The notes below the pieces were generated by a model. That model was not told the origin of the DNA. It saw nothing but the letters and a program-made list of their open reading frames with translations, and made no database searches. Shown here piece after piece: positions 1 through 64,000 of a DNA stretch of 64,000 nt. Within the stretch, counting starts at the first letter, position 1; each line of letters opens with the position of its first letter. The position numbers were made by a program, and so were the translations under genes. The DNA lies in contig CALUIR010000006.1 of NCBI GenBank assembly GCA_944320785.1, positions 6,192 through 70,191 of the forward strand. Direction: 5' to 3'. Source of the DNA: an uncultured Bacteroidaceae bacterium (GTDB lineage Bacteria; Bacteroidota; Bacteroidia; Bacteroidales; Bacteroidaceae).

Positions 1-1197
1 GTGATGAGCGGCACAGTGCATGAAGGGGACGATCTGACGAATGCCGACAGGGGGTCAAAGGAACGCATGGCGCAGTTGTTTGTCTGCGCGGGAGCAAACC
101 GTATCAAGGTGGATGGATTATGTGCAGGTGACATTGGTTGCACGGTGAAACTGAAAGATGTGAGAACAGGCAACACGCTGAATGGCAAGGGCGCCGAGAA
201 CCGTTTCAATTTCATCAAGTATCCTAATTCAAAATATTCACGTGCCATCCGGCCGTTGAATGAAGCGGACACGGAGAAGATGATGGTGATTCTGAACCGC
301 ATGCGCGAAGAAGATCCCACATGGGTCATCGAGCAGTCGAAAGAATTGAAGCAAACCATCGTGCATGGGCAGGGAGAGTTCCATTTGCGCACTTTGAAAT
401 GGCGGTTGGAAAACAATGAGAAACTTCAGGTGAAATATGAAGAGCCGAAGATCCCTTATCGCGAGACCATCACGAAAGCTGCACGTGCGGATTACCGGCA
501 TAAGAAACAATCGGGTGGCGCCGGCCAGTTTGGTGAAGTCCATTTGATCGTGGAGCCTTATTATGAAGGGATGCCTGCACCGGAAAGCTATAAGTTTAAT
601 GGCCAGGAATATAAAATCACCCCGAAATCCACGGAAGAAGTTCCTTTGGAATGGGGCGGGAAGTTGGTGTTTGTGAATAGCGTGGTAGGCGGTGCGATTG
701 ACGCGCGCTTCATGCCGGCTATTTTGAAAGGCATCATGAGCCGCATGGAGCAAGGACCTTTGACGGGGTCATATGCACGGGATGTCCGTGTGATTGTGTA
801 TGATGGGAAGATGCATCCTGTGGATTCCAATGAAATATCTTTCATGCTGGCAGGCCGGAATGCTTTCAGTGAAGCGTTCAAGAATGCGGGCCCGAAGATT
901 TTGGAACCGATTTATGATGTGGAAGTTTTTGTGCCGAGCGACAAGATGGGGGATGTGATGAGCGATTTGCAAGGACGGCGGGCGCTTATCATGGGCATGA
1001 GCAGCGAAAGCGGTTATGAGAAATTGATGGCAAAGGTTCCTCTGAAAGAAATGTCGTCTTACTCCACTTCTTTGAGTTCGTTGACGGGAGGCCGCGCTTC
1101 GTTTATTATGAATTTTGCAAACTATGAACTGGTGCCTTCTGATATCCAAGAAAAGTTAATTAAGGAATTTGAGGCGAAAGAAGCGAAAGACGAATAA
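1..1197 (+). CDS. Elongation factor G-family translational GTPase, C-terminal ~398 aa (5' end lies outside the window)
   Basis: The ORF is open from base 1. The translation shows EF-G domains II-V (TGNTL..., YRETI..., HKKQSGGAGQFG..., FMLAGRNAFSEAF..., LEPIYDVEVFVP...). Confidence 0.85.
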   Translation: MMSGTVHEGDDLTNADRGSKERMAQLFVCAGANRIKVDGLCAGDIGCTVKLKDVRTGNTLNGKGAENRFNFIKYPNSKYSRAIRPLNEADTEKMMVILNRMREEDPTWVIEQSKELKQTIVHGQGEFHLRTLKWRLENNEKLQVKYEEPKIPYRETITKAARADYRHKKQSGGAGQFGEVHLIVEPYYEGMPAPESYKFNGQEYKITPKSTEEVPLEWGGKLVFVNSVVGGAIDARFMPAILKGIMSRMEQGPLTGSYARDVRVIVYDGKMHPVDSNEISFMLAGRNAFSEAFKNAGPKILEPIYDVEVFVPSDKMGDVMSDLQGRRALIMGMSSESGYEKLMAKVPLKEMSSYSTSLSSLTGGRASFIMNFANYELVPSDIQEKLIKEFEAKEAKDE

Positions 1198-1218
1198 TTT
1201 GTAGTTGCATCCAATAAA

Positions 1219-1280
1219 GGCGAACCGGCTGGCAAGGGCATGGAACGTGCCATTGTGGGGTCGGTTCGTCTTTCTTTTCT
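1219..1280 (+). terminator. Possible rho-independent terminator after the EF-G paralog
   Basis: CGAACCG (1221-1227) pairs with CGGTTCG (1262-1268). It encloses an inner GGCATG/CGTGCC hairpin and is followed by the T-rich run TCTTTCTTTTCT. The long loop makes this call weak. Confidence 0.3.
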
Positions 1281-1504
1281 GGATATATCCGCATGCATGG
1301 CAAGGTTTAACAATGCCTAAAAGCAGATGCGTGTGTACATTGGCTAATTAAATTTGCATTATTTTAATATTCTTGCCCGATGATGTTTTGATATGGTTTT
1401 TATTCTGTCATGCAGAAAAATGCATTAAGTTAATTTTGAGAAATTGCGGGTTAAATCCAATTAAATTGTTAGACATCCTGATTTAACTGTGTTAATTTTG
1501 GGGT

Positions 1505-3067
1505 ATGAAAAAATCTACGATTTGGATATTAGGGATAATCATGGGGCTGTCTTTCCTGAGCTTGCTTTATCTTCAGGTGAGCTATATTGAAGAGATGGTC
1601 AAGATGCGCAAGGAGCAGTTTGATGAATCCGTCAAACGCAGTCTGTTTGAGGCATCGAGGAACTTGGAGTATGACGAGACATTGGAATACTTGAAGAAAG
1701 ATGTGGAGAGGACGGAGCAGGCGGCAATTGCCTATGAGCAGATGAAGGGTTCTTCTTTTGATGGCGATGTCGTGCAGCATACGCGGCACTATTCGGTAAC
1801 GACTGGGAAAGACGGATCATTGTATTCATCGTTTGAGTTGAAGACCATTACGGCCAATCCCTCGGGTTCGGCGAAAGCCATGATTTCCCGCAAGCATGGC
1901 AATAATACGATACCTAAGACATCCAGGTCTTTGCAGGAGATTGTGAAAACGCGTTATCTGTATCAAAGGGCATTGTTGGATGAGGTGGTTTATAATATAT
2001 TGTACACAGCCAGTGACAAGCCTTTGGATGAAAGGGTTAATTTCAAGCATTTGGACCAATACCTGAAGACGGCTTTGTTCAACAACGGCATTGACATTGC
2101 TTATCATTTTCAGGTTTTGGACAAAGACGGGCGCGAAGTGTACCGTTGTCCTGATTTTGACGAGGACGGGAAAGAAGCGGCTTATGCAAGGATTTTGTTC
2201 CAGAATGACCCTCCGGCAAAGATGGGAGTGCTGAAAGTGCATTTCCCGACATTGGACAACTATATTTTCAGTTCGGTGCGGTTCATGATTCCTTCGTTGA
2301 TTTTCACGGTCGTATTGCTGATTACCTTTGTCTTTACAATATACAGTGTGTTCCGGCAGAAGAAACTGAGCGAGATTAAGAATGATTTTGTCAATAACAT
2401 GACCCATGAATTCAAGACGCCGATTTCCACGATTTCCTTGGCGGCACAGATGTTGAAAGACCCTGCTGTGGCAAAATCGCCACAGATGTTCCAGCATGTG
2501 TCCGGTGTCATTAATGATGAGACGAAGCGTTTGAGGTTCTTGGTGGAGAAAGTGCTGCAGATGTCGATGTTTGAACGGCAGAAAACAACGTTGAACAAGA
2601 AGAAAGTGGATGCCAACGAACTGATTGCCGGGGTTATCAATACCTTCGCCTTGAAAGTGGAGAAATACAATGGGAGGATTGTGTCGGAACTGCGGGCAAC
2701 GAATCCGGATGTGTTTGTGGATGAGATGCATTTCACGAATGTGATATTCAATCTGATGGACAATGCCGTGAAATACAAGAAAGCAGACCAAGACTTGCTG
2801 CTGACGGTTTCCACTTGGAATGAGAACGAAAAACTTTACATTTCGATACAGGACAACGGAATCGGCATCAAAAAGGAAAACCTGAAAAAGATCTTTGACA
2901 AGTTCTATCGCGTGCATACAGGGAATCTGCATGATGTGAAAGGGTTTGGCTTGGGATTGGCTTATGTGAAAAAAATCATTCAGGACCATAAAGGCACGAT
3001 ACGTGCAGAGAGCGACTTGAATGTGGGGACGAAATTTGTAATTGTATTACCTTTATTTAATAATTAG
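1505..3067 (+). CDS. Sensor histidine kinase (RprX-like), membrane-anchored
   Basis: N-terminal TM helix and a second TM near aa 255-280. H-box HEFKTPISTI. N and G boxes (NLMDNAVKY, DNGIGI, GFGLGLAYV). The response regulator gene follows immediately. Confidence 0.9.
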   Translation: MKKSTIWILGIIMGLSFLSLLYLQVSYIEEMVKMRKEQFDESVKRSLFEASRNLEYDETLEYLKKDVERTEQAAIAYEQMKGSSFDGDVVQHTRHYSVTTGKDGSLYSSFELKTITANPSGSAKAMISRKHGNNTIPKTSRSLQEIVKTRYLYQRALLDEVVYNILYTASDKPLDERVNFKHLDQYLKTALFNNGIDIAYHFQVLDKDGREVYRCPDFDEDGKEAAYARILFQNDPPAKMGVLKVHFPTLDNYIFSSVRFMIPSLIFTVVLLITFVFTIYSVFRQKKLSEIKNDFVNNMTHEFKTPISTISLAAQMLKDPAVAKSPQMFQHVSGVINDETKRLRFLVEKVLQMSMFERQKTTLNKKKVDANELIAGVINTFALKVEKYNGRIVSELRATNPDVFVDEMHFTNVIFNLMDNAVKYKKADQDLLLTVSTWNENEKLYISIQDNGIGIKKENLKKIFDKFYRVHTGNLHDVKGFGLGLAYVKKIIQDHKGTIRAESDLNVGTKFVIVLPLFNN

Positions 3068-3072
3068 TGATT

Positions 3073-3771
3073 ATGGACGAGAAATTGCGTATTTTATTGT
3101 GTGAAGATGATGAGAACTTAGGAATGCTGTTAAGGGAATACTTGCAGGCAAAGGGCTATGCGGCCGAATTGTATCCTGACGGCGAGGCCGGATTCAAGGC
3201 TTTCTTGAAGAACAAATATGATTTGTGCGTGCTGGATGTCATGATGCCGAAAAAGGATGGTTTCACTTTGGCTCAGGAAATCCGTTCCTCAAATGCTGAG
3301 ATACCAATTATTTTCCTTACGGCAAAAACGCTGAAAGAAGACATATTGGAAGGCTTTAAGATTGGTGCTGACGACTATATCACGAAACCTTTCAGCATGG
3401 AGGAACTGGTGTTCCGTATTGAAGCCATCTTGCGTCGTGTGCGCGGCAAGAAGAACAAGGAAAGCAGCGTCTATAAAATCGGGCGTTTCACGTTTGACAC
3501 CCAAAAGCAGATTCTTTCGATTGATGGCAAGCAGACGAAGCTTACTACGAAAGAGTCAGAATTGTTAGGGCTGTTATGTGCGCATGCCAATGAAATATTG
3601 CAACGTGATTTTGCCTTGAAGACGATTTGGATTGATGACAACTATTTCAATGCCCGCAGCATGGACGTGTATATCACGAAGTTGCGCAAGCATTTGAAAG
3701 AAGATGATTCCATTGAAATTATCAATATCCACGGGAAAGGGTACAAATTGATTACGCCTGATGTGGATTGA
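3073..3771 (+). CDS. rprY: OmpR/PhoB-family response regulator (RprY-like)
   Basis: The receiver domain starts MDEKLRILLCEDDENLGMLLREYL and includes DVMMPKKDG. A winged-helix C-terminus is present (YITKLRKHL...GKGYKL). The ATG at 3073 is preferred over the in-frame GTG at 3067, which overlaps the kinase stop codon. Confidence 0.88.
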   Translation: MDEKLRILLCEDDENLGMLLREYLQAKGYAAELYPDGEAGFKAFLKNKYDLCVLDVMMPKKDGFTLAQEIRSSNAEIPIIFLTAKTLKEDILEGFKIGADDYITKPFSMEELVFRIEAILRRVRGKKNKESSVYKIGRFTFDTQKQILSIDGKQTKLTTKESELLGLLCAHANEILQRDFALKTIWIDDNYFNARSMDVYITKLRKHLKEDDSIEIINIHGKGYKLITPDVD

Positions 3772-3791
3772 CGAGGTGGCCGGGAAGGAAC

Positions 3792-3829
3792 AAAAAAGGC
3801 CGTCGCCCATCGGGCGACGGCCTTTTTTA
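3792..3829. terminator. Bidirectional rho-independent terminator
   Basis: An 11-bp perfect stem AGGCCGTCGCC (3797-3807) / GGCGACGGCCT (3813-3823) is flanked by an A-run and a T-run. It sits between convergent genes. Confidence 0.75.
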
Positions 3830-3842
3830 TTGTTGCAAAGGG

Positions 3843-4019
3843 TTAATCTGTGATTCTTTTGTTGATGATGATGTATGCCAATAAGCCTACTACAATCAGC
3901 AACATGGAGCTGCCCAAAATCGTATTGTTGTTGACATTGCCTGTGAAGAAACATGCAATCAGGATGATAGCTCCGATTAAAATAAGAATCAATCCCAAAT
4001 TTTTCAATAAACTTTTCAT
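3843..4019 (-). CDS. Small two-TM membrane protein (58 aa), function unknown
   Basis: MKSLLKNLGLILILIGAIILIACFF...MLLIVVGLLAYIIINKR gives two hydrophobic helices. The internal ATG at 4019 was chosen over the ORF-track start at 4058. Confidence 0.45.
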   Translation of the reverse strand: MKSLLKNLGLILILIGAIILIACFFTGNVNNNTILGSSMLLIVVGLLAYIIINKRITD

Positions 4020-4160
4020 GTGTGTATGCTTTTTAGTGATATATTCAATTCTTGGCACAAATTAAAGCATAATTCTTTAACGGGCGAAATTATTTGAGTA
4101 AAAAAAGCATTACCAAGGCTAATTATTGCCGGATTGTTGCTCGCCGAATCTTTTGCCGGT

Positions 4161-4685
4161 TCAGTCTTTGGTGTTGAGGAATATCTTTTTCAGCACTTCC
4201 TGTCCTATTTTCAGTTCGTCTAAGGAGATGCCCTTCAAGGCTTCCCGCAAGGTCTGTTCCACGATCGGGTTAGCGCGGTTTTCCATTTCCCTCCCCGTTT
4301 TGGTCAGATGTATCAGGTTGATGCGTTTGTCCTTTTTGTCGGAGATGCGTACCACCAAGTGCTGGCGCTCCATGTTGTCCAACAGCCGGGTCATGCTGGG
4401 CTTGTCCTTGAAAGTAGCGTTGCATAAGTCCTGTTGCGTCACGCCGTCTTGTTTCCATAGCGAGAGAAGTACGGTCCATTGTTCGGGCGTAATGTCTAAA
4501 GCCCGGAGGTTCCGATAGAGTTTCCGGTTAATGGCGGCCGATACTTTGCCGTTGAGTATGGCAAAAATTAGCTGGATGTCAAACTGGAATTGTTCAATCA
4601 TTGGCTTGATGCTCGTATTGGTGTCCTGCAAAGATACGTTTCTTGGTGGATATCTGCCAAATATTGAATCAGTTTTTTGTATCAA
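4161..4685 (-). CDS. MarR-family transcriptional regulator
   Basis: Winged-HTH core [67 protein letters not shown]. The true start may be the internal Met at 4601 (MIEQFQF...), which would give a typical MarR length of about 147 aa. Confidence 0.8.
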
Positions 4686-4687
4686 AG

Positions 4688-4719
4688 TTTTGCCGGTTGA
4701 AAGAAAAGCCTTACCTTTG
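4688..4719 (+). promoter_or_regulatory. Candidate Bacteroides-type promoter of rpsF-rpsR-rplI
   Basis: TTTG at 4688-4691 and TACCTTTG (TAnnTTTG) at 4712-4719, with 20-nt spacing. It lies 40 nt upstream of the rpsF ATG. Confidence 0.4.
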
Positions 4720-4758
4720 CGCCCGTATTTGAAAAATTTAAATTTTAATTATTGGAAT

Positions 4759-5106
4759 ATGAATCAGTATGAAACCGTTTTCATTTTGACTCCCGTTTTG
4801 TCTGATGTGCAGATGAAGGAAGCGGTAGAGAAATTCAAAGGTATTCTTCAGGCTGAAGGCGCTGAGATTATCAATGAAGAAAATTGGGGTTTGAAAAAGC
4901 TAGCCTATCCTATCCAGAAAAAGTCAACCGGCTTTTATCAGTTGATTGAGTTCAAGGCCAATCCGGCAGTGGTGGAGAAACTGGAACTGAACTACCGCCG
5001 TGATGAACGTGTAATCCGTTTCCTGACTTTCAGAATGGACAAATATGCGATTGAATACGCAGCGAAAAGAAGAAGTTTAAAATCAACTAAAAAGGAGGAA
5101 AATTAA
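4759..5106 (+). CDS. rpsF: 30S ribosomal protein S6 (bS6)
   Basis: [16 protein letters not shown]...[10 protein letters not shown]... is the canonical S6. The start is placed at the internal Met; the upstream ORF extension has no S6 similarity. Confidence 0.93.
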
Positions 5107-5107
5107 T

Positions 5108-5380
5108 ATGGCACAGCAGAATCAATCCGAAATCAGATATTTGACCCCGCCTTCGGTGGACACCAAGAAGAAAAAATATTGCCGTTTCAAGAAGAATGGC
5201 ATTAAATACATCGATTACAAGGATCCTGAGTTCCTGAAGAAGTTTTTGAATGAGCAGGGGAAAATTCTTCCTCGTCGTATTACGGGTACTTCATTGAAGT
5301 ATCAACGCCGTGTGGCACAGGCAGTAAAACGGGCCCGCCATTTGGCATTGCTCCCATTTGTAACGGATATGATGAAATAA
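5108..5380 (+). CDS. rpsR: 30S ribosomal protein S18 (bS18)
   Basis: [19 protein letters not shown]...[36 protein letters not shown] at 5094-5098 lies 9 nt upstream of the ATG. Confidence 0.95.
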
Positions 5381-5393
5381 AGGAGGAACTTGT

Positions 5394-5849
5394 ATGGAAA
5401 TTATATTGAAAGAAGACATTGCTAACTTGGGTTACAAGAACGACATTGTGAATGTGAAGTCCGGTTATGGCCGCAATTTCCTGATTCCGACAGGGAAGGC
5501 TGTCATCGCTTCCCCGTCTGCCAAGAAAATGCTGGCGGAAGAGTTGAAACAACGCGCCCACAAATTGGAGAAAATCAAGAAAGATGCCGAAGAATTGGCA
5601 GAGAAACTGAAAGGCGTGAAACTGACGATTGCGACGAAGGTCAGCTCGACAGGCACGATTTTCGGTTCTGTGGGGAACATCCAGCTTGCAGAAGAATTGG
5701 AAAAGTTGGGCTATAAGGTGGATCGTAAGATTATCTACATCAAGGATGCCGTGAAAGAAGTCGGTTCTTATGTGGCAACGGTCAAGTTGCATAAGGAAGT
5801 GGCTGTGGAGTTGCCTTTTGAAGTAATTGCTGAAGAAACGAATCAGTAA
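5394..5849 (+). CDS. rplI: 50S ribosomal protein L9 (bL9)
   Basis: MEIILKEDIANLGYKNDIVNVKSGYGRNFLIP. GGAGG at 5382-5386 lies 7 nt upstream of the ATG. Confidence 0.95.
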   Translation: MEIILKEDIANLGYKNDIVNVKSGYGRNFLIPTGKAVIASPSAKKMLAEELKQRAHKLEKIKKDAEELAEKLKGVKLTIATKVSSTGTIFGSVGNIQLAEELEKLGYKVDRKIIYIKDAVKEVGSYVATVKLHKEVAVELPFEVIAEETNQ

Positions 5850-5880
5850 TCAGTTCATCGTAATATAATGTTACGTTTTT

Positions 5881-5919
5881 GAGGAATGTGTTTTTGATAA
5901 ATGCGTTCCTCTTTTTTTA
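5881..5919 (+). terminator. Rho-independent terminator of the r-protein operon
   Basis: GAGGAA(T)G ... (C)GTTCCTC stem followed by a run of 7 T. Confidence 0.6.
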
Positions 5920-6032
5920 TGTGGGAAAAGTTTGGAATTTTATTGGGAAAAAACATTTGTTTTTCAGGTAAAATTTTGAATTTTACTGGATAAAATTTGT
6001 GGTTTTATCGGGAAGAGTTTTTGATAGTGCAG

Positions 6033-7367
6033 ATGATGAAGGAAACACATGAAGACAGGATTGCCCGGGCGATGCAGAATCTGGGCATCCAAGCGCTGGC
6101 ACCGATGCAGGAAGCCATGCTGGAGGCGGCAGGCGGCAAGCGTGACATCCTATTGCTTTCTCCTACGGGGACGGGAAAGACTTTGGCGTTCCTTTTGCCC
6201 CTGCTCCGCTGGTTGGATCCGGGTGCCGGAAACATCCAATGTCTGGTCATCGCCCCATCGCGTGAATTGGCGCAACAGACGGCGGCTGTCTTCACGGCCA
6301 TGGGGATAGGGCATACGGCCTGCTGTTGCTATGGAGGCCATTCCTCGGCGGAGGAAAGGAAGCAGTTGGCCGGCCGTTGCCCGTCCGTAGTGGTGGGGAC
6401 CCCCGGGCGTTTGCTTGACCACATCCGTCAGGGCGTCATCCGCACGGAGCAAGTGCGGACGTTGGTGGTCGATGAGTTCGACAAGGTGTTGGAATTGGGC
6501 TTCCATGAAGATATGTCGGCCATTCTTGCTTCCCTGCATCATTTGGACAGGCGTGTGTTCCTTTCTGCCACTGATTCGGAAGAAATTCCACGTTTTGCCC
6601 GTTTGGAACATCCTTGCAAACTGAATTTCCTGGAGCGTCATGAGGCGGCATCACGTGTCCGGATGATGAAAGTATGCGCGCCTGAACGCGACAAGCTGGA
6701 AACCTTGTACCGGCTTCTTTGCCATATAGGCAACCGTCCGGCAATGGTATTCGCCAATTACCGCGAGGCTGTGGAACGCATCGGGGGGTATCTTGCGGCA
6801 AAGGGCATAGAAAATGGCATCTTTCATGGCGGCATGGAGCAGAAGGACCGGGAACGTGCGCTTTACAAATTCCGCAACGGCAGTTGCCATGTCTTTGTGG
6901 CTACGGATTTGGCATCGCGCGGTTTGGATATCCCGGCAGTGGAATGCATTGTGCATTACCATCTCCCGATGGATGGGGATGTGTTTTTGCATCGTAATGG
7001 CCGTGCCGCCCGCTGGAATGCATCGGGAGAAGCTTATCTCATCATCGGGCCGGAGGAAAATGTCCCTGCATATGCAAGCGCGGGGTTGGAAGAACTTCCG
7101 TTGGAAGGGGCATTCAGCAAGCCGGCTCCCCCGGAATGGGTCACGTTATATATAGGGAAAGGAAAGAAAGACAGGATAAGCCGTGCCGATGTGGCCGGTT
7201 TCCTTTACAAGATCGCGCAATTGGATCGTGATGACGTAGGTGGCATTGACGTGCGTGACTATTACACGTTTGTGGCGGTGCGCAGGAGGAAGCTGGAGCA
7301 AACCCTCTCCCTTGTGCGCCGTGAAAAGATAAAAGGCATGCGGGCTCTCATCGAGGAGGCCCGGTAG
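6033..7367 (+). CDS. DEAD/DEAH-box ATP-dependent RNA helicase with DbpA-like C-terminal RNA-binding domain
   Basis: Q-motif region, motif I SPTGTGKT, motif II VVDEFD (DEFD variant), motif III SAT, motif VI HRNGRAAR. C-terminal LYIGKGKKDRISRADVAGFL...IDVRDYYTFVAV. Confidence 0.85.
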   Translation: MMKETHEDRIARAMQNLGIQALAPMQEAMLEAAGGKRDILLLSPTGTGKTLAFLLPLLRWLDPGAGNIQCLVIAPSRELAQQTAAVFTAMGIGHTACCCYGGHSSAEERKQLAGRCPSVVVGTPGRLLDHIRQGVIRTEQVRTLVVDEFDKVLELGFHEDMSAILASLHHLDRRVFLSATDSEEIPRFARLEHPCKLNFLERHEAASRVRMMKVCAPERDKLETLYRLLCHIGNRPAMVFANYREAVERIGGYLAAKGIENGIFHGGMEQKDRERALYKFRNGSCHVFVATDLASRGLDIPAVECIVHYHLPMDGDVFLHRNGRAARWNASGEAYLIIGPEENVPAYASAGLEELPLEGAFSKPAPPEWVTLYIGKGKKDRISRADVAGFLYKIAQLDRDDVGGIDVRDYYTFVAVRRRKLEQTLSLVRREKIKGMRALIEEAR

Positions 7368-7369
7368 GT

Positions 7370-7612
7370 TCAGTTGGTTTTCCCGTCCTCACACAGCTTT
7401 TCTTTTAAGTGGCACAGCATGCGCACCGTGTTGGTGAATGTGGGATTTTTGTAATACAGCAACGCTTGTTCGCACAAGGTTTCTACCGTCCGGGGAAAAT
7501 CCGGGAAACGGGTGGCGTCGTCCAACTGGTATTCCTTGGGAAGTTCCCTTTCTTTGAACCAATTAACTAATTCCTTGACTTCAGCTTCTTCGTGTATGCT
7601 TTTTTTCTCCAT
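7370..7612 (-). CDS. Hypothetical small protein (80 aa)
   Basis: ORF starting MEKKSIHEEAEVKELVNWFKERELPKEY. No recognisable motif. The start is taken at an internal Met because the upstream extension is hydrophobic and of low quality. Confidence 0.4.
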   Translation of the reverse strand: MEKKSIHEEAEVKELVNWFKERELPKEYQLDDATRFPDFPRTVETLCEQALLYYKNPTFTNTVRMLCHLKEKLCEDGKTN

Positions 7613-7813
7613 GGGGGATAAATAAAGGTTGAATATCTGCGCAAAGATAATGCAAACTGGTGGAAAAACAAGATTGCTGGGACATCTCCGTTTTCCGTTG
7701 CCTTTCAGGAGAGGATGGACGGAATGGGACACATTTGCAGCCAGATGGGATAAAAACAACGGTGAAGGAAAGAATAATTGAATGAAGAACGACCATTCTA
7801 ACAGAATAAATTT

Positions 7814-7821
7814 TATATTTG
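7814..7821 (+). promoter_or_regulatory. Candidate -7 box (TATATTTG) for the DUF3332-like gene
   Basis: TAnnTTTG match 35 nt upstream of the ATG at 7856. Confidence 0.3.
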
Positions 7822-7855
7822 CACACAGATAACAACATTTTAAAAACAGAGTATT

Positions 7856-8407
7856 ATGAAAAAGAACAAATTTTCATGGGTTGCAGCCTTGGCTTTGAGC
7901 GGCAGCATCCTGTTCAGTTCGTGCATCGGTTCTTTTGGATTGTTCAACACGTTGAAAGATTGGAATTCAGGCGTTTCTGGAAACAAATTCGTGAATGAAC
8001 TGGTGTTCTTGGCCTTGCACATCATCCCAGCCTACGAGATTTGTTATTTTGCAGACATCATTGTGCTTAATTCCATTGAGTTTTGGAGCGGCTCGAATCC
8101 TTTGGCTGATGTGGGTGCCGTGAAAACGGTAAAAGGCGAGAATGGCAACTATGTGGTGACCACGCTTGAGAATGGTTATTCCATCTCCAAAGAGGGAGAA
8201 ACGGCCAGCATGGAATTGCTGTTTGATGAAGCAACCCAGACATGGAATGTGGTGGCCGATGAAGAATGCATGCCGCTCTTGAAGATGAACGGCAACGGGA
8301 CGGCAGACCTTTACATGGCTGACGGCACTACGCTCAATGTGACCTTGGACGAACAAGGGAAGTTGGCTGCCAGCGAGGCTATGATGAGCCGTGTTTTGGC
8401 CAACTGA
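7856..8407 (+). CDS. DUF3332-like lipoprotein
   Basis: Signal peptide with lipobox (ILFSSC). The segment GSFGLFNTLKDWNSGVSGNKFVNELVFLALHIIP...NSIEFWSG is recognised from memory as the DUF3332 family. Confidence 0.65.
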   Translation: MKKNKFSWVAALALSGSILFSSCIGSFGLFNTLKDWNSGVSGNKFVNELVFLALHIIPAYEICYFADIIVLNSIEFWSGSNPLADVGAVKTVKGENGNYVVTTLENGYSISKEGETASMELLFDEATQTWNVVADEECMPLLKMNGNGTADLYMADGTTLNVTLDEQGKLAASEAMMSRVLAN

Positions 8408-8426
8408 TAAGCGAAGCAGCTTGCAT

Positions 8427-8463
8427 AAGCCCGGGTGATGGAATGTCATTCCGGGCTTTTTTG
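8427..8463. terminator. Bidirectional terminator between convergent genes
   Basis: AGCCCGG (8428-8434) / CCGGGCT (8451-8457) stem followed by TTTTTT. Confidence 0.6.
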
Positions 8464-8477
8464 CATGGAGGCAGGCT

Positions 8478-9452
8478 TTAAATCTTCCCTAAGATACGAT
8501 CCATCACCCAGTTGGTGGGTGTGGCGCTGACGCCATCGCAGGTGCAGATGGATTTCCCTGACAGATGGTCGATGACCGCTTGTATCAAAGGACGCTGCAC
8601 GTGTTCGGGGTTAGGCGGCAGGATTTCTTCCCGCCCGCGTATGGAATGCAGGGCAATGGGGTCGAACGTAAAAGTGGAAAAGCAAATCATGCCGTTGTCG
8701 CCAATGATTTCGATGCGGTCTTCTTTGGCAGATTCATGGGCGACAAAGCACCATGAGCCGGAACCCACCAAGCCGGAAGCGAACTTGAAGCATGCGCTGA
8801 CAGAATCTTCGGCAGCATAAAGCCCTCCCCGGTTGGTCTTTACGCCTTCTGCCTCAAGGATGGGGCCGAAGATGTCCTGCAAGATGTCCAATTGGTGGGG
8901 GGCAAGGTCGTAGAAATAGCCGCCTCCGGCAATGTCCGGCTGTACGCGCCATGGCAGGTTCTCGCGATTGTAATCCAAATCTTGGGGCGGTTGCGCGAAG
9001 CGGATTTGCAGGTTGATGATATGTCCTATCTCGCCTCGTTCAACCAGTTCCTTTACTTTCATGAAATAAGGCAGGTAACGGCGGTAATAGGCCACAAAAC
9101 AGGGAACGCCCGTTTCTTTGGAGATGCGGTTGATGCGGATGCAGTCTTCATAGCTGCTGGCCATCGGCTTTTCAATGTACACCGGTTTGCCAGCTTTCAT
9201 GGACATGATGGCAAAGGTGGCGTGCGAGGAAGGCGGTGTGGCAATATAGATGGCATTCACGTCCGGGTCGTCAATCAGTTCCTGTGCATCCGTGTACCAT
9301 TTGGGTATGTGGTGGCGTGCGGCATATTCTTTCACTTTTTTTTCATCCCGGCTCATTACGGCGATGACCATAGAACCTTCCACTTCGGAAAAAGCTGGGC
9401 CGCTTTTCTTTTCGGTGACGTTCCCGCATCCGATGAAACCCCATTTTATCAT
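8478..9452 (-). CDS. Gfo/Idh/MocA-family NAD(P)-dependent oxidoreductase
   Basis: N-terminal Rossmann motif MIKWGFIGCGNVTEKK, then EKPMA and a C-terminal alpha/beta domain. Confidence 0.85.
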   Translation of the reverse strand: MIKWGFIGCGNVTEKKSGPAFSEVEGSMVIAVMSRDEKKVKEYAARHHIPKWYTDAQELIDDPDVNAIYIATPPSSHATFAIMSMKAGKPVYIEKPMASSYEDCIRINRISKETGVPCFVAYYRRYLPYFMKVKELVERGEIGHIINLQIRFAQPPQDLDYNRENLPWRVQPDIAGGGYFYDLAPHQLDILQDIFGPILEAEGVKTNRGGLYAAEDSVSACFKFASGLVGSGSWCFVAHESAKEDRIEIIGDNGMICFSTFTFDPIALHSIRGREEILPPNPEHVQRPLIQAVIDHLSGKSICTCDGVSATPTNWVMDRILGKI

Positions 9453-9561
9453 TGTTTTTTATCTTATTATAAATAATGTTTTCCTGAACTGCAAATATAT
9501 TAAAAAAAGGCTACCTTTGATGCCGTTGGATGTATTAATGTATATTTAAAGCAGGTATAAT

Positions 9562-10416
9562 ATGGCAGGAAGTGTTTCTGGTGCTTTCTTCAAGTCGAGA
9601 TCTTTGTTAGGATGCATCTCTGTGTCATTCAAGTTTTTGAGCGACAATTTGCTGCAGCTTCTGAAGTGGGGCGTTGCGTTGTTGCTGCCTGTTGCGCTCG
9701 TGTCTGCGCTGTATGGGCTGTTGCGGAGCATGGCCGTTTTTGAAAGTACGGGTGTTTTGTGGGCGGGCATTGTGTCGTGCCTTTTCTGCATAGCGGGATA
9801 CTTCTGCTTCACTGCCCTCATTTATGCCTTTCTGAAACGTTTCTCGCAGGACGGCGCATTGCCGGCTTTTTCCTTGAAGGAAGTGGGAAGATGGGTGGCT
9901 CCTGAATTGAAGCGCGTGTCCGTGTCAGGCCTGTTCATCCTGGTGGTGCTGGCATTGTGCGCGGCGGTTGTCTTCTTGCTTTGCCGATGGTCGGTTTACA
10001 CCTTGTTTGCGTCAGTGCCTGTTTTGGTTGTATGCTTGTTGCCCTTGTGGGGTTATATGATGAACATATACGTGTGGGAGGATGTGTCTTTCGGGAAAGC
10101 CCTTGCCAAATCTTTCCGTCTGGGTTTCTCTACTTGGGGTACTTTGCTGGCTGTTGCACTGGTTTCCTTGGGAGTAGCCGTGTGGGTGCAGGTGGTTTTT
10201 GCTTTGCCCTTCGTTTTGAGCAGCTTGGCTTTTGGCGCATCGGTCTCATCCGCTTCCGGGGAATTGCCCTCATTTTTCCCTGTTCTGGTGTTTGTGTTTT
10301 CTTTCATCGCGGTTTGTGCCGTTTATTTCTCTATGGCGGTGATGGTTGTGTTCAGCGCATTCCAATACGGCAGTGCGGAAACGTGCCGCAAAGAGCGTTT
10401 GACAGAAACGGCGTGA
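9562..10416 (+). CDS. Polytopic inner-membrane protein, function unknown
   Basis: At least six hydrophobic helices across 284 aa. No catalytic motif recognised. Confidence 0.55.
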   Translation: MAGSVSGAFFKSRSLLGCISVSFKFLSDNLLQLLKWGVALLLPVALVSALYGLLRSMAVFESTGVLWAGIVSCLFCIAGYFCFTALIYAFLKRFSQDGALPAFSLKEVGRWVAPELKRVSVSGLFILVVLALCAAVVFLLCRWSVYTLFASVPVLVVCLLPLWGYMMNIYVWEDVSFGKALAKSFRLGFSTWGTLLAVALVSLGVAVWVQVVFALPFVLSSLAFGASVSSASGELPSFFPVLVFVFSFIAVCAVYFSMAVMVVFSAFQYGSAETCRKERLTETA

Positions 10417-10465
10417 TTTGTTTTCATGCATGGCGTGCCGATGCTGGCTTTCGGTGTCCCTTCCC

Positions 10466-11299
10466 TTATTTGCGGTAGTATTTGCGGTAAAGGCGGTTGT
10501 AAGCCTCGGTGTGCAGGAAGGAATCCAGCCATGCATTCAAGGAATCCAGCAGTTCGGTGGATTGTTTCCTTACACCCCATGCGTAAAATTGGGTGAAGCT
10601 GATGTCGGTTGTGAGGTCTAATTGCGGCAACGAGTCGGCAAGGGCATGGGCAATCTTCTCATCGCATACGGCATAGTCGATGTCGCCATGCGCCACCAAG
10701 GCCACCAATTGCTCAGGCCCGTATTTGTCTATTTCATTCACATAGATTGTGTCTCCTATTTCATGGCTTAGGTTGCGCAGGCGGAGCAAGGTGGGCGAGC
10801 CTTTGGCGACATGGATTGTTTCGTGTGCCAATGCAAGCTGGTTGGCGATGAATGTGGAGTCGTTCCCGTTTTTCTTTCTTTGCACGAGGATGTCTTTGCT
10901 CAAAAGGATGGGGTGGGTCAGGGCAATGGTGTCTTTCAGTTCGCTGGTGGCAAGCAGATTGCAGGCAATGAGGTCAAAGATTCCTTCATTCAGCCCTTTT
11001 GTCCGTTCTTCAAAATCCATCACGGGTCGGATGTTTGCACGCAGCCCTTTGCTGTTGGCAAAGGCTTGGATGAGTTCATATTGGAAACCGGCGATGGTGT
11101 CTTTTTCTGCATAGTATCCCAAGGTGTTGTATTCAGTCACTACATTCAATATCCCGTCGCTTTTTATTTCTTTGTAATCCCTTTGCGGGAAAGGCATTTC
11201 TTGAGGGGCTTCCTGGTTTGGGAGCAACAAGGCAATGCAGATGGCTGCAATGACAATGGCGAGGGAATAAATGATGTGCAGGGTGTGTCGTTTCATCAT
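10466..11299 (-). CDS. Membrane-anchored solute-binding (SBP_bac_3 / MltF N-domain-like) protein
   Basis: N-terminal TM helix (IIYSLAIVIAAICIALLL), then a type-3 periplasmic binding fold (GILNVVTEYNTLGYY...GFQYELIQAFA...DLIACNL). The start is taken at the Met after the upstream gene's stop codon. Confidence 0.7.
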   Translation of the reverse strand: MMKRHTLHIIYSLAIVIAAICIALLLPNQEAPQEMPFPQRDYKEIKSDGILNVVTEYNTLGYYAEKDTIAGFQYELIQAFANSKGLRANIRPVMDFEERTKGLNEGIFDLIACNLLATSELKDTIALTHPILLSKDILVQRKKNGNDSTFIANQLALAHETIHVAKGSPTLLRLRNLSHEIGDTIYVNEIDKYGPEQLVALVAHGDIDYAVCDEKIAHALADSLPQLDLTTDISFTQFYAWGVRKQSTELLDSLNAWLDSFLHTEAYNRLYRKYYRK

Positions 11300-11306
11300 G
11301 ATGGTG

Positions 11307-13421
11307 TCAGTCAAAGAAGTTCCATGAAATGCCAAACTTGAACATGCGCGGGTTGAGCGGATAGTGGGGCGCCAAGAAGTAATTGGAATTCCCCATCCCT
11401 TGGTTGACGTGGTACATCATGACATAAATGCGCGTGCGTTTCAGATGCAAGTTCAGGTAAACATTGATGAGCGGATAGCCTCCTATTTCAATGAGTTCCT
11501 GTGGATTCTGCGTGCAGAACTGCCCGATGACGGGTGAATATCCGGGTGCATGGTATTTTGTGAAGTAACGCATGTCGGCACCCAATTCCACGCTCAATAC
11601 TTTTTTCGCCAATTTGGCGCTGATGTAGAGGTTGTGGTACAAGTTCAGTTCTGGTAAAGGCAGGACGGTGTTGTCGCTTGATTTTTGGTACGTGATTTCA
11701 TTGTCCAAATGGAAGATGCCTAATTTGAAGTCCTGTTTCAGGGTGGCTGAAAACACTTGGATGTTTTGGGCGGCTTGCTTTACTTGCAGATTGTTACGAT
11801 AACGTGTCGTATTGTTGCTGCCGATGAACGCTTCGTCTGCATTGGCAAAGTAAGTGTAGTTCTTTATGTTCTCGAATCCAGCCATGAGTTGGGTGCGCCA
11901 GCGTTTGACTGCCAGTTTCCCTTCCGCCCGCATGCGGTATTCTTTGGCCAAATGGTTGTTGTCCCACCAATAAAAGTTGGAATGGAAATGGCGGTAATAG
12001 AATCCGGGGTGCAGGCTTTTCACATAGGCGTGCGCATCCAATCGGATGGTGTCTTTGAGCAGGCGGAAATTCAAGTCCATTTTCCCGTCCACTTCAAATT
12101 GCCCGGCATCTTCGCCTAATAAAGCCACTTCGCCCGTCACGTTGTAATGCAGCAGCTTTCCTTCTCTTTTGGCGAACTCTCCCCCGACGGACAGGACGTT
12201 TTCTTTGTATGACCTTTCGGGTATGATGAACCCACGGCTCAACGTGTCGGCAAGCTCGAAACGCCGGAACTCATGGGTGAGGAAACCGGTAAGTCCGGCT
12301 TTGGCCCACGTGCTGAAACCTTCGCGGATGGAGATGCCGATGGTGTTTTTGACGGAAAGGCTTTGGGTGACATCTTCCGTGGAACTCCTATGGAAATAGT
12401 TGTTTACGTATAGGTCTTCCGGGTCATCGCGAGAGATGAACTTCCGTTCGTTTTTGGTGATTTGAAAGGTGTGTATGAAACTTGTGACGGGGACAAATTT
12501 TTCCCCTTTGTTTGCTTTTTCGTTTTCTGCCTCCTGCTCGAAGCCTAAATTATAGCGGTGGGTCAGCAGGATGTCGAATCCTTTGTTGCGGTTCCACGTT
12601 TCCGTCAGGTTGGTCAGGATGTCTGATGGCTGGTAATTCGTTCTTCCTCCGGCCATGTCCAAAGGGTCGGTGATGTAGCGGTCATCAACGATTCCTCCGT
12701 TTTCTGCCATTTTCAGCTTGTTGAAGCTCATGGCAAGGTGAAGGTTGTAGTGGTCGCTGTTGTAGCTTCCGAACAGGCTGCCGTTGAAGAAAGCTGTGGA
12801 CTGGCTTGCGTATTTCCCCCTCCCGTACAGGTAGTCGAATGAGAAGCCGATGCCTAACTTCTTGTTGACGTTCACTGAAAAATAGGCCTTGAAGCGGTCT
12901 TCACCGTCCCGGTTGTTGCCGGACTTGTGGTAAGTGAGGTTCGTGAAAGGTGACTTGGTGTTGGTGAACATCACTTTGTTGAGCGGAAGAATGAAGGCAG
13001 AATATGGGTCGGTGAAAAATTGTTGTGTGGAAGGTGTGCGGTTAAAGAAGATGCGTGATTCCCTTGGCGCTCCCATATTGCCTAGGAAGTTGTATTCACC
13101 GTTATATCCATCGGACAGATTACTGTTCTGGAAGTGATGAAAAAGCGTGTCAACCGGCGTTTCTTTCCGGTTGCCTAATCGTGTGTCGATGTTCCACATG
13201 TGCAGTTCGATGGGGATGGAACTTACATCAATTTCTGTTTCCGTAGAGTCTTCGCTCATCCTGTCCATGTCCCGGTCGCTAAAACTATTGTTCCCCATCT
13301 CGGAATCTCTTTCCATGAGGCGGTCAATGTTTTGTGCGGAGATGGCATCCGGAAACCCGTATCCTGCTAGGAGGAGCAGGCAGATGTATATGATGAATTG
13401 CTTTTTCATAAATCTGCGCAA
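11307..13421 (-). CDS. Large outer-membrane beta-barrel, 'putative porin' family
   Basis: Signal peptide (LLLLAGYGFPDAISAQ). About 700 aa rich in alternating aromatic and polar beta-strand patterns. Ends in F-x-F-like ISWNFFD. Confidence 0.6.
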   Translation of the reverse strand: MRRFMKKQFIIYICLLLLAGYGFPDAISAQNIDRLMERDSEMGNNSFSDRDMDRMSEDSTETEIDVSSIPIELHMWNIDTRLGNRKETPVDTLFHHFQNSNLSDGYNGEYNFLGNMGAPRESRIFFNRTPSTQQFFTDPYSAFILPLNKVMFTNTKSPFTNLTYHKSGNNRDGEDRFKAYFSVNVNKKLGIGFSFDYLYGRGKYASQSTAFFNGSLFGSYNSDHYNLHLAMSFNKLKMAENGGIVDDRYITDPLDMAGGRTNYQPSDILTNLTETWNRNKGFDILLTHRYNLGFEQEAENEKANKGEKFVPVTSFIHTFQITKNERKFISRDDPEDLYVNNYFHRSSTEDVTQSLSVKNTIGISIREGFSTWAKAGLTGFLTHEFRRFELADTLSRGFIIPERSYKENVLSVGGEFAKREGKLLHYNVTGEVALLGEDAGQFEVDGKMDLNFRLLKDTIRLDAHAYVKSLHPGFYYRHFHSNFYWWDNNHLAKEYRMRAEGKLAVKRWRTQLMAGFENIKNYTYFANADEAFIGSNNTTRYRNNLQVKQAAQNIQVFSATLKQDFKLGIFHLDNEITYQKSSDNTVLPLPELNLYHNLYISAKLAKKVLSVELGADMRYFTKYHAPGYSPVIGQFCTQNPQELIEIGGYPLINVYLNLHLKRTRIYVMMYHVNQGMGNSNYFLAPHYPLNPRMFKFGISWNFFD

Positions 13422-13430
13422 ATATACAAT

Positions 13431-13466
13431 AAAAAAATCCTTTGCAGGGTTTGCAAAGGATTTTTA
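13431..13466 (-). terminator. Terminator of the 2-oxoacid oxidoreductase operon
   Basis: A 10-bp perfect stem ATCCTTTGCA (13437-13446) / TGCAAAGGAT (13452-13461) is flanked by A and T runs. Confidence 0.65.
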
Positions 13467-13486
13467 ATGCAATTTGAGCTATTATG

Positions 13487-14029
13487 TCATTGCAAATGAA
13501 TGATTTCCATTCCTTTCAGAATAGCCGCTTCATTCATGGGCAACAAATGGTGATGGCGTTCAGGCAACGTTTTCTTCAAACCTTTCATGACACTGTCTAT
13601 GTTAACAATAGGTTGCACTTTCAGCAACCCTCCTAATACAATCATATTGAACGCTTTTGAGTTGTTCATTTCGTTGGCGGCATCCATGGCATCGATGCGG
13701 TAGATTTGTATGTCTTTCCGGGTGGGAGGATGGATGATGCCGTAGCCGTCATAAATAAGGATGCCTCCGGGTTTCACTTTGCTTTCAAACTTTTCTAGGG
13801 AAGGCTGGTTCAGGATGATGGCGGCATCATAGGAACTGAGGATGGGGGATGATATTTTCTCATCGCTGATGATTACCGTTACATTGGCAGTGCCTCCTCG
13901 TTGCTCAGGGCCGTATGCTGGCATCCAAGTCACTTCTTTGTTTTCCATTAATCCGGAATAGGCCAATATCTTGCCCATGGACAATACGCCCTGTCCTCCG
14001 AAACCTGATATGATAATTTCTTCTTTCAT
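13487..14029 (-). CDS. 2-oxoacid:ferredoxin oxidoreductase, gamma subunit
   Basis: GFGGQGVLSMGKILA...PEQRGGTA is the typical gamma-subunit signature. Confidence 0.85.
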   Translation of the reverse strand: MKEEIIISGFGGQGVLSMGKILAYSGLMENKEVTWMPAYGPEQRGGTANVTVIISDEKISSPILSSYDAAIILNQPSLEKFESKVKPGGILIYDGYGIIHPPTRKDIQIYRIDAMDAANEMNNSKAFNMIVLGGLLKVQPIVNIDSVMKGLKKTLPERHHHLLPMNEAAILKGMEIIHLQ

Positions 14030-14049
14030 GGTTGTTGCATTGTAATGGG

Positions 14050-14814
14050 TTATTGCTTGTCTTTCAAATCACCGAGCGGATAGAACGGGAACATGTGTTC
14101 TTCCATCCATTTGTTGGCTGCTTCCGGCGACATTTTCCATCCGGAATTGCAGGTTGACACGATTTCCACCAAGTTGGAGCCTTTGCCGTTCATGGAGTTT
14201 TCGAATGCTTTCCGAATGGCCTTCTTGGCTTTCCTGATGGCGGGGACGCTATGCACGGATTGGCGTGTGACGTAGGCCGTGCCTTCCAAAGTCGCTGCAA
14301 TTTCTGTCATTTTCAACGGGTAGCCGTGCAGATGCACATCTCGTCCGTAAGGGCAGGTGGATGTTTTCATGCCGACCAGCGTGGTGGGTGCCATTTGTCC
14401 TCCCGTCATGCCGTAAATGGCATTGTTGATGAATATGATGGTGATGTTTTCTCCTCGGTTCAAGGCATGGATGGTTTCGGCAGTGCCGATGCATGCCAAG
14501 TCACCATCGCCTTGATAGGTGAACACCAAGCGGTCCGGCCACAAGCGTTTCATGGCAGTGGCTACGGCTGGCGCCCGTCCGTGGGCTGCTTCTTCCCAAT
14601 CGATGTCTAAATAGTTATAGATGAATACGGCACAGCCTACGGGCGAAACGCCGATAGCTTTTTCTTCCAATCCCATTTCCTCGATGACTTCGGCAATCAG
14701 TTTGTGTACCACGCCGTGGCTGCATCCCGGGCAATAGTGCATGGGATTATCGTTCATCAAAGTGGGCTTTTGGTAAACTAGGTTCTCAGGTCTTATAATT
14801 TCTTCTTTAGTCAT
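14050..14814 (-). CDS. 2-oxoacid:ferredoxin oxidoreductase, beta (TPP-binding) subunit
   Basis: YCPGCSHG..., GDGD(L)...IGTAE..., NNAIYGMTGGQ TPP motif. The start is at the internal Met MTKEEII (14814). Confidence 0.9.
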   Translation of the reverse strand: MTKEEIIRPENLVYQKPTLMNDNPMHYCPGCSHGVVHKLIAEVIEEMGLEEKAIGVSPVGCAVFIYNYLDIDWEEAAHGRAPAVATAMKRLWPDRLVFTYQGDGDLACIGTAETIHALNRGENITIIFINNAIYGMTGGQMAPTTLVGMKTSTCPYGRDVHLHGYPLKMTEIAATLEGTAYVTRQSVHSVPAIRKAKKAIRKAFENSMNGKGSNLVEIVSTCNSGWKMSPEAANKWMEEHMFPFYPLGDLKDKQ

Positions 14815-14831
14815 AATTTCTTCTCCTATGT

Positions 14832-14999
14832 TTATCGGGTGAATCGAATGAAGAATTCCATGAGTTTCACGGCTAAGGCTGTGCCGCACACGTATAAGAA
14901 TGGGTGTTTATCGTCCATTGCAAAATAGAGGATGACGGACACAACGGCCAGCACGATGAAAACAATATTCAGTATGGTCCTTATTTTATTCGTTTCCAT
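14832..14999 (-). CDS. Possible 55-aa membrane peptide inside the oxidoreductase operon (not in the ORF track)
   Basis: ATG at 14999-14997, TAA at 14834-14832. Translation METNKIRTILNIVFIVLAVVSVILYFAMDDKHPFLYVCGTALAVKLMEFFIRFTR. It exactly fills the gap between the alpha and beta subunit genes. Confidence 0.3.
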   Translation of the reverse strand: METNKIRTILNIVFIVLAVVSVILYFAMDDKHPFLYVCGTALAVKLMEFFIRFTR

Positions 15000-15003
15000 C
15001 CAA

Positions 15004-16086
15004 TTATTTAATTAATTTTTCTTTGATTGCATGAACCACTTCATCAGGGTCTGGGACGATGCCACCCAAGCGGCCGAAATGTTCCACTCTGACTTTCCCG
15101 TTGACGGCCAGACGGATGTCTTCTACCATTTGTCCTGCGTTGAGTTCCACAGAAAGCATTCCTTTCACTTTCCCGGCATATTCAGCAATGATTTTCTTTG
15201 GGAACGGCCATAGTGTGATGGGGCGGAGCAAGCCGACCTTGATGCCTTCTTCCCTTGCTGTTTCCATGGCTTTTTGTGCGATGCGTGAGCAGGAACCGAA
15301 TGCGACAATCAGATAGTCGGCATCTTCGCAATGAATTTCCTCGTAGCGTACTTCGTTTTCTTCAATCGTCCTGTACTTTTCTTGCAGATGGATGTTGCGT
15401 GCCTCCATCACATCGGGTTTCAGTTCTAATGAGGTGATAATATTGGGTTTCCGTCCTTTGTTTCTTCCGTTGGCAGCCCATGGGCATTGCCGGATGATTT
15501 CTTCTTCTGTGCGGCGGGGCTTTTGTGGCGGCAGCACTACTTTTTCCATCATCTGCCCGATGACGCCATCGGCAAGGATGATGGCAGGATTGCGGTATTT
15601 GAATGCCAATTCAAAGCCTAATTCCACGAAGTCGGCCATTTCTTGCACAGAATTGGGCGCGAGTGCTATCAGCCGGTAATCGCCATGTCCCCCTCCTTTG
15701 ACGGTCTGGAAATAATCTGCTTGGCTGGGTTGTATGGTGCCAAGCCCTGGGCCTCCGCGCATGACATTTACAATGAGGCAGGGAAGTTCTGCGCCGGCGA
15801 TATAGGAAATGCCTTCTTGTTTGAGGCTTACTCCGGGGCTTGAGGACGATGTCATGACCATTTTCCCGGTGCCTGCGCCGCCATACACCATGTTGATGGC
15901 GGCCAGTTCGCTTTCGGCTTGCAACACGACCATGCCGGTTGTTTCCCATGGTTTCAGTTCTGCAAGTGTTTCCAAAACTTCGGATTGGGGAGTGATAGGA
16001 TAGCCGAAGTAGCCATCTGCTCCGCAGCGGATGGCGGCATGTGCGATGGCTTCGTTTCCTTTCATTAATACTATTTCTTCTGCCAT
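15004..16086 (-). CDS. 2-oxoacid:ferredoxin oxidoreductase, alpha subunit
   Basis: MKGNEAIAHAAIRCGADGYFGYPITPQSE... is the canonical POR/KOR alpha N-terminus. Confidence 0.9.
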   Translation of the reverse strand: MAEEIVLMKGNEAIAHAAIRCGADGYFGYPITPQSEVLETLAELKPWETTGMVVLQAESELAAINMVYGGAGTGKMVMTSSSSPGVSLKQEGISYIAGAELPCLIVNVMRGGPGLGTIQPSQADYFQTVKGGGHGDYRLIALAPNSVQEMADFVELGFELAFKYRNPAIILADGVIGQMMEKVVLPPQKPRRTEEEIIRQCPWAANGRNKGRKPNIITSLELKPDVMEARNIHLQEKYRTIEENEVRYEEIHCEDADYLIVAFGSCSRIAQKAMETAREEGIKVGLLRPITLWPFPKKIIAEYAGKVKGMLSVELNAGQMVEDIRLAVNGKVRVEHFGRLGGIVPDPDEVVHAIKEKLIK

Positions 16087-16114
16087 ATTCGTTGGATATT
16101 ATGAATTCTTGATA

Positions 16115-16351
16115 TTAAGCATTTTCTACTTTGACTTTGTACACGGAAATGCATCCGTCGGGGCAAACCGTTGCGCATGACGCGCAGCCGTTACAAGTGT
16201 CTTCCAAAACCTGTTGCGCGAAGTTGTAACCTTTAATGTTCACTTCCTTTTTCGTCAGGGATAATACGTGGAGCGGGCATGCAACCACGCAGAGGTTGCA
16301 TCCTTTGCACCGTTCCGTGTTCACGACAATTGCGCCTTTGAATTTAGCCAT
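16115..16351 (-). CDS. 4Fe-4S dicluster ferredoxin (delta subunit)
   Basis: Two CxxCxxCxxxCP motifs: CKGCNLCVVACP and CNGCASCATVCP. Confidence 0.88.
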   Translation of the reverse strand: MAKFKGAIVVNTERCKGCNLCVVACPLHVLSLTKKEVNIKGYNFAQQVLEDTCNGCASCATVCPDGCISVYKVKVENA

Positions 16352-16362
16352 AGTTATTACGT

Positions 16363-16638
16363 TTATTGGTTGTACATATCTTTATTATAAAAGTTCAGTA
16401 TATCCATGAGCATGTTTTTTGCCTGCAGGGCGGGGCTGCCGGGATTGATTTCTATGGCAGCCAAGTAATTGTTCAATGCCTGCTGCCAATTTCCTAATTT
16501 GCGGAATGCGTTTCCTCTCAGGTAGTATGCTTCATCACAAGAGTCGGGACAGGAGGATATGATTGCGTCCAATTCTTCCAGGGCGGTGTTGATATCCCCT
16601 TGGCTGATAAGCATTTTGATATTGTTTAAAGGTCTCAT
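16363..16638 (-). CDS. Small TPR-repeat protein, first gene of the oxidoreductase operon
   Basis: TPR-like AYYLRGNAFRKLGNWQQALNNYLAAIEINP. Confidence 0.6.
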   Translation of the reverse strand: MRPLNNIKMLISQGDINTALEELDAIISSCPDSCDEAYYLRGNAFRKLGNWQQALNNYLAAIEINPGSPALQAKNMLMDILNFYNKDMYNQ

Positions 16639-16665
16639 AGCAGCATTGGCCTATGGATTTTATCA

Positions 16666-16700
16666 CAAAGATAGTTTTTAATTTGTGAAAAAGGAACAAA
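16666..16700 (-). promoter_or_regulatory. Candidate promoter of the TPR/oxidoreductase operon
   Basis: The minus strand reads TATCTTTG (16673-16666), 28 nt upstream of the ATG, with a TTTG at 16700-16697. Confidence 0.35.
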
Positions 16701-16861
16701 GTGACAGAATAATCTGCTCCAACTTTGCATTTTAAGTTTATTTTGCGTGGCATTGCAGGGAGAGAAGGAAAGAATCGGGTTATCGGTTTATTTCTTTCTT
16801 TTTGCTGATAAAGTATTATGGTTTGATAAAAAAGTATTTAAGCATGTGCTTTTGTGTGTAC

Positions 16862-16869
16862 TATTTTTG
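16862..16869 (+). promoter_or_regulatory. Candidate -7 box (TATTTTTG) for the first PUL gene
   Basis: TAnnTTTG match 25 nt upstream of the ATG at 16894. Confidence 0.3.
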
Positions 16870-16893
16870 TAAAGTTGTAATTAATAAAATTGT

Positions 16894-19656
16894 ATGGGTC
16901 AGATAAAATTACTATTTAAGTTTGGACTTTTATGTTTTTTATTTTTCTTGTTCCCTTCATTTGTAGTGAGTCAAGGGCTTTTGACTTTTTTCAAACCCGG
17001 GAATTTGAGATGTGAATATTTGAAATCTCCAATGGGAATTGATGTGCTTCAACCACGTTTGAGTTGGAACATGGTGTCTCGTAGAAATGTATATGGGATG
17101 AGGCAAAGTGCTTATGAAATATTAGTGTCTAGTTCTTTGGATTTGTTGAAAAGGGATGAAGGGGATTTGTGGGATAGCGGATGCGTTTTTTCTGATGAGT
17201 CGGTTAATATAGTTTATGAAGGAAGAACTTTGCGTTCAAATCAGATATGCTATTGGAAAGTACGTGTGCGTGATGAGGCTGGTAATTGGTCACATTGGAG
17301 TGAGCCTTCATTTTGGCGAATGGGGCTTTTCCCTGATGATTGGGATGCTGAATGGATTGGAAGTTCATTAATGGAACAACAAAATGTTGCTTGGAAGCCA
17401 ATTGATAATAAGATGCAAGACCCTTGGTTTCGCAAAGTGTTTGTGCTGGAGGAGGAAATACAAGATGCAATGATTTATGTGGCTTCTATTGGTTATCATG
17501 AATTATATGTGAATGGTGAGAAAGTGGGAAATGCCGTTCTTTCGCCTTCAGCGACAGATCATAATATTCGCGCACGCTATATGTCCTATGATGTTACCCG
17601 TTTTTTAAATCCGGGAAAGAATGTCATAGCACTGTGGTTGGGGACTTCTTGGTCAATATTCCCGGCTTATCAGCGTGTAGGAGAGCCAGCCATCCCAATG
17701 GCATTGGTGCAAGCAGAAATCGCGTTCCATGAAAATAAGAAAATGCGACTTGTCTCAGATGAAACATGGAAGGTGCATGCTAGTCCTAATGCTTTGATTG
17801 GATACTGGGATGCTCATCATTTTGGTGGTGAGTTTTACGATGCTTTTTTGGAGCATCCGGGATGGAATACTCCGGAATTTGATGATTCAGAGTGGATGTT
17901 CGCCAAAGTTTACAGGCCTAAGGTTATGGTATCGGCAGACAGAACCCAGCCGAATCGTTTGTTGAAGGAAATAAAGCCGTTGTCTGTTCGTAAAATTAGA
18001 TCCGGGACTTATAGGGTTGATATGGGAGTCAATTATGCTGGATGGTTTGAAATGCAATTTGCTGGAAATCCAGGAGATACGGTTGTTTTTATGTTTTCAG
18101 AAAGTGAAAAGGATTCTATTACTTTTGGCATTCATAGCATTTATAAAATTGGCAATACGGGACATGGAAAATTTTGTAATCGTTTTAATTACATGACAGG
18201 GCGTTGGGTGCAAATTAGTGGATTGAGATCAGAGCCGAAGTTGGAAGATATTCGGGGTTGGATGATTCGTCCAGATTATCATCGTGCCGGCCATTTTGAA
18301 TGTGATATTCCTCTTCTGAATGAAATATATGAGACGGCTTTGTGGACATTTGAGAATTTGAGTATAGGTAATTATGTGGTTGATTGCCCTCATCGTGAGC
18401 GCCGTGGCTATGGTGGAGATGCTTTGGCAACAACACGGATGGCTTTAGGTAATTATGATTTAGGAGCATTTTATACGAAATGGATGGAAGATTGGCGGGA
18501 TGTGCAGCAAGAAGATGGTAATGTCCCTTATACGGCTCCTACGATGCTAGGTGGTGGGGGACCGTCATGGAGTGGATATTGTATTACATTGCCTTGGGAA
18601 ATGTATAGGCAATACGGGGATATTCGTATTTTAGAAGAAAGTTTCCCGATTATTAAAAAGTGGCTTTCTTTTGTGGATACACATTCTGAAAATAATATGT
18701 TGGTGAGGTGGGGAGGAAAATGGAGCTTTCTTGGAGATTGGCTTTGGCCATCGTCTTGGCCAGAACGTAAAGCTATGGAAAGTCAGGGGAAAGCTTTAGG
18801 GGATACTCGTGAAACATTGTTTTTTAATAATTGCCATTGGATATATAGTTTGGAAATAGCAGCTTCCATTGCGGAGATATTAGGAGAAAATCAGGCGGCC
18901 ATTGATTATAGGAAAAGATCTGCAGAGATAAGAGGAACTGTTCATACGGCTTTTTATAATGCAGATGATAATAGTTATGTCAATGGTTATCCTGCTTATT
19001 TGGCCATGGCTTTAATGGTGGATTTGCCTCCATTAGTTTTGAGGGAGAAGGTATGGGGACGTTTAGTAGAGGAAATCCAAGTTAATCGGAAAGGGCATTT
19101 TTGGGGTGGAATAACAGCCGGCGCATTTTTGTTTTATACTTTATTGGATAATAATTATAATGAGCTTATTTATGAGATGGTGACAAAAGAAGGTTTTCCA
19201 GGGTGGAATTATATGCTTAAATGTGGAAATGGAACTTTTTTTGAGGATTGGGAATGTCGTGGATCGGCTTTGCATAGTTCCTATTTATATGTAGGTAGTT
19301 GGTTTATTGAGGCATTAGGAGGCATTCGACGACCTGATGCTGGTTTTAAGCATTTTGTTATTGAACCATGGATTACTCCTGATGGTCCTCAATGGGTAAG
19401 GTCTGAGTACGAGTCTTTGTATGGAAATATTGTCTCAGAATGGAAATTGTCAGAAAAGAAATTGGACATGAGAGTGGTTGTTCCACCTAATACTACCGCT
19501 GTTCTGGAGTTGCCCGAAACTTATTTTTCTTCATTGAGCGTAAACGGGGATAGGTTGGAAAAATCAGATTGTGTTGAACAAGTGGCACATCATGAAGGGG
19601 GCTTTTCTTTATTCTTACTTTCGGGAAGTTATGCTTTTTCGGCAATGCGTGAATAG
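16894..19656 (+). CDS. GH78-family alpha-L-rhamnosidase
   Basis: N-terminal LRCEYLKSPMGIDVLQPRLSWN and catalytic-domain DCPHRERRGYGGD are typical of bacterial rhamnosidases. A signal peptide is present. Confidence 0.8.
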   Translation: MGQIKLLFKFGLLCFLFFLFPSFVVSQGLLTFFKPGNLRCEYLKSPMGIDVLQPRLSWNMVSRRNVYGMRQSAYEILVSSSLDLLKRDEGDLWDSGCVFSDESVNIVYEGRTLRSNQICYWKVRVRDEAGNWSHWSEPSFWRMGLFPDDWDAEWIGSSLMEQQNVAWKPIDNKMQDPWFRKVFVLEEEIQDAMIYVASIGYHELYVNGEKVGNAVLSPSATDHNIRARYMSYDVTRFLNPGKNVIALWLGTSWSIFPAYQRVGEPAIPMALVQAEIAFHENKKMRLVSDETWKVHASPNALIGYWDAHHFGGEFYDAFLEHPGWNTPEFDDSEWMFAKVYRPKVMVSADRTQPNRLLKEIKPLSVRKIRSGTYRVDMGVNYAGWFEMQFAGNPGDTVVFMFSESEKDSITFGIHSIYKIGNTGHGKFCNRFNYMTGRWVQISGLRSEPKLEDIRGWMIRPDYHRAGHFECDIPLLNEIYETALWTFENLSIGNYVVDCPHRERRGYGGDALATTRMALGNYDLGAFYTKWMEDWRDVQQEDGNVPYTAPTMLGGGGPSWSGYCITLPWEMYRQYGDIRILEESFPIIKKWLSFVDTHSENNMLVRWGGKWSFLGDWLWPSSWPERKAMESQGKALGDTRETLFFNNCHWIYSLEIAASIAEILGENQAAIDYRKRSAEIRGTVHTAFYNADDNSYVNGYPAYLAMALMVDLPPLVLREKVWGRLVEEIQVNRKGHFWGGITAGAFLFYTLLDNNYNELIYEMVTKEGFPGWNYMLKCGNGTFFEDWECRGSALHSSYLYVGSWFIEALGGIRRPDAGFKHFVIEPWITPDGPQWVRSEYESLYGNIVSEWKLSEKKLDMRVVVPPNTTAVLELPETYFSSLSVNGDRLEKSDCVEQVAHHEGGFSLFLLSGSYAFSAMRE

Positions 19657-19734
19657 GGGCAAATTGATGTGGTTTTTGTTTGTAAAGTGTTATTCTTGGC
19701 TAAAATAGTATTTTTGGCGAAATATTTTGTGGTG

Positions 19735-19742
19735 TAAATTTG
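19735..19742 (+). promoter_or_regulatory. Candidate internal -7 box (TAAATTTG) upstream of GH130
   Basis: TAnnTTTG match 21 nt upstream of the ATG at 19763. A second match, TATTTTTG, lies at 19709-19716. Confidence 0.25.
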
Positions 19743-19762
19743 CAATATGATATAATCATCTA

Positions 19763-21007
19763 ATGAATAATAATATCAATATGAATAATATAGTGAATCT
19801 TGCGTTTGAGCAACGGTTAAGTGATATAAGAAAGAGGTATGATGCTCTATTAAATATGAAAAATGAGCCTGTCACGCCGGGCAATGGCGTTTATGTGCGC
19901 TATAAATATCCGGTTTTGACAGCTGAGCATATACCTTTGGAATGGAGATATGATTTGAATCCCAAAGATAACCCGTTCTTGATGGAAAGATTTGGGGTTA
20001 ATGCAACATTTAATTCGGGCGCGATCAAATGGAATGGCAAATATGTCTTGATGGTTAGGGTTGAGGGCAGTGATCGGAAGTCTTTTTTCGCTTTGGCTGA
20101 AAGCCCGAATGGTATAGACCATTTCCGTTTTGTTGGTTATCCGATAGCGATACCAGAGACAGATGCGCCTGATGTGAATGTTTATGATATGCGCTTGACG
20201 TTGCATCAGGATGGATGGGTGTATGGCGTTTTTTGTACGGAGAGAAAAGATCCCGATGCTTCTCGGGGGGATATGTCATCAGCTGTGGCTTCTGCAGGTG
20301 TTGTGCGTTCGAAGGATCTGAGGAATTGGGAGCGTTTGCCGGACATTAAATCAAAGCATCAACAACGCAATGTGGTGTTGCATCCTGAATTTGTAGATGG
20401 GAAATATGCGTTATATACCCGTCCTCAAGATGGCTTCATTGATGCCGGCTCTGGTGGGGGCATAGGTTGGGCGTTGGTGGATAGCATGGAACATGCAGAA
20501 ATACGCGATGAGAAAGTGATAAATTTTAGGCATTACCATACTATAAAGGAATTAAAGAACGGGGAGGGGCCTCATCCGTTAAAAACATCCAAAGGCTGGT
20601 TGCATATGGCTCATGGCGTGCGGGGTTGCGCTGCAGGTTTGCGATATGTCTTGTATTTGTATTTGACTGGCTTAGAACATCCTGACAGATTGATTGCGGA
20701 ACCGGCGGGGTATTTTATGTCGCCACAGGGGTGGGAGCGTGTAGGGGATGTTTCCAATGTGTTGTTTTGTAATGGTTGGATTATGGATGATGATGGGACT
20801 GTTTTTATCTACTATGCATCGAGTGATACCCGGATGCATGTTGCGGTTTCCTCTGTAGAACGTTTGTTGGATTATTGTCTTAATACGAAGCCAGACGGTT
20901 TACGTTCTGCTGCTTCAGTTCAAAGATTGTGCGATTTGATAGATAAGAATCTTTCGTACGAGAAGGAAAAAGTCCTAATAGAAGATAATATTATGGCAGA
21001 AGTTTAA
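19763..21007 (+). CDS. GH130 glycoside phosphorylase (4-O-beta-D-mannosyl-D-glucose / mannooligosaccharide phosphorylase-like), cytoplasmic
   Basis: No signal peptide. RYKYPVLTAEHIP..., FNSGAIKWNGKYVLMVRVEG..., MRLTLHQDGWVYGVFC..., IYYASSDTRMHVA resemble the B. fragilis mannosylglucose phosphorylase class. Confidence 0.82.
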   Translation: MNNNINMNNIVNLAFEQRLSDIRKRYDALLNMKNEPVTPGNGVYVRYKYPVLTAEHIPLEWRYDLNPKDNPFLMERFGVNATFNSGAIKWNGKYVLMVRVEGSDRKSFFALAESPNGIDHFRFVGYPIAIPETDAPDVNVYDMRLTLHQDGWVYGVFCTERKDPDASRGDMSSAVASAGVVRSKDLRNWERLPDIKSKHQQRNVVLHPEFVDGKYALYTRPQDGFIDAGSGGGIGWALVDSMEHAEIRDEKVINFRHYHTIKELKNGEGPHPLKTSKGWLHMAHGVRGCAAGLRYVLYLYLTGLEHPDRLIAEPAGYFMSPQGWERVGDVSNVLFCNGWIMDDDGTVFIYYASSDTRMHVAVSSVERLLDYCLNTKPDGLRSAASVQRLCDLIDKNLSYEKEKVLIEDNIMAEV

Positions 21008-21030
21008 TCGTTGAAAGTTATTGTGATAAT

Positions 21031-22143
21031 ATGAAAAATGCATTGACCACAAGCATTATAATATTTGTGTTTGCTTCATGCGGGGAATCTGTTGTGAAAA
21101 GAATGCCAATCGATTCTGAAGCAACTCCTGAAACAGTCGCTTTGTATCATCGTTTGTTTGACTTGATGGAAAAAGGTATTATGCTGGGGCATCAGGATGA
21201 TCCATTATATGGGCATGGTTGGTATGGAATAGAGGGAGGTTCTGATGTTAAAACGATCACAGGAGATTATCCAGCGGTGATGGGTTTTGAACTAGGACAT
21301 ATTGAACATGATGTGCCTTATAGTCTTGATTCTGTATATTTTGAACAGATTAAAAGGCATGTCCGTGAACATTATGCAAGAGGAGGAATTTCTACCTTTA
21401 GTTGGCATGCGGATAATATCGCAACAGGAAATTCCACATGGGATTGCAAGCAGGATACAGTTGTTCGCGCTATTCTTTTAGGCGGAAGTCTGCATCAAGA
21501 TTATTTGGCGTGGTTAAATCGTTTGGGAGACTTCTTCTTAGATTTGAGGGATGATAATGGCCAACTTATTCCAGTGATATTCCGTATGTATCATGAGCAT
21601 ACAGGGGATTGGTTTTGGTGGGGAAGCAAGCAGGCAACGCCGGAAGAATACAAACAATTGTGGATGATGACAAGTGACTATTTGCGCAAAGTTAAGGGTG
21701 TTCATAACTTGCTTTATGCTTATTCTTCTTCTAATACGCAGAGCAAGTCGCATTATTTGGAACGCTATCCTGGAGATGCTTATGTGGATATTGTGGGCTT
21801 TGATCATTATTTGAAAGGTCGTACGTCCGAAAATGTGGAGCAATACAAAGTGGATTTTGAGCGGAATGTACAAATCGTCTCAGAATATGCGGCGCAATCT
21901 GGTAAGTTGCCGATTGTAGGGGAAACAGGCGAGGAATCAATCTGGGATACAAAATATTTCACGGATATTGTTTATCCAATCATAAGCAAATATGAGTTAG
22001 GTTGGATCTTGTTTTGGCGCAATGCGTGGGATAAGCCTGATCATTATTATTTGCCATATTCGGGGCATCCTTCTGAATTGGATTTCAAAAAGTTTGTGGA
22101 TGCTCCGTTGATCCTAATGAATCATGACATTGTTGAGCAGTGA
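21031..22143 (+). CDS. GH26 beta-mannanase lipoprotein
   Basis: Lipobox (VFASC). GH26 motifs FSWHADN, RMYHEHTGDWFWWG, DIVGFDHY and VGETG. Confidence 0.85.
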   Translation: MKNALTTSIIIFVFASCGESVVKRMPIDSEATPETVALYHRLFDLMEKGIMLGHQDDPLYGHGWYGIEGGSDVKTITGDYPAVMGFELGHIEHDVPYSLDSVYFEQIKRHVREHYARGGISTFSWHADNIATGNSTWDCKQDTVVRAILLGGSLHQDYLAWLNRLGDFFLDLRDDNGQLIPVIFRMYHEHTGDWFWWGSKQATPEEYKQLWMMTSDYLRKVKGVHNLLYAYSSSNTQSKSHYLERYPGDAYVDIVGFDHYLKGRTSENVEQYKVDFERNVQIVSEYAAQSGKLPIVGETGEESIWDTKYFTDIVYPIISKYELGWILFWRNAWDKPDHYYLPYSGHPSELDFKKFVDAPLILMNHDIVEQ

Positions 22144-22177
22144 AAAGATAATTGTTTAATCTTTAAAATTTAAAATC

Positions 22178-23560
22178 ATGAAAAAGTATTTTTACAGGAG
22201 TTCTTTCTTGGCGGCGTTAGCTATGCTGTCAATTAATGCAAATGCGCAATTTGCCGGTGGAGCGGGGACAGAGGAAGACCCGTATGTGATAGAAACTGCT
22301 GCACAATTGAACGAAATGCGTAATTATTTAGATGGCAATCATTTTCGTTTAAATGCAGATATTGATTTAACCGATTGGCTTGCACAAAACTCATCGGATA
22401 ACGGTTGGGATCCTGTTGGTGCTAATCCAGATGCCGGAATTACAGGGTCTTTTGACGGAAACGGGCATGTCATTTCCGGCTTTTATATCAATAGGCCAGA
22501 ACTCGAAAACGTCGGATTGTTTGGTTGCGTGAAATCCAGCGGTAAATTCGGAGTGAAGAAATTGGGTTTGATTATTGCTGATGGAAAAGAGGTGAAAGGT
22601 TTAAATAATGTAGGAGGTATTATTGGGCAAGTTCCTTATACTGGCCAAACGATTGAAATGTCGGAATGTTTTGTGATTGGGAATATAACAGCTATTGGTG
22701 ATGGGCAAACTACGGGAGTTGCGGGCCCAATTGTAGCTATGACTTCAGCTTTGGGAACTGTGGAAGTGGTAAATTGTTATACATCAGGAAAGGTTTATGG
22801 CTTTGCTAAGGCTGGCGGCTTGGTTGGCCAAGGGTATCGTGGCATTAAAATTGAGACATCTTATTCCACCTGTGAAGTTGAAGCAGGTACCAATGAGGCT
22901 GAATCCAAAGCTGGAGGTTTGGTTGGAGAATGTGGTTATCCGAATGGTTCGGCCATTCGTCATGATATCATTGCTTCAATAGCTCTAAATTCCTCCATAA
23001 ATGCGCCAAATTCTCCAGCGGCTAATGTAGGGCGTTTGGTTGGATACGAGAAACCAGATAATCCGACACCTTATATGTATGAATTTGCATATGCATGGGC
23101 AGATATGCTGGTGAATGGTGCAGTAGTGACAGATGGCCTTGAGACTAACAAAAATGGCTTGAACCAGTCTTCTGCTGATGTCGTGAAAGAAGATGTTTAT
23201 TTTGGAGATGATTATTTGTTTTGGGATCCGGCTGTTTGGACATTAGGAAATGGAGATTACCAATTACCGATTCTGACTGTTTTTGCTGCTGATAAACAGC
23301 CATCGGATAAAGTTGCTTATCTTCCTGATGGAGAATCATCAAGTATAGGTTCTGTAAATTTGAATGGAATGTCAATTGTTGTTTCAGATGGAGTAATAAC
23401 AATTGTAAATAAGCCAGATGATTCCGAAGTACGTGTTTATGATTTGACAGGGAAACAGGTTTTATTGTCAGGTGAGCCAATAATCAATATATCATCTCTT
23501 AATTCAGGGATATATTTGGTTGCAGTAGGCAAACAAGTAGTTAAGATTGTAAAGGGATAA
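22178..23560 (+). CDS. Secreted GLUG-like repeat module protein with T9SS C-terminal sorting domain
   Basis: Signal peptide (INANAQ). Module at aa 27-375 starts GAGTEEDPYVIETAAQLNEMRNYL...ADIDL and carries repeated (V/A)GG(I/L)(I/V)G motifs. The C-terminal ~70 aa (VRVYDLTGKQV...GIYLVAVGKQVVKIVKG) is typical of a Por/T9SS tail. Confidence 0.7.
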   Translation: MKKYFYRSSFLAALAMLSINANAQFAGGAGTEEDPYVIETAAQLNEMRNYLDGNHFRLNADIDLTDWLAQNSSDNGWDPVGANPDAGITGSFDGNGHVISGFYINRPELENVGLFGCVKSSGKFGVKKLGLIIADGKEVKGLNNVGGIIGQVPYTGQTIEMSECFVIGNITAIGDGQTTGVAGPIVAMTSALGTVEVVNCYTSGKVYGFAKAGGLVGQGYRGIKIETSYSTCEVEAGTNEAESKAGGLVGECGYPNGSAIRHDIIASIALNSSINAPNSPAANVGRLVGYEKPDNPTPYMYEFAYAWADMLVNGAVVTDGLETNKNGLNQSSADVVKEDVYFGDDYLFWDPAVWTLGNGDYQLPILTVFAADKQPSDKVAYLPDGESSSIGSVNLNGMSIVVSDGVITIVNKPDDSEVRVYDLTGKQVLLSGEPIINISSLNSGIYLVAVGKQVVKIVKG

Positions 23561-23656
23561 CAGTATTAGTGTAGGCACGATAGGAAAATAGTTGAATGTT
23601 TTTCATATCGTGCCTTTTTATCAGTTAACAGAGTTGAAACGAATGGATAACAGGAC

Positions 23657-26600
23657 ATGCGAGATTTAATATATTTACATATAAGGAAATGGCGGCACGT
23701 GTTAATGACATTGTTAATGCTTGTGTTTGCCACATCGGTTTTCTCACAGGAAAACACTAAAGTAACAGGGACTGTTCTTGATGCTTCTGGCGAGCCGATG
23801 ATTGGAGTGAACATTGTAGTGAAAGGGACAACAGAGGGAACAATAACCGATCTTGATGGAAAGTATTCTTTGAATATTTCGAATGGTGATGCAGTCTTGG
23901 AATTTAATTATATTGGCTATCAAAAGCAAGAGATATCTGTGAATGGTCGGAACCTGATTGATGTGGTTATGAAGGAAGATAACCAAACTCTTGATGAAGT
24001 AGTGGTTGTGGGTTATGGCGTGCAGAAGAGAGTAAACATGACCGGTTCTGTAGCTTCGGTAAAAGCAGAGAAAATGGAAACAATGCCAGTTGCTAATCTT
24101 TCCAATGCATTAGGAGGACGTGTTTCTGGGTTGGTAACTCAGCAAGCTTCAGGAGAGCCAGGTAATGATGCTTCAACGCTATATCTTCGAGGAAACAAGA
24201 ATCCGCTTGTATTGGTCGATGGAATAGAGAGTGACTATAACATGATCAATATGGAAGAAGTTGAATCAATAACTTTGTTGAAAGATGCATCTGCTGTGGC
24301 ACCTTATGGATTAAAAGGTGCGAATGGGGTTGTATTGGTTACAACTAAGCGTGGAAATAATTCACAAGGAAAAATTTCATTGAATTATAATGGAGAGTTT
24401 GGGTGGCAGAAGCCGACCAATACACCGGAATTTATGGATGCAGCTGATGGGTTGCGCTTAAAGAAAAAAGCGTATGAGATGGATGGCATGCTGGATGAGG
24501 CGAATGCAATCACTGATGAGATACTTGCTGCCCATGAACAGGGTACTGATGCGTATCCTAATACAGATTGGGTTAAGAATTATATGAATACTTCAACCAG
24601 CCAAAAGCATAACATAGTGCTTAGTGGTGGCAATGATTTGATTAGAGCCTATGTTGCTCTGGGGTATATGAAACAAGGAAGTATGTTCAGTGATGACCAA
24701 TATTACCGTCGTTATAATGTGAGAACGAATTTGGACTTAAAGCCAACTAAGACAACAACAGTTTCAGCGGATATTGGCCTTGTCTTTGACCGTAAACGGA
24801 CGAATGCTGCTTCAGCGGAATCTGCTATGACCAATATTTATCGGGCAAAAGCAACAGAGGCTGACGTTTACAGCAATGGATTGCCGGCATTTCAGTCTTC
24901 TATCGGTCAAAGTATGTATCAAACAATTTATGGCGGTGGCGAAAAACGTAATGAGAATAATTATCAGAATATAAGTTTGTCGATTAATCAGGAATTGCCA
25001 TTTGTGAAAGGGCTCTCAGTGAAAGGTCTTTTTAATATGAATAGGAAAGACACTCATGCTAAGAATTGGACGACTCCTTATGAGTATTACGTATATGATG
25101 CAGCAAATAATGTTTATAATAGGTCAGAACTTGCTACTGATGCGGAGCTTTCTCAATCATCGAAGATTAATGCTTATTATACAGTGCAAGCTTATGTGAA
25201 TTATGCTAATTCGTTTGGTAATCACAATTTGTCAGGTTTGTTTGTCTATGAGCGTCGTTGGGGTGGAACCAAATTGAATTATAGCGCACGTAGAGTCGGT
25301 TTTGATGTTTCAATACCCGAGTTGGATATGGGGTCAAAAGATAATCAATACAATTCGGGAACATCTTCCGGTGAAGCGCAAGATGGATTTGTTTTCCGTT
25401 TGAATTATGATTACGCACAAAAGTATCTTGTTGAAGTGGCAGGCCGGTATGATCGAACTTATCAATACGCTCCGGGTCATAGAGCTGCGTTCTTCCCTTC
25501 AGTGTCGTTAGGTTGGCGTATGTCGGAAGAAGCATTCATGAAAGATATTGCTATTATAGATAATTTGAAATTGCGCGTGTCTTATGGAAAGTCAGGTAAT
25601 CCAGTCGGAAACCCGTTTCAATGGAGTCCAACTTATACGATTGGTAATGGATATGTGTGGGGAACAGATCAAATAATAGCTTCTGGCTTGTACGAAAGTG
25701 CTGAGCCAAATCCCAACCTGACGTGGGAGACGGTTCTGAAAGCCAATGTAGGATTTGATTTATCGATGTGGAATGGATTGTTGGGGGTGGAATTTGATGT
25801 GTATCGTGATTATCGGAAAGATAAAATAATTGTTCCAACAGACGAATACCCGACGGAATACGGAATCAGTCCATCACAGTATAATGCGGGGAAAGAAGAA
25901 CGTTATGGTGTTGATTTGACATTGACGAACCATACAAATATTGCTAAGGATTTCTCGATAGATAATCTTTTTGTTTTTGGCTTTTCACGGGATAGGCAAA
26001 TTGATATTGCTGAAGCAATGGGAACATATAGCGTACCTCGTTTTAGACGAACAGGAAAATCTGCATCTCAGTTGAGGGGATATATTGCGGAAGGTCTGTT
26101 CCAAGATCAAGAGGACATAGACAATTGGGCATACCAAAGTGCGACAACACGTCCGGGAGACATTAAATATCGTGATATTAACGGTGATGGAAAGATTGAT
26201 AATGAAGATGAAACAATTATAGGGCGTACACGTGTGCCGGAAATCATGTATGGTTATACATTGGGTGTGAGATTTAAGAATTTCGATTTGAACTTGTTCT
26301 TACAGGGTACCGGGCATTCTGATTTTTATATGGGAGAGGATGCCAGTGGCTCCTCTGACAGAGGTGTACGTTTCCCGTTTGACAATGACAAACCTCGTAC
26401 GGATCACATTAATTCTTGGACGGTAGATAATCCTGATCCGAATGCCAAATATCCAAGATTGTCCACAATTAAAGGAATGAATTACAATACATCTTCATTT
26501 TGGGTTGTGAATACGGCATACTTGAAATTGAAATCATTGGAAATTGGATATAACTTTGATGAAGATTTGTTGAAGAAGATCCATATAAGTCAATTGAGGC

Positions 26601-26731
26601 TGTATTTGAACTTTTATAATCTTTGGACTATTTATTCTGCTATGCCAAGAGATTTTGATGTGGAAACTCAGAATTATAATGCGTATCCGCAGCAATTTAT
26701 AACATCATTAGGTATTAATGCTACATTCTAA
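23657..26731 (+). CDS. SusC/RagA-family TonB-dependent outer-membrane transporter
   Basis: CarboxypepD_reg head (VTGTVLDASGEPMIGVNIVVKGTTEGTITDLDGKYSL), plug (VVVGYGVQKR...), large barrel, terminal aromatic residue (INATF). SusD follows immediately. The start could be the Met at 23705. Confidence 0.93.
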   Translation: MRDLIYLHIRKWRHVLMTLLMLVFATSVFSQENTKVTGTVLDASGEPMIGVNIVVKGTTEGTITDLDGKYSLNISNGDAVLEFNYIGYQKQEISVNGRNLIDVVMKEDNQTLDEVVVVGYGVQKRVNMTGSVASVKAEKMETMPVANLSNALGGRVSGLVTQQASGEPGNDASTLYLRGNKNPLVLVDGIESDYNMINMEEVESITLLKDASAVAPYGLKGANGVVLVTTKRGNNSQGKISLNYNGEFGWQKPTNTPEFMDAADGLRLKKKAYEMDGMLDEANAITDEILAAHEQGTDAYPNTDWVKNYMNTSTSQKHNIVLSGGNDLIRAYVALGYMKQGSMFSDDQYYRRYNVRTNLDLKPTKTTTVSADIGLVFDRKRTNAASAESAMTNIYRAKATEADVYSNGLPAFQSSIGQSMYQTIYGGGEKRNENNYQNISLSINQELPFVKGLSVKGLFNMNRKDTHAKNWTTPYEYYVYDAANNVYNRSELATDAELSQSSKINAYYTVQAYVNYANSFGNHNLSGLFVYERRWGGTKLNYSARRVGFDVSIPELDMGSKDNQYNSGTSSGEAQDGFVFRLNYDYAQKYLVEVAGRYDRTYQYAPGHRAAFFPSVSLGWRMSEEAFMKDIAIIDNLKLRVSYGKSGNPVGNPFQWSPTYTIGNGYVWGTDQIIASGLYESAEPNPNLTWETVLKANVGFDLSMWNGLLGVEFDVYRDYRKDKIIVPTDEYPTEYGISPSQYNAGKEERYGVDLTLTNHTNIAKDFSIDNLFVFGFSRDRQIDIAEAMGTYSVPRFRRTGKSASQLRGYIAEGLFQDQEDIDNWAYQSATTRPGDIKYRDINGDGKIDNEDETIIGRTRVPEIMYGYTLGVRFKNFDLNLFLQGTGHSDFYMGEDASGSSDRGVRFPFDNDKPRTDHINSWTVDNPDPNAKYPRLSTIKGMNYNTSSFWVVNTAYLKLKSLEIGYNFDEDLLKKIHISQLRLYLNFYNLWTIYSAMPRDFDVETQNYNAYPQQFITSLGINATF

Positions 26732-26739
26732 AGAAGAAT

Positions 26740-28554
26740 ATGAAAAGAATAATCAAAATAGGAGTTATGAGTTTTGTCATTGCCATGACATTGGGTTCAT
26801 GCACTGACTTTATGGATATAGAATCAAGAACCACGATTACTGATGATGCAGTTTGGTCCAGTAAATCAGCAACTGCAATGTATGTAGCTGAGACATATAA
26901 TAGTACATTGGATGGCCCATTGTATTGCATGACGAAAGGTATTCGCGATTGGTGGTCTTTTGATCATGCTTGGACGGACGACATGGGAATTTCTGGATAC
27001 ATTTCATTGTCAGAGTTTAGTTTTACTGCAGCAACAATTCCGGAGCCATTCAAAAGCCGTTGGGATGCTTTGTATGAAAATATTCGCAGGACGAATCTTG
27101 GTTTGGAAAAAATTGCAGAATCGGAAGTGTTGACGGATGCAGAAAAAGAACGTTTTTTAGGCGACATGTATTTCCTTCGTGCTTTGAATTATTTGGAACT
27201 TTGGCGCTTCTGGGGAGGAGTTCCTTTGGTGAAGAAAGCATTGGATAAAGAAACGGATGACATTTATTATGAACGCAGCACCTCGGAAGAAACGATGAAA
27301 TTTATAATAGAGGATTTTGGCGAGGCGGCAAAACGTTTGCCGAAGCGTTCAGAACTTCCAGCCGAAGAGTATGGACGTGCTACTCAAGGTGCTGCGATCG
27401 GTTTCCAAGCGGTAACTTATTTGCATGCAGCTGGTGTGATTGATTCAAAATATTATGAAGATGCGGCAAATACCGCAGATATATTGATTAATGGTGATTT
27501 GAAAGGTGAGTATCGTTTGTTTGGGGAGAATGAAGGAGATCCTGATGAAAAATCCACCCCTGAAAAGTTAAGCAAAAAAGCTGAAAATTTTGCGAACTTG
27601 TTTTTGGAACCTTATGAGGGGAATGAAGAAGTGATTTTTGATGTTCAATACAAGAATCCCGAACGTCATCAGCAAGGCTATCAGACAGTAGCAGCTCCTG
27701 GTTATCCTGGTGTTGGCAGTGATTATGGATGGGGCTTTTCCAATCCTTCCCAGATGTTGGTTGATGCATTTGAGATGCAGGATGGAACTTCATTCGATTG
27801 GAATGACCCAGAAAAGGCAGCTCATCCCTATGAAAATCGTGATGCCCGTTTTTATGCATCCATATTGTATGATGGTGCGGTTTGGAAAGATTCAACGCTT
27901 TCATTAAGCACCAATCGTTATGTATGGGATGAAAACGACCGTCGTAAATGGAAAAATGTGACGGATAATTTGCCAAATGGTTTGTATAGTTCAAAAGTGG
28001 AGGCTACAAAAACGGGATATTTTATACGTAAACATCAGAATGAATCGGTTAGTTGTGGTACTGCAAACCGTTATTTGAACAAAGATGGTGAAGGTGGTAA
28101 TTTGATAGTATTGCGTTATGCAGAGATTTTGTTGACATACGCAGAAGCCAAAAATGAAGTTTCCGGTCCGGATCAATCGGTTTATGATGCAATAAACCAT
28201 GTTCGTCGACGTGCAGGACAACCGGAATTATCTGGTTTGGGGCAAGATGAATTGCGGGAACGCATCCGTAATGAACGTCGTGTAGAACTTGCTTTTGAAA
28301 ATAAACGCTATTTTGATATTATGCGTTGGAGGATAGGAGACAAGGCTCTTGTCGGACCTTTTTATCGGATGGAAATTACTTATCAACGGCCTGCCGAAAT
28401 GGTGCAGACATCGCCATCTATTCCTACGTATAACCCGAGAGCTGTTTATTTTACGAGGACTTTTGATTCTCAGAAAAATTACTTATTGCCTATACCGCAG
28501 CATGCGATAAACCGTAATCCGAAATTGGTTGGGCATCAGAATCCAGGATGGTAA
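26740..28554 (+). CDS. SusD/RagB-family nutrient-binding lipoprotein
   Basis: Lipobox (LGSC). SusD-like segments RALNYLELWRFWGGVPL and LRYAEILLTYAEAKNE...RRVELAFENKRYFDIMRW. Confidence 0.93.
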   Translation: MKRIIKIGVMSFVIAMTLGSCTDFMDIESRTTITDDAVWSSKSATAMYVAETYNSTLDGPLYCMTKGIRDWWSFDHAWTDDMGISGYISLSEFSFTAATIPEPFKSRWDALYENIRRTNLGLEKIAESEVLTDAEKERFLGDMYFLRALNYLELWRFWGGVPLVKKALDKETDDIYYERSTSEETMKFIIEDFGEAAKRLPKRSELPAEEYGRATQGAAIGFQAVTYLHAAGVIDSKYYEDAANTADILINGDLKGEYRLFGENEGDPDEKSTPEKLSKKAENFANLFLEPYEGNEEVIFDVQYKNPERHQQGYQTVAAPGYPGVGSDYGWGFSNPSQMLVDAFEMQDGTSFDWNDPEKAAHPYENRDARFYASILYDGAVWKDSTLSLSTNRYVWDENDRRKWKNVTDNLPNGLYSSKVEATKTGYFIRKHQNESVSCGTANRYLNKDGEGGNLIVLRYAEILLTYAEAKNEVSGPDQSVYDAINHVRRRAGQPELSGLGQDELRERIRNERRVELAFENKRYFDIMRWRIGDKALVGPFYRMEITYQRPAEMVQTSPSIPTYNPRAVYFTRTFDSQKNYLLPIPQHAINRNPKLVGHQNPGW

Positions 28555-28576
28555 TTGAATAGTAAAAATGGAATGT

Positions 28577-28972
28577 ATGAAAAAGTTGGTTTATGTTTTG
28601 TTTACAATGTTGCTATTAGGAACTGTTGGATGTTCCAAGATTGATTATGAAATCAGTGATGCATACGAGCAAGCTAATATTACTGGAATTACTATATATG
28701 CGGTAACAGATAATCCGGTGAATATAGTCGAAAGTTTTGAAATTGACACGGAAAATGCCATCGTAAGGGCTTTTGTTCCGGAAGGAACCGATTTGACTCA
28801 TTTGAGATTGGTGTTGACTTTGTCGAGTGGGGCTACTGTTTCGCCTGCTTTGGGAGGTTTTCAAGATCTTTCTTCACCCTTGGAATTTACTGTAACATCC
28901 CCTAATGGCATAAAGCAAATTGCTTGGCAAGTTATAGTGGCTGCAACGCCTTCTGCTGAAAGTAGTATATGA
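28577..28972 (+). CDS. Small surface lipoprotein downstream of SusD (possible glycan-binding accessory protein)
   Basis: Lipobox LLLGTVGCS. An Ig-like domain of about 110 aa. The position is typical of SGBP-like PUL proteins. Confidence 0.5.
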   Translation: MKKLVYVLFTMLLLGTVGCSKIDYEISDAYEQANITGITIYAVTDNPVNIVESFEIDTENAIVRAFVPEGTDLTHLRLVLTLSSGATVSPALGGFQDLSSPLEFTVTSPNGIKQIAWQVIVAATPSAESSI

Positions 28973-28987
28973 TAATCTGTTAAAAAT

Positions 28988-29020
28988 GGATGTGCCACTA
29001 TTGGGTGGTGCATCCTTTTG
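28988..29020 (+). terminator. Intra-PUL terminator or attenuator after the SusCD-lipoprotein unit
   Basis: 11-bp stem GGATGTGCCAC / GTGGTGCATCC (two G-U pairs), 6-nt loop, then TTTT. Confidence 0.5.
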
Positions 29021-29066
29021 AAGTAGCTTGATTATTGCCATAATCTTTTTTCAATAAAATGATTTT

Positions 29067-30140
29067 ATGTGTAGAGGATATGTTGTAGGAATGGCATTTT
29101 GCCTGTTGGCGGGGATGGCGAATGCGCAGAACTTGGAATATGTTGATGCGCGCAATTTGCTTATGGTTGGGAAAGCTTGTTCGTCAGGAGAATATTATCA
29201 TCGGCTTGATACAACTTTCTTTAAAGAACTGCCCCCTAAAGTAAAATATTTGTCTACACATTCATGTGGTTTGGCTATAGGCTTTCTTACCAATAGTAGC
29301 ATTATTTCTGCTAAATGGGAAGTCAAGCCCGACAAACCATCTCCAAATTTATCTGCCATGGCGCATAGAGGTTTGGATTTGTATATAAAACGTCATGGTG
29401 TATGGGAATTTGCGGGTGTTGGCATTCCTGATATGCATGCCAACATGAATGAAGGGACGATTGTTCAAGATATGGATTCCACTTTGAAAGAATGTTTGTT
29501 GTATCTTCCTTTGTTTAGCGAAGTTAAATCGTTGGAAATAGGAATAGAAAAGGGTGCATTTGTATCAGCATTGCCATATCCGTTTGAGAAAAAGGTTTTG
29601 ATATATGGTTCAAGCATTGTTCATGGGGCTGAAGCTTCAAGATCTGGAACTACTTATGTCGCGAAACTTTCTCGGCGTACAGGTCTTGATTTTGTTAATT
29701 TAGGCTTTAGTGGAAATGCACGCATGGAAAATAGCATGGCTGACTGTTTGGCAAATATAGAGGCCGATGCTTATATACTGGATTGTGTACCTAATGCTAC
29801 TGCTGACCAAATAGCCGAACGTACGGATTATCTTGTTAGGACTATACGCGAGAAACACCCTGAAGCTCCCATTATTGTCGTGCAAAGTATAGTTATGGAT
29901 ATAGGCAATTTTAATTTGAAGGTGAAAAATGATTTATTGGTAAAAGACAGAACTATTCGCAAGGAAGTCGAAAAACTTTGGCAAGCCGGTGTGCAGAATC
30001 TTCATTTTATCGAGGGGAGAGATCTAATAGGGAATGATCATGAAGGTACAGGTGATGGAATACATCCGAATGATTTGGGGTTTGAACGCATGGCTGAAAC
30101 AATGAAACCTAAATTAATGGAAATATTGGACAATGAGTAA
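29067..30140 (+). CDS. SGNH/GDSL-type carbohydrate esterase
   Basis: Signal peptide. Block I IYGSSIVHG, block III GFSGN and block V GDGIHPNDLG (DxxH). Confidence 0.7.
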   Translation: MCRGYVVGMAFCLLAGMANAQNLEYVDARNLLMVGKACSSGEYYHRLDTTFFKELPPKVKYLSTHSCGLAIGFLTNSSIISAKWEVKPDKPSPNLSAMAHRGLDLYIKRHGVWEFAGVGIPDMHANMNEGTIVQDMDSTLKECLLYLPLFSEVKSLEIGIEKGAFVSALPYPFEKKVLIYGSSIVHGAEASRSGTTYVAKLSRRTGLDFVNLGFSGNARMENSMADCLANIEADAYILDCVPNATADQIAERTDYLVRTIREKHPEAPIIVVQSIVMDIGNFNLKVKNDLLVKDRTIRKEVEKLWQAGVQNLHFIEGRDLIGNDHEGTGDGIHPNDLGFERMAETMKPKLMEILDNE

Positions 30141-30176
30141 ATGTAATAGGAATTTAATAATAAAAAGAATCGATTT

Positions 30177-31583
30177 ATGATGAGGAAAAATTTGTTAGTA
30201 TTGATTGCTTGCTTTTTTACTTTACACTCATTTGCTTATTCTGTAGATGTAATAGCTCTTGGTGCTAAGGGAGATGGTGTGACGGATGATACGTTTATAA
30301 TACAGAAAGCCATAGATGATTGTTCTTCAAAAGGTGGAGGCATAGTGGAAATACCTGCCGGCAGATTTTTGACTCGGACGCTATTGCTAAAGTCAGATGT
30401 GAATCTTCATTTGCAGTTTGGAGCGGAATTGTTAGGTAGCACAGATCTTGAATCATACCATAAGGCATTTCCTGCCTTGAAAGGCAAAGAAACACCGGCA
30501 TTGATTTTTGCCCGTAATGCCTGCAATATTGCAATTACGGGTCTGGGTACGATCAATGGTCAAGGAGGCCATTCCAATTTTCAACATGGAAATGATTCAG
30601 AGGGAGGTCCCAAACGCCCTAAGATTATTTATTTAATTGGTTGTAAGAATGTGCGTGTACAGGATGTGACATTACGCAATTCAGCTTATTGGACTCAAGA
30701 TTATGAGAGGTGTGATGGCGTTGTGGTTAGAGGCGTGAAAGTGTATTGCCATTCAAATTGGAATAACGATGGCCTTGATATAGACAGTCGCAATGTGATG
30801 GTTTCTGATTGTTACATTGATTGTGATGATGATGCATTGTGTTTGAAGAGTGATACAGATGTTCCTTGTGAGAATGTGGTTGTTACGAATTGTGTATTGA
30901 AAACCAATTGCAATGCGATAAAGTTTGGGACATCCTCGTATAGTGGGTTTAAAAATGTGTCAATAACAAATTGCGTCATTGATAGGGCATCAGAAGACAA
31001 TATCCGTCAATGGTATAAGAACTATCCTTGGATGGGAACAGAGCAAAATACGGTAGTTTCCGGGATAGCGTTGGAATCTGTAGATGGTGGAACTCTTGAG
31101 AATGTGATTGTTTCTGATATTGCAATGAGGGGCGTGCAGACTCCTATATTTGTTCGGTTGGGCGATCGCAAAAGAACGTTTACGAAACAGCTTAGTCGGA
31201 TTAATGATGTGATGATAAGTCGGATTATGGCACGCAGTGAAAGCAAAGTGGCATGTTCGATAACGGGAGTTCCTGATGGAAAAATTCAGAATATTACAAT
31301 CAGCGATGTGACATTGGTCACTAATGCTGAAGTGAATAAGGAGGAAATTGAAAAGGAGGTGCCAGAAGTAGTAGATAAATATCCGGAGAACAGGATGTTT
31401 GGTACCATTCTTCCGGCATCAGGTTTTTATGTACGGCACGTTGATGGCATAACCTTTTCTAACGTGAAAATGATCATGGAAAAGGGAGATGAGAGGCCTA
31501 TGTTTTATTTGGATGATGTTAGCGATTTTGTATGTCAAGGATGTACTTATAATGGAGTAGAACCGACTATTGAAGAGAAATGA
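30177..31583 (+). CDS. GH28 glycoside hydrolase (polygalacturonase / rhamnogalacturonase-like)
   Basis: NWNNDGLDIDS, DCDDDALCLKS, NAIKFGT (GH28 NTDG / DD / RIK equivalents). Signal peptide present. Confidence 0.85.
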   Translation: MMRKNLLVLIACFFTLHSFAYSVDVIALGAKGDGVTDDTFIIQKAIDDCSSKGGGIVEIPAGRFLTRTLLLKSDVNLHLQFGAELLGSTDLESYHKAFPALKGKETPALIFARNACNIAITGLGTINGQGGHSNFQHGNDSEGGPKRPKIIYLIGCKNVRVQDVTLRNSAYWTQDYERCDGVVVRGVKVYCHSNWNNDGLDIDSRNVMVSDCYIDCDDDALCLKSDTDVPCENVVVTNCVLKTNCNAIKFGTSSYSGFKNVSITNCVIDRASEDNIRQWYKNYPWMGTEQNTVVSGIALESVDGGTLENVIVSDIAMRGVQTPIFVRLGDRKRTFTKQLSRINDVMISRIMARSESKVACSITGVPDGKIQNITISDVTLVTNAEVNKEEIEKEVPEVVDKYPENRMFGTILPASGFYVRHVDGITFSNVKMIMEKGDERPMFYLDDVSDFVCQGCTYNGVEPTIEEK

Positions 31584-32875
31584 AGCGATTGATTTTGTTA
31601 AGTATGTGGGTCTGCTTGTCATGGGCTTGCTTGTCGCAACCGGCTCAGCAAATGGTACATGTATCTGTTGTTCCTGACAGCGATACATGGCTCTATGCGT
31701 TGGGTAAAGAGGCAAACTTCAAAATAGCAGTAACACGGAACGGGATTTTTCAAAAAGGGGTAAAAATCAGGTATGAACTCTCTCAGGATATGATGGAGCC
31801 TTTCAAGAGTGAAACGATTATTTTGCCTGAGGGTGTTGTTACGGTGAATGCAGGTTCGTTAGATGCATCTGGTTTTTTGCGTTGCCGAGTATTTGCAGAG
31901 ATTGATGGAAAGCAATATGAAGGAAGAGGGACGGCAGGATATGAACCACGGGCAATTAAGCCTACTACGGCTATGCCGTCTGATTTTCGTGAGTTCTGGG
32001 AAAGGGCTAAATCCGAGAACGCTGAAGTACCGATGGATGCATGTTTGCGTTTATTGCCTGATAGATGTACCTCAAAAGTTGATGTTTATGAATTGAACGT
32101 GCAAAGTTTTCAACGTGGAAGCCGTATGTATGGGATACTTTGTGTTCCAAAGGGCAGAGGGAAATATCCGGCTTTATTGCGTGTGCCTGGAGCCGGAGTC
32201 CGTCCTTATGAAGGGCATATTGCTGAAGCAGAGCGTGGATATATAACATTGGATATGGGCATACATGGCATTCCTGTCACAATGCCGCCATCGGTTTATC
32301 AAGATTTGCGTTATGGGGCGTTGGATGGTTATTGGAATTTTAATTGGGATGACCTTGATGCAATTTATTATAAACGGGTTTATATGGGATGTATCCGTAT
32401 GGTTGATTATATATGTAGTATGTCTGTGTTTAATGGTGATTTGGTTGTTTATGGAGGTAGTCAAGGTGGTTTATTGTCACTGGTGACAGCGGCATTAGAT
32501 GATAGGGTAAAAGGTTGTGTCGTGATTCATCCAGCTTTGGCTGATGTGAATGGGTATTTGTATGGCCGGGCTGGCGGATGGCCTCATTATTTCAAAGATA
32601 AGGATGGCATGGATGCTACAATTCGGGAAAAGGAGGAAAACATTGCTTATTATGATGCTGTCAATTTTGCGCGGATATTGGATAAGCCTGTTTTTATGTC
32701 GTTTGGATATAATGATATGGTGTGTCCGCCTACAACATCTTATGCCGTGTATAATAGTATATTGTCTCCAACGACATTTGTCCCAGTTCCGGAAACAGAA
32801 CATTATACTTATCCTGAAATATGGCAAGATGCTTGGGATTGGTGTGGAAATCTTTTGAATGGAAATAATAAATAA
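31580..32875 (+). CDS. CE7-like acetyl esterase (acetylxylan esterase / cephalosporin-C deacetylase family)
   Basis: Nucleophile elbow YGGSQGG, and the AXE1-like stretch PKGRGKYPALLRVPGAGVRPYEG. Its ATG overlaps the GH28 stop (ATGA). Confidence 0.8.
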   Translation: MKRLILLSMWVCLSWACLSQPAQQMVHVSVVPDSDTWLYALGKEANFKIAVTRNGIFQKGVKIRYELSQDMMEPFKSETIILPEGVVTVNAGSLDASGFLRCRVFAEIDGKQYEGRGTAGYEPRAIKPTTAMPSDFREFWERAKSENAEVPMDACLRLLPDRCTSKVDVYELNVQSFQRGSRMYGILCVPKGRGKYPALLRVPGAGVRPYEGHIAEAERGYITLDMGIHGIPVTMPPSVYQDLRYGALDGYWNFNWDDLDAIYYKRVYMGCIRMVDYICSMSVFNGDLVVYGGSQGGLLSLVTAALDDRVKGCVVIHPALADVNGYLYGRAGGWPHYFKDKDGMDATIREKEENIAYYDAVNFARILDKPVFMSFGYNDMVCPPTTSYAVYNSILSPTTFVPVPETEHYTYPEIWQDAWDWCGNLLNGNNK

Positions 32876-32900
32876 TTGTTTAATTTTAATACTGGATATC

Positions 32901-35609
32901 ATGAAAACAAAAAATGGTTTTGCAGGTTTTAAATATTGGATGTTGTCCTGCCTTTTTGTAGGAGGGATATCATCTGATGTATGGGCTGTTGATTTTGTAG
33001 ATGGCACAGGTACAGTTGAGGATCCTTATGTGATTAGTACAGCAGATGAGTTGAATGCTGTGAGGAATAATTTGAATGCCCACTACCAATTGGGCGCAGA
33101 TATCGATCTTGCAGATTGGATAAATGTGAATAGCCCGGATGCCGGATGGCTTCCGATTGGGACGAGTGACACTCCGTTCATCGGCTCGTTCAACGGGAAT
33201 GGGCATGCCATAGAAAATATTTGGGTGGAAACAAGTGAGGCAAATGCCGGACTGTTTGGTGTCGTTGGCGGAGATGTCACGATACAGAGATTGGGTGTAG
33301 TTGTTGCTGATGGAAAGAAAATTTCAGGCGGCAGCAATGTTGGCATATTGGTCGGGCTTTCTACTGGTGTAGGTGGCACGAAACAAACTTTGATACAAGA
33401 AGTGTATGTCTCTGGCAATGTAGAGTCAAAAGGCACCCTTGTCGGAGGCATTGTGGGGAGAAACAATAATCAGAACATCACCATTCTTAATTCTTATGCT
33501 AAAGGCAATGTTTATGCGACAGGAGATGGCGTGGGTGGAATTATAGGAAGTTCGTACGGTGCATGTGCAACGCTTGTTGACAGGTGTTATGCTTTGAACA
33601 ATATTACTGTTGATGGTGGAGGTTCTACAGGGGGTATCATGGGGACAGTAAGTGCGCCAGATGCTTCTGTAGAACAGATGAATGCCACTATCTCAAACTG
33701 TGTTGCCATCAACAAGAGATTGACAGTGAGGGATGATATTCCTAACCGTATTTTTACTTGGGCCAAGCAGGACAAAGTGGTTTTGCAGGACAACATGGCG
33801 TTTTCTGGCTGTTTGATTAATGAAGCCCCATTCTCAAGCAGTGATGCCAATGGCAAAAACGGGCAGGATAAGGATGCCGATGAATTGGCTTCTCAATCGA
33901 CTTATGCGAATTGGGACTTTGAAAATGTTTGGGTAATGGGGAATGGTGCTTTCCAATTGCCGGTGTTGAAGAATGTTTCGTTGGAAAAACAGCCTGAAGA
34001 CGCTTACAGTTTAGATTTGGATTCTGACAATCCTTTTGTTGACCTTGTCCCTGAAGGAGGAGAATTGAATGTAGTTGAACAATGCGGGGTGGCTAACAAT
34101 GGGCGTGATGATGTAACCGAGCTTATTCAACAGGCTATTGATGCTTGTTCCATGAAAAAGGCAACAGTAGTAGTTCCCAGTGGCCGCTATGCGATTCGTC
34201 CCATTTTTTTACGTTCTAATGTGACATTGAATTTGGAAGAAGGAGCGCAATTGATAGGTAGCCGTAATATTGAGGATTACCGTGCAGCTTTCCCTAATGC
34301 AGGTGCTATTGAAACGAGTGCTTTGGTATTTGGAAAAGGAATAGAGAATGTGAAAATTATTGGGAAAGGTATTATTAATGGCCGTGGTGATGCCCCTGAT
34401 TTTGATTTTGGCAACGGGAATGGCGATCGTCCCAAGGTGCTTCATCTAGTGGATTGCAAGAATGTGGTGGTGGAAGATGTGACCTTGCAAAACTCGGCAT
34501 TTTGGACCGCTCATTTCCTATTATGTGATGGAGTGAAGATTAAAGGTGTCAAGATATATAGCCATACGAATTGGAATAATGATGGGATAGATATCGATTC
34601 TAAGAATGTGGAGATAGAGGATTGTGATATCGATTGTGATGATGATGGCATTTGCATGAAGAGTGACAGAGGGGTCATGGTGGAAAATGTGACAGTAAAG
34701 AATTGTACAATTCGCACAAACTGCAATGCTATCAAATTAGGAACTGCAGGGAAAACAGGATTCCGCAATATCACTTATACGGATTGCGTGATAGAAAAGG
34801 CGAGTGAAGACAACTTCCGCAAGCATTACGAGAACAGCAAGCTTGCCTTCTGTGGTATCAATATGGAAGGACCTTCAGTTATTTCGGGAATCTCATTGGA
34901 ATCTGTGAACGGAGGCATATTGGATGATGTGAACATATCCAACATACAGATGAAGGATGTGCATACGGCAATATTTTTGCGGTTAGGGCAACGTGAAGGA
35001 TCTCCGCAGATGAGCGAACTAAAGAATGTGACTATTTCTAATGTGAAAGCTACTTGTGTAAGCAAACTTGCCAGTTCCATTGTGGGCGTTCCGGGAGGGA
35101 TCATTGATAATGTACTGATTAAAGATGTGGGAATCACCTTGCCGGGTGGTGGCACTGTTAATGATGCCAATGCTAATGTGCCTGAATTGGTTGACGCCTA
35201 TCCAGAAGCGAACATGTTTGGTACTCCTTTCCCGGCTTATGGGTTTTATGTCCGCCATGCCGATAATGTAAAATTTGACAATGTGAAATTCAATTTGCTG
35301 GCAGCAGATGCCCGACCGGAATATGTGTTTGACGATGTAGAAAACCACGAAGTGATTACTGGCATTGAGCCGGTTGTTGACGAGGATGATTTGGAATTTG
35401 CTTTTGATACAGATGGCAGGTTGCAGGTTTCCTCCCATATAGATGGTTTCGCACAAATTGAAGTGTTTGACATTTCAGGGAAGATGGTCGGTGCGGCAAG
35501 CATGCAAGCCTCGGAAACGGCATCGATTGTTTTGCCGGGTACGGGTATCTACATCGTCACTATCCAAACATCGGGAAGGACCATTGCACGCAAAGTAGCA
35601 TGTATGTAA
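32901..35609 (+). CDS. Tri-modular secreted protein: GLUG-like module + GH28 catalytic domain + T9SS sorting domain
   Basis: GLUG-like module at nt 33000-33998 (GTGTVEDPYVISTADELNAVRNNL...ADIDL, VGGIVG, VGGIIG). GH28 motifs NWNNDGIDIDS, DCDDDGICMKS, NAIKLGT. C-terminal IEVFDISGKMV...GIYIVTIQTSGRTIARKVACM. Start placed at the ATG at 32901 (MKTKNGF...). Confidence 0.8.
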   Translation: MKTKNGFAGFKYWMLSCLFVGGISSDVWAVDFVDGTGTVEDPYVISTADELNAVRNNLNAHYQLGADIDLADWINVNSPDAGWLPIGTSDTPFIGSFNGNGHAIENIWVETSEANAGLFGVVGGDVTIQRLGVVVADGKKISGGSNVGILVGLSTGVGGTKQTLIQEVYVSGNVESKGTLVGGIVGRNNNQNITILNSYAKGNVYATGDGVGGIIGSSYGACATLVDRCYALNNITVDGGGSTGGIMGTVSAPDASVEQMNATISNCVAINKRLTVRDDIPNRIFTWAKQDKVVLQDNMAFSGCLINEAPFSSSDANGKNGQDKDADELASQSTYANWDFENVWVMGNGAFQLPVLKNVSLEKQPEDAYSLDLDSDNPFVDLVPEGGELNVVEQCGVANNGRDDVTELIQQAIDACSMKKATVVVPSGRYAIRPIFLRSNVTLNLEEGAQLIGSRNIEDYRAAFPNAGAIETSALVFGKGIENVKIIGKGIINGRGDAPDFDFGNGNGDRPKVLHLVDCKNVVVEDVTLQNSAFWTAHFLLCDGVKIKGVKIYSHTNWNNDGIDIDSKNVEIEDCDIDCDDDGICMKSDRGVMVENVTVKNCTIRTNCNAIKLGTAGKTGFRNITYTDCVIEKASEDNFRKHYENSKLAFCGINMEGPSVISGISLESVNGGILDDVNISNIQMKDVHTAIFLRLGQREGSPQMSELKNVTISNVKATCVSKLASSIVGVPGGIIDNVLIKDVGITLPGGGTVNDANANVPELVDAYPEANMFGTPFPAYGFYVRHADNVKFDNVKFNLLAADARPEYVFDDVENHEVITGIEPVVDEDDLEFAFDTDGRLQVSSHIDGFAQIEVFDISGKMVGAASMQASETASIVLPGTGIYIVTIQTSGRTIARKVACM

Positions 35610-35776
35610 GCAATGGCACTCTTGGTTCTTGAATACGTTTAGGGCATTGCTTGTGTTGGTTTGCAGGGGGACCATGATAAACTTTCGGCTGTTGTGATAA
35701 GCCTCTAACTTCTCCTCGCAAGGGAAAAGCCAGTTTTTCAAGTACCATAGGCAACATTAAATATTGAACAAATCGA

Positions 35777-35817
35777 ATGAAAGGCGGCGGGACATATCTG
35801 TTGCCGCTGCCTTTCAT
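35777..35817 (+). other. Strong hairpin immediately upstream of the symporter start codon
   Basis: ATGAAAGGCGGCGG (35777-35790) pairs with CCGCTGCCTTTCAT (35804-35817), giving 13 bp with one mismatch. It ends 12 nt before the ATG at 35830 and has no T-run. Confidence 0.5.
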
Positions 35818-35829
35818 ATACCACATATC

Positions 35830-37212
35830 ATGATGACACAAAAAGAAAAGATTGGATATGGCTTGGGTGACATGTCTTCCTCGATGTTTTGGAAGATATT
35901 TTCTTATTACCTGCCGTTCTTTTATTCCAATATATTTGGCCTGACTTTGGCTGATGCAGGATTGCTGATGCTGATTACTCGTGTATGGGATGCGCTGTTT
36001 GACCCGATGATGGGGGCAGTTGTGGATCGTACTCATTCCCGTTGGGGAAAATACCGTCCTTATTTGTTGTGGATGGCAGTACCTTTTGCTGTTTCTGGCA
36101 TTTTGCTTTTTACGATTCCTGATTTTGGATATACAGGCAAATTGGCATGGGCATATGTCACTTATATCTTAATGATGACGGTTTATACGGGCATTAATGT
36201 GCCTTATGGTGCTATGCTGGGAGTAATGACGGATGATTCGAATGCAAAAACGGTATTTTCTTCTTACCGCATGTTTTTTGCTTATGGAGGAAGTTTTATT
36301 GCTTTAGGTGCTTGGGAACCTTTGTGCAGGTTATTCCAATCAATGGGTTGTACCGTGGCTGCCAGTTGGCAATATGCAATGGTTGTCATTGCTATTGCTT
36401 GCCTTATTGGATTTTTTGCTTGTTTTGGCATGACTCGTGAACGCGTGAAAACAATTTCTAGTAAGTCTGTTTTTAAGGATGTGAAGTCGCTTTTGGTCAA
36501 TTCCCCTTGGTGGATATTGAATGTGATGGCTATGTGTTCCAATCTTTTTAATACGGTGCGTGGCGCTACTGCTACATACTATTTCAAGGATTATGTTAGC
36601 TCGGATGCCTTTTGGGATTTTGGCGCATTTAGTTTGATGCTTTATGCCGGGCTTTTCTTGATGGTTGGAGAAATATGCAATATGGCAGGTGTTGTTTTGG
36701 CCGTCCCTTTTTCAGCAAAAGTAGGAAAGAAACCGGCTTATTGCCTGTCACTGGTGGGTTTGGTCATATTCAGCATCCTGTTTTTTTTCATGCCAAACAC
36801 GGTGCCCGGTTGGTGGTGGATGATGCTGTTGCAAGTATTGATTTCTATTTGCACCGGGATTATATCCCCATTGATATGGAGCATGTATGCAGATGTGGCT
36901 GATTATGCAGAACATAAGGATGGAACGTCTTCCACAGGCCTGATATTTTCTTCTGGTTCTATGGCACAGAAATTCGGCAGTGCATTTGCCGGTTGGGCAG
37001 TGATGGCGTTGCTCGCATTTTTTGGATACAATACGGCTGAGAATGTGATGCAAACTCCTGAAGCGGTTAACGGTTTGAAGTATCTGATGAGTTTCATCCC
37101 GGCAGGCATTGCTTTGCTTTCCATTTTTGTGTTGTGGTTGTATCCGTTGAATCGTTCACAGATGTGTGTGATAAATTCAGAATTGGCAAAACGCAGAAAA
37201 GGAGCAAGATGA
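35830..37212 (+). CDS. GPH-family (glycoside-pentoside-hexuronide:cation) MFS symporter
   Basis: MMTQKEKIGYGLGDMSSSMFW... and RVWDALFDPMMGAVVDRTHSRWGKYRPY are the classic GPH signature. About 12 TM helices. Confidence 0.87.
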   Translation: MMTQKEKIGYGLGDMSSSMFWKIFSYYLPFFYSNIFGLTLADAGLLMLITRVWDALFDPMMGAVVDRTHSRWGKYRPYLLWMAVPFAVSGILLFTIPDFGYTGKLAWAYVTYILMMTVYTGINVPYGAMLGVMTDDSNAKTVFSSYRMFFAYGGSFIALGAWEPLCRLFQSMGCTVAASWQYAMVVIAIACLIGFFACFGMTRERVKTISSKSVFKDVKSLLVNSPWWILNVMAMCSNLFNTVRGATATYYFKDYVSSDAFWDFGAFSLMLYAGLFLMVGEICNMAGVVLAVPFSAKVGKKPAYCLSLVGLVIFSILFFFMPNTVPGWWWMMLLQVLISICTGIISPLIWSMYADVADYAEHKDGTSSTGLIFSSGSMAQKFGSAFAGWAVMALLAFFGYNTAENVMQTPEAVNGLKYLMSFIPAGIALLSIFVLWLYPLNRSQMCVINSELAKRRKGAR

Positions 37213-38408
37213 TGAAGGATATTGTATTAACCATGAGAGAAGAAATGCAGCATGAACTTGTTTGCGGCATTCTTCCGTTTTGGATGAACAAGATGGTTGA
37301 CGAGGTAAATGGCGGTTTCTACGGTCGCGTGACCGGGAAGGATGAATTGGTGTGTGATGCGGAGAAAGGGGCTATCCTTAATGCGCGTATTTTGTGGACA
37401 TTCTCGGCTGCTTATCGATTGTTGAAGAAACCGGAATATTTGGAAATGGCTGCTCGTGCCAAAGATTATATCGTGGCCTGTTTTTATGACCATGAGTTTG
37501 GAGGCGTATATTGGTCTTTGGATTGTGAGGGGAATCCCTTGGACATGAAGAAGCAGATCTATGCATTGGGTTTTGCCATTTATGGTTTGAGTGAATATTA
37601 TCGTGCAACGGGGGATAGCAAAGCATTGGATTATGCTGTCCGTCTATTTGATAGTATTGAGGAGCATAGTTTTGATTCTGAGAAGAATGGTTATTGTGAG
37701 GCTTTGACCCGTGAGTGGGGCGAGATTGCAGACATGCGTTTGAGCGAGAAAGATGCCAACGAACGCAAGACCATGAACACGCATTTGCATATTTTGGAGG
37801 CATATACAAACTTATATCGGATATGGCAAAACAATCGTTTGGAAAAACAGTTGCGTAATCTGGTCAATTTGTTTGTGGAGAAGATATTGAATGCGCATAA
37901 TGGTCATTTGGATTTGTTTTTCGATGACGATTGGAACAGCAGATATCAGATTGTTTCCTATGGGCATGATATTGAAGCATCATGGCTTATCCACGAAGCG
38001 GCTCTTGTTTTGGGGGACAAGGCGGTGTTGGAGAAAGTGGAGATTGTGGTGAGGCAAATTGCCGATGCTGCTGATGATGGCTTGATGTTTGATGGCTCTA
38101 TGGTTTATGAAACCTTTTTAGATGAAAGCCGGACAGACTTGGAACGCCATTGGTGGGTGCAAGCCGAGAATGTGGTCGGGCATCTTAATCTTTACCAGCA
38201 TTTTGATGATGAAAAGGCTTTGCAGAAAGCACTCAGTTGCTGGAACTTTATCAAACAGTATTTGATAGACCGCTTGCATGGTGAATGGCATTGGAGCATA
38301 CTGCCTGATGGAACAATAAATACGACGGATGATAAAGCAGGTTTTTGGAAATGTCCTTATCATAATGGGCGCATGTGTATGGAAGTTATGGAAAGGTTTT
38401 CTGTGTGA
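37209..38408 (+). CDS. AGE-superfamily epimerase (cellobiose/mannobiose 2-epimerase-like)
   Basis: ILPFWMNKMVDEVNGGFYGRV..., GAILNARILWTFSAAY, NTHLHILEAYTNLY, KCPYHNGRMCME. Its ATG overlaps the symporter stop (ATGA). Confidence 0.85.
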   Translation: MMKDIVLTMREEMQHELVCGILPFWMNKMVDEVNGGFYGRVTGKDELVCDAEKGAILNARILWTFSAAYRLLKKPEYLEMAARAKDYIVACFYDHEFGGVYWSLDCEGNPLDMKKQIYALGFAIYGLSEYYRATGDSKALDYAVRLFDSIEEHSFDSEKNGYCEALTREWGEIADMRLSEKDANERKTMNTHLHILEAYTNLYRIWQNNRLEKQLRNLVNLFVEKILNAHNGHLDLFFDDDWNSRYQIVSYGHDIEASWLIHEAALVLGDKAVLEKVEIVVRQIADAADDGLMFDGSMVYETFLDESRTDLERHWWVQAENVVGHLNLYQHFDDEKALQKALSCWNFIKQYLIDRLHGEWHWSILPDGTINTTDDKAGFWKCPYHNGRMCMEVMERFSV

Positions 38409-38438
38409 ATTGACTATGTTTCAGATAAATCTATTAAC

Positions 38439-41400
38439 ATGAAAAAACTGATTCTCTTATTTGGCTTTTTTGTTTTTGGCCAATTGGCTTATGCAAATGT
38501 GACGGGAAGATTGAAAATCAATCTCAATGCAGATTGGAAGTTCTCAAAAGGCATATTGACTGACAATCCCGCTTTGGTGGATTATGCAGATGGCAGTTGG
38601 GAGATTGTGGATATTCCCCATTGCTGGAATTCTGCAGATGCGCAAGATGGGGGGAACAATTATTCACGTACAGTCGGCTGGTACAGGAAGAATATTCCAT
38701 GGAATGCTTCTTATGAAGGCAGGAATTTGTATATAGAGTTTTTAGGGGCTTGTTTACAAGCCGAATGTTTCGTGAATGGCGAATCAGTGGGCATCCATAA
38801 GGGAGGTTACACAGTCTTTCGCTTTGACATTACTTCGAAGATGACGCAGGGTGACAATGTGATTGCCGTGAAAGTCGATAACCGGCAGTCTGAAGAAGTT
38901 GCGCCTCTTGGAGGAGACTTCTCGGTTTTAGGAGGCATATACAGGGATGTCTCCCTGATTGTGGCCAATCCTGTGCATGTGGATTTGATGGACAATGGGG
39001 CTTCTGGCCTTTATTTGACTCCAACGGATGTGGGCAGGGATAATGCAAATTTGGAGATACGCTCCAATATCGTGAACAATTCGTCAGAACCGAAGTCGGT
39101 GACGTTTCATGGGATTATCAGGAATCCGGATACTTTTGATGCAATATCCAATGTGCCTAATCCGAATTTTGATGTGAAGGCAATGTGTCCCGGTGGAGAC
39201 CCTATTCAAACTGTAAGCAAAGAAGTCGTGATTGCGGCTGGGGATTCCTATTTGTTTAAAGAAAGCATAGCGGTTACGAATCCGCATTTGTGGAACGGCA
39301 AGAAAGACCCTTATCGTTATATCGTTGATTTGAAAATCTATGAAGGTGATAATTTGATTGATTCTGTGTCTGATTATGTTGGATTCAGGTATTATTCGGT
39401 CACCAAAGAAGGCTTCTTCTTGAATGGAGAACTATATCCGTTGCGAGGCGTAGGGAAACATCAAGATCAATACAATAAAGGGTATGCTGTCACGCATGAA
39501 GACATGAATGAGGACTTTGGCATCATCTATGAGATGGGCGCAAATGCAATCCGTCTTGCGCATTATCCTCACGATCCTTACATGTACGAACTGTGTGATC
39601 GCTATGGTTTGGCTGTTTGGACAGAGATACCATTGGTGGATCGTCCGGGAGTAGCAGAAACTTTCAATGAAGTGACAAAAGGGCAATTGAGGGAACTGAT
39701 TCGCCAACGTTATAATAACCCATCGGTTTTCTTTTGGGGATTGCAGAATGAGATTCGGGAACAGCACGATGAGCAGATGAGAACGTTGATGAAAGAACTG
39801 GATGATTTGGCGCAGCAAGAAGACCCGTCCCGCTTGACTGTCCAAGCAACAAACCATAACACGGCACGCAATTGGGATTCAGATGTTTTTGCTTGGAATT
39901 ATTATCCCGGATGGTATGTGCAGAATCCTTTGTTCAGCAGCAAATTGGATAGCTTTAAAGACGAGGCGCGTCCTACGGCATTGTCCGAATATGGGGCTGG
40001 CGGAAGTATTTATCATCACGAAATTAATCCGGCAAAGCCTGTGACCAATGGTGGAAAATTCCATCCTGAAGAATACCAGAACAAGGTGCATGAACAGGCC
40101 ATCATTGACATTTCGACTCGCGATTTCGTATGGGGTACTTTCTTGTGGAACATATTTGATTTTGCTTCCGATGGACGGAACGAGGGCGACCAGCCTGGGA
40201 CAAATGACAAAGGGTTGGTGACTTATGACCGTAAGGTTAAAAAAGATAGTTATTATGCATATAAAGCGAATTGGAGTGATGAGCCTTTTGTGTATATAAC
40301 GAGCCGGAGATATACGGAGCGTGAAGAACTGGTAACGCCCGTTACTGTTTATTCCAACTGCGAGACGGTTGAATTATTCATTAACGGAGCTTCCCAGGGA
40401 CAGAAGAAGGCAGAAGATGTCCAATGCGGAATATTCAAATGGGATAATATGAATCTGCAATTCGGAATTGATAATAAGGTGAAAGTTGTGGGCATGAAGG
40501 ACGGGAAAGAATATTCGGATGAAGTATCATGGAAGAAAAGAACAGGAACCACAACGGAACTCCAATCTGATGAATTAATTATAGATACAGAAAACAAGCG
40601 GATTATTCTTAAAAAAGATATCCCGGTGCAAGAGATTGGCGAATATTTGCAAGGAGTGGATGGGGCAACATTCGTCATTGTTGAATCAGATGGTGAGACC
40701 ATTGTGGCAGATGGATTCATAACTGTTGGGATGAAAGTCATTGTAACTTCAGAGGATAAGCAGAACACGGCAGTATATGAGTTTGTTCCCGGCCATATCG
40801 CATTGAGCAAGACAGTTTCCACCGATTCAGAGCAAGTTGATGAAAACAACTTGGCGATTTATGCGGTGGATGGGAATTATTCAACACGTTGGGCGGCGAA
40901 AAATGCAAAGCCTCATTGGATAGAAATAGATTTGGGAAAAGAATATTTCTTGAACAGGGCTGTGGTCTATTGGTACAATCCTAATGGCACGAGAACGTAC
41001 CAATATTATGTTAAAGTGTCAAATGACAAGAATAACTATCTTATGGTGGCTGATCGGTCTGAGAATAGTTCATCGGATGCGGTAGCAGACAATTTGGAGG
41101 GCAGAGGCAGATATGTGAAAGTGGATGTCTTGGGAGGTAATGGCTCGACGGCATATCCTTCACTGTACGAAGTTGAAATTTATGGATGGATGATTGAATC
41201 AGATAAATATGTGATTGATTTTGAGAAAAATGAAATACAAATACCAAAAACGGAAGAAAACGTGCAGAACCTCACGACTGATAAGTTCTTGGAAAACATC
41301 TCATTTGACGGTAATTTGTCGTATGCCCTCAATAGCATGTCATATTTCATTCAAGAGAATGATGAACTTGTCATAACGGATTATTGTGGTCAAGAAACAA

Positions 41401-41678
41401 AGTTTAAGTGTGTATTTGTGGATGATTTGACTTCCGTGGATGCAGTGATGGAACCGTTGCCTTTTAAGGTCACTAGCCGGAAGCATGAAATATTTGTTGA
41501 AATCATGGATTGTGCAGAACCATTAAAATTGGAAATTTCAGATTGTTTGGGGCGTGTTCTTGTTTCTGAACATGTTACGGGCAAGAATTATACATGTCGC
41601 TTGGGCAGTGGGCTTTATGTGGTCAGTTTGTCAGGAGGGCATTTGAGGAATGAGGCTATTAAATGTTTAATCAAATAA
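38439..41678 (+). CDS. GH2 glycosidase with F5/8-type-C (discoidin) domain and T9SS sorting domain
   Basis: GH2 sugar-binding and TIM regions (WEIVDIPHCWN, NAIRLAHYPHD, WGLQNE, SEYGAGG). Discoidin-like AVDGNYSTRWAAKNAKPHWIEIDLG...YEVEIYGW. C-terminal tail LYVVSLSGGHLRNEAIKCLIK. Confidence 0.85.
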   Translation: MKKLILLFGFFVFGQLAYANVTGRLKINLNADWKFSKGILTDNPALVDYADGSWEIVDIPHCWNSADAQDGGNNYSRTVGWYRKNIPWNASYEGRNLYIEFLGACLQAECFVNGESVGIHKGGYTVFRFDITSKMTQGDNVIAVKVDNRQSEEVAPLGGDFSVLGGIYRDVSLIVANPVHVDLMDNGASGLYLTPTDVGRDNANLEIRSNIVNNSSEPKSVTFHGIIRNPDTFDAISNVPNPNFDVKAMCPGGDPIQTVSKEVVIAAGDSYLFKESIAVTNPHLWNGKKDPYRYIVDLKIYEGDNLIDSVSDYVGFRYYSVTKEGFFLNGELYPLRGVGKHQDQYNKGYAVTHEDMNEDFGIIYEMGANAIRLAHYPHDPYMYELCDRYGLAVWTEIPLVDRPGVAETFNEVTKGQLRELIRQRYNNPSVFFWGLQNEIREQHDEQMRTLMKELDDLAQQEDPSRLTVQATNHNTARNWDSDVFAWNYYPGWYVQNPLFSSKLDSFKDEARPTALSEYGAGGSIYHHEINPAKPVTNGGKFHPEEYQNKVHEQAIIDISTRDFVWGTFLWNIFDFASDGRNEGDQPGTNDKGLVTYDRKVKKDSYYAYKANWSDEPFVYITSRRYTEREELVTPVTVYSNCETVELFINGASQGQKKAEDVQCGIFKWDNMNLQFGIDNKVKVVGMKDGKEYSDEVSWKKRTGTTTELQSDELIIDTENKRIILKKDIPVQEIGEYLQGVDGATFVIVESDGETIVADGFITVGMKVIVTSEDKQNTAVYEFVPGHIALSKTVSTDSEQVDENNLAIYAVDGNYSTRWAAKNAKPHWIEIDLGKEYFLNRAVVYWYNPNGTRTYQYYVKVSNDKNNYLMVADRSENSSSDAVADNLEGRGRYVKVDVLGGNGSTAYPSLYEVEIYGWMIESDKYVIDFEKNEIQIPKTEENVQNLTTDKFLENISFDGNLSYALNSMSYFIQENDELVITDYCGQETKFKCVFVDDLTSVDAVMEPLPFKVTSRKHEIFVEIMDCAEPLKLEISDCLGRVLVSEHVTGKNYTCRLGSGLYVVSLSGGHLRNEAIKCLIK

Positions 41679-41690
41679 TGTTTTAAAACC

Positions 41691-44000
41691 ATGAAGAACT
41701 ATTTATTTTTATTGGCATTCCTTTTTGTGAGTGCAACTGTTTTTGCCGTTCCTCAAGGAGATGGCAGTGTTGATAATCCTTATTTACTAACGGATGCTTC
41801 AGAACTGAATGAAATCCGTAATCATCCCGATGCGCATTACCGTTTGATGAACGACATCGATTTGGGAGACTGGCTTGCAGAAAACTCTCCCGAAGAAGGT
41901 TGGGAACCCATCAATGGTTTCACAGGTTCTTTGGACGGCAACGGTTTTGCCGTTTCAGGTTTCTGGATCAACCGTCCTTCCACCGACAAGGTGGGTTTGT
42001 TCGGCAGCATCTCTGGCGGCACAATCAAGCGTTTGGGCTTGTTGATGGCAGACGGGAAAGGCGTTGTCGGCAATAACAACGTCGGTGCTTTTGTGGGGCA
42101 CACTCCTTATTCCACATCGGCCATCACCATTGAAGAATGTTTTGTTTCGGGCGGCACGGTGGAAGCCAAAGGTTCTGCGGCAGGCGGCATTTTGGGATAC
42201 ACTTCCACGAACAGTGTGGTTCTCAACATTGTGAATTGTTATGTGGCTGGCACGATGGTGATTGGCGCGGATGGCGCAGGTGGCATTGTCGGCACGGCTT
42301 ACCGCAGCATTAATGTGGAGAACTGTTACAGCACAGGTCTTGTGAAGTCCGCGAACAATGATAAGTCGGCAGGCGGCATTGTCGGAGGGACGAATGACCA
42401 GAGTGATGCATATACAGTGAAGAATTGCATTGCTTTGAATTCGGAAATTCAATCTTCAAAATCGGCAGGCCGCATTGTGGGTTGGATAAAGAGTGCTGAT
42501 AAGACGGTACTTTCTAATAATTATGCTTTTGCTGGAACATTGGTGGATGGTTCAATGATATCAGGCGAATTGACAGACAGCAATGGCTTGAACAAGAGCA
42601 AGGAAGAAGTGAATGAACAGGCGACCTATGAATCTTTGGGTTGGAGTTTTGGTGAAGAAGGCGTATGGACGATGGGCAACGGCGAGTATGCTTTGCCGGT
42701 ATTGAAAAATGTCTCTATAGAAAAACAACCGATTGTAATGCCGGAACATTTGGAGATTGAAAAGGAATTGGGAAGTGTTGATAACCCTTATTTAGTGACA
42801 ACTGCTTCTGAATTGAATGACATTCGCAATAATCCCGCTGCGCATTACCGTTTGATGAATGATATTGATTTGACAGATTGGCTTGCAGAAAATTCTTCGG
42901 AGGAAGGCTGGGAACCGATTAATGATTTTACAGGATCTTTGGATGGCAATGGTTTTACCATTTCGGGCTTCTGGATCAACCGTCCTTCCACAGACAAAGT
43001 GGGTCTGTTCGGTAGTATTTCAGGTGGTACCATTAAACGTTTGGGCTTGTTAATCCCAGACGGGAAAAGCATTGTGGGAAACAACTATGTGGGCGGCATT
43101 GTCGGCCATACGCCTTATACGACATCGGCTATATCTATTGAAGAATGTTTTGTTTTTGGTGGAACGATTGAAGCGAAGGCTACTGCTGTTGGTGCCATAT
43201 TGGCTTATACTTCGACAAATAGTGTGACGGTGAACATTCGTAATTGTTATGTGGCAGGCACTACGGTGATTGGCGCAGATGGTGCAGGCGGCGTGACGGG
43301 TACTGCTTATCGGAGCATAAACATAGAGAATTGTTATAGTACCGGCATTGTGAAATCAACGAATGATGATAAATCGGCTGGAGGAATTATTGGTGGTGTG
43401 AATGATCAAGGAAAAGAATATATAGTAAAGAACTGCATTGCCTTGAATTCTGATATTCAATCATCAAAATCGGCAGGACGTATCGTTGGTTGGGTGAAAA
43501 CAGCAGATAAAACCACGCTTTCCAACAATTATGCTTTTGACGGAATATTGGTGGATGGTGTAACGGTGTCAGGTGTTGATACAGATAATAATGGCTTGGG
43601 CAAGAGCAGGGAAGAAGTGAGTGACCAGGCTACTTATGAATCCTTGGGTTGGGATTTCAGTGAGGAAGGTGTTTGGACGATGGGCAACGGCGAGTATGCT
43701 TTGCCGGTGTTGAAGAATTTTTCCATGGATAAACAACCCATTGCGATGCCAGAACACTTGAAAGGACCTTCTGTGCAAATTGGGGAGAAGGAATCGCCAG
43801 CTTTGCTTGTATATCCTACCGTGACGAATGGCATGGTGTTTATTGACAACAAGGCTGCTTCTTCGATGGTGTTTGTGTATGATTTGTCCGGGAATATGGT
43901 GATGCAGTCTGATGCATCGGCTTTGAATTTGTATCCTTTGTCTGATGGCATTTATTTGATAAAGGTAGAAGGCACAGTTGTTAAAGTACAAAAAGATTAG
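41691..44000 (+). CDS. Secreted protein made of two tandem GLUG-like modules plus T9SS sorting domain
   Basis: Signal peptide. Module 1 at aa 23-352 and module 2 at aa 359-688 are in register with a 336-aa offset. C-terminal VFVYDLSGNMV...GIYLIKVEGTVVKVQKD. Confidence 0.78.
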   Translation: MKNYLFLLAFLFVSATVFAVPQGDGSVDNPYLLTDASELNEIRNHPDAHYRLMNDIDLGDWLAENSPEEGWEPINGFTGSLDGNGFAVSGFWINRPSTDKVGLFGSISGGTIKRLGLLMADGKGVVGNNNVGAFVGHTPYSTSAITIEECFVSGGTVEAKGSAAGGILGYTSTNSVVLNIVNCYVAGTMVIGADGAGGIVGTAYRSINVENCYSTGLVKSANNDKSAGGIVGGTNDQSDAYTVKNCIALNSEIQSSKSAGRIVGWIKSADKTVLSNNYAFAGTLVDGSMISGELTDSNGLNKSKEEVNEQATYESLGWSFGEEGVWTMGNGEYALPVLKNVSIEKQPIVMPEHLEIEKELGSVDNPYLVTTASELNDIRNNPAAHYRLMNDIDLTDWLAENSSEEGWEPINDFTGSLDGNGFTISGFWINRPSTDKVGLFGSISGGTIKRLGLLIPDGKSIVGNNYVGGIVGHTPYTTSAISIEECFVFGGTIEAKATAVGAILAYTSTNSVTVNIRNCYVAGTTVIGADGAGGVTGTAYRSINIENCYSTGIVKSTNDDKSAGGIIGGVNDQGKEYIVKNCIALNSDIQSSKSAGRIVGWVKTADKTTLSNNYAFDGILVDGVTVSGVDTDNNGLGKSREEVSDQATYESLGWDFSEEGVWTMGNGEYALPVLKNFSMDKQPIAMPEHLKGPSVQIGEKESPALLVYPTVTNGMVFIDNKAASSMVFVYDLSGNMVMQSDASALNLYPLSDGIYLIKVEGTVVKVQKD
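41757..42746 (+). repeat. GLUG-like module coding repeat R1 (~0.99 kb)
   Basis: Aligns to R2 at a +1008 nt offset. Aligns to R3 at +3890 nt, dropping to +3887 after a 3-nt indel. 41861-42010 is identical to 45751-45900. Confidence 0.9.
42765..43754 (+). repeat. GLUG-like module coding repeat R2 (tandem copy in the same gene, more diverged)
   Basis: Same amino-acid register as R1, with many synonymous and conservative differences. Confidence 0.85.
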
Positions 44001-44012
44001 TTTGGGTTGTTT

Positions 44013-44052
44013 GTAAATGGGCGTGTCGGAATAGGCATGCCCATTTACCTTT
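44013..44052 (+). terminator. Possible intra-PUL terminator or attenuator
   Basis: 10-bp perfect stem GTAAATGGGC (44013-44022) / GCCCATTTAC (44039-44048), followed by CTTTT. Confidence 0.4.
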
Positions 44053-44068
44053 TAAACAGGATTTTATT

Positions 44069-46876
44069 ATGAGAGCAAAAATATTGATATCATTTTTAGC
44101 ATGTATTGCAACTTTGAATCTGAATGCGAGAGGTGCTGTTGTAGAAAACGGCGTAGCACTAGATGCGGATAACAATCAGGCTGTATTGACCAAGCTGGAT
44201 GTTGCTACGCAGATGAAAAAAGTCAATGACTATTATATGGCACGGCATCAAAGCCCAGGAAACAGTTGGGTCACTTCTGCTTATTTTGTAGGTTGCATGA
44301 AGTTTTATAATCTTTACCCAGAACAGCGGGTGTTGGACTACATGAATGGTTGGGCTGAAAATCATGAATGGAGTTTAGGAACTAATGCGGACAAACATGG
44401 GGCAGACGGGCAGGTTTGCGGACAGACTTATATTGACCTTTATGTGTTGGACGGGAAACGGGATGACCATAAAATCAATGCAATAAAAACATGCATTGAT
44501 GACTTGGTGGCCAATCCTTCTGAGTCGATAGATGATTGGTGGTGGGCGGATTCCTATTTTATGGCCATGCCTATTTTTGCCAAGCTGGGTGCTTTGTATG
44601 ATGATGATGCTTATTTCAAGCAGATGCATGATATGCAGGAATATTCCATGAATCGTTGGAAATTGTATAATGAAACAGACCATTTTTGGCATCGTGACAG
44701 TACCCAAGTATTTGGAAAAGCAGAAAGCCCCAATGGAAAGCCGGTTTATTGGTCGAGGGCAAATGGATGGGCCATTGCAGCATTTGCATTGGCGATGGAT
44801 TGTTTGCCGGACGACAGTCCTTATCGTGCGAAATATGTCCGATTATTGCAAGAAATGGCAGAGTCATTGCGTAATGTGCAACGTGAAGATGGGTTTTGGA
44901 ATAGGAACTTGGGTGACGACCAACATCTTCCGGGACCGGAAACCAGTGGCACGGCATTGTTTGCCTATGGCATAGCATGGGGGATTAATCATGGGATATT
45001 GGATGAAAATATTTATCGCCCGGTTGTGGAGAAAGCGTGGAATGGCTTGGTGGATATTGCAGTTCGGGAAGATGGTTTGTTAGGTTATGTCCAAGGACCG
45101 GGTTTCAAGCCTGAATCGAATTATCCATTGGATGAAAACACTTCTTATGACTATGGGGTTGGTGCTTTTTTGTTAGCAGGGAGTGAGGTGATTGAAATAG
45201 CAGAAGGAGATATGCCTGCGTTAGGTGATTTGCCAGATCGATTCGATGAGGAAGAAATCAATATGGAGGTGACTGCCAGTGCATCGGAAAATTCATCTCG
45301 GACTCCGGATAAAACATTGGACCGTGATTTCTCAACTCGTTGGTCTGCCGAAGGAGAACAATGGATTAAATACGATTTGTTGGAATCTGAAATAGTGAGT
45401 GCTGTGGAATTGGCTTTTTGGGATGGGCATAAAAGGAAGTTTTATTTTTCGATAGAATTGTCTGAAGATGATGAGAACTGGCAGGAAGCATTTGATGGCG
45501 AATCGAGCGGGACGGTGGATAATGATTGGGAGAAGTTTCCCATAACACCTTGTAAGGCGCGCTATGTGAGAATCAATGGACATGGCAATAGCAGCAACCG
45601 TTGGAATAGCATTTTGGAGACAAGGATTCATGCTGAGAAAATTCCTCCTTTAGGCAGTGCAGAAAATCCTTATTTAGTGACGGATGCTTCAGGGCTGAAT
45701 GAAATCCGCAATAATCCCAATGCGCATTACCGTTTGATGAATGACATCGATTTGGGAGACTGGCTTGCAGAAAACTCTCCCGAAGAAGGTTGGGAACCCA
45801 TCAATGGTTTCACAGGTTCTTTGGACGGCAACGGTTTTGCCGTTTCAGGTTTCTGGATCAACCGTCCTTCCACCGACAAGGTGGGTTTGTTCGGCAGCAT
45901 ATCCGGCGGCACCATCAAGTGTTTGGGCTTGTTGATAGCAGAAGGTAAAGGGGTTGTCGGTAATAATTACGTTGGTGCTTTTGTGGGGCATACGCCTTAT
46001 TCTACATCGGCCATTACCATTGAAGAATGCTTTGTTTCGGGCGGCACGGTGGAAGCCAAAGGTTCTGCGGCAGGCGGCATTTTGGGATATACATCCACGA
46101 ACAGCGTGGCTTTCAACATTGTGAACTGTTATTCAGGCACGACGGTAATTGGTGCGGATGGGGCAGGCGGCATTGTCGGCACGGCCTATCGTAGCATTGA
46201 TGTGGAGAACTGTTACAGTACAGGTATCGTGAAATCAGCGAACAATAATAAGTCAGCGGGCGGTATTGTCGGCGGAACAAATGCTTTGAGCGATTCTTAT
46301 GTGATACAGAATTGTATTGCATTAAATTCAGAAATTCAGTCTGCGAAGTCAGCAGGCCGTATTGTGGGTTGGATGAAAAGCGAGGAAAAAGCAAAACTTT
46401 CTAATAATTATGCATTTGCCGGAATGTTGGTGGACGGTGCAACGTTGTCAGGCACGGCAACAGACAACAATGGCCTGGACAAGGCCAAAGAAGAAGTGAA
46501 TGAACAGGCAACCTATGAATCTTTGGGCTGGGCTTTTGACGACGAAGGCATTTGGGTGATGGGCAATGGCGAGTATGCTTTGCCGGTATTGAAGAATGTT
46601 TCTATGGGGAAACAGCCGATTGTGATGCCGGAACATTTAAAGATGGATGATTCTTCTATTTTAGGTCTAAAAAAGCCTTTGTTTGTTTATCCGACTGTGA
46701 CAGATGGTGAAATATTCATTTATAATAAGCCGTTGCATTCAATGGTATTTGTGTATAACTTGTCGGGATGTTTGGTCTTGCAATCCGAGGCATCGGTCTT
46801 GAACCTTTCTTTTTTGCCTAAAGGCGTTTATTTGATAAAGGCCAATGATGAGATGGCAAAAGTGCAGAAACTGTAA
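44069..46876 (+). CDS. Four-module secreted protein: GH105/GH88-type unsaturated uronyl hydrolase + discoidin domain + GLUG-like module + T9SS sorting domain
   Basis: Glyco_hydro_88 fold motifs (DDWWWADSYFMAMP, YWSRANGWAIAAFA, ETSGTALFAYGIAWG, GLLGYVQGPG). Discoidin-like DRDFSTRWSAEGEQWIKYDL. GLUG-like module at nt 45647-46633. C-terminal VFVYNLSGCLV...GVYLIKANDEMAKVQKL. Confidence 0.8.
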   Translation: MRAKILISFLACIATLNLNARGAVVENGVALDADNNQAVLTKLDVATQMKKVNDYYMARHQSPGNSWVTSAYFVGCMKFYNLYPEQRVLDYMNGWAENHEWSLGTNADKHGADGQVCGQTYIDLYVLDGKRDDHKINAIKTCIDDLVANPSESIDDWWWADSYFMAMPIFAKLGALYDDDAYFKQMHDMQEYSMNRWKLYNETDHFWHRDSTQVFGKAESPNGKPVYWSRANGWAIAAFALAMDCLPDDSPYRAKYVRLLQEMAESLRNVQREDGFWNRNLGDDQHLPGPETSGTALFAYGIAWGINHGILDENIYRPVVEKAWNGLVDIAVREDGLLGYVQGPGFKPESNYPLDENTSYDYGVGAFLLAGSEVIEIAEGDMPALGDLPDRFDEEEINMEVTASASENSSRTPDKTLDRDFSTRWSAEGEQWIKYDLLESEIVSAVELAFWDGHKRKFYFSIELSEDDENWQEAFDGESSGTVDNDWEKFPITPCKARYVRINGHGNSSNRWNSILETRIHAEKIPPLGSAENPYLVTDASGLNEIRNNPNAHYRLMNDIDLGDWLAENSPEEGWEPINGFTGSLDGNGFAVSGFWINRPSTDKVGLFGSISGGTIKCLGLLIAEGKGVVGNNYVGAFVGHTPYSTSAITIEECFVSGGTVEAKGSAAGGILGYTSTNSVAFNIVNCYSGTTVIGADGAGGIVGTAYRSIDVENCYSTGIVKSANNNKSAGGIVGGTNALSDSYVIQNCIALNSEIQSAKSAGRIVGWMKSEEKAKLSNNYAFAGMLVDGATLSGTATDNNGLDKAKEEVNEQATYESLGWAFDDEGIWVMGNGEYALPVLKNVSMGKQPIVMPEHLKMDDSSILGLKKPLFVYPTVTDGEIFIYNKPLHSMVFVYNLSGCLVLQSEASVLNLSFLPKGVYLIKANDEMAKVQKL
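45647..46633 (+). repeat. GLUG-like module coding repeat R3 (near-identical to R1)
   Basis: See R1. It contains the 150-nt perfect identity block at 45751-45900. Confidence 0.9.
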
Positions 46877-46898
46877 CCTGCTAGTTGAATAATGGGTT

Positions 46899-49115
46899 AT
46901 GGAAAACTTTTGCGGAGGAATCGTATTGGCATTGGCCATATTGTTCGGATTGGGAGTGGAAGCCCAGGAACGTGACGTGGATATTGTGGCAGGCAGACTG
47001 ATTGCTTGCCAGCATCAGTTGTATGGGGATGTGGATCCTACAGTCCTGATGAATGCAATGCTTGACAACGGCAGTTGGGAAAACATTGATTATGCGGACA
47101 GGCATTCCGTGGATGCGGATGGGTGGCGTCCTCACGCTCATTTCTGCAATCTGGCGCAGATGGCTGCTGCTTATAGTATGCCGGGCAATACTTATTATAA
47201 AGATCCTTTGTTGTTGGATAAAATACGAAAGTCCCTTGAATTTGTCCATGCTTGGATTGGTGATCCTTTGGTGTATTCAGACAAGAAGCATCCTGACAGG
47301 AGGGACTTAGATAATTGGTGGTGGACGCAATTGGGGGATGCGCAAAAAATGATGGTAGCATTGTTGCTTGTCAAAGATGATTTGCCTTCAGATGACATCA
47401 AACGTTATTCCACCTTTCTAATAGACAGGACCAGTGACCCTAGTTATTTAGGAATGAATCTGGCTTCTGCGGCGGAAATTGCCTTATATAAAGGATGCAT
47501 AGAGGATGATGCGCAGTTGATATACAAGGGCTTTTCAGCTTATGCCTCTATTTTGAGGCTGGTTGATACGAAGTTTCCAATCAAGGCAGGAGAAAAGACA
47601 GGAGAAGGCTTCCAATATGATTATAGTTTCCATCAGCACCGTAGGCAGCTTCAGAGCGGAAGTTATGGTTTTGACTTGATTCCTGCCTTGACAAATAGCA
47701 TGTTGTTTGCGCAAGGGACATCTTTTGATGTCGCGTTCACGCAAGAAAACCGTTCGGTATATTCCAAAGGCATTCGGGAAGGGCATTTGCTTTTGAGTTA
47801 TCGTGGCACAATGGATTTTGGTTGCAAGGGACGTTCCATGGCAAAGAAGGGTTTTGATGAGACGCTTATTGGCAGGATTAAGGAAGTCGATCCCCAACAT
47901 GCCGATGTTTATGGAAAATGGGAAGAACATGTGGCCTGTGGCGGGGATTTTCCGGTGGTTGGCAATAAATATTTTTGGGATTCTAACATCATGACCCATC
48001 ATGGAAGGCAATATTATTTGTCGGCAAAAATTCAATCCGTGCGGAATGTTGGGACGGAATCTATCAACCAAGAGAACCTGAGGGGGCGCAATTTGCCTAA
48101 AGGAGCTACGAATATTCTTGTCACAGGTGATGAGTATGATGGAATTTATCCAGTCTGGGACTGGTGCCGGATTCCGGGCACGACAGCCGTATTGGATGTG
48201 TCGGGTGCCTGTCTGCCGGATGGTTATTTGTATGCGTCCAATGAGTTTGGAGGCGGAGTGACGGATGGCAGGTCTGGTATCATTGCGTATGCGGATGGTT
48301 ACGATGAAGAAAAGTACGGAGACAGGTTGACGGCCAAGAAAGCTTATTTCTTTATGGACGATTTCATGCTTTGCCTTGGAACGGCTATTAAGGATGACAG
48401 TTCATGCCCGGTGGTAACTTCGGTGAACCAATGTTTGCAGAACGGCTGTATCTATTATGGAGATGGGGATGGCGAAAAGATTTTGGATACTTCTTTGAAT
48501 GCCAATGGTGTTAGCTGGGTGCATCATGGGGGTGTTGGCTACATTTTTCCTTCATCCTCGGAAATAACCATTCAGGGGAGGAAACAGGCCGGTTCATGGA
48601 AGGACATAAACGGGACGCAAAGCGATGGGCTTGTCGAAAAGGACGTGTTCAGCTTGTGGATTAACCATGGGAAGAACCCCGATAATGCTTGTTGCCAATA
48701 TGCGGTGTTGCCAGATAGGACGCGGGAGGAAACGGCGGCTTTGGCACAAGACTTTCCTTTGGCTGTTGTTCGCAACGACAGCATGGCACAGGTCGTTTAC
48801 AGCGAAACGCTGGGGCAATACGGCATTGTGTGTTACGAGGCTGGAACGGTGGAATTGCCGGATGGCCTTATGATAGAAGTGGACAGGCCCGTCATATTCT
48901 TGTTGAAAATGTCAGGAGGGAAGTATGATTTTGTGGCAGCTGACCCCTTGTATGATGGTGAGGATGCTGTGTTGGATGTGTCTGTGTCAGAAAGGGCTAA
49001 GGATGGGAATGTGAAGGAAATGCTTGATTTCCAAGTGGATTTTCCACAAGGGCAATATACAGGGAGTTCTGTGGTAGTGGCGCATGGCGGATGTGGTTCC
49101 CGAAAAAATCCTTAA
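46899..49115 (+). CDS. PL8-family polysaccharide lyase (chondroitin AC / hyaluronate / xanthan lyase fold)
   Basis: Signal peptide. N-terminal alpha-toroid followed by a beta-sandwich. FHQHRRQLQSGSYG, WDWCRIPGTT and NEFGGGVTDG resemble PL8 catalytic-region motifs. Confidence 0.72.
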   Translation: MENFCGGIVLALAILFGLGVEAQERDVDIVAGRLIACQHQLYGDVDPTVLMNAMLDNGSWENIDYADRHSVDADGWRPHAHFCNLAQMAAAYSMPGNTYYKDPLLLDKIRKSLEFVHAWIGDPLVYSDKKHPDRRDLDNWWWTQLGDAQKMMVALLLVKDDLPSDDIKRYSTFLIDRTSDPSYLGMNLASAAEIALYKGCIEDDAQLIYKGFSAYASILRLVDTKFPIKAGEKTGEGFQYDYSFHQHRRQLQSGSYGFDLIPALTNSMLFAQGTSFDVAFTQENRSVYSKGIREGHLLLSYRGTMDFGCKGRSMAKKGFDETLIGRIKEVDPQHADVYGKWEEHVACGGDFPVVGNKYFWDSNIMTHHGRQYYLSAKIQSVRNVGTESINQENLRGRNLPKGATNILVTGDEYDGIYPVWDWCRIPGTTAVLDVSGACLPDGYLYASNEFGGGVTDGRSGIIAYADGYDEEKYGDRLTAKKAYFFMDDFMLCLGTAIKDDSSCPVVTSVNQCLQNGCIYYGDGDGEKILDTSLNANGVSWVHHGGVGYIFPSSSEITIQGRKQAGSWKDINGTQSDGLVEKDVFSLWINHGKNPDNACCQYAVLPDRTREETAALAQDFPLAVVRNDSMAQVVYSETLGQYGIVCYEAGTVELPDGLMIEVDRPVIFLLKMSGGKYDFVAADPLYDGEDAVLDVSVSERAKDGNVKEMLDFQVDFPQGQYTGSSVVVAHGGCGSRKNP

Positions 49116-49152
49116 TTCTTTTGTAACATCTATGTCGTTTCCAAGAATAAGC

Positions 49153-49160
49153 TAAATTTG
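49153..49160 (+). promoter_or_regulatory. Candidate -7 box (TAAATTTG) of the AraC gene
   Basis: TAnnTTTG match 18 nt upstream of the ATG at 49178. Confidence 0.3.
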
Positions 49161-49177
49161 TTCTCCGAAACGATTTA

Positions 49178-50068
49178 ATGCAGAGCCGTATGAACAGCCA
49201 CATCATCCGCGAAATCACGCCGTTGTCGGAAAGCGATTGCTTTTACATTGCCGACAGGAGGAAGAAGGAATTCACTTACCCCATCCACCGCCACCGCGAG
49301 TTTGAACTGAACTTCACGGAGAATTCCAAGGGCGTGCGCCGCATCGTGGGCGATTCGATGGAGGTCATCGGCGACTATGACCTGGTGCTGATCACGAGCA
49401 AGGACCTGGAGCATGTGTGGGAGCAGCACGAATGCACCTCCACGGAAATCCGCGAGATCACGATACAGTTCTCGCCGGAATTGTTCTTCAACAACCTGTT
49501 GAACAAGAACCAGTTCGCTTCGGTCAACCACATGCTGAAGGACGCGGAGAAAGGCATCTCCTTCCCCCTGTCGGCCATCATGCGGGTGTATGCGCTGCTC
49601 GACGGGCTCTCGTCGGAGGCCGATGGCTTCTATGCCGTGGTCAAGTTCCTGACCATCCTCTACGAATTGTCCAAATGCCCGTACACGCAGCTGTCGAGTT
49701 CGGCTTTCGCGCGGGTGGAGCCTGCCTCCAGCGACAAGCGGATTGCGAAGGTGCAGGAATACATCGCCGGCCATTTCCGTGAGCCGATTTCGTTGCCACA
49801 GTTGGCTGATTTGGTCAACATGACCCCGGTGTCCTTCAGCCGTTTCTTCAAGCTCTGCACGGGCAAGAACATTTCCAACTACATCATCAACGTGCGCATC
49901 GGGGCGGTGGCCCGGCTGCTCGTGGACACCTCCCTGTCCGTTTCCGAGATTTGCTACGACTGCGGCTTCAACAACCTGTCGAACTTCAACCGCATCTTCC
50001 TGAAAAAGAAAGGCTGCTCGCCGAAAACCTTCCGCGAGAATTACCGCAAGAAGCGGGTGCTGGTGTGA
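49178..50068 (+). CDS. AraC/XylS-family transcriptional regulator with N-terminal cupin-like sensor domain
   Basis: N-terminal HRHREFELNF cupin-type segment. C-terminal double HTH (LPQLADLVNMTPVSFSRFFK...ICYDCGFNNLSNFNRIFLKKKGCSPKTFR). Confidence 0.87.
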   Translation: MQSRMNSHIIREITPLSESDCFYIADRRKKEFTYPIHRHREFELNFTENSKGVRRIVGDSMEVIGDYDLVLITSKDLEHVWEQHECTSTEIREITIQFSPELFFNNLLNKNQFASVNHMLKDAEKGISFPLSAIMRVYALLDGLSSEADGFYAVVKFLTILYELSKCPYTQLSSSAFARVEPASSDKRIAKVQEYIAGHFREPISLPQLADLVNMTPVSFSRFFKLCTGKNISNYIINVRIGAVARLLVDTSLSVSEICYDCGFNNLSNFNRIFLKKKGCSPKTFRENYRKKRVLV

Positions 50069-50111
50069 CCTCCCCCGCCGGGCTTCCGAAACGGGACACG
50101 CATGTCGTCAA

Positions 50112-50199
50112 AAAAAGACACGTATCTTTTTCCAAAAGGATACGTATCTTTTTCCAAAAGGATACGTATCTTTTTTGAAAAGGATACGCATCCATTTTC
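50112..50199. repeat. Four head-to-tail 22-bp units, each carrying the palindrome GATACGTATC
   Basis: Unit consensus AAAAGGATACGTATCTTTTTCC. The ACGTATC cores start at 50120, 50142 and 50164, and a degenerate ACGCATC starts at 50186, giving an exact 22-bp period. Confidence 0.9.
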
Positions 50200-50377
50200 A
50201 ATGCCTCCAGCCGGGCGCGGGGACTTGCGCCCTGGCGGGGCTGGAACGGCGCGGCAATTCCTCCCCTATTTTTTTTAATGAGTCAGGATAGTTTACCTTG
50301 AAGGAATCCCCGCCCTGCCTGAAGCCGGGGCGTGTTTCCCGTGTCCTTCTGCGCACTTCATGAAGAAGTTTCCCGAT

Positions 50378-50438
50378 ACGATTAGTAATCGTCCGGCATG
50401 ACGATTAGTAATCGTATGCGTTGACGATTACTAATCGT
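50378..50438. repeat. Three copies of the 15-bp palindrome ACGATTA-N-TAATCGT at an exact 23-bp period
   Basis: ACGATTAGTAATCGT at 50378-50392 and at 50401-50415. ACGATTACTAATCGT at 50424-50438. Confidence 0.92.
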
Positions 50439-50616
50439 ATGAAATGAAGCTCCTGGAGGGAAGCCGGATGCCTTGGCCGGTTCCTTTCCTTCCTTCAAGG
50501 CGGCTTGCCGGGCAAGATGGAAAGATATTTTATTGCATTGGGATTCCCGGCTTTGCAGACGGGAAGGAAAAGAGGGCTTCCCCCTGTTCCGCTTCTGTAT
50601 TTATGTAAACAAATGT

Positions 50617-50634
50617 AAAAAAAACGGGGGGGGG
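50617..50634. repeat. A8-C-G9 homopolymer pair
   Basis: AAAAAAAA (50617-50624), C, GGGGGGGGG (50626-50634). It ends 26 nt upstream of the candidate -33 element of the regulator gene. Confidence 0.9.
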
Positions 50635-50659
50635 TAAAATCAGTATTTTGGAAAAATGT

Positions 50660-50690
50660 TTTGTATTGTTAAGCGCAGCCGTTATATTTG
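50660..50690 (+). promoter_or_regulatory. Candidate promoter of the TPR-TM-LuxR regulator gene
   Basis: TTTG at 50660-50663 and TATATTTG at 50683-50690 (19-nt spacer), 31 nt upstream of the ATG at 50721. Confidence 0.35.
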
Positions 50691-50720
50691 CAAGCATGAT
50701 TTGTAACGAATGAATGAACC

Positions 50721-52091
50721 ATGAATAAAATTTCATGTCCCGCATGCGGGTTCGCTTTGATGCTTCTCTTTTTCATGTTTTCTTGCAGCGGCCGTCGGCA
50801 ACACGACGTGGAGGAACTCTTTGCGCGTGCCGCCCGTTGGGAGGAAGCAGGACGTTTGGACTCCGCGTTGGTGGCGTACCAAAACGCTCTCCGAGAGTTG
50901 GAGAACACGGATGATGATGCGAAGAGAGGGGAAGCTCATTTGGCAATAGGAGGCATCTTGGTTAAATCGTTTTGGGACAGGGAAGCCTTTTCGGAATTTG
51001 CCAAAGCATATCAATGTAGCAAGGATTTGGAGGATAAAAGTATAGCTTCCAAAGCGTTGGTTTTTATGGGAAACTATCATACCTTTTATGGCAAAAAAGG
51101 TAAGATGGAAAGCACCAAACAGCATGGGGCGGACATGATTAATCGCACTCTGCGTTTCTTGCCACAGGTGGACAAAGAGACACGTGCAATCATTTACCAC
51201 AATGTGGCTTACGTGCATTATGAGAATGAGGATTACCGTCGGGCATGGATTTATGCGGCGATGTCGGATTTTTGCACTGAGGATAGCGCATTGTTGCATC
51301 GCAATGAATATACAAGGTGTTTGATATATCTTAAAACGGGCAGGAACCGTCAAGCGATAGAATCTTGCCAAGCCATGTTAACTTATCCGGATCCTTATCT
51401 GCAAGCATCGGCATGTACCGTCTTGATTCGGGCTTTTGGCCAATTAGACGACCGTGAACAAAGCCGGAATTATTCCCAACGGTTGGACAGCCTTATTTCG
51501 GGGCTTTCTTATAACAAGGAGGAGATTTTGGCAATATGGCAGCAAGGAACAGAGCCGGAAGGCATTCCTTTCCGCTATTGGGTGAAAGATTTGTGGGTGT
51601 TTTTAGTTGGGGGGATTGCTTTGTTGATATTCTATTTTGTGGCGAAGCGCAAGGCTGGATCGCAAGGCCAGCCATCTGGATTTTCTGATTTTCCACAGGA
51701 AAACTTGGATAAAGAAAATCTTGTCGCGCAGTTTTATGCCACAGAAATTGGCCGTAAAGTTCTGCAAATAAAAGAAGATGATGAAGCGGCAAAGCGGGGA
51801 GAGGCATTGAATAATAGTTTGTGCAACGGGGATTTGGATTTGTTGTCGCAAACTTTGCAGCAGTCCTTTCCCGTTTGTTGCCAAAAGTTGCTTCGCATTT
51901 ATCCGGACATTGTTCCCAAGGACTTGTCTTATTGCTGCCTGTCAGGGTTGCTGGGGTTAAGTTCCCGTTGTTGTGCGGCTTGCCTCGGTTTGTCATCCGA
52001 CAGCATCCGCACCAATAAAATGCGTATTAAAAAGAAGCTGTGCGTTACCCCCGGAGGCAAAGAACTTTTTGAGCAAATGTTCCCTTCATGA
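50721..52091 (+). CDS. One-component transmembrane regulator: signal peptide/lipobox + TPR-like ectodomain + single TM + C-terminal LuxR-type HTH
   Basis: N-terminal LMLLFFMFSCSG. Helical repeat region at aa 30-285. TM helix LWVFLVGGIALLIFYFVA followed by KRK (nt 51591-51644). C-terminal DLSYCCLSGLLGLSSRCCAACLGLSSDSIRTNKMRIKKKL matches the LuxR/GerE HTH pattern (nt 51918-52040). Confidence 0.65.
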   Translation: MNKISCPACGFALMLLFFMFSCSGRRQHDVEELFARAARWEEAGRLDSALVAYQNALRELENTDDDAKRGEAHLAIGGILVKSFWDREAFSEFAKAYQCSKDLEDKSIASKALVFMGNYHTFYGKKGKMESTKQHGADMINRTLRFLPQVDKETRAIIYHNVAYVHYENEDYRRAWIYAAMSDFCTEDSALLHRNEYTRCLIYLKTGRNRQAIESCQAMLTYPDPYLQASACTVLIRAFGQLDDREQSRNYSQRLDSLISGLSYNKEEILAIWQQGTEPEGIPFRYWVKDLWVFLVGGIALLIFYFVAKRKAGSQGQPSGFSDFPQENLDKENLVAQFYATEIGRKVLQIKEDDEAAKRGEALNNSLCNGDLDLLSQTLQQSFPVCCQKLLRIYPDIVPKDLSYCCLSGLLGLSSRCCAACLGLSSDSIRTNKMRIKKKLCVTPGGKELFEQMFPS

Positions 52092-52130
52092 TGGAGGTAG
52101 GAACAATCTATGCTTGTTAAAAATAGCAAA

Positions 52131-52202
52131 TGCTACGCTTAAACCGCGTTTTGCTACGCTTTTTGGTGGATTTGCTACGCTTTTGATGTACAAATGCTAC
52201 GC
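52131..52202 (+). promoter_or_regulatory. Four phased direct repeats of TGCTACGC (candidate operator array) upstream of the precursor gene
   Basis: Copies at 52131-52138, 52152-52159, 52173-52180 and 52195-52202, spaced 21, 21 and 22 bp. The first three extend to TGCTACGCTT. Confidence 0.6.
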
Positions 52203-52204
52203 GA

Positions 52205-52240
52205 TAAATTTGTTTTTGATTTGTTGAGCCTGTACTTTTG
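52205..52240 (+). promoter_or_regulatory. Two candidate -7 boxes for the RiPP operon
   Basis: TAAATTTG at 52205-52212, directly abutting the last repeat, and TACTTTTG at 52233-52240. Either would give a 5' leader of about 190-220 nt before the ATG at 52428. Confidence 0.35.
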
Positions 52241-52427
52241 ACTTCAGATTTTTATGCATGCATTCAAATTGTTTTGGGTTTTGGCAACAAGGCAGCCTCG
52301 TGTGTTTGTTCGGTTTGGCGGGCAGTCATTGAAACTGGATTGCAAGTATGGGCGATTGGCTTCTGCCCAGCCTTGTATGGGTTGTCAAAGTGTGGATAAA
52401 AGGAGTCATGATTTAAAAGGTTTAAAT

Positions 52428-52670
52428 ATGAATAAGGTTTTCATAAAAGAAAATCGCCTTCTCGCTTTGAAAGACGAAGAAGTATTGCAAGAATTTGAAA
52501 TGGTGGAATTGAAAGGTGGAAGTTCAATCAGTCCATTAGGGGATAATTATGGTTGCAATACTAGTGTTTGTGGATGCAATGTGAAAGATTGCAAGGATGA
52601 ATCAGATGTGTCGGATAAGTGTTACGAACCAGTAGAACCCAACTCTATGTATATCTGTTGGCCGAAGTGA
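52428..52670 (+). CDS. RiPP precursor peptide (80 aa): double-glycine leader + 49-aa six-Cys acidic core
   Basis: MNKVFIKENRLLALKDEEVLQEFEMVELKGG / SSISPLGDNYGCNTSVCGCNVKDCKDESDVSDKCYEPVEPNSMYICWPK. The leader fits the double-glycine consensus (hydrophobic at -4, -7 and -12; Glu at -8). It lies immediately upstream of the rSAM maturase and the C39 exporter. The start is at the internal Met of ORF 52254-52670. Confidence 0.7.
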   Translation: MNKVFIKENRLLALKDEEVLQEFEMVELKGGSSISPLGDNYGCNTSVCGCNVKDCKDESDVSDKCYEPVEPNSMYICWPK

Positions 52671-52678
52671 TGTTTTTA

Positions 52679-52701
52679 GGGTACGCCTATTGGGCGTACC
52701 C
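52679..52701 (+). terminator. Intercistronic hairpin (possible partial terminator or RNA-stability element) between precursor and maturase
   Basis: Perfect 9-bp GC-rich stem GGGTACGCC (52679-52687) / GGCGTACCC (52693-52701) with a 5-nt loop. It starts 9 nt after the precursor stop codon. There is no strong T-run. Confidence 0.5.
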
Positions 52702-52734
52702 GCTTATTCTCCTAAATATTTAAATCTGAATACC

Positions 52735-54045
52735 ATGAAAACAAGCCGATATAACTATGTCATTCACGACAACGGGCAGTTGCTTTGCTTCAACGCCTTG
52801 TCGAGGGCGTATTTCTACATGCGCCCGGAGATGGAGCATTATTTGGACGAAGTGCTGGCTCGCCCGGATGACTACAAGGAAAAGCTGCCATCGTTCTACC
52901 AAAAGCTGTCGCAAGGATGGTTCATCGTGGACGAGACGGTGGACGAACTGGAGGTCATCCGCAAGCTGCACCGCGAGGCGTGCGATGCGAAGGATTACAA
53001 CCTCACCATCCTCCCCACCTTGGGCTGCAACTTCCGCTGCTGGTATTGCTACGAAGAACATGCGCAGGCCCGGCCGATGAGCGACGAAGTGGTGGGGCGC
53101 GTCCGCAAGTGCATTGCCCGGATTGTGGAGGAGAAAGATACACGCTCTCTGAACTTGACGTGGTTTGGCGGGGAGCCGTTCTTGCTTTTCCAAAAAATCA
53201 TCGCCCCGCTGAACACGTATGCCAAGGCGCTTTGCCGGGACAGGGGCATCCGCTTCTCCTCGTCGGCCACGACCAATGGGTATTTAATCAACGAAACTGT
53301 GGCGCGGCAGTTGGCGGAACTGTGCATCAACCATTTCCAAATCACCTTGGACGGCGACCGCACGCACCACGACCGCACGCGGGTGGCCAAGGAGGGGTCG
53401 TCGTTTGACACCATCCTGCATAACGTGAACCTCATCTGCCGGGAAAATTCGGAGGCGGAAGTGCTGCTCCGCTTCAACTATGAGGCCGGCAACTTCCTGC
53501 CGGAGCAAATCGCCCGGCAAGTGGCGGAGCGCGTTGGGAAGACCCATCGGAAGCGAATCCGCTTCATCTTCCGCAAGGTGTGGCAAGCCGAGGAAGTGCC
53601 GGACGTGAGGGCGAAGGTGCAGGAACTGATTCGCCTGCTGAAAGCGGAAGGCTTTGATTATGCCTACGGGTATGAGTTGGTGACAGATTATACTTCCTGC
53701 TATGCAGCCCGCAAGCACTCTATTGTCATCACGCCGGACGGCTTGGTGGGCAAATGCACGGCGAGGACTGATTTTGCGCAATATGCGGCGGGGCGGTTAG
53801 GCGAAGACGGGCGCATCGTGTGGAAAGAGGCAGGCGCATCGCTGAACGACATTTATGCCACGCCGCTGTTTGAGAACGAGATGTGCCTGTCGTGCAAGAA
53901 GCTGCCCCTGTGCATCGGGATGTGTCCCAAAATCATCAGCCCGGAGGGCAAGATACCTCCTTTGGATTATGCCTGCCCGCACAAGGACAAGCAGTTTGAT
54001 TGGGGCGACCTGATAGCGGGTTATTGCCGGATGCGGGATGCCTGA
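52735..54045 (+). CDS. Radical SAM peptide maturase with C-terminal SPASM domain
   Basis: CNFRCWYC (CX3CX2C, nt 53026-53049) and GGEPFL. Full SPASM signature: C337-X13-G-X4-C356, C399-X2-C-X5-C-X3-C412 and C429 (numbering from ORF 52690; nt 53698-53976). Start at the ATG at 52735 (MKTSRYNYV). Confidence 0.88.
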   Translation: MKTSRYNYVIHDNGQLLCFNALSRAYFYMRPEMEHYLDEVLARPDDYKEKLPSFYQKLSQGWFIVDETVDELEVIRKLHREACDAKDYNLTILPTLGCNFRCWYCYEEHAQARPMSDEVVGRVRKCIARIVEEKDTRSLNLTWFGGEPFLLFQKIIAPLNTYAKALCRDRGIRFSSSATTNGYLINETVARQLAELCINHFQITLDGDRTHHDRTRVAKEGSSFDTILHNVNLICRENSEAEVLLRFNYEAGNFLPEQIARQVAERVGKTHRKRIRFIFRKVWQAEEVPDVRAKVQELIRLLKAEGFDYAYGYELVTDYTSCYAARKHSIVITPDGLVGKCTARTDFAQYAAGRLGEDGRIVWKEAGASLNDIYATPLFENEMCLSCKKLPLCIGMCPKIISPEGKIPPLDYACPHKDKQFDWGDLIAGYCRMRDA

Positions 54046-54111
54046 CAGGCATCCCGTGGACAGGCGGGAATCATCGTTTGGAATTTGTATCACTTTATAA
54101 ACATTCAGATT

Positions 54112-56430
54112 ATGAGAGGGAAACGTTTTTGGGTAGCGGCGCTGGCAGGATGCTTGGCGGCGGCTGCGCATGCCTACAAGCTGGAAGGCACGTTGCAAGA
54201 TGCGGCGCAACGCCCCGTGGAGTATGCCAACGTGCAACTGTTGGGCAGGGACTCATCGTTCGTGGCAGGCACGGTGTCCGACCGTCGGGGCGCATTCATG
54301 GTGGAAGCCGACGGGGGCGACTACTTGCTGCGCGTGTCGATGGTGGGCTATGCCACGGTGACAAGGGAGGTGAGGAATGTGGCCGGTGATGTGCGGCTTG
54401 GCACGATTGTGCTGGAAGAAGCGACCAATGAGTTGGACAGCATTACGGTGACGGCTCACCGCATCATTCGCCGCATCGACCGGCAGATTGCGTTTCCCGG
54501 CAAACTGGAAACGGAAAGTTCTGCCACGGCCTTGGAACTGCTGAAGAAAATGTCGCTTCCTTTGCTGAAAGTGGACGACGTGAACCGCAGCGTGAGCATG
54601 GTGACGGGGGGCAGCGTGCAGCTACGCATCAACGGGCGTCCCGCCACGGTGGAAGAAGCCGCCCGCATCCCTTCGAAAGATATTATCCGCATTGAGTATC
54701 ACGATAACCCCGGCGTGCGGATACAGGAAGAAGCCTTGGTGGACTTCATTGTGCGCCGACGGGAAGCCGGAGGGCAAGTAGTGGTCAACACGCGGAATGC
54801 CGTTCACTTGTGGTTCAGCGATGATGATGTGACTTTCAAGGTGAACCACGGGCGTTCGGAATGGTCGGGCAACTACACGTTTTCTTACCGCGACTATGAC
54901 GATGCTTGGAATGAGGCGACCTTGGACTATACAACGCCGGAAGGAGAGTTCAGCCAGAAGTTAGATGGCATTCCTTCGCCTTTCTATTATCAGACGCATA
55001 ACATTGATTTGTCTTACAACTACACGAAGCCGGACAAGCGGATGCTGAACGTGCTTTACAGGGGGACTTACCATCGGAACAATTCATTGGACCGCGCTAA
55101 TGTGATGTATTCCGAATACCCGGAATGGAATTATACGTATGAAGACCGTGACAAAGATCCGTACAGCGTTTCTGCGTTGGACCTTTTCTATAAAGAGGAA
55201 ATCGACAAGACCCAGCGTGTGTATGCCGACCTGTGGGGAAGCTACACGGACACGAAATATGACCGGGAATACATTTACCGCAGCATGGCGCAACCCGATG
55301 CGGGCGGCAGCTATGTGAACCACACGAAGGGGAAGAAATACAGCCTGATAGCCGAGGCGGATTATGAAAAGGAGTGGGACAAGGTGAAGCTCTATGCGGG
55401 CGGGAAGTACAGTTGGGGACATGCTGACAACCGCTACCGAGGAACAACCGTGGCCAACACGGAGATGACCAATTCCGACCTTTATCTCTACTCCCAACTG
55501 ACGGGACGCTACAAGAAGCTGTCGTACCAAGTAGGCGTGGGCGTGTCGTATGCTTATTTTGACGAAGGGGGGGAGGGGTACAAGTTTTGGACGTTCCGTC
55601 CTTCTGCCTCCTTGAACTACCAGCAGACGGAGACGGGCGGATGGATGTTCCGCTACGATTTCCGAAGTTTGCCGAGCATTCCTTCGCTTTCCAGCCTCAG
55701 TGATGTGGAGCAAGACGTGGATCCATTGGTGGTCAGCCGGGGAACACCGGGCTTGAAACCGTACCGTTATTATGCAAATGCGATGATGGCGGGCTATGTG
55801 CATCCGAAAGTGACAGTCTATTGGGGCGGTGAGCATTATTATTATGACAATGTAATTATGACAAGCATGTGGTGGGACGATGCGCGGGGCAAGTTTGTTT
55901 CCGCGCCTGAAAACCAGAAACATTATCAGACAGCGAGGGCTTTTGCCGGCCTGCAATGGCAGGTGGTGAAAGATGTGTTCAACCTCTCGTTCTATGGGAT
56001 GGCAGGCTGGATGGAGAGCAAGGGGAACAATTTCCGCCATACTTATACGAGCCTTTACGGACGGGTCTCGGCTGATTTTTATTGGAAAGGATGGAACTTG
56101 GGCGTAAGTGCGCACAACCGCTTCCACAGCCTTTGGGGAGAAAGCCTGAGTTATGGGGAATGGCCGGGCTATGGTTTCTCTGGTGGTTACCGCTACAAAG
56201 ACTGGTACTTCGGCCTTTATGCCTGGGGGCCGTTCACAGATGCGGCAAGTTATTATAGCGAGTCCCTTCGGGAAGTGTATCGGAGAAAGTCGTGGCGCTA
56301 CATCGGGCAGTCATCCCCCATTTACATGTTGCAAGTCAACTGGAACTTCAATTGGGGCAGGAAGTCGCAAGCCGGGAAGAAAACGATTAACAACAGCGAT
56401 TCCGACACCGGCATTTTGAAGGCCAATTAA
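54112..56430 (+). CDS. Outer-membrane beta-barrel protein with CarboxypepD_reg-like N-domain (TonB-dependent-receptor-like, OMP_b-brl_3 type)
   Basis: Signal peptide (AAAAHA). YKLEGTLQDAAQRPVEYANVQLLGRDSSFVAGTVSDRRGAF. A plug-like segment, then about 550 aa of Y/W/G-rich strand repeats. Its stop codon lies 1 nt before the exporter ATG. Confidence 0.75.
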   Translation: MRGKRFWVAALAGCLAAAAHAYKLEGTLQDAAQRPVEYANVQLLGRDSSFVAGTVSDRRGAFMVEADGGDYLLRVSMVGYATVTREVRNVAGDVRLGTIVLEEATNELDSITVTAHRIIRRIDRQIAFPGKLETESSATALELLKKMSLPLLKVDDVNRSVSMVTGGSVQLRINGRPATVEEAARIPSKDIIRIEYHDNPGVRIQEEALVDFIVRRREAGGQVVVNTRNAVHLWFSDDDVTFKVNHGRSEWSGNYTFSYRDYDDAWNEATLDYTTPEGEFSQKLDGIPSPFYYQTHNIDLSYNYTKPDKRMLNVLYRGTYHRNNSLDRANVMYSEYPEWNYTYEDRDKDPYSVSALDLFYKEEIDKTQRVYADLWGSYTDTKYDREYIYRSMAQPDAGGSYVNHTKGKKYSLIAEADYEKEWDKVKLYAGGKYSWGHADNRYRGTTVANTEMTNSDLYLYSQLTGRYKKLSYQVGVGVSYAYFDEGGEGYKFWTFRPSASLNYQQTETGGWMFRYDFRSLPSIPSLSSLSDVEQDVDPLVVSRGTPGLKPYRYYANAMMAGYVHPKVTVYWGGEHYYYDNVIMTSMWWDDARGKFVSAPENQKHYQTARAFAGLQWQVVKDVFNLSFYGMAGWMESKGNNFRHTYTSLYGRVSADFYWKGWNLGVSAHNRFHSLWGESLSYGEWPGYGFSGGYRYKDWYFGLYAWGPFTDAASYYSESLREVYRRKSWRYIGQSSPIYMLQVNWNFNWGRKSQAGKKTINNSDSDTGILKAN

Positions 56431-56431
56431 T

Positions 56432-58645
56432 ATGCGGGCGCGGAAGTTCCCATATTGTCATCAACTGGATGCCATGGATTGCGGCGGGGCATGCCTTCGC
56501 ATGGTAGCAGCTTGCTACGGGCGCAACTTCTCCGGCCAGGAAGTGCAACGGCTCTGTGCGGCGGGGCGCGAGGGCGTTTCGGTGCTTTCCGTGTGTGAAG
56601 CGGCAGAGGCGATGGGCTTCCGCGCCGTGGCAGGCCGGGTGTCGTTGGAGAAGCTGACGGCGCAACAGCCCTTTCCCTGCATCTTGCATTGGCGGCAGGA
56701 ACATTTTGTGGTACTTTACGCCGTGAAGCGGAAGCATCGGGGCGACCGCTGGTTTTGCGTGGCCGATCCGGGGAAAGGACTACAGGCATTGGATGAAGAA
56801 ACTTTCAGGGAACATTGGCTGAGTACGCGTCGGCAGGGTGAAGAACGCGGCATTGTGGTGTCGCTCCAGCCTGCGGCAGCTTTCTTTGAGAAGCATCCTG
56901 CCTGTGGAAAGAAGGTGCCTGCGGCGGCTTTCCTGTACAGGTATATGCGGCCATACGGGAAGTTTTTCCTGCATCTGGCGGCAGGGCTGCTGTTGGGGAG
57001 CGTGTTGCAACTGATTGCTCCTTTCCTGACGCAGGCCATTGTGGACACCGGCATTGCCAACCGTGACATCGGTTTTATCTATTTGGTGCTGGCCGGGCAA
57101 TTGATGCTGGTGCTGAGCAGCACGGCCATCGACTTTGTGCGGCGGTGGATATTGCTCCACATCAGCGTGCGCGTCAACCTGTCGCTGCTGTCTGACTTCA
57201 TCATCAAATTGATGAAGCTGCCCATGGGCTTCTTTGAGGAGAAGCAAACCGGCGACCTGATGCAGCGGATGAACGACCACGAACGGGTGCAGCAGTTCCT
57301 TACCACGCAAACGCTCGGCATCCTGTATTCGCTTTTCAGCTTCGTGGTGTTCGGCGTGGTGTTGCTGTATTATGACGTTTGGATTTTTGCCGTGTTTGCC
57401 TTGGGCAGCCTGCTTTATGCCGGATGGATTGGCCTGTTCCTGCGGCGGAGGCGGACGATTGATTATGAATATTTCGAGCAAAGGGCCTTGAACCAAAGCA
57501 AGACGATGCAACTGTTGGGCGGCATGCAGGAGACAAAGCTGCAAGGATGCGAAAGCCGCCGCCGGTGGGAATGGGAAGACGTGCAGGCGGGACTGTTTCA
57601 AGTGAACATGAAATCGCTGAAACTGTCGCAAGCCCAAGAGGTGGGCGGCGTTTTCATCAACCAAGCCAAAAGCATTGTCATCACCATCATGGCGGCAACG
57701 GCCGTGGTGGACGGGCGTTTGTCGTTGGGCATGATGCTGGCCATTCAATATATCTTAGGGCAGTTGTCCTACCCGGTGGAGCAATTGCTGGCTTTCATCT
57801 ACCATTGGCAGGACGTGAAAATCAGCTTGGAGCGCATGGCGGAAATCCATGTGCAGGAAGATGAAAATGAAGGGAGGCGCATGGATTCGCCTGTCCCGAG
57901 CAGCCCTGCTGCCATAGATGTGGCAGATGTGAGCTTCCAGTATGAAGGAAAACATTCACCGAAGGTGCTGGACCATGTGACGCTGCACCTGCCGCAGGGG
58001 AAGGTGACGGCCATTGTGGGCGGAAGCGGCAGCGGGAAAACTACTTTGGTGAAATTGTTGTTGGGCTATTATGTTCCCACGGACGGGGACATCCGGGTGG
58101 GCGGGGCGGCGTTGGCCGGGATGGACAAAAAGAAATGGCGGCGGCAATGCGGCGTGGTGATGCAGGACGGCTACATTTTTTCGGAGTCCATCGCCCGCAA
58201 CATTGCGGTGGGCGACGGGGAGATAGATTCTCAAAGATTGAAGGAAGCCGCCCGTTTGGCCTGTGTGGATGAATTTGCAGAACGCTTGCCGTTGCGATAT
58301 GACACGGTGGTGGGAATGGACGGGCGGGGCATCAGCCAAGGGCAGCGGCAGCGCATCCTGATAGCCCGCGCGGTATATAAAGATCCGCCTTTCCTGTTTT
58401 TCGATGAAGCGACCAACTCATTGGACACTGTGAACGAGCGGGTTATCATGGAAAACCTGGATGGATTTTATAAAGGGAAAACCGTAGTGGTAGTGGCGCA
58501 TCGGTTGAGTACGGTGCGCCATGCGGACCAGATTGTGGTGCTGGACAAAGGACGGGTGGTGGAAACAGGTACGCATGAGGAACTGGCTGCCCGCAGGGGG
58601 GCTTATTTTGAATTGGTGAAGAACCAGCTTGAACTGGGAGAATAG
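56432..58645 (+). CDS. Bacteriocin-type ABC exporter with N-terminal C39 cysteine peptidase domain
   Basis: C39 motif QLDAMDCGGACLRMV (catalytic Cys17, nt 56480-56482). Six-TM domain. Walker A GGSGSGKTT, signature ISQGQRQR, Walker B FLFFDEATNSLD. Confidence 0.92.
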   Translation: MRARKFPYCHQLDAMDCGGACLRMVAACYGRNFSGQEVQRLCAAGREGVSVLSVCEAAEAMGFRAVAGRVSLEKLTAQQPFPCILHWRQEHFVVLYAVKRKHRGDRWFCVADPGKGLQALDEETFREHWLSTRRQGEERGIVVSLQPAAAFFEKHPACGKKVPAAAFLYRYMRPYGKFFLHLAAGLLLGSVLQLIAPFLTQAIVDTGIANRDIGFIYLVLAGQLMLVLSSTAIDFVRRWILLHISVRVNLSLLSDFIIKLMKLPMGFFEEKQTGDLMQRMNDHERVQQFLTTQTLGILYSLFSFVVFGVVLLYYDVWIFAVFALGSLLYAGWIGLFLRRRRTIDYEYFEQRALNQSKTMQLLGGMQETKLQGCESRRRWEWEDVQAGLFQVNMKSLKLSQAQEVGGVFINQAKSIVITIMAATAVVDGRLSLGMMLAIQYILGQLSYPVEQLLAFIYHWQDVKISLERMAEIHVQEDENEGRRMDSPVPSSPAAIDVADVSFQYEGKHSPKVLDHVTLHLPQGKVTAIVGGSGSGKTTLVKLLLGYYVPTDGDIRVGGAALAGMDKKKWRRQCGVVMQDGYIFSESIARNIAVGDGEIDSQRLKEAARLACVDEFAERLPLRYDTVVGMDGRGISQGQRQRILIARAVYKDPPFLFFDEATNSLDTVNERVIMENLDGFYKGKTVVVVAHRLSTVRHADQIVVLDKGRVVETGTHEELAARRGAYFELVKNQLELGE

Positions 58646-58651
58646 TGCGGT

Positions 58652-58801
58652 ATGGATGAATTGAAAAATATTGAATTACGGAGCGAAAAGGCGAGAAACA
58701 TCATTGGGAGGATGCCACGTTCGTTGACCGTGTGGAGCTACGTGGTGTTGTGCGTGGTGGCTGTTTTATTGGCTTTGGGGATATGGATTGCTAATAAATG
58801 A
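58652..58801 (+). pseudogene. 49-aa remnant of a HlyD-type membrane-fusion (periplasmic adaptor) protein
   Basis: MDELKNIELRSEKARNIIGRMPRSLTVWSYVVLCVVAVLLALGIWIANK* resembles the cytoplasmic N-tail plus TM anchor of Bacteroidales bacteriocin HlyD proteins. The whole periplasmic domain is missing, and only 77 nt remain before the convergent gene. Confidence 0.45.
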
Positions 58802-58829
58802 CAGGATAACAGATGTAAATATACACTCT

Positions 58830-58870
58830 TTGCCCTCCGCCGATGTGACATCGCCGGAGGGCAATCTTTT
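58830..58870 (+). terminator. Terminator of the RiPP operon
   Basis: TTGCCCTCCG (58830-58839) / CCGGAGGGCAA (58854-58864) stem followed by TCTTTT. Confidence 0.55.
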
Positions 58871-58878
58871 GTCTGTGC

Positions 58879-60645
58879 CTATCTTACCACCACTTTGGCG
58901 GAGACATCGCCCATTTGCACGATGTAAAGCCCTTTGGGCAAGCGGATGATGTGTTGTTCGCCCGGCGTGAGGCTTGCCCGCCGGCAGAGGATGCCGTTGG
59001 CAGCATAGATGCGTGCTTGCCCGCCGGTTTCGGCATGGATGGCGATGCCTTGCGGCAAGGCATTAATCGAAATTGCCTCATGAGACGTGATGGATGTGGG
59101 GTCGCCGCCCATGAAATCGAAGGAAATGATGCCGTTGCTTTCCGTGATGTTGGTGACCGGCGTGGCAATGTCGTCGCCCTCATAGACTTCAAAAGACGTG
59201 ATTTCTGTGATGTTGCGGATGCCCGGATAGGGGTCGCCTTGCCGGCTTGACAGGGAGATGTTGCCCAGTTCGCCATCGGCGGGCAGGATGGTCATGCCTT
59301 GTTGGCTGCTGTTGTTGACTGTGTTATAGGCCCATTCCTGTTCATCGTAGTTGACATGCATCACCAACATGCCGTGCCCCAACAGGGCAGAATCCCAGCT
59401 TTCCTGTTGCCTGTTTTCCAACAGGAAATATTCATCGGGGTTGCTTTCGTTGATGATTTTGAAAGCCTGCCCTTCCGGCGTGTGTGCGGCAGCTAAGCGG
59501 ACGGTGCAAGGCTGGGTTAATGCTTCCGTGCTTTTCCAGCCCATGAACTCCTTTTCATAGGCCGTGTAGCCGCATGGCGTGTGGGAGTTGTCGTTGTAGG
59601 AACCATAGTCCATGACATCCCATGTGTCCATGCCGAAATAAGATCGGTTGTTGGTGGGGTAGAAATCGGGAAGCCCCAAGCAATGGCTGAATTCATGGCA
59701 GAAAGTGCCGATGCCATCAATCTCATTGCCATACAGTTCATTGTTGCAGGCATAGCTGTAAAGGAGTACGCCATCGAGTTCCGGCAATTCATCCATGGCG
59801 GAACGGAAATCCCATTGGTGCGGCCAAATGCTGTTTTCTTCTTCGCTGGATGCTTCGCCCACGCCTGCATAGATGGTGTAGAGTACATCCACAATGCCAT
59901 CGCCATCGTTGTCATAGACCGAGAAGTCGGGTATCAACCCTTCGGCTTTCGCGAGGGTGCAGGCTTCCAGAACCATTTCGGCGGGGCGGATGTCATCGCC
60001 TTTCCAATCGTTGGCACCGTAATAGGCCCGGTTGTTTTCCAATGTGACGGGCCCGATGATGTCGAACTGCGGGTCGAACAAGCCGCCGGACTGTGCAAGG
60101 AAATAGTCGCGGACGCTGCCATAGTCCCGTCCTCCGGTGTAACCTTCCTGGCTGACCCGTTGCGTGTATCCTGCATGAACCAGTTCGCCTTCGCTGAAGG
60201 CCACGTCCTGGTATTGGATGAGGATGACGGGAATCCGGGGATTTCCTTGCGGGCGTATCTGGGAAACCTTCATGGGTGCCGCTTTCGCTTGTTGTTTGTT
60301 CCGGCGGATTTGCGGCATGTAATTGGCGATGATCGGCTTATTTGTTTCCACAAATTCGGCTTCTTCTGCTGTACGGTTGGGGACGGCATGTGCCAATTGT
60401 GTGGAGGCGGCCAATGTGCCTTGCCCGGTAATTACGGAATAATAGAAGTGGCCGTCTGTCCCTTTGGTAAGGATGATGCCATCGTCCGTGGTGTAATAAT
60501 GGCAATGTTCATCGCCTTGCTTGACCACCGTGAGGACTGTTCCGTCTTTTTGCACATGGTTGATGCGCAGTTGTTTGGCAGGCACTGCCTGTAATACGGA
60601 AAAGGCCATCCATAGGCAAATGGTGGCGGATAGGATTCGTTTCAT
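58879..60645 (-). CDS. M6-family (immune inhibitor A-like) zinc metalloprotease with T9SS sorting domain
   Basis: Signal peptide. HEFSHCLGLPDFY (HExxH...LGLPD.Y, M6 signature). C-terminal ARIYAANGIL...GLYIVQMGDVSAKVVVR tail. Confidence 0.75.
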   Translation of the reverse strand: MKRILSATICLWMAFSVLQAVPAKQLRINHVQKDGTVLTVVKQGDEHCHYYTTDDGIILTKGTDGHFYYSVITGQGTLAASTQLAHAVPNRTAEEAEFVETNKPIIANYMPQIRRNKQQAKAAPMKVSQIRPQGNPRIPVILIQYQDVAFSEGELVHAGYTQRVSQEGYTGGRDYGSVRDYFLAQSGGLFDPQFDIIGPVTLENNRAYYGANDWKGDDIRPAEMVLEACTLAKAEGLIPDFSVYDNDGDGIVDVLYTIYAGVGEASSEEENSIWPHQWDFRSAMDELPELDGVLLYSYACNNELYGNEIDGIGTFCHEFSHCLGLPDFYPTNNRSYFGMDTWDVMDYGSYNDNSHTPCGYTAYEKEFMGWKSTEALTQPCTVRLAAAHTPEGQAFKIINESNPDEYFLLENRQQESWDSALLGHGMLVMHVNYDEQEWAYNTVNNSSQQGMTILPADGELGNISLSSRQGDPYPGIRNITEITSFEVYEGDDIATPVTNITESNGIISFDFMGGDPTSITSHEAISINALPQGIAIHAETGGQARIYAANGILCRRASLTPGEQHIIRLPKGLYIVQMGDVSAKVVVR

Positions 60646-60675
60646 GCAGGTTCAGGTTATGGGGGTATTTTTAGT

Positions 60676-61161
60676 TTAAATTGTTTTTGCTGCGTCCGGG
60701 AATTCCGGTTGCTCGCCGGGCTCTGCTTTGTAGGGGTAAACGTCCATGATGGCTGTTTCCGCCACGGAAGCGATGACGTAGTCGGCCATGGTGCCTTTCA
60801 TGCCTTCATCCAAGCGTTTCACAGCGTCGCGCAAGTCGCTTGCCTGTACCAGGACTTGGGTGGCTGTTTTCTTCTCTGCCCCGCTTTTCTCATCCAGTGT
60901 GACGAAGAACAGTTTGCATTTGAACCAGCGGTCGGCGGCTTCTTCTTCGCTGTTGAACAGTTCGCTGTAGTTGGCTCTTTTGATGTCGGATACGGTAAAT
61001 TCACCGGAGAGGAAGGGTGTCATTTCTTCAATGATGCGCGCTTCAGCTTCTGTGAAACTGAGTGCATCCACCAAATAAGGCTCTGTGACCTTTTTGGTCA
61101 TGCCGTTCTCCATCGTTTTCTCATATCTGATTTTGCATTCAAACCAATTGTGCATTGCCAT
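60676..61161 (-). CDS. DUF4494-like protein
   Basis: NWFECKIRYEKTMENGMTKKVTEPYLVDALSFTEAEARIIEEM is recognised from memory as the conserved Bacteroidales DUF4494 family. Confidence 0.6.
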   Translation of the reverse strand: MAMHNWFECKIRYEKTMENGMTKKVTEPYLVDALSFTEAEARIIEEMTPFLSGEFTVSDIKRANYSELFNSEEEAADRWFKCKLFFVTLDEKSGAEKKTATQVLVQASDLRDAVKRLDEGMKGTMADYVIASVAETAIMDVYPYKAEPGEQPEFPDAAKTI

Positions 61162-61265
61162 GATGTATTCCTTTTTAATTGATGGTTATTTAATCATGGT
61201 GCAAAGATACGAAAGGGCAGAATATGAGAAAATGAAATGGGGGATTATTTGTTGATGGTTTGCAT

Positions 61266-62114
61266 TTAACCGATAGGCGTTTCTTCCCATTTTCCTTGGT
61301 GAAGTTCCATGACTGCCGGGATGCCATTGGCTTTCAATGCTTCTAATGCTTCCTGCCGCCCGTTGTTGATGCGTGCGGGGAAGTGGGCATCCGAATTGAC
61401 CAAAACAGGGATGTGGAGGTCGCGCAGAAGGGGAAAGTATTTGACGTGGGGGAAGAAAATGCCTGTGTCGTTGTAAGCCTTTGTGTTGATTTCCACCATG
61501 ATGCCTTTGGATGCAACGAGAGAGAAATATTCTTTTATCAGGCGGTTGTACCAAGGGGCTTCTAATAGTGAAGGGTCGCAGCAGGAGGCGTTGTACGACA
61601 TTTTGTCGGCATGTCCCAATATGTCGAATCCTCCTGTTTCGACCATGGCCATGAGCTTGTCGAAATATTTTTGAACCATTCCCTTCAGGTCATTTCCGAA
61701 ATACACGGGCAATATGACCTTGAAACGCCCGACCGGCGCATCGATGTCAACCAAGCCGTCTTCCAATGATTCGAGCAGATGCACAGAGCCGATGCGGTAG
61801 TCCAAAGGCAGTTGCTGGAAGTATTCAATGGCTGGATTGCTCCCGGCATCCAGATAGTCGATTTCCATCCCGGCATAGATTTCAATTTCTGCGTCATACT
61901 GTTGTTTCAGACGATGGATTTCTTCTAAATAGGCCGGTACATCTTTCCGTTCCATGGTCCATCGTGTGGGAAAAGGGAGCGGTGCGTGGGATGAGATGCC
62001 ATAGGAAGTGAAGCCTTGCCGGATGGCTTCTTTTACAAAATCCTCCATGGACGCACGGCCATCGCAGAAGGAGCAATGGCTGTGGTAATTGGTCATGTTT
62101 GTTGGACGTTTCAT
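61266..62114 (-). CDS. PHP-family histidinol-phosphatase (HisJ-like)
   Basis: NYHSHCSFCDGRASMEDF..., YGISSHAP..., GSVHLL..., LGHADK..., NSDAH metal-binding pattern. Confidence 0.8.
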   Translation of the reverse strand: MKRPTNMTNYHSHCSFCDGRASMEDFVKEAIRQGFTSYGISSHAPLPFPTRWTMERKDVPAYLEEIHRLKQQYDAEIEIYAGMEIDYLDAGSNPAIEYFQQLPLDYRIGSVHLLESLEDGLVDIDAPVGRFKVILPVYFGNDLKGMVQKYFDKLMAMVETGGFDILGHADKMSYNASCCDPSLLEAPWYNRLIKEYFSLVASKGIMVEINTKAYNDTGIFFPHVKYFPLLRDLHIPVLVNSDAHFPARINNGRQEALEALKANGIPAVMELHQGKWEETPIG

Positions 62115-63976
62115 TCTTCTATCTCACTTAGTTCAATCCATCTTGTGGATTTTTCATCAATCAGTTTCTCGATTTCTGCAATACGGATGGATTGGGCCGT
62201 CAGTTCCTCTACGGGAAGCGTGCCGGAACAAAGCGCTGTTTCCAGTTCTTTCCTCTCTGCCTCTAATGCTTCTATTTCTTCTTCCACTTGTTGCAATTCA
62301 AGGCGTTCCTTGTAGGTCCGTTTCCGCTTGCCATTGTCCCGGGCCAGTGGCGTAGCGTTGGTTTTTGGCTTTTCAGCCTGTTTCTGTTGTTTTTCTTGGG
62401 ATTCTTTCCATGTGCGGTAGTCGGAGTAATTGCCGGGGAAATCCTGGATATCGCCTTGTCCCTTGAATACAAGGATGTGGTCCACGACCTTGTCCATGAA
62501 AAAGCGGTCGTGCGATACAACGATGACGCATCCTTTGAAATGAATCAGGTAATCTTCCAAGATATTGAGTGTGGCAATGTCCAAATCATTGGTCGGTTCG
62601 TCCAATACAAGAAAATTCGGATTGCCCATCAAGACCGTGCAGAGGTAAAGCCTCCGGCGTTCGCCGCCACTTAGTTTGCAGACATAGTTGTGCTGCTTTT
62701 CCGGCGTGAACAGGAAATGTTGCAGGAACTGTGAGGCAGTGAGCCGTTTGCCATTGCCTGAATCAATGACTTCGGCAATGTTCCGCACCACATCGATGAC
62801 TTTGGTGTTTTCATTGAATTGAAGCCCGTTTTGTGAATAATAGCCGAAACGTACTGTTTCGCCGATGTCAAGCGTGCCTTTGTCCGGCTTGATTTCGCCG
62901 GTCAGTATTTTGATGAAGGTGGACTTCCCGGTTCCATTATCGCCGATGATGCCCATTTTTTCGTATCTGGAAAAGATGTAGGAGAAATCCTTCAGAATCG
63001 TGGTGTCGCCAAAACTTTTGCAGAGATGGGCCGCTTCAAAGATTTTGTTGCCTATGTAGGATGACTTTACCTCTAATGTGATGTTTTGTTGAGCGGTTTG
63101 CTGTTTGGCTGTTTTTTCCAGCTCGTAGAACGCTTCTTCGCGGTAACGCGCCTTGTGCCCCCTTGCCTGTGGCATGCGGCGCATCCATTCTAATTCTGTG
63201 CGGTACAGATTGTTGGCACGGGCTATTTCCGCATTGGTGGCCTGGATGCGTTCTTCTCTTTTCTCAAGATAATAGGCATAGTTTCCTTTGTAGGCATACA
63301 GTTGCCGGTTGTCGATTTCAATGATTTCGGAACATACGCGGTCAAGGAAATAACGGTCGTGTGTCACCATCAGCAGGCTGGCATGGCTGCGCTTGAGGTA
63401 GCCCTCCAACCATTCAGTCATGTCCAAGTCGAGGTGGTTGGTCGGTTCGTCAAGGATGAGCAGTTCCGGCTCCATGATGAGGATGTTGGCCAAAGCCACA
63501 CGTTTGAGTTGTCCGCCGGAGAGATGCCCGACTTTTTGATTGAAGTCGTTGATTTTTAATTTGGAAAGGATTTGTTTGATTTTTGTTTCATATTCCCAGG
63601 CTTTCTCATGTTCCATCCGTGAAAGCAGTTTTTCCATTCCGGGCTGTCCTTCGGTGTGGAGGCATTGTTCATACTCTTGGATTAACCGGGCTGTGCTGTT
63701 TGAGGATTGGAAACAAGCTTCCAACACGGTCAGGCCGTCAGGATATTGCGGGTTTTGCTCTAAATATCCGATACGCAGATCGCGGCGGAAGCTGATAATT
63801 CCTTCATCGTAGCCTTCTTTCCCGGCGATGATGTTGAGCAAAGTTGTTTTTCCTTTCCCGTTTTGTGCAATCAGCCCCACTTTCTCTTTTTCGTCTATGC
63901 CGAAAGAGATGTGCTGAAAAAGCACTGAGTCGCCGAATGATTTGGTGAGGTTTTCTACTTGAAGATGACAAGCCAT
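62111..63976 (-). CDS. ABC-F family ATPase (two fused ABC domains, no TM domain)
   Basis: Two Walker A motifs (GQNGKGKTT, GDNGTGKST). Two signature motifs (LSGGQLKRV, LSGGERRRL). Charged coiled-coil C-terminus. Its stop codon overlaps the downstream PHP gene start. Confidence 0.9.
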   Translation of the reverse strand: MACHLQVENLTKSFGDSVLFQHISFGIDEKEKVGLIAQNGKGKTTLLNIIAGKEGYDEGIISFRRDLRIGYLEQNPQYPDGLTVLEACFQSSNSTARLIQEYEQCLHTEGQPGMEKLLSRMEHEKAWEYETKIKQILSKLKINDFNQKVGHLSGGQLKRVALANILIMEPELLILDEPTNHLDLDMTEWLEGYLKRSHASLLMVTHDRYFLDRVCSEIIEIDNRQLYAYKGNYAYYLEKREERIQATNAEIARANNLYRTELEWMRRMPQARGHKARYREEAFYELEKTAKQQTAQQNITLEVKSSYIGNKIFEAAHLCKSFGDTTILKDFSYIFSRYEKMGIIGDNGTGKSTFIKILTGEIKPDKGTLDIGETVRFGYYSQNGLQFNENTKVIDVVRNIAEVIDSGNGKRLTASQFLQHFLFTPEKQHNYVCKLSGGERRRLYLCTVLMGNPNFLVLDEPTNDLDIATLNILEDYLIHFKGCVIVVSHDRFFMDKVVDHILVFKGQGDIQDFPGNYSDYRTWKESQEKQQKQAEKPKTNATPLARDNGKRKRTYKERLELQQVEEEIEALEAERKELETALCSGTLPVEELTAQSIRIAEIEKLIDEKSTRWIELSEIEE

Positions 63977-64000
63977 TATTTCTTGTTGTTTAATTGCAAA

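Follow-up and report, generated by a model that had tools for sequence, protein, structure and literature searches.

A gene for a plugged outer-membrane barrel of the TonB-dependent transporter (TBDT) type belongs, as judged by comparative sequence analysis, to the conserved gene content of a family of Bacteroidales clusters for modified peptides. In these clusters it is an integral and inherited component, alongside genes for a double-glycine (GG) leader precursor, a radical SAM (rSAM)/SPASM maturase, a C39 peptidase-ABC exporter (PCAT) and an adaptor that has lost its hairpin. We tentatively propose, at a little short of even confidence, that the barrel is a TonB-gated exit through which the peptide crosses the outer membrane, as Oar is for PopC in Myxococcus xanthus. 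The cluster that led to this proposal lies in a stretch of 64,000 nucleotides from an uncultured Bacteroidaceae bacterium, referred to here as the window.

The barrel protein

The gene at 54112–56430 (+ strand) is an intact open reading frame of 772 aa, running from an ATG at 54112 to a TAA at 56428–56430. A preliminary description of the window had read the product as a TonB-receptor-like outer-membrane barrel of 772 aa with a CarboxypepD_reg-like head, a plug-like segment and a large barrel, and this reading is borne out, the head by Pfam and the remainder by a structure model. Pfam assigns residues 24–113 to CarboxypepD_reg (PF13620, E 7.8e-13; PF13715, E 1.8e-10), the sole domain matched; the protein has no match at E ≤ 0.01 to Plug (PF07715), TonB_dep_Rec (PF00593) or OMP_b-brl_3 (PF14905), and a search of NCBIfam returned no family. 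The plug and barrel parts could therefore be checked by structure only.

An AlphaFold2 model (mean pLDDT 85.1, pTM 0.72) lays out a beta-sandwich (residues 22–101), a disordered linker (105–115), a mixed alpha/beta segment (118–214) and continuous long strands (219–750). The top Foldseek matches are TBDTs (Cir, OprC, ChuA and BtuB; E about 1e-17, probability 1.0), and residues 116–746, corresponding to plug and barrel, align in VIA-align with BtuB, OprC, PirA, FhuA and Cir at Z 20–23 and an rmsd of 3.2–4.2 Å across 459–550 residues; all 50 of the 50 best structural matches listed are TBDTs. The predicted plugged-barrel fold places the protein in the TBDT superfamily of 22-strand barrels, an assignment made on overall fold similarity.

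Six parts can be delimited, all on the + strand. The first is a putative Sec signal peptide (54112–54174, residues 1–21), read from the sequence with cleavage between AHA and YK and modelled as a helix at residues 4–15. It is followed by the N-terminal extension of CarboxypepD_reg type (54175–54414, residues 22–101), which is the beta-sandwich of the model (pLDDT 82–90), and by a TonB box, LDSITVTA (54433–54456, residues 108–115), in the disordered linker (pLDDT <50 at 105–115). The plug domain (54463–54753, residues 118–214), delimited by alignment with the plugs of BtuB, OprC, FhuA and others, is shorter than canonical plugs and carries an invariant R172-I-N-G175 motif. The beta-barrel itself (54766–56361, residues 219–750) follows from the model strands and their Z of 20–23, and the gene ends with a disordered C-terminal tail (56362–56430, residues 751–772 and the stop codon; pLDDT 25–42), which is nevertheless conserved, N761, D763 and G767 being invariant in the alignment. 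The preliminary description had suggested a search for a TonB box by structure prediction; in the alignment with the BtuB chain of the BtuB:TonB complex 2gsk (model 108–746 against chain 5–594), LDSITVTA is where the aligned region begins, and the pattern L-x-[DE]-V-x-V-x-A is retained in most of 36 RiPP-linked barrels, including those on branches of >1.5 substitutions per site.

Divergent RiPP-linked relatives do match the Pfam models that miss the window protein, with 24.1 bits for Plug in L159 and 41.2 bits for PF00593 in L143. PF14905 has precomputed matches in many homologues that are 28–42% identical, and scores 114–153 bits in the RiPP-linked L143, L146 and L159. Because PF14905 matches the homologues and not the window protein, the latter is best seen, at the level of sequence families, as a divergent relative of PF14905 barrels. 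Two other classes of outer-membrane protein were set aside: the SusC/RagA-type TBDTs, for which NCBIfam gave no family (e.g., TIGR04056) and the neighbours are rSAM and PCAT genes, not SusD-like ones; and the TolC/OEP outer-membrane factors, for which there is no PF02321 match and the best structural matches are all TBDTs.

The operon

The window operon is a co-oriented set of genes for a GG-leader precursor, an rSAM/SPASM enzyme, the TBDT and a C39-ABC exporter. As had been described, the barrel gene lies between the maturase gene (52735–54045) and the exporter gene (56432–58645), all on the + strand, and its stop codon is one base (56431) from the exporter ATG at 56432. This junction had been taken to imply co-translation; the spacing is confirmed and recurs in L086, whose barrel is only 36% identical, but what it suggests is the weaker conclusion of translational coupling or co-expression.

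The first gene (50721–52091, +) encodes a predicted membrane-spanning regulator with a signal/lipobox-like N-terminus, a TPR-like ectodomain (the TPR matches are weak and below the Pfam cut-off), one TM helix and a cytoplasmic C-terminal domain. The precursor (52428–52670, +; 80 aa by translation) has a leader ending in ...FEMVELKGG, followed by an acidic core of 49 aa that contains six Cys and has the C-terminus ...YICWPK; the leader pattern …LLAL..EV[LI]KEFEM[VI]EL[KQ]GG is common to L081, L082, L084 and L085, where it precedes differing Cys-rich cores. Just 3′ of the precursor stop, the sequence contains an attenuator-like hairpin (52679–52701, +) with a GC-rich stem of 10 bp (10 pairs, 7 of them GC) and a T-rich tail. 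The maturase is 436 aa long from its ATG, within a frame that is open from a TTG at 52690, and matches PF04055 and Fer4_12; its best NCBIfam match is TIGR04463, at 168.7 bits against a cut-off of 525, and the SPASM model TIGR04085 scores above its cut-off. The exporter (737 aa; PF03412, PF00664 and PF00005) is the sole C39 gene found in its own genome, which is 84% complete. A terminator-like hairpin read from the sequence (58832–58862; 14-bp stem with one mismatch) separates the operon from a convergent M6 protease gene.

Elsewhere in the same 84% complete genome there are about ten TolC-family genes, all located away from the operon, and no full-length bacteriocin-type HlyD was found. The barrel of the operon is the only member of its family found there.

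Conservation of the barrel with peptide clusters

The preliminary description allowed that the barrel gene might be a chance neighbour. This is contradicted by comparison: barrel, maturase and exporter are conserved together over very divergent clusters. Genes for an rSAM maturase, a C39 exporter or a leader-bearing precursor adjoin the barrel gene at all seven independent loci whose barrels are 36–49% identical to that of the window. The order rSAM then barrel is found in L001, with a barrel 99% identical, and in L002, L081, L082/83, L085 and L088 (36–49%), and the order barrel then PCAT in L001, L002, L082/83 and L086/87; gene order is kept across clusters whose barrels are only 20–49% identical. 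L001 is the closest of these, with an rSAM enzyme that is 98% identical and a barrel gene that differs by 25 synonymous and 10 non-synonymous codon changes, and yet the two barrels accompany quite different cores.

A survey centred on the rSAM enzyme, which covered 400 evenly sampled Bacteroidales genomes, gave 40 maturase loci. The barrel is in the cluster at 21 of them, directly after the rSAM gene at 17, and these barrel-bearing loci come from 19 genomes and about 18 family codes. A second rSAM family has the same barrel adjacency (L026), and in other orders of the class two of three rSAM matches adjoin a barrel. At the level of the phylum, matches outside the class belong mostly to one family code, in which 26 of 87 genomes gave a match, and have no barrel or PCAT adjoining, and these were set aside as different systems.

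Loss of the adaptor hairpin

According to the preliminary description, Gram-negative double-glycine exporters normally pair with an HlyD adaptor and a TolC-type channel and not with a barrel of this kind. The barrel here is indeed a TBDT; the HlyD adaptor, however, is not absent, but reduced to a stub of 49 aa (58652–58801, +) that comprises only a cytoplasmic IELRSEK… tail and a TM helix and is recognised by an N-terminus shared with related adaptors. Relatives have hairpin-less adaptors of 139–172 aa, and related clusters a long form of 430–446 aa, the N-terminus being common to all three. The short adaptors retain the N-terminal tail, the TM helix and a C-terminal beta domain, and are missing about 270 aa that make up the lipoyl domain and the hairpin; a short adaptor, when modelled (pLDDT 80), resembles MacA, EmrA, MexA and BesA in their beta-barrel domain.

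Among 100 PCAT loci, the barrel is present with a short adaptor at 24 and with a long one at 8, and it is lacking at 2 loci with a short adaptor and at 66 with a long one. In the window's PCAT clade (support 100), all 24 scored adaptors are short, and the barrel is present at 23 of the 24 loci with known barrel state; an apparently separate occurrence, L128, lies inside the long-adaptor group. The association of short adaptor and barrel is mostly that of one exporter lineage, which includes the window, and the independent events are therefore few. Adaptor state changes four times on the PCAT tree, and in 8–9 independent contrasts the adaptor moved with the barrel in about 1.5, against it in 0, and without difference in 6.5; such contrasts are too few for an ancestry-corrected test, and the raw Fisher values of 7e-4 and 3e-14 overstate the case and are not taken as proof. 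Eight barrel-bearing clusters have a full-length adaptor, so that the barrel there is not simply a replacement for TolC, and in L164 the barrel is found together with a full-length adaptor and a TolC-family gene.

Possible roles of the barrel

The preliminary description had named three possible roles, an outer-membrane exit route, an immunity or decoy receptor and a re-uptake receptor. The closest functional parallel is Oar, which has a PF13620 extension, a TonB box, a plug and a barrel. The TonB box is needed for secretion of PopC, and the second of the two secretion steps requires Oar, its TonB box and the Ton system (PMC6434023). The window barrel has the same domain order. The differences are that Oar and the window barrel have no detectable close sequence relation, that a like function is assumed here by analogy, and that Oar carries a folded protease whose route of entry into the periplasm is obscure, whereas the window barrel would carry a peptide of ~50 aa brought by a PCAT.

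The canonical system for export of double-glycine peptides is PCAT-HlyD-TolC, e.g., for colicin V (PMC10352776). As in that system, the window cluster has a C39-ABC exporter and, directly 3′ of it, an adaptor whose N-terminal tail and TM helix are the same; however, the adaptors of these clusters lack the lipoyl and hairpin domains, and that of the window has nothing beyond the TM helix. The outer-membrane part also differs, being a TolC/OEP channel in the canonical system and, within the cluster, a plugged TBDT here.

In our preferred scenario, the maturase would cross-link the Cys-rich core, and the PCAT would cleave the leader after GG and carry the peptide over the inner membrane, as is usual for its family. 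Because the adaptor is without the lipoyl domain and the coiled-coil hairpin that reach TolC, the peptide would be released into the periplasm rather than through a TolC duct. The barrel would then bind the mature peptide, and the pull of TonB on the TonB box would drive its passage over the outer membrane, most probably outwards, the whole amounting to two-step secretion like that of PopC through Oar. The fold, the TonB box, the conserved gene linkage and the shape of the adaptor are shown by the data; that the barrel touches the peptide, depends on TonB and transports outwards is inferred. An extension, which we put forward with more doubt than belief, is that Bacteroidales have a three-part secretion module, consisting of a C39-ABC exporter, a hairpin-stripped adaptor and a peptide-specific TonB-gated barrel, that works in two steps and replaces the PCAT-HlyD-TolC duct.

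There are several arguments against an exit. To our knowledge, all characterised TBDTs except Oar import their ligand, and a conserved TonB box is compatible with import just as well. Certain clusters contain two or three barrels, or else barrels and precursors without a PCAT within 8 kb (L081, L084, L085, L129 and L138), and these look more like sets of peptide-specific receptors than like a single export duct. Importers or sensors would more readily account for the occurrence of barrels without peptide genes, often beside a TPR-TM regulator, and the pairing of 99% identical barrels with two different cores, in the window and L001, also counts against the proposal.

Less likely, and the main rival, is the reading that the barrel is a cognate receptor for re-uptake or sensing. 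The peptide would leave by other means (vesicles, lysis or an unlinked channel) and be imported in a TonB-dependent manner by producers and their kin. Import is the default activity of TBDTs, with which the conserved TonB box agrees, and TBDTs are found at other RiPP loci, such as MbnT in methanobactin operons and the TBDT genes of astexin-type lasso-peptide clusters. MbnT, like the barrel, is a TBDT inside a RiPP operon, but it imports the metal-loaded product, and methanobactin is exported by a separate MATE pump with no link to a PCAT or an adaptor, both of which the window cluster has. In the periplasm the peptide could be sensed by the TPR-like ectodomain of the regulator with which the operon starts (autoinduction), or it could deliver a bound metal.

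Barrels that stand alone bear on the receptor reading. A compact, derived clade of barrels occurs in housekeeping contexts without peptide genes, and such conserved "solo" barrels recall xenosiderophore receptors; they favour a receptor, as do the loci with several barrels or with barrels and no exporter. When neighbours within 4 kb of peptide-less barrels were clustered (80 loci), no dominant family emerged as a constant partner; the biggest group is a TPR-containing regulator, at 16 loci, and others are housekeeping genes (YaaA, adenylosuccinate lyase and peptidase S46). The C-terminal domain of the window's regulator recurs in proteins of 534–648 aa encoded 178–510 bp from 17 peptide-less barrel homologues, a further point for a receptor, and at a few RiPP-linked loci. 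Upstream of the peptide-less barrels, no convincing small ORFs with a GG leader were found except at L026 and L060, which represent a second type of rSAM cluster. Against a receptor, of some 45 RiPP-linked loci only about 5 have the TPR-type regulator, and the clusters share no conserved inner-membrane importer or periplasmic binding protein. A receptor would moreover leave the peptide without an exit, and would leave unexplained why loss of the adaptor hairpin is almost confined to barrel-bearing clusters.

A third scenario, which we regard as improbable, is immunity by receptor replacement or decoy, in which the peptide would kill relatives by binding to their housekeeping barrel of this family or entering through it, and the producer would carry a resistant allele. 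There is a reported model for this in the BSAP toxins of Bacteroidales, where a resistant receptor allele lies beside the toxin genes. Housekeeping barrels that are 30–35% identical occur in many Bacteroides and Parabacteroides, the RiPP-linked barrels are on long branches of the tree, and the window genome, at 84% completeness, has only the family member in the operon, all of which would suit such a replacement. However, a decoy would have no need of a conserved TonB box, or of tight linkage to a single lineage of PCAT and mini-adaptor, we know of no antibacterial activity for this peptide family, and nearly identical barrels go with differing cores. Finally, that the barrel is an unrelated nutrient transporter merely travelling with the cluster is very unlikely in view of the comparative data: many family members do occupy housekeeping contexts with no conserved partner, but gene order is kept at 20–49% barrel identity, with two rSAM families and about 18 family codes, the 1-nt junction recurs, and the barrel is retained at 23 of 24 loci of the window's PCAT clade with known barrel state.

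Relation to published clusters

The layout of the window cluster is already in print. In the itf RiPP cluster of Bacteroides thetaiotaomicron, ItfF (WP_004319394.1) is a TonB-dependent transporter gene (Clark and Seyedsayamdost 2022, as summarised in PMC11002830). According to that summary, itf resembles the window cluster in coming from Bacteroidales and in combining a precursor and an rSAM enzyme with a C39-ABC exporter and a TBDT encoded within the cluster, and differs in having a YcaO enzyme and a precursor of another family; a gene search of the window operon found no YcaO, and the window cluster, whose precursor ends in ...YICWPK, is not the itf cluster proper. The order precursor, RaS enzyme, TonB-dependent receptor or OMP, and peptidase-ABC is also that of a RaS-RiPP cluster of Parabacteroides distasonis (PMC9389541) and of BGC6-9 of Fernandez-Cantos et al. 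2023 (PMC10352776), in both of which the genes are only depicted. For clusters with "PCAT and OMP, yet no MFP", the latter survey raised the question of a separate mechanism (PMC10352776). At graspetide loci of Bacteroidetes, pfam14905 or TonB-like barrels have been predicted as export components (PMC8939145); these belong to the same broad family and to RiPP loci of the same phylum, but to another RiPP class (ATP-grasp), and their association is statistical only. Our searches of the literature turned up no experiments on any barrel of this kind.

The observations bear on an open question, the route of small double-glycine peptides over the outer membrane of Bacteroidales, for which a study of bacteroidetocins could not rule out lysis (PMC6671954). 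The exporter lineage of the window is widespread and stable; it travels with a TonB-type barrel, and what its adaptor has lost is precisely the TolC-docking part. If the barrel is an exit, TBDTs would gain a second case of outward transport after Oar, and the first for peptides; the passage of double-glycine peptides of gut Bacteroidales over the outer membrane would be explained, and there would be a practical handle for their production and detection. If it is instead a receptor, the clusters would be circuits for peptide signalling or scavenging in abundant gut bacteria. What is new relative to the published clusters is the TBDT fold, the conserved TonB box, the hairpin-less or stub form of the adaptor, and the distribution of this adaptor over 100 PCAT loci.

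Results

The barrel gene belongs to a compact operon on the + strand (window 50.7–58.8 kb), headed by a membrane-spanning regulator whose ectodomain is TPR-like (50721–52091, +). Behind the regulator come an 80-aa precursor with a leader in ...ELKGG and a six-Cys core (52428–52670, +); a radical SAM (rSAM)/SPASM maturase (52735–54045, +), whose best NCBIfam match, TIGR04463, lies far under the cut-off; the 772-aa barrel itself (54112–56430, +); a C39 peptidase-ABC exporter (PCAT; 56432–58645, +); and a 49-aa ORF (58652–58801, +), 3′ of which lie a terminator-like hairpin and then a convergent M6 protease gene. As the preliminary description had noted, a single base separates the TAA stop of the barrel from the exporter's ATG. 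G+C content is 51–55% in the maturase-to-exporter block, about 47% in the regulator-precursor stretch and 39–45% in most of the window further upstream. The source is a gut bacterium of Bacteroides-like type.

Pfam recognizes only an N-terminal CarboxypepD_reg domain in the barrel protein, and a search of NCBIfam returned no family for it. In a structure predicted from an alignment of 40 homologues (mean pLDDT 85), a signal peptide (residues 1–21) is followed by a beta-sandwich domain (22–101), a disordered linker (105–115), a small alpha/beta domain (118–214), a long-stranded barrel (219–750) and a C-terminal tail that is disordered yet conserved (751–772). Solved TonB-dependent transporters (TBDTs) head the Foldseek matches (E about 1e-17), and VIA-align gives Z-scores of 20–23 across residues 116–746, the plug included, which bears out the earlier assignment of a TonB-receptor-like barrel within a RiPP operon. 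The search for a TonB box by structure prediction, proposed at the same time, led to LDSITVTAHR, located where the alignment to BtuB, taken from its complex with TonB, starts (model residue 108); the TonB box of BtuB is DTLVVTANR. The pattern L-x-[DE]-V-x-V-x-A is kept in most RiPP-linked relatives, including very divergent ones, and the protein is predicted to be of the TBDT type with a conserved TonB box. Purifying selection acts on the gene, which has 25 synonymous and 10 non-synonymous codon differences from its counterpart in L001, a near-identical locus in a MAG of an 'uncultured Bacteroides sp.'

Canonical TBDTs terminate at a terminal aromatic residue, and for this reason the tail past the last strand (window 56362–56427) may be where a periplasmic partner makes contact. 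N761, D763 and G767 are invariant within it; divergent relatives also have tails of 15–25 aa, several with an ...RL end.

Linkage to peptide genes was assessed from both sides. Among the best 80 barrel loci in species-representative genomes, maturase and exporter both flank the barrel only in L001 (99% identical) and L002 (49%); the remaining barrels share 30–35% identity and lie in housekeeping contexts. Closer homologues from metagenomes are all linked to peptide genes, in the orders precursor-rSAM-barrel-barrel (L081), precursor-rSAM-barrel-PCAT-157-aa protein (L082/83), barrel-precursor-rSAM-barrel-precursor (L085), barrel-PCAT (1-nt junction, as in the window)-166–169-aa protein (L086/87), small ORFs-rSAM-barrel (L088), and three barrels around leader-bearing small ORFs (L084, 8001–16141). 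In a maturase-centred set (40 loci from 34 of 400 evenly drawn Bacteroidales genomes), a PF14905-like barrel occurs in the cluster at 21 loci, directly after the rSAM gene in 17; the 21 come from 19 genomes and about 18 family codes. The co-occurrence of barrel and maturase raised in the preliminary description is found in both sets, and barrel and PCAT also stand beside rSAM in two of three matches from other orders of the class. Two Parabacteroides loci (L026, 1958–12277, and L060) represent a second cluster type and encode, in order, a PCAT, a 382-aa HlyD-like protein, a GT2 glycosyltransferase, an rSAM/SPASM enzyme, a 52-aa GG-leader precursor, a second rSAM/SPASM enzyme and the barrel; the rSAM family at L026 differs from that of the window but the barrel adjacency is alike, so two maturase families at the least have a linked barrel. 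In the barrel tree, RiPP-linked members make up a deep, long-branched diversity, and peptide-less ones a compact derived clade. The barrel is no chance neighbour of the peptide genes.

Within 8 kb, L084 has neither rSAM nor exporter, and its flanks match those of the rSAM-bearing L081; possibly the locus is a decayed variant or one with receptors only. Genes for S41 peptidases recur in or beside related rSAM clusters (L131, L158, L163, L081), in barrel-less ones between maturase and exporter, and may add a processing step.

The gene after PCAT varies with the barrel. In barrel-less clusters it encodes an HlyD-family adaptor of 366–446 aa (PF13437); in barrel-bearing clusters the product is usually 139–172 aa, or a stub of 49–75 aa, and the N-terminus of the 49-aa ORF (…IELRSEK…IIG…P, then a TM helix) is common to the gene in related clusters. 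By alignment, the short adaptors retain the tail, TM helix and C-terminal beta domain and are without some 270 aa comprising the lipoyl domain and coiled-coil hairpin; in pumps of this kind it is the hairpin that reaches and opens TolC. The modelled L002 adaptor (pLDDT 80) consists of a TM helix and a roughly 90-aa beta domain resembling the beta-barrel domain of MacA, EmrA, MexA and BesA. In the window's own genome (assembly 84% complete) there are about ten TolC-family genes, the only PCAT is that of the window, and no full-length bacteriocin-type HlyD was found.

A PCAT search at E <= 1e-120 matched 149 of 401 genomes, and 100 further loci were retrieved. For the 100 PCAT loci with both states scorable, barrel-bearing loci have 24 short and 8 long adaptors, and barrel-less loci 2 and 66. 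The association comes mainly from one PCAT clade (support 100) that includes the window, in which all 24 scored adaptors are short and 23 of 24 loci of known barrel state have the barrel; L128 is an apparently separate occurrence, and L284 a counter-example. The tree has only 4 changes of adaptor state, compared with 12 of barrel state, and its independent contrasts are not numerous enough for a test. The honest reading of these data is a stably co-inherited module of exporter, mini-adaptor and barrel; they do not establish repeated hairpin loss after barrel gain.

Discussion

Of the roles considered, an outer-membrane exit gate for the peptide is the likeliest for the barrel, at slightly under even odds. 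No TolC duct can be built by an adaptor that lacks the hairpin, so release of the peptide should be into the periplasm, and the barrel is the only outer-membrane protein kept with the window's exporter lineage. Oar, a TBDT of exactly this architecture, performs a second step of secretion that depends on its TonB box (PMC6434023), and barrels of the pfam14905 type found at graspetide loci have been predicted to act in export (PMC8939145).

A receptor for re-uptake or sensing of the peptide is the next most probable role, and several observations speak for it or against the gate. Import is the usual TBDT activity; the adaptor is long in eight barrel clusters, one of which also has a TolC-family gene; and at some loci there are multiple barrels or the exporter is missing. 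An entire clade of the family is without peptide genes and often lies beside a regulator of the operon-head type, an arrangement that would fit a barrel-plus-periplasmic-sensor pair. Different cores also accompany the nearly identical barrels of the window and L001. A TonB-opened gate could in principle serve both directions. An immunity or decoy function is improbable, and a hitch-hiking nutrient transporter slightly more so; a small share of the probability is assigned to none of these roles.

The layout itself is already in the literature, in the B. thetaiotaomicron itf cluster with its ItfF (PMC11002830) and as a 'TonB-dependent receptor' drawn in a Parabacteroides distasonis cluster (PMC9389541); our literature search found no experimental work on any barrel of such clusters. 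Added here are the TBDT fold of the predicted structure with its conserved TonB box, the mini-adaptor anatomy, the statistics on gene linkage and the finding for the PCAT clade.

Proteins of 534–648 aa with a C-terminal domain as in the window's regulator, some with weak TPR matches, are encoded at L022 (7941–9818) and 16 other loci, 178–510 bp from peptide-less barrels, in divergent orientation or upstream on the shared strand, which suggests that barrel and regulator are a recurrent pair.

Amino acid identity of the window to L001 is 98% for the maturase, 99% for the barrel and 92% for the exporter. Upstream of about 52,700, nucleotide identity is at background level; the precursor core (within 52428–52700) and regulator (50721–52091) share 52% and 29% of amino acids with their counterparts (L001:6203–8560), and the leader is kept.

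A strong hairpin (52679–52701; 10 bp, GC-rich, T-rich tail) lies 3′ of the precursor, 9 nt past its stop, and overlaps the TTG-extended maturase frame; it resembles an attenuator, which would give a high precursor:enzyme ratio. The gap between an AraC-type gene and the regulator gene holds direct 22-bp repeats around GATACGTATC and three copies of the palindrome ACGATTAGTAATCGT (50112–50199, 50378–50438), which are probably operator sites. Further upstream (41691–49115), the genes encode a GH88 protein with an F5/8 type C domain, a PL8 polysaccharide lyase and a GLUG-motif protein, the first and last of them with type IX secretion tails; they look like a glycosaminoglycan-degrading set with no relation to the peptide operon.
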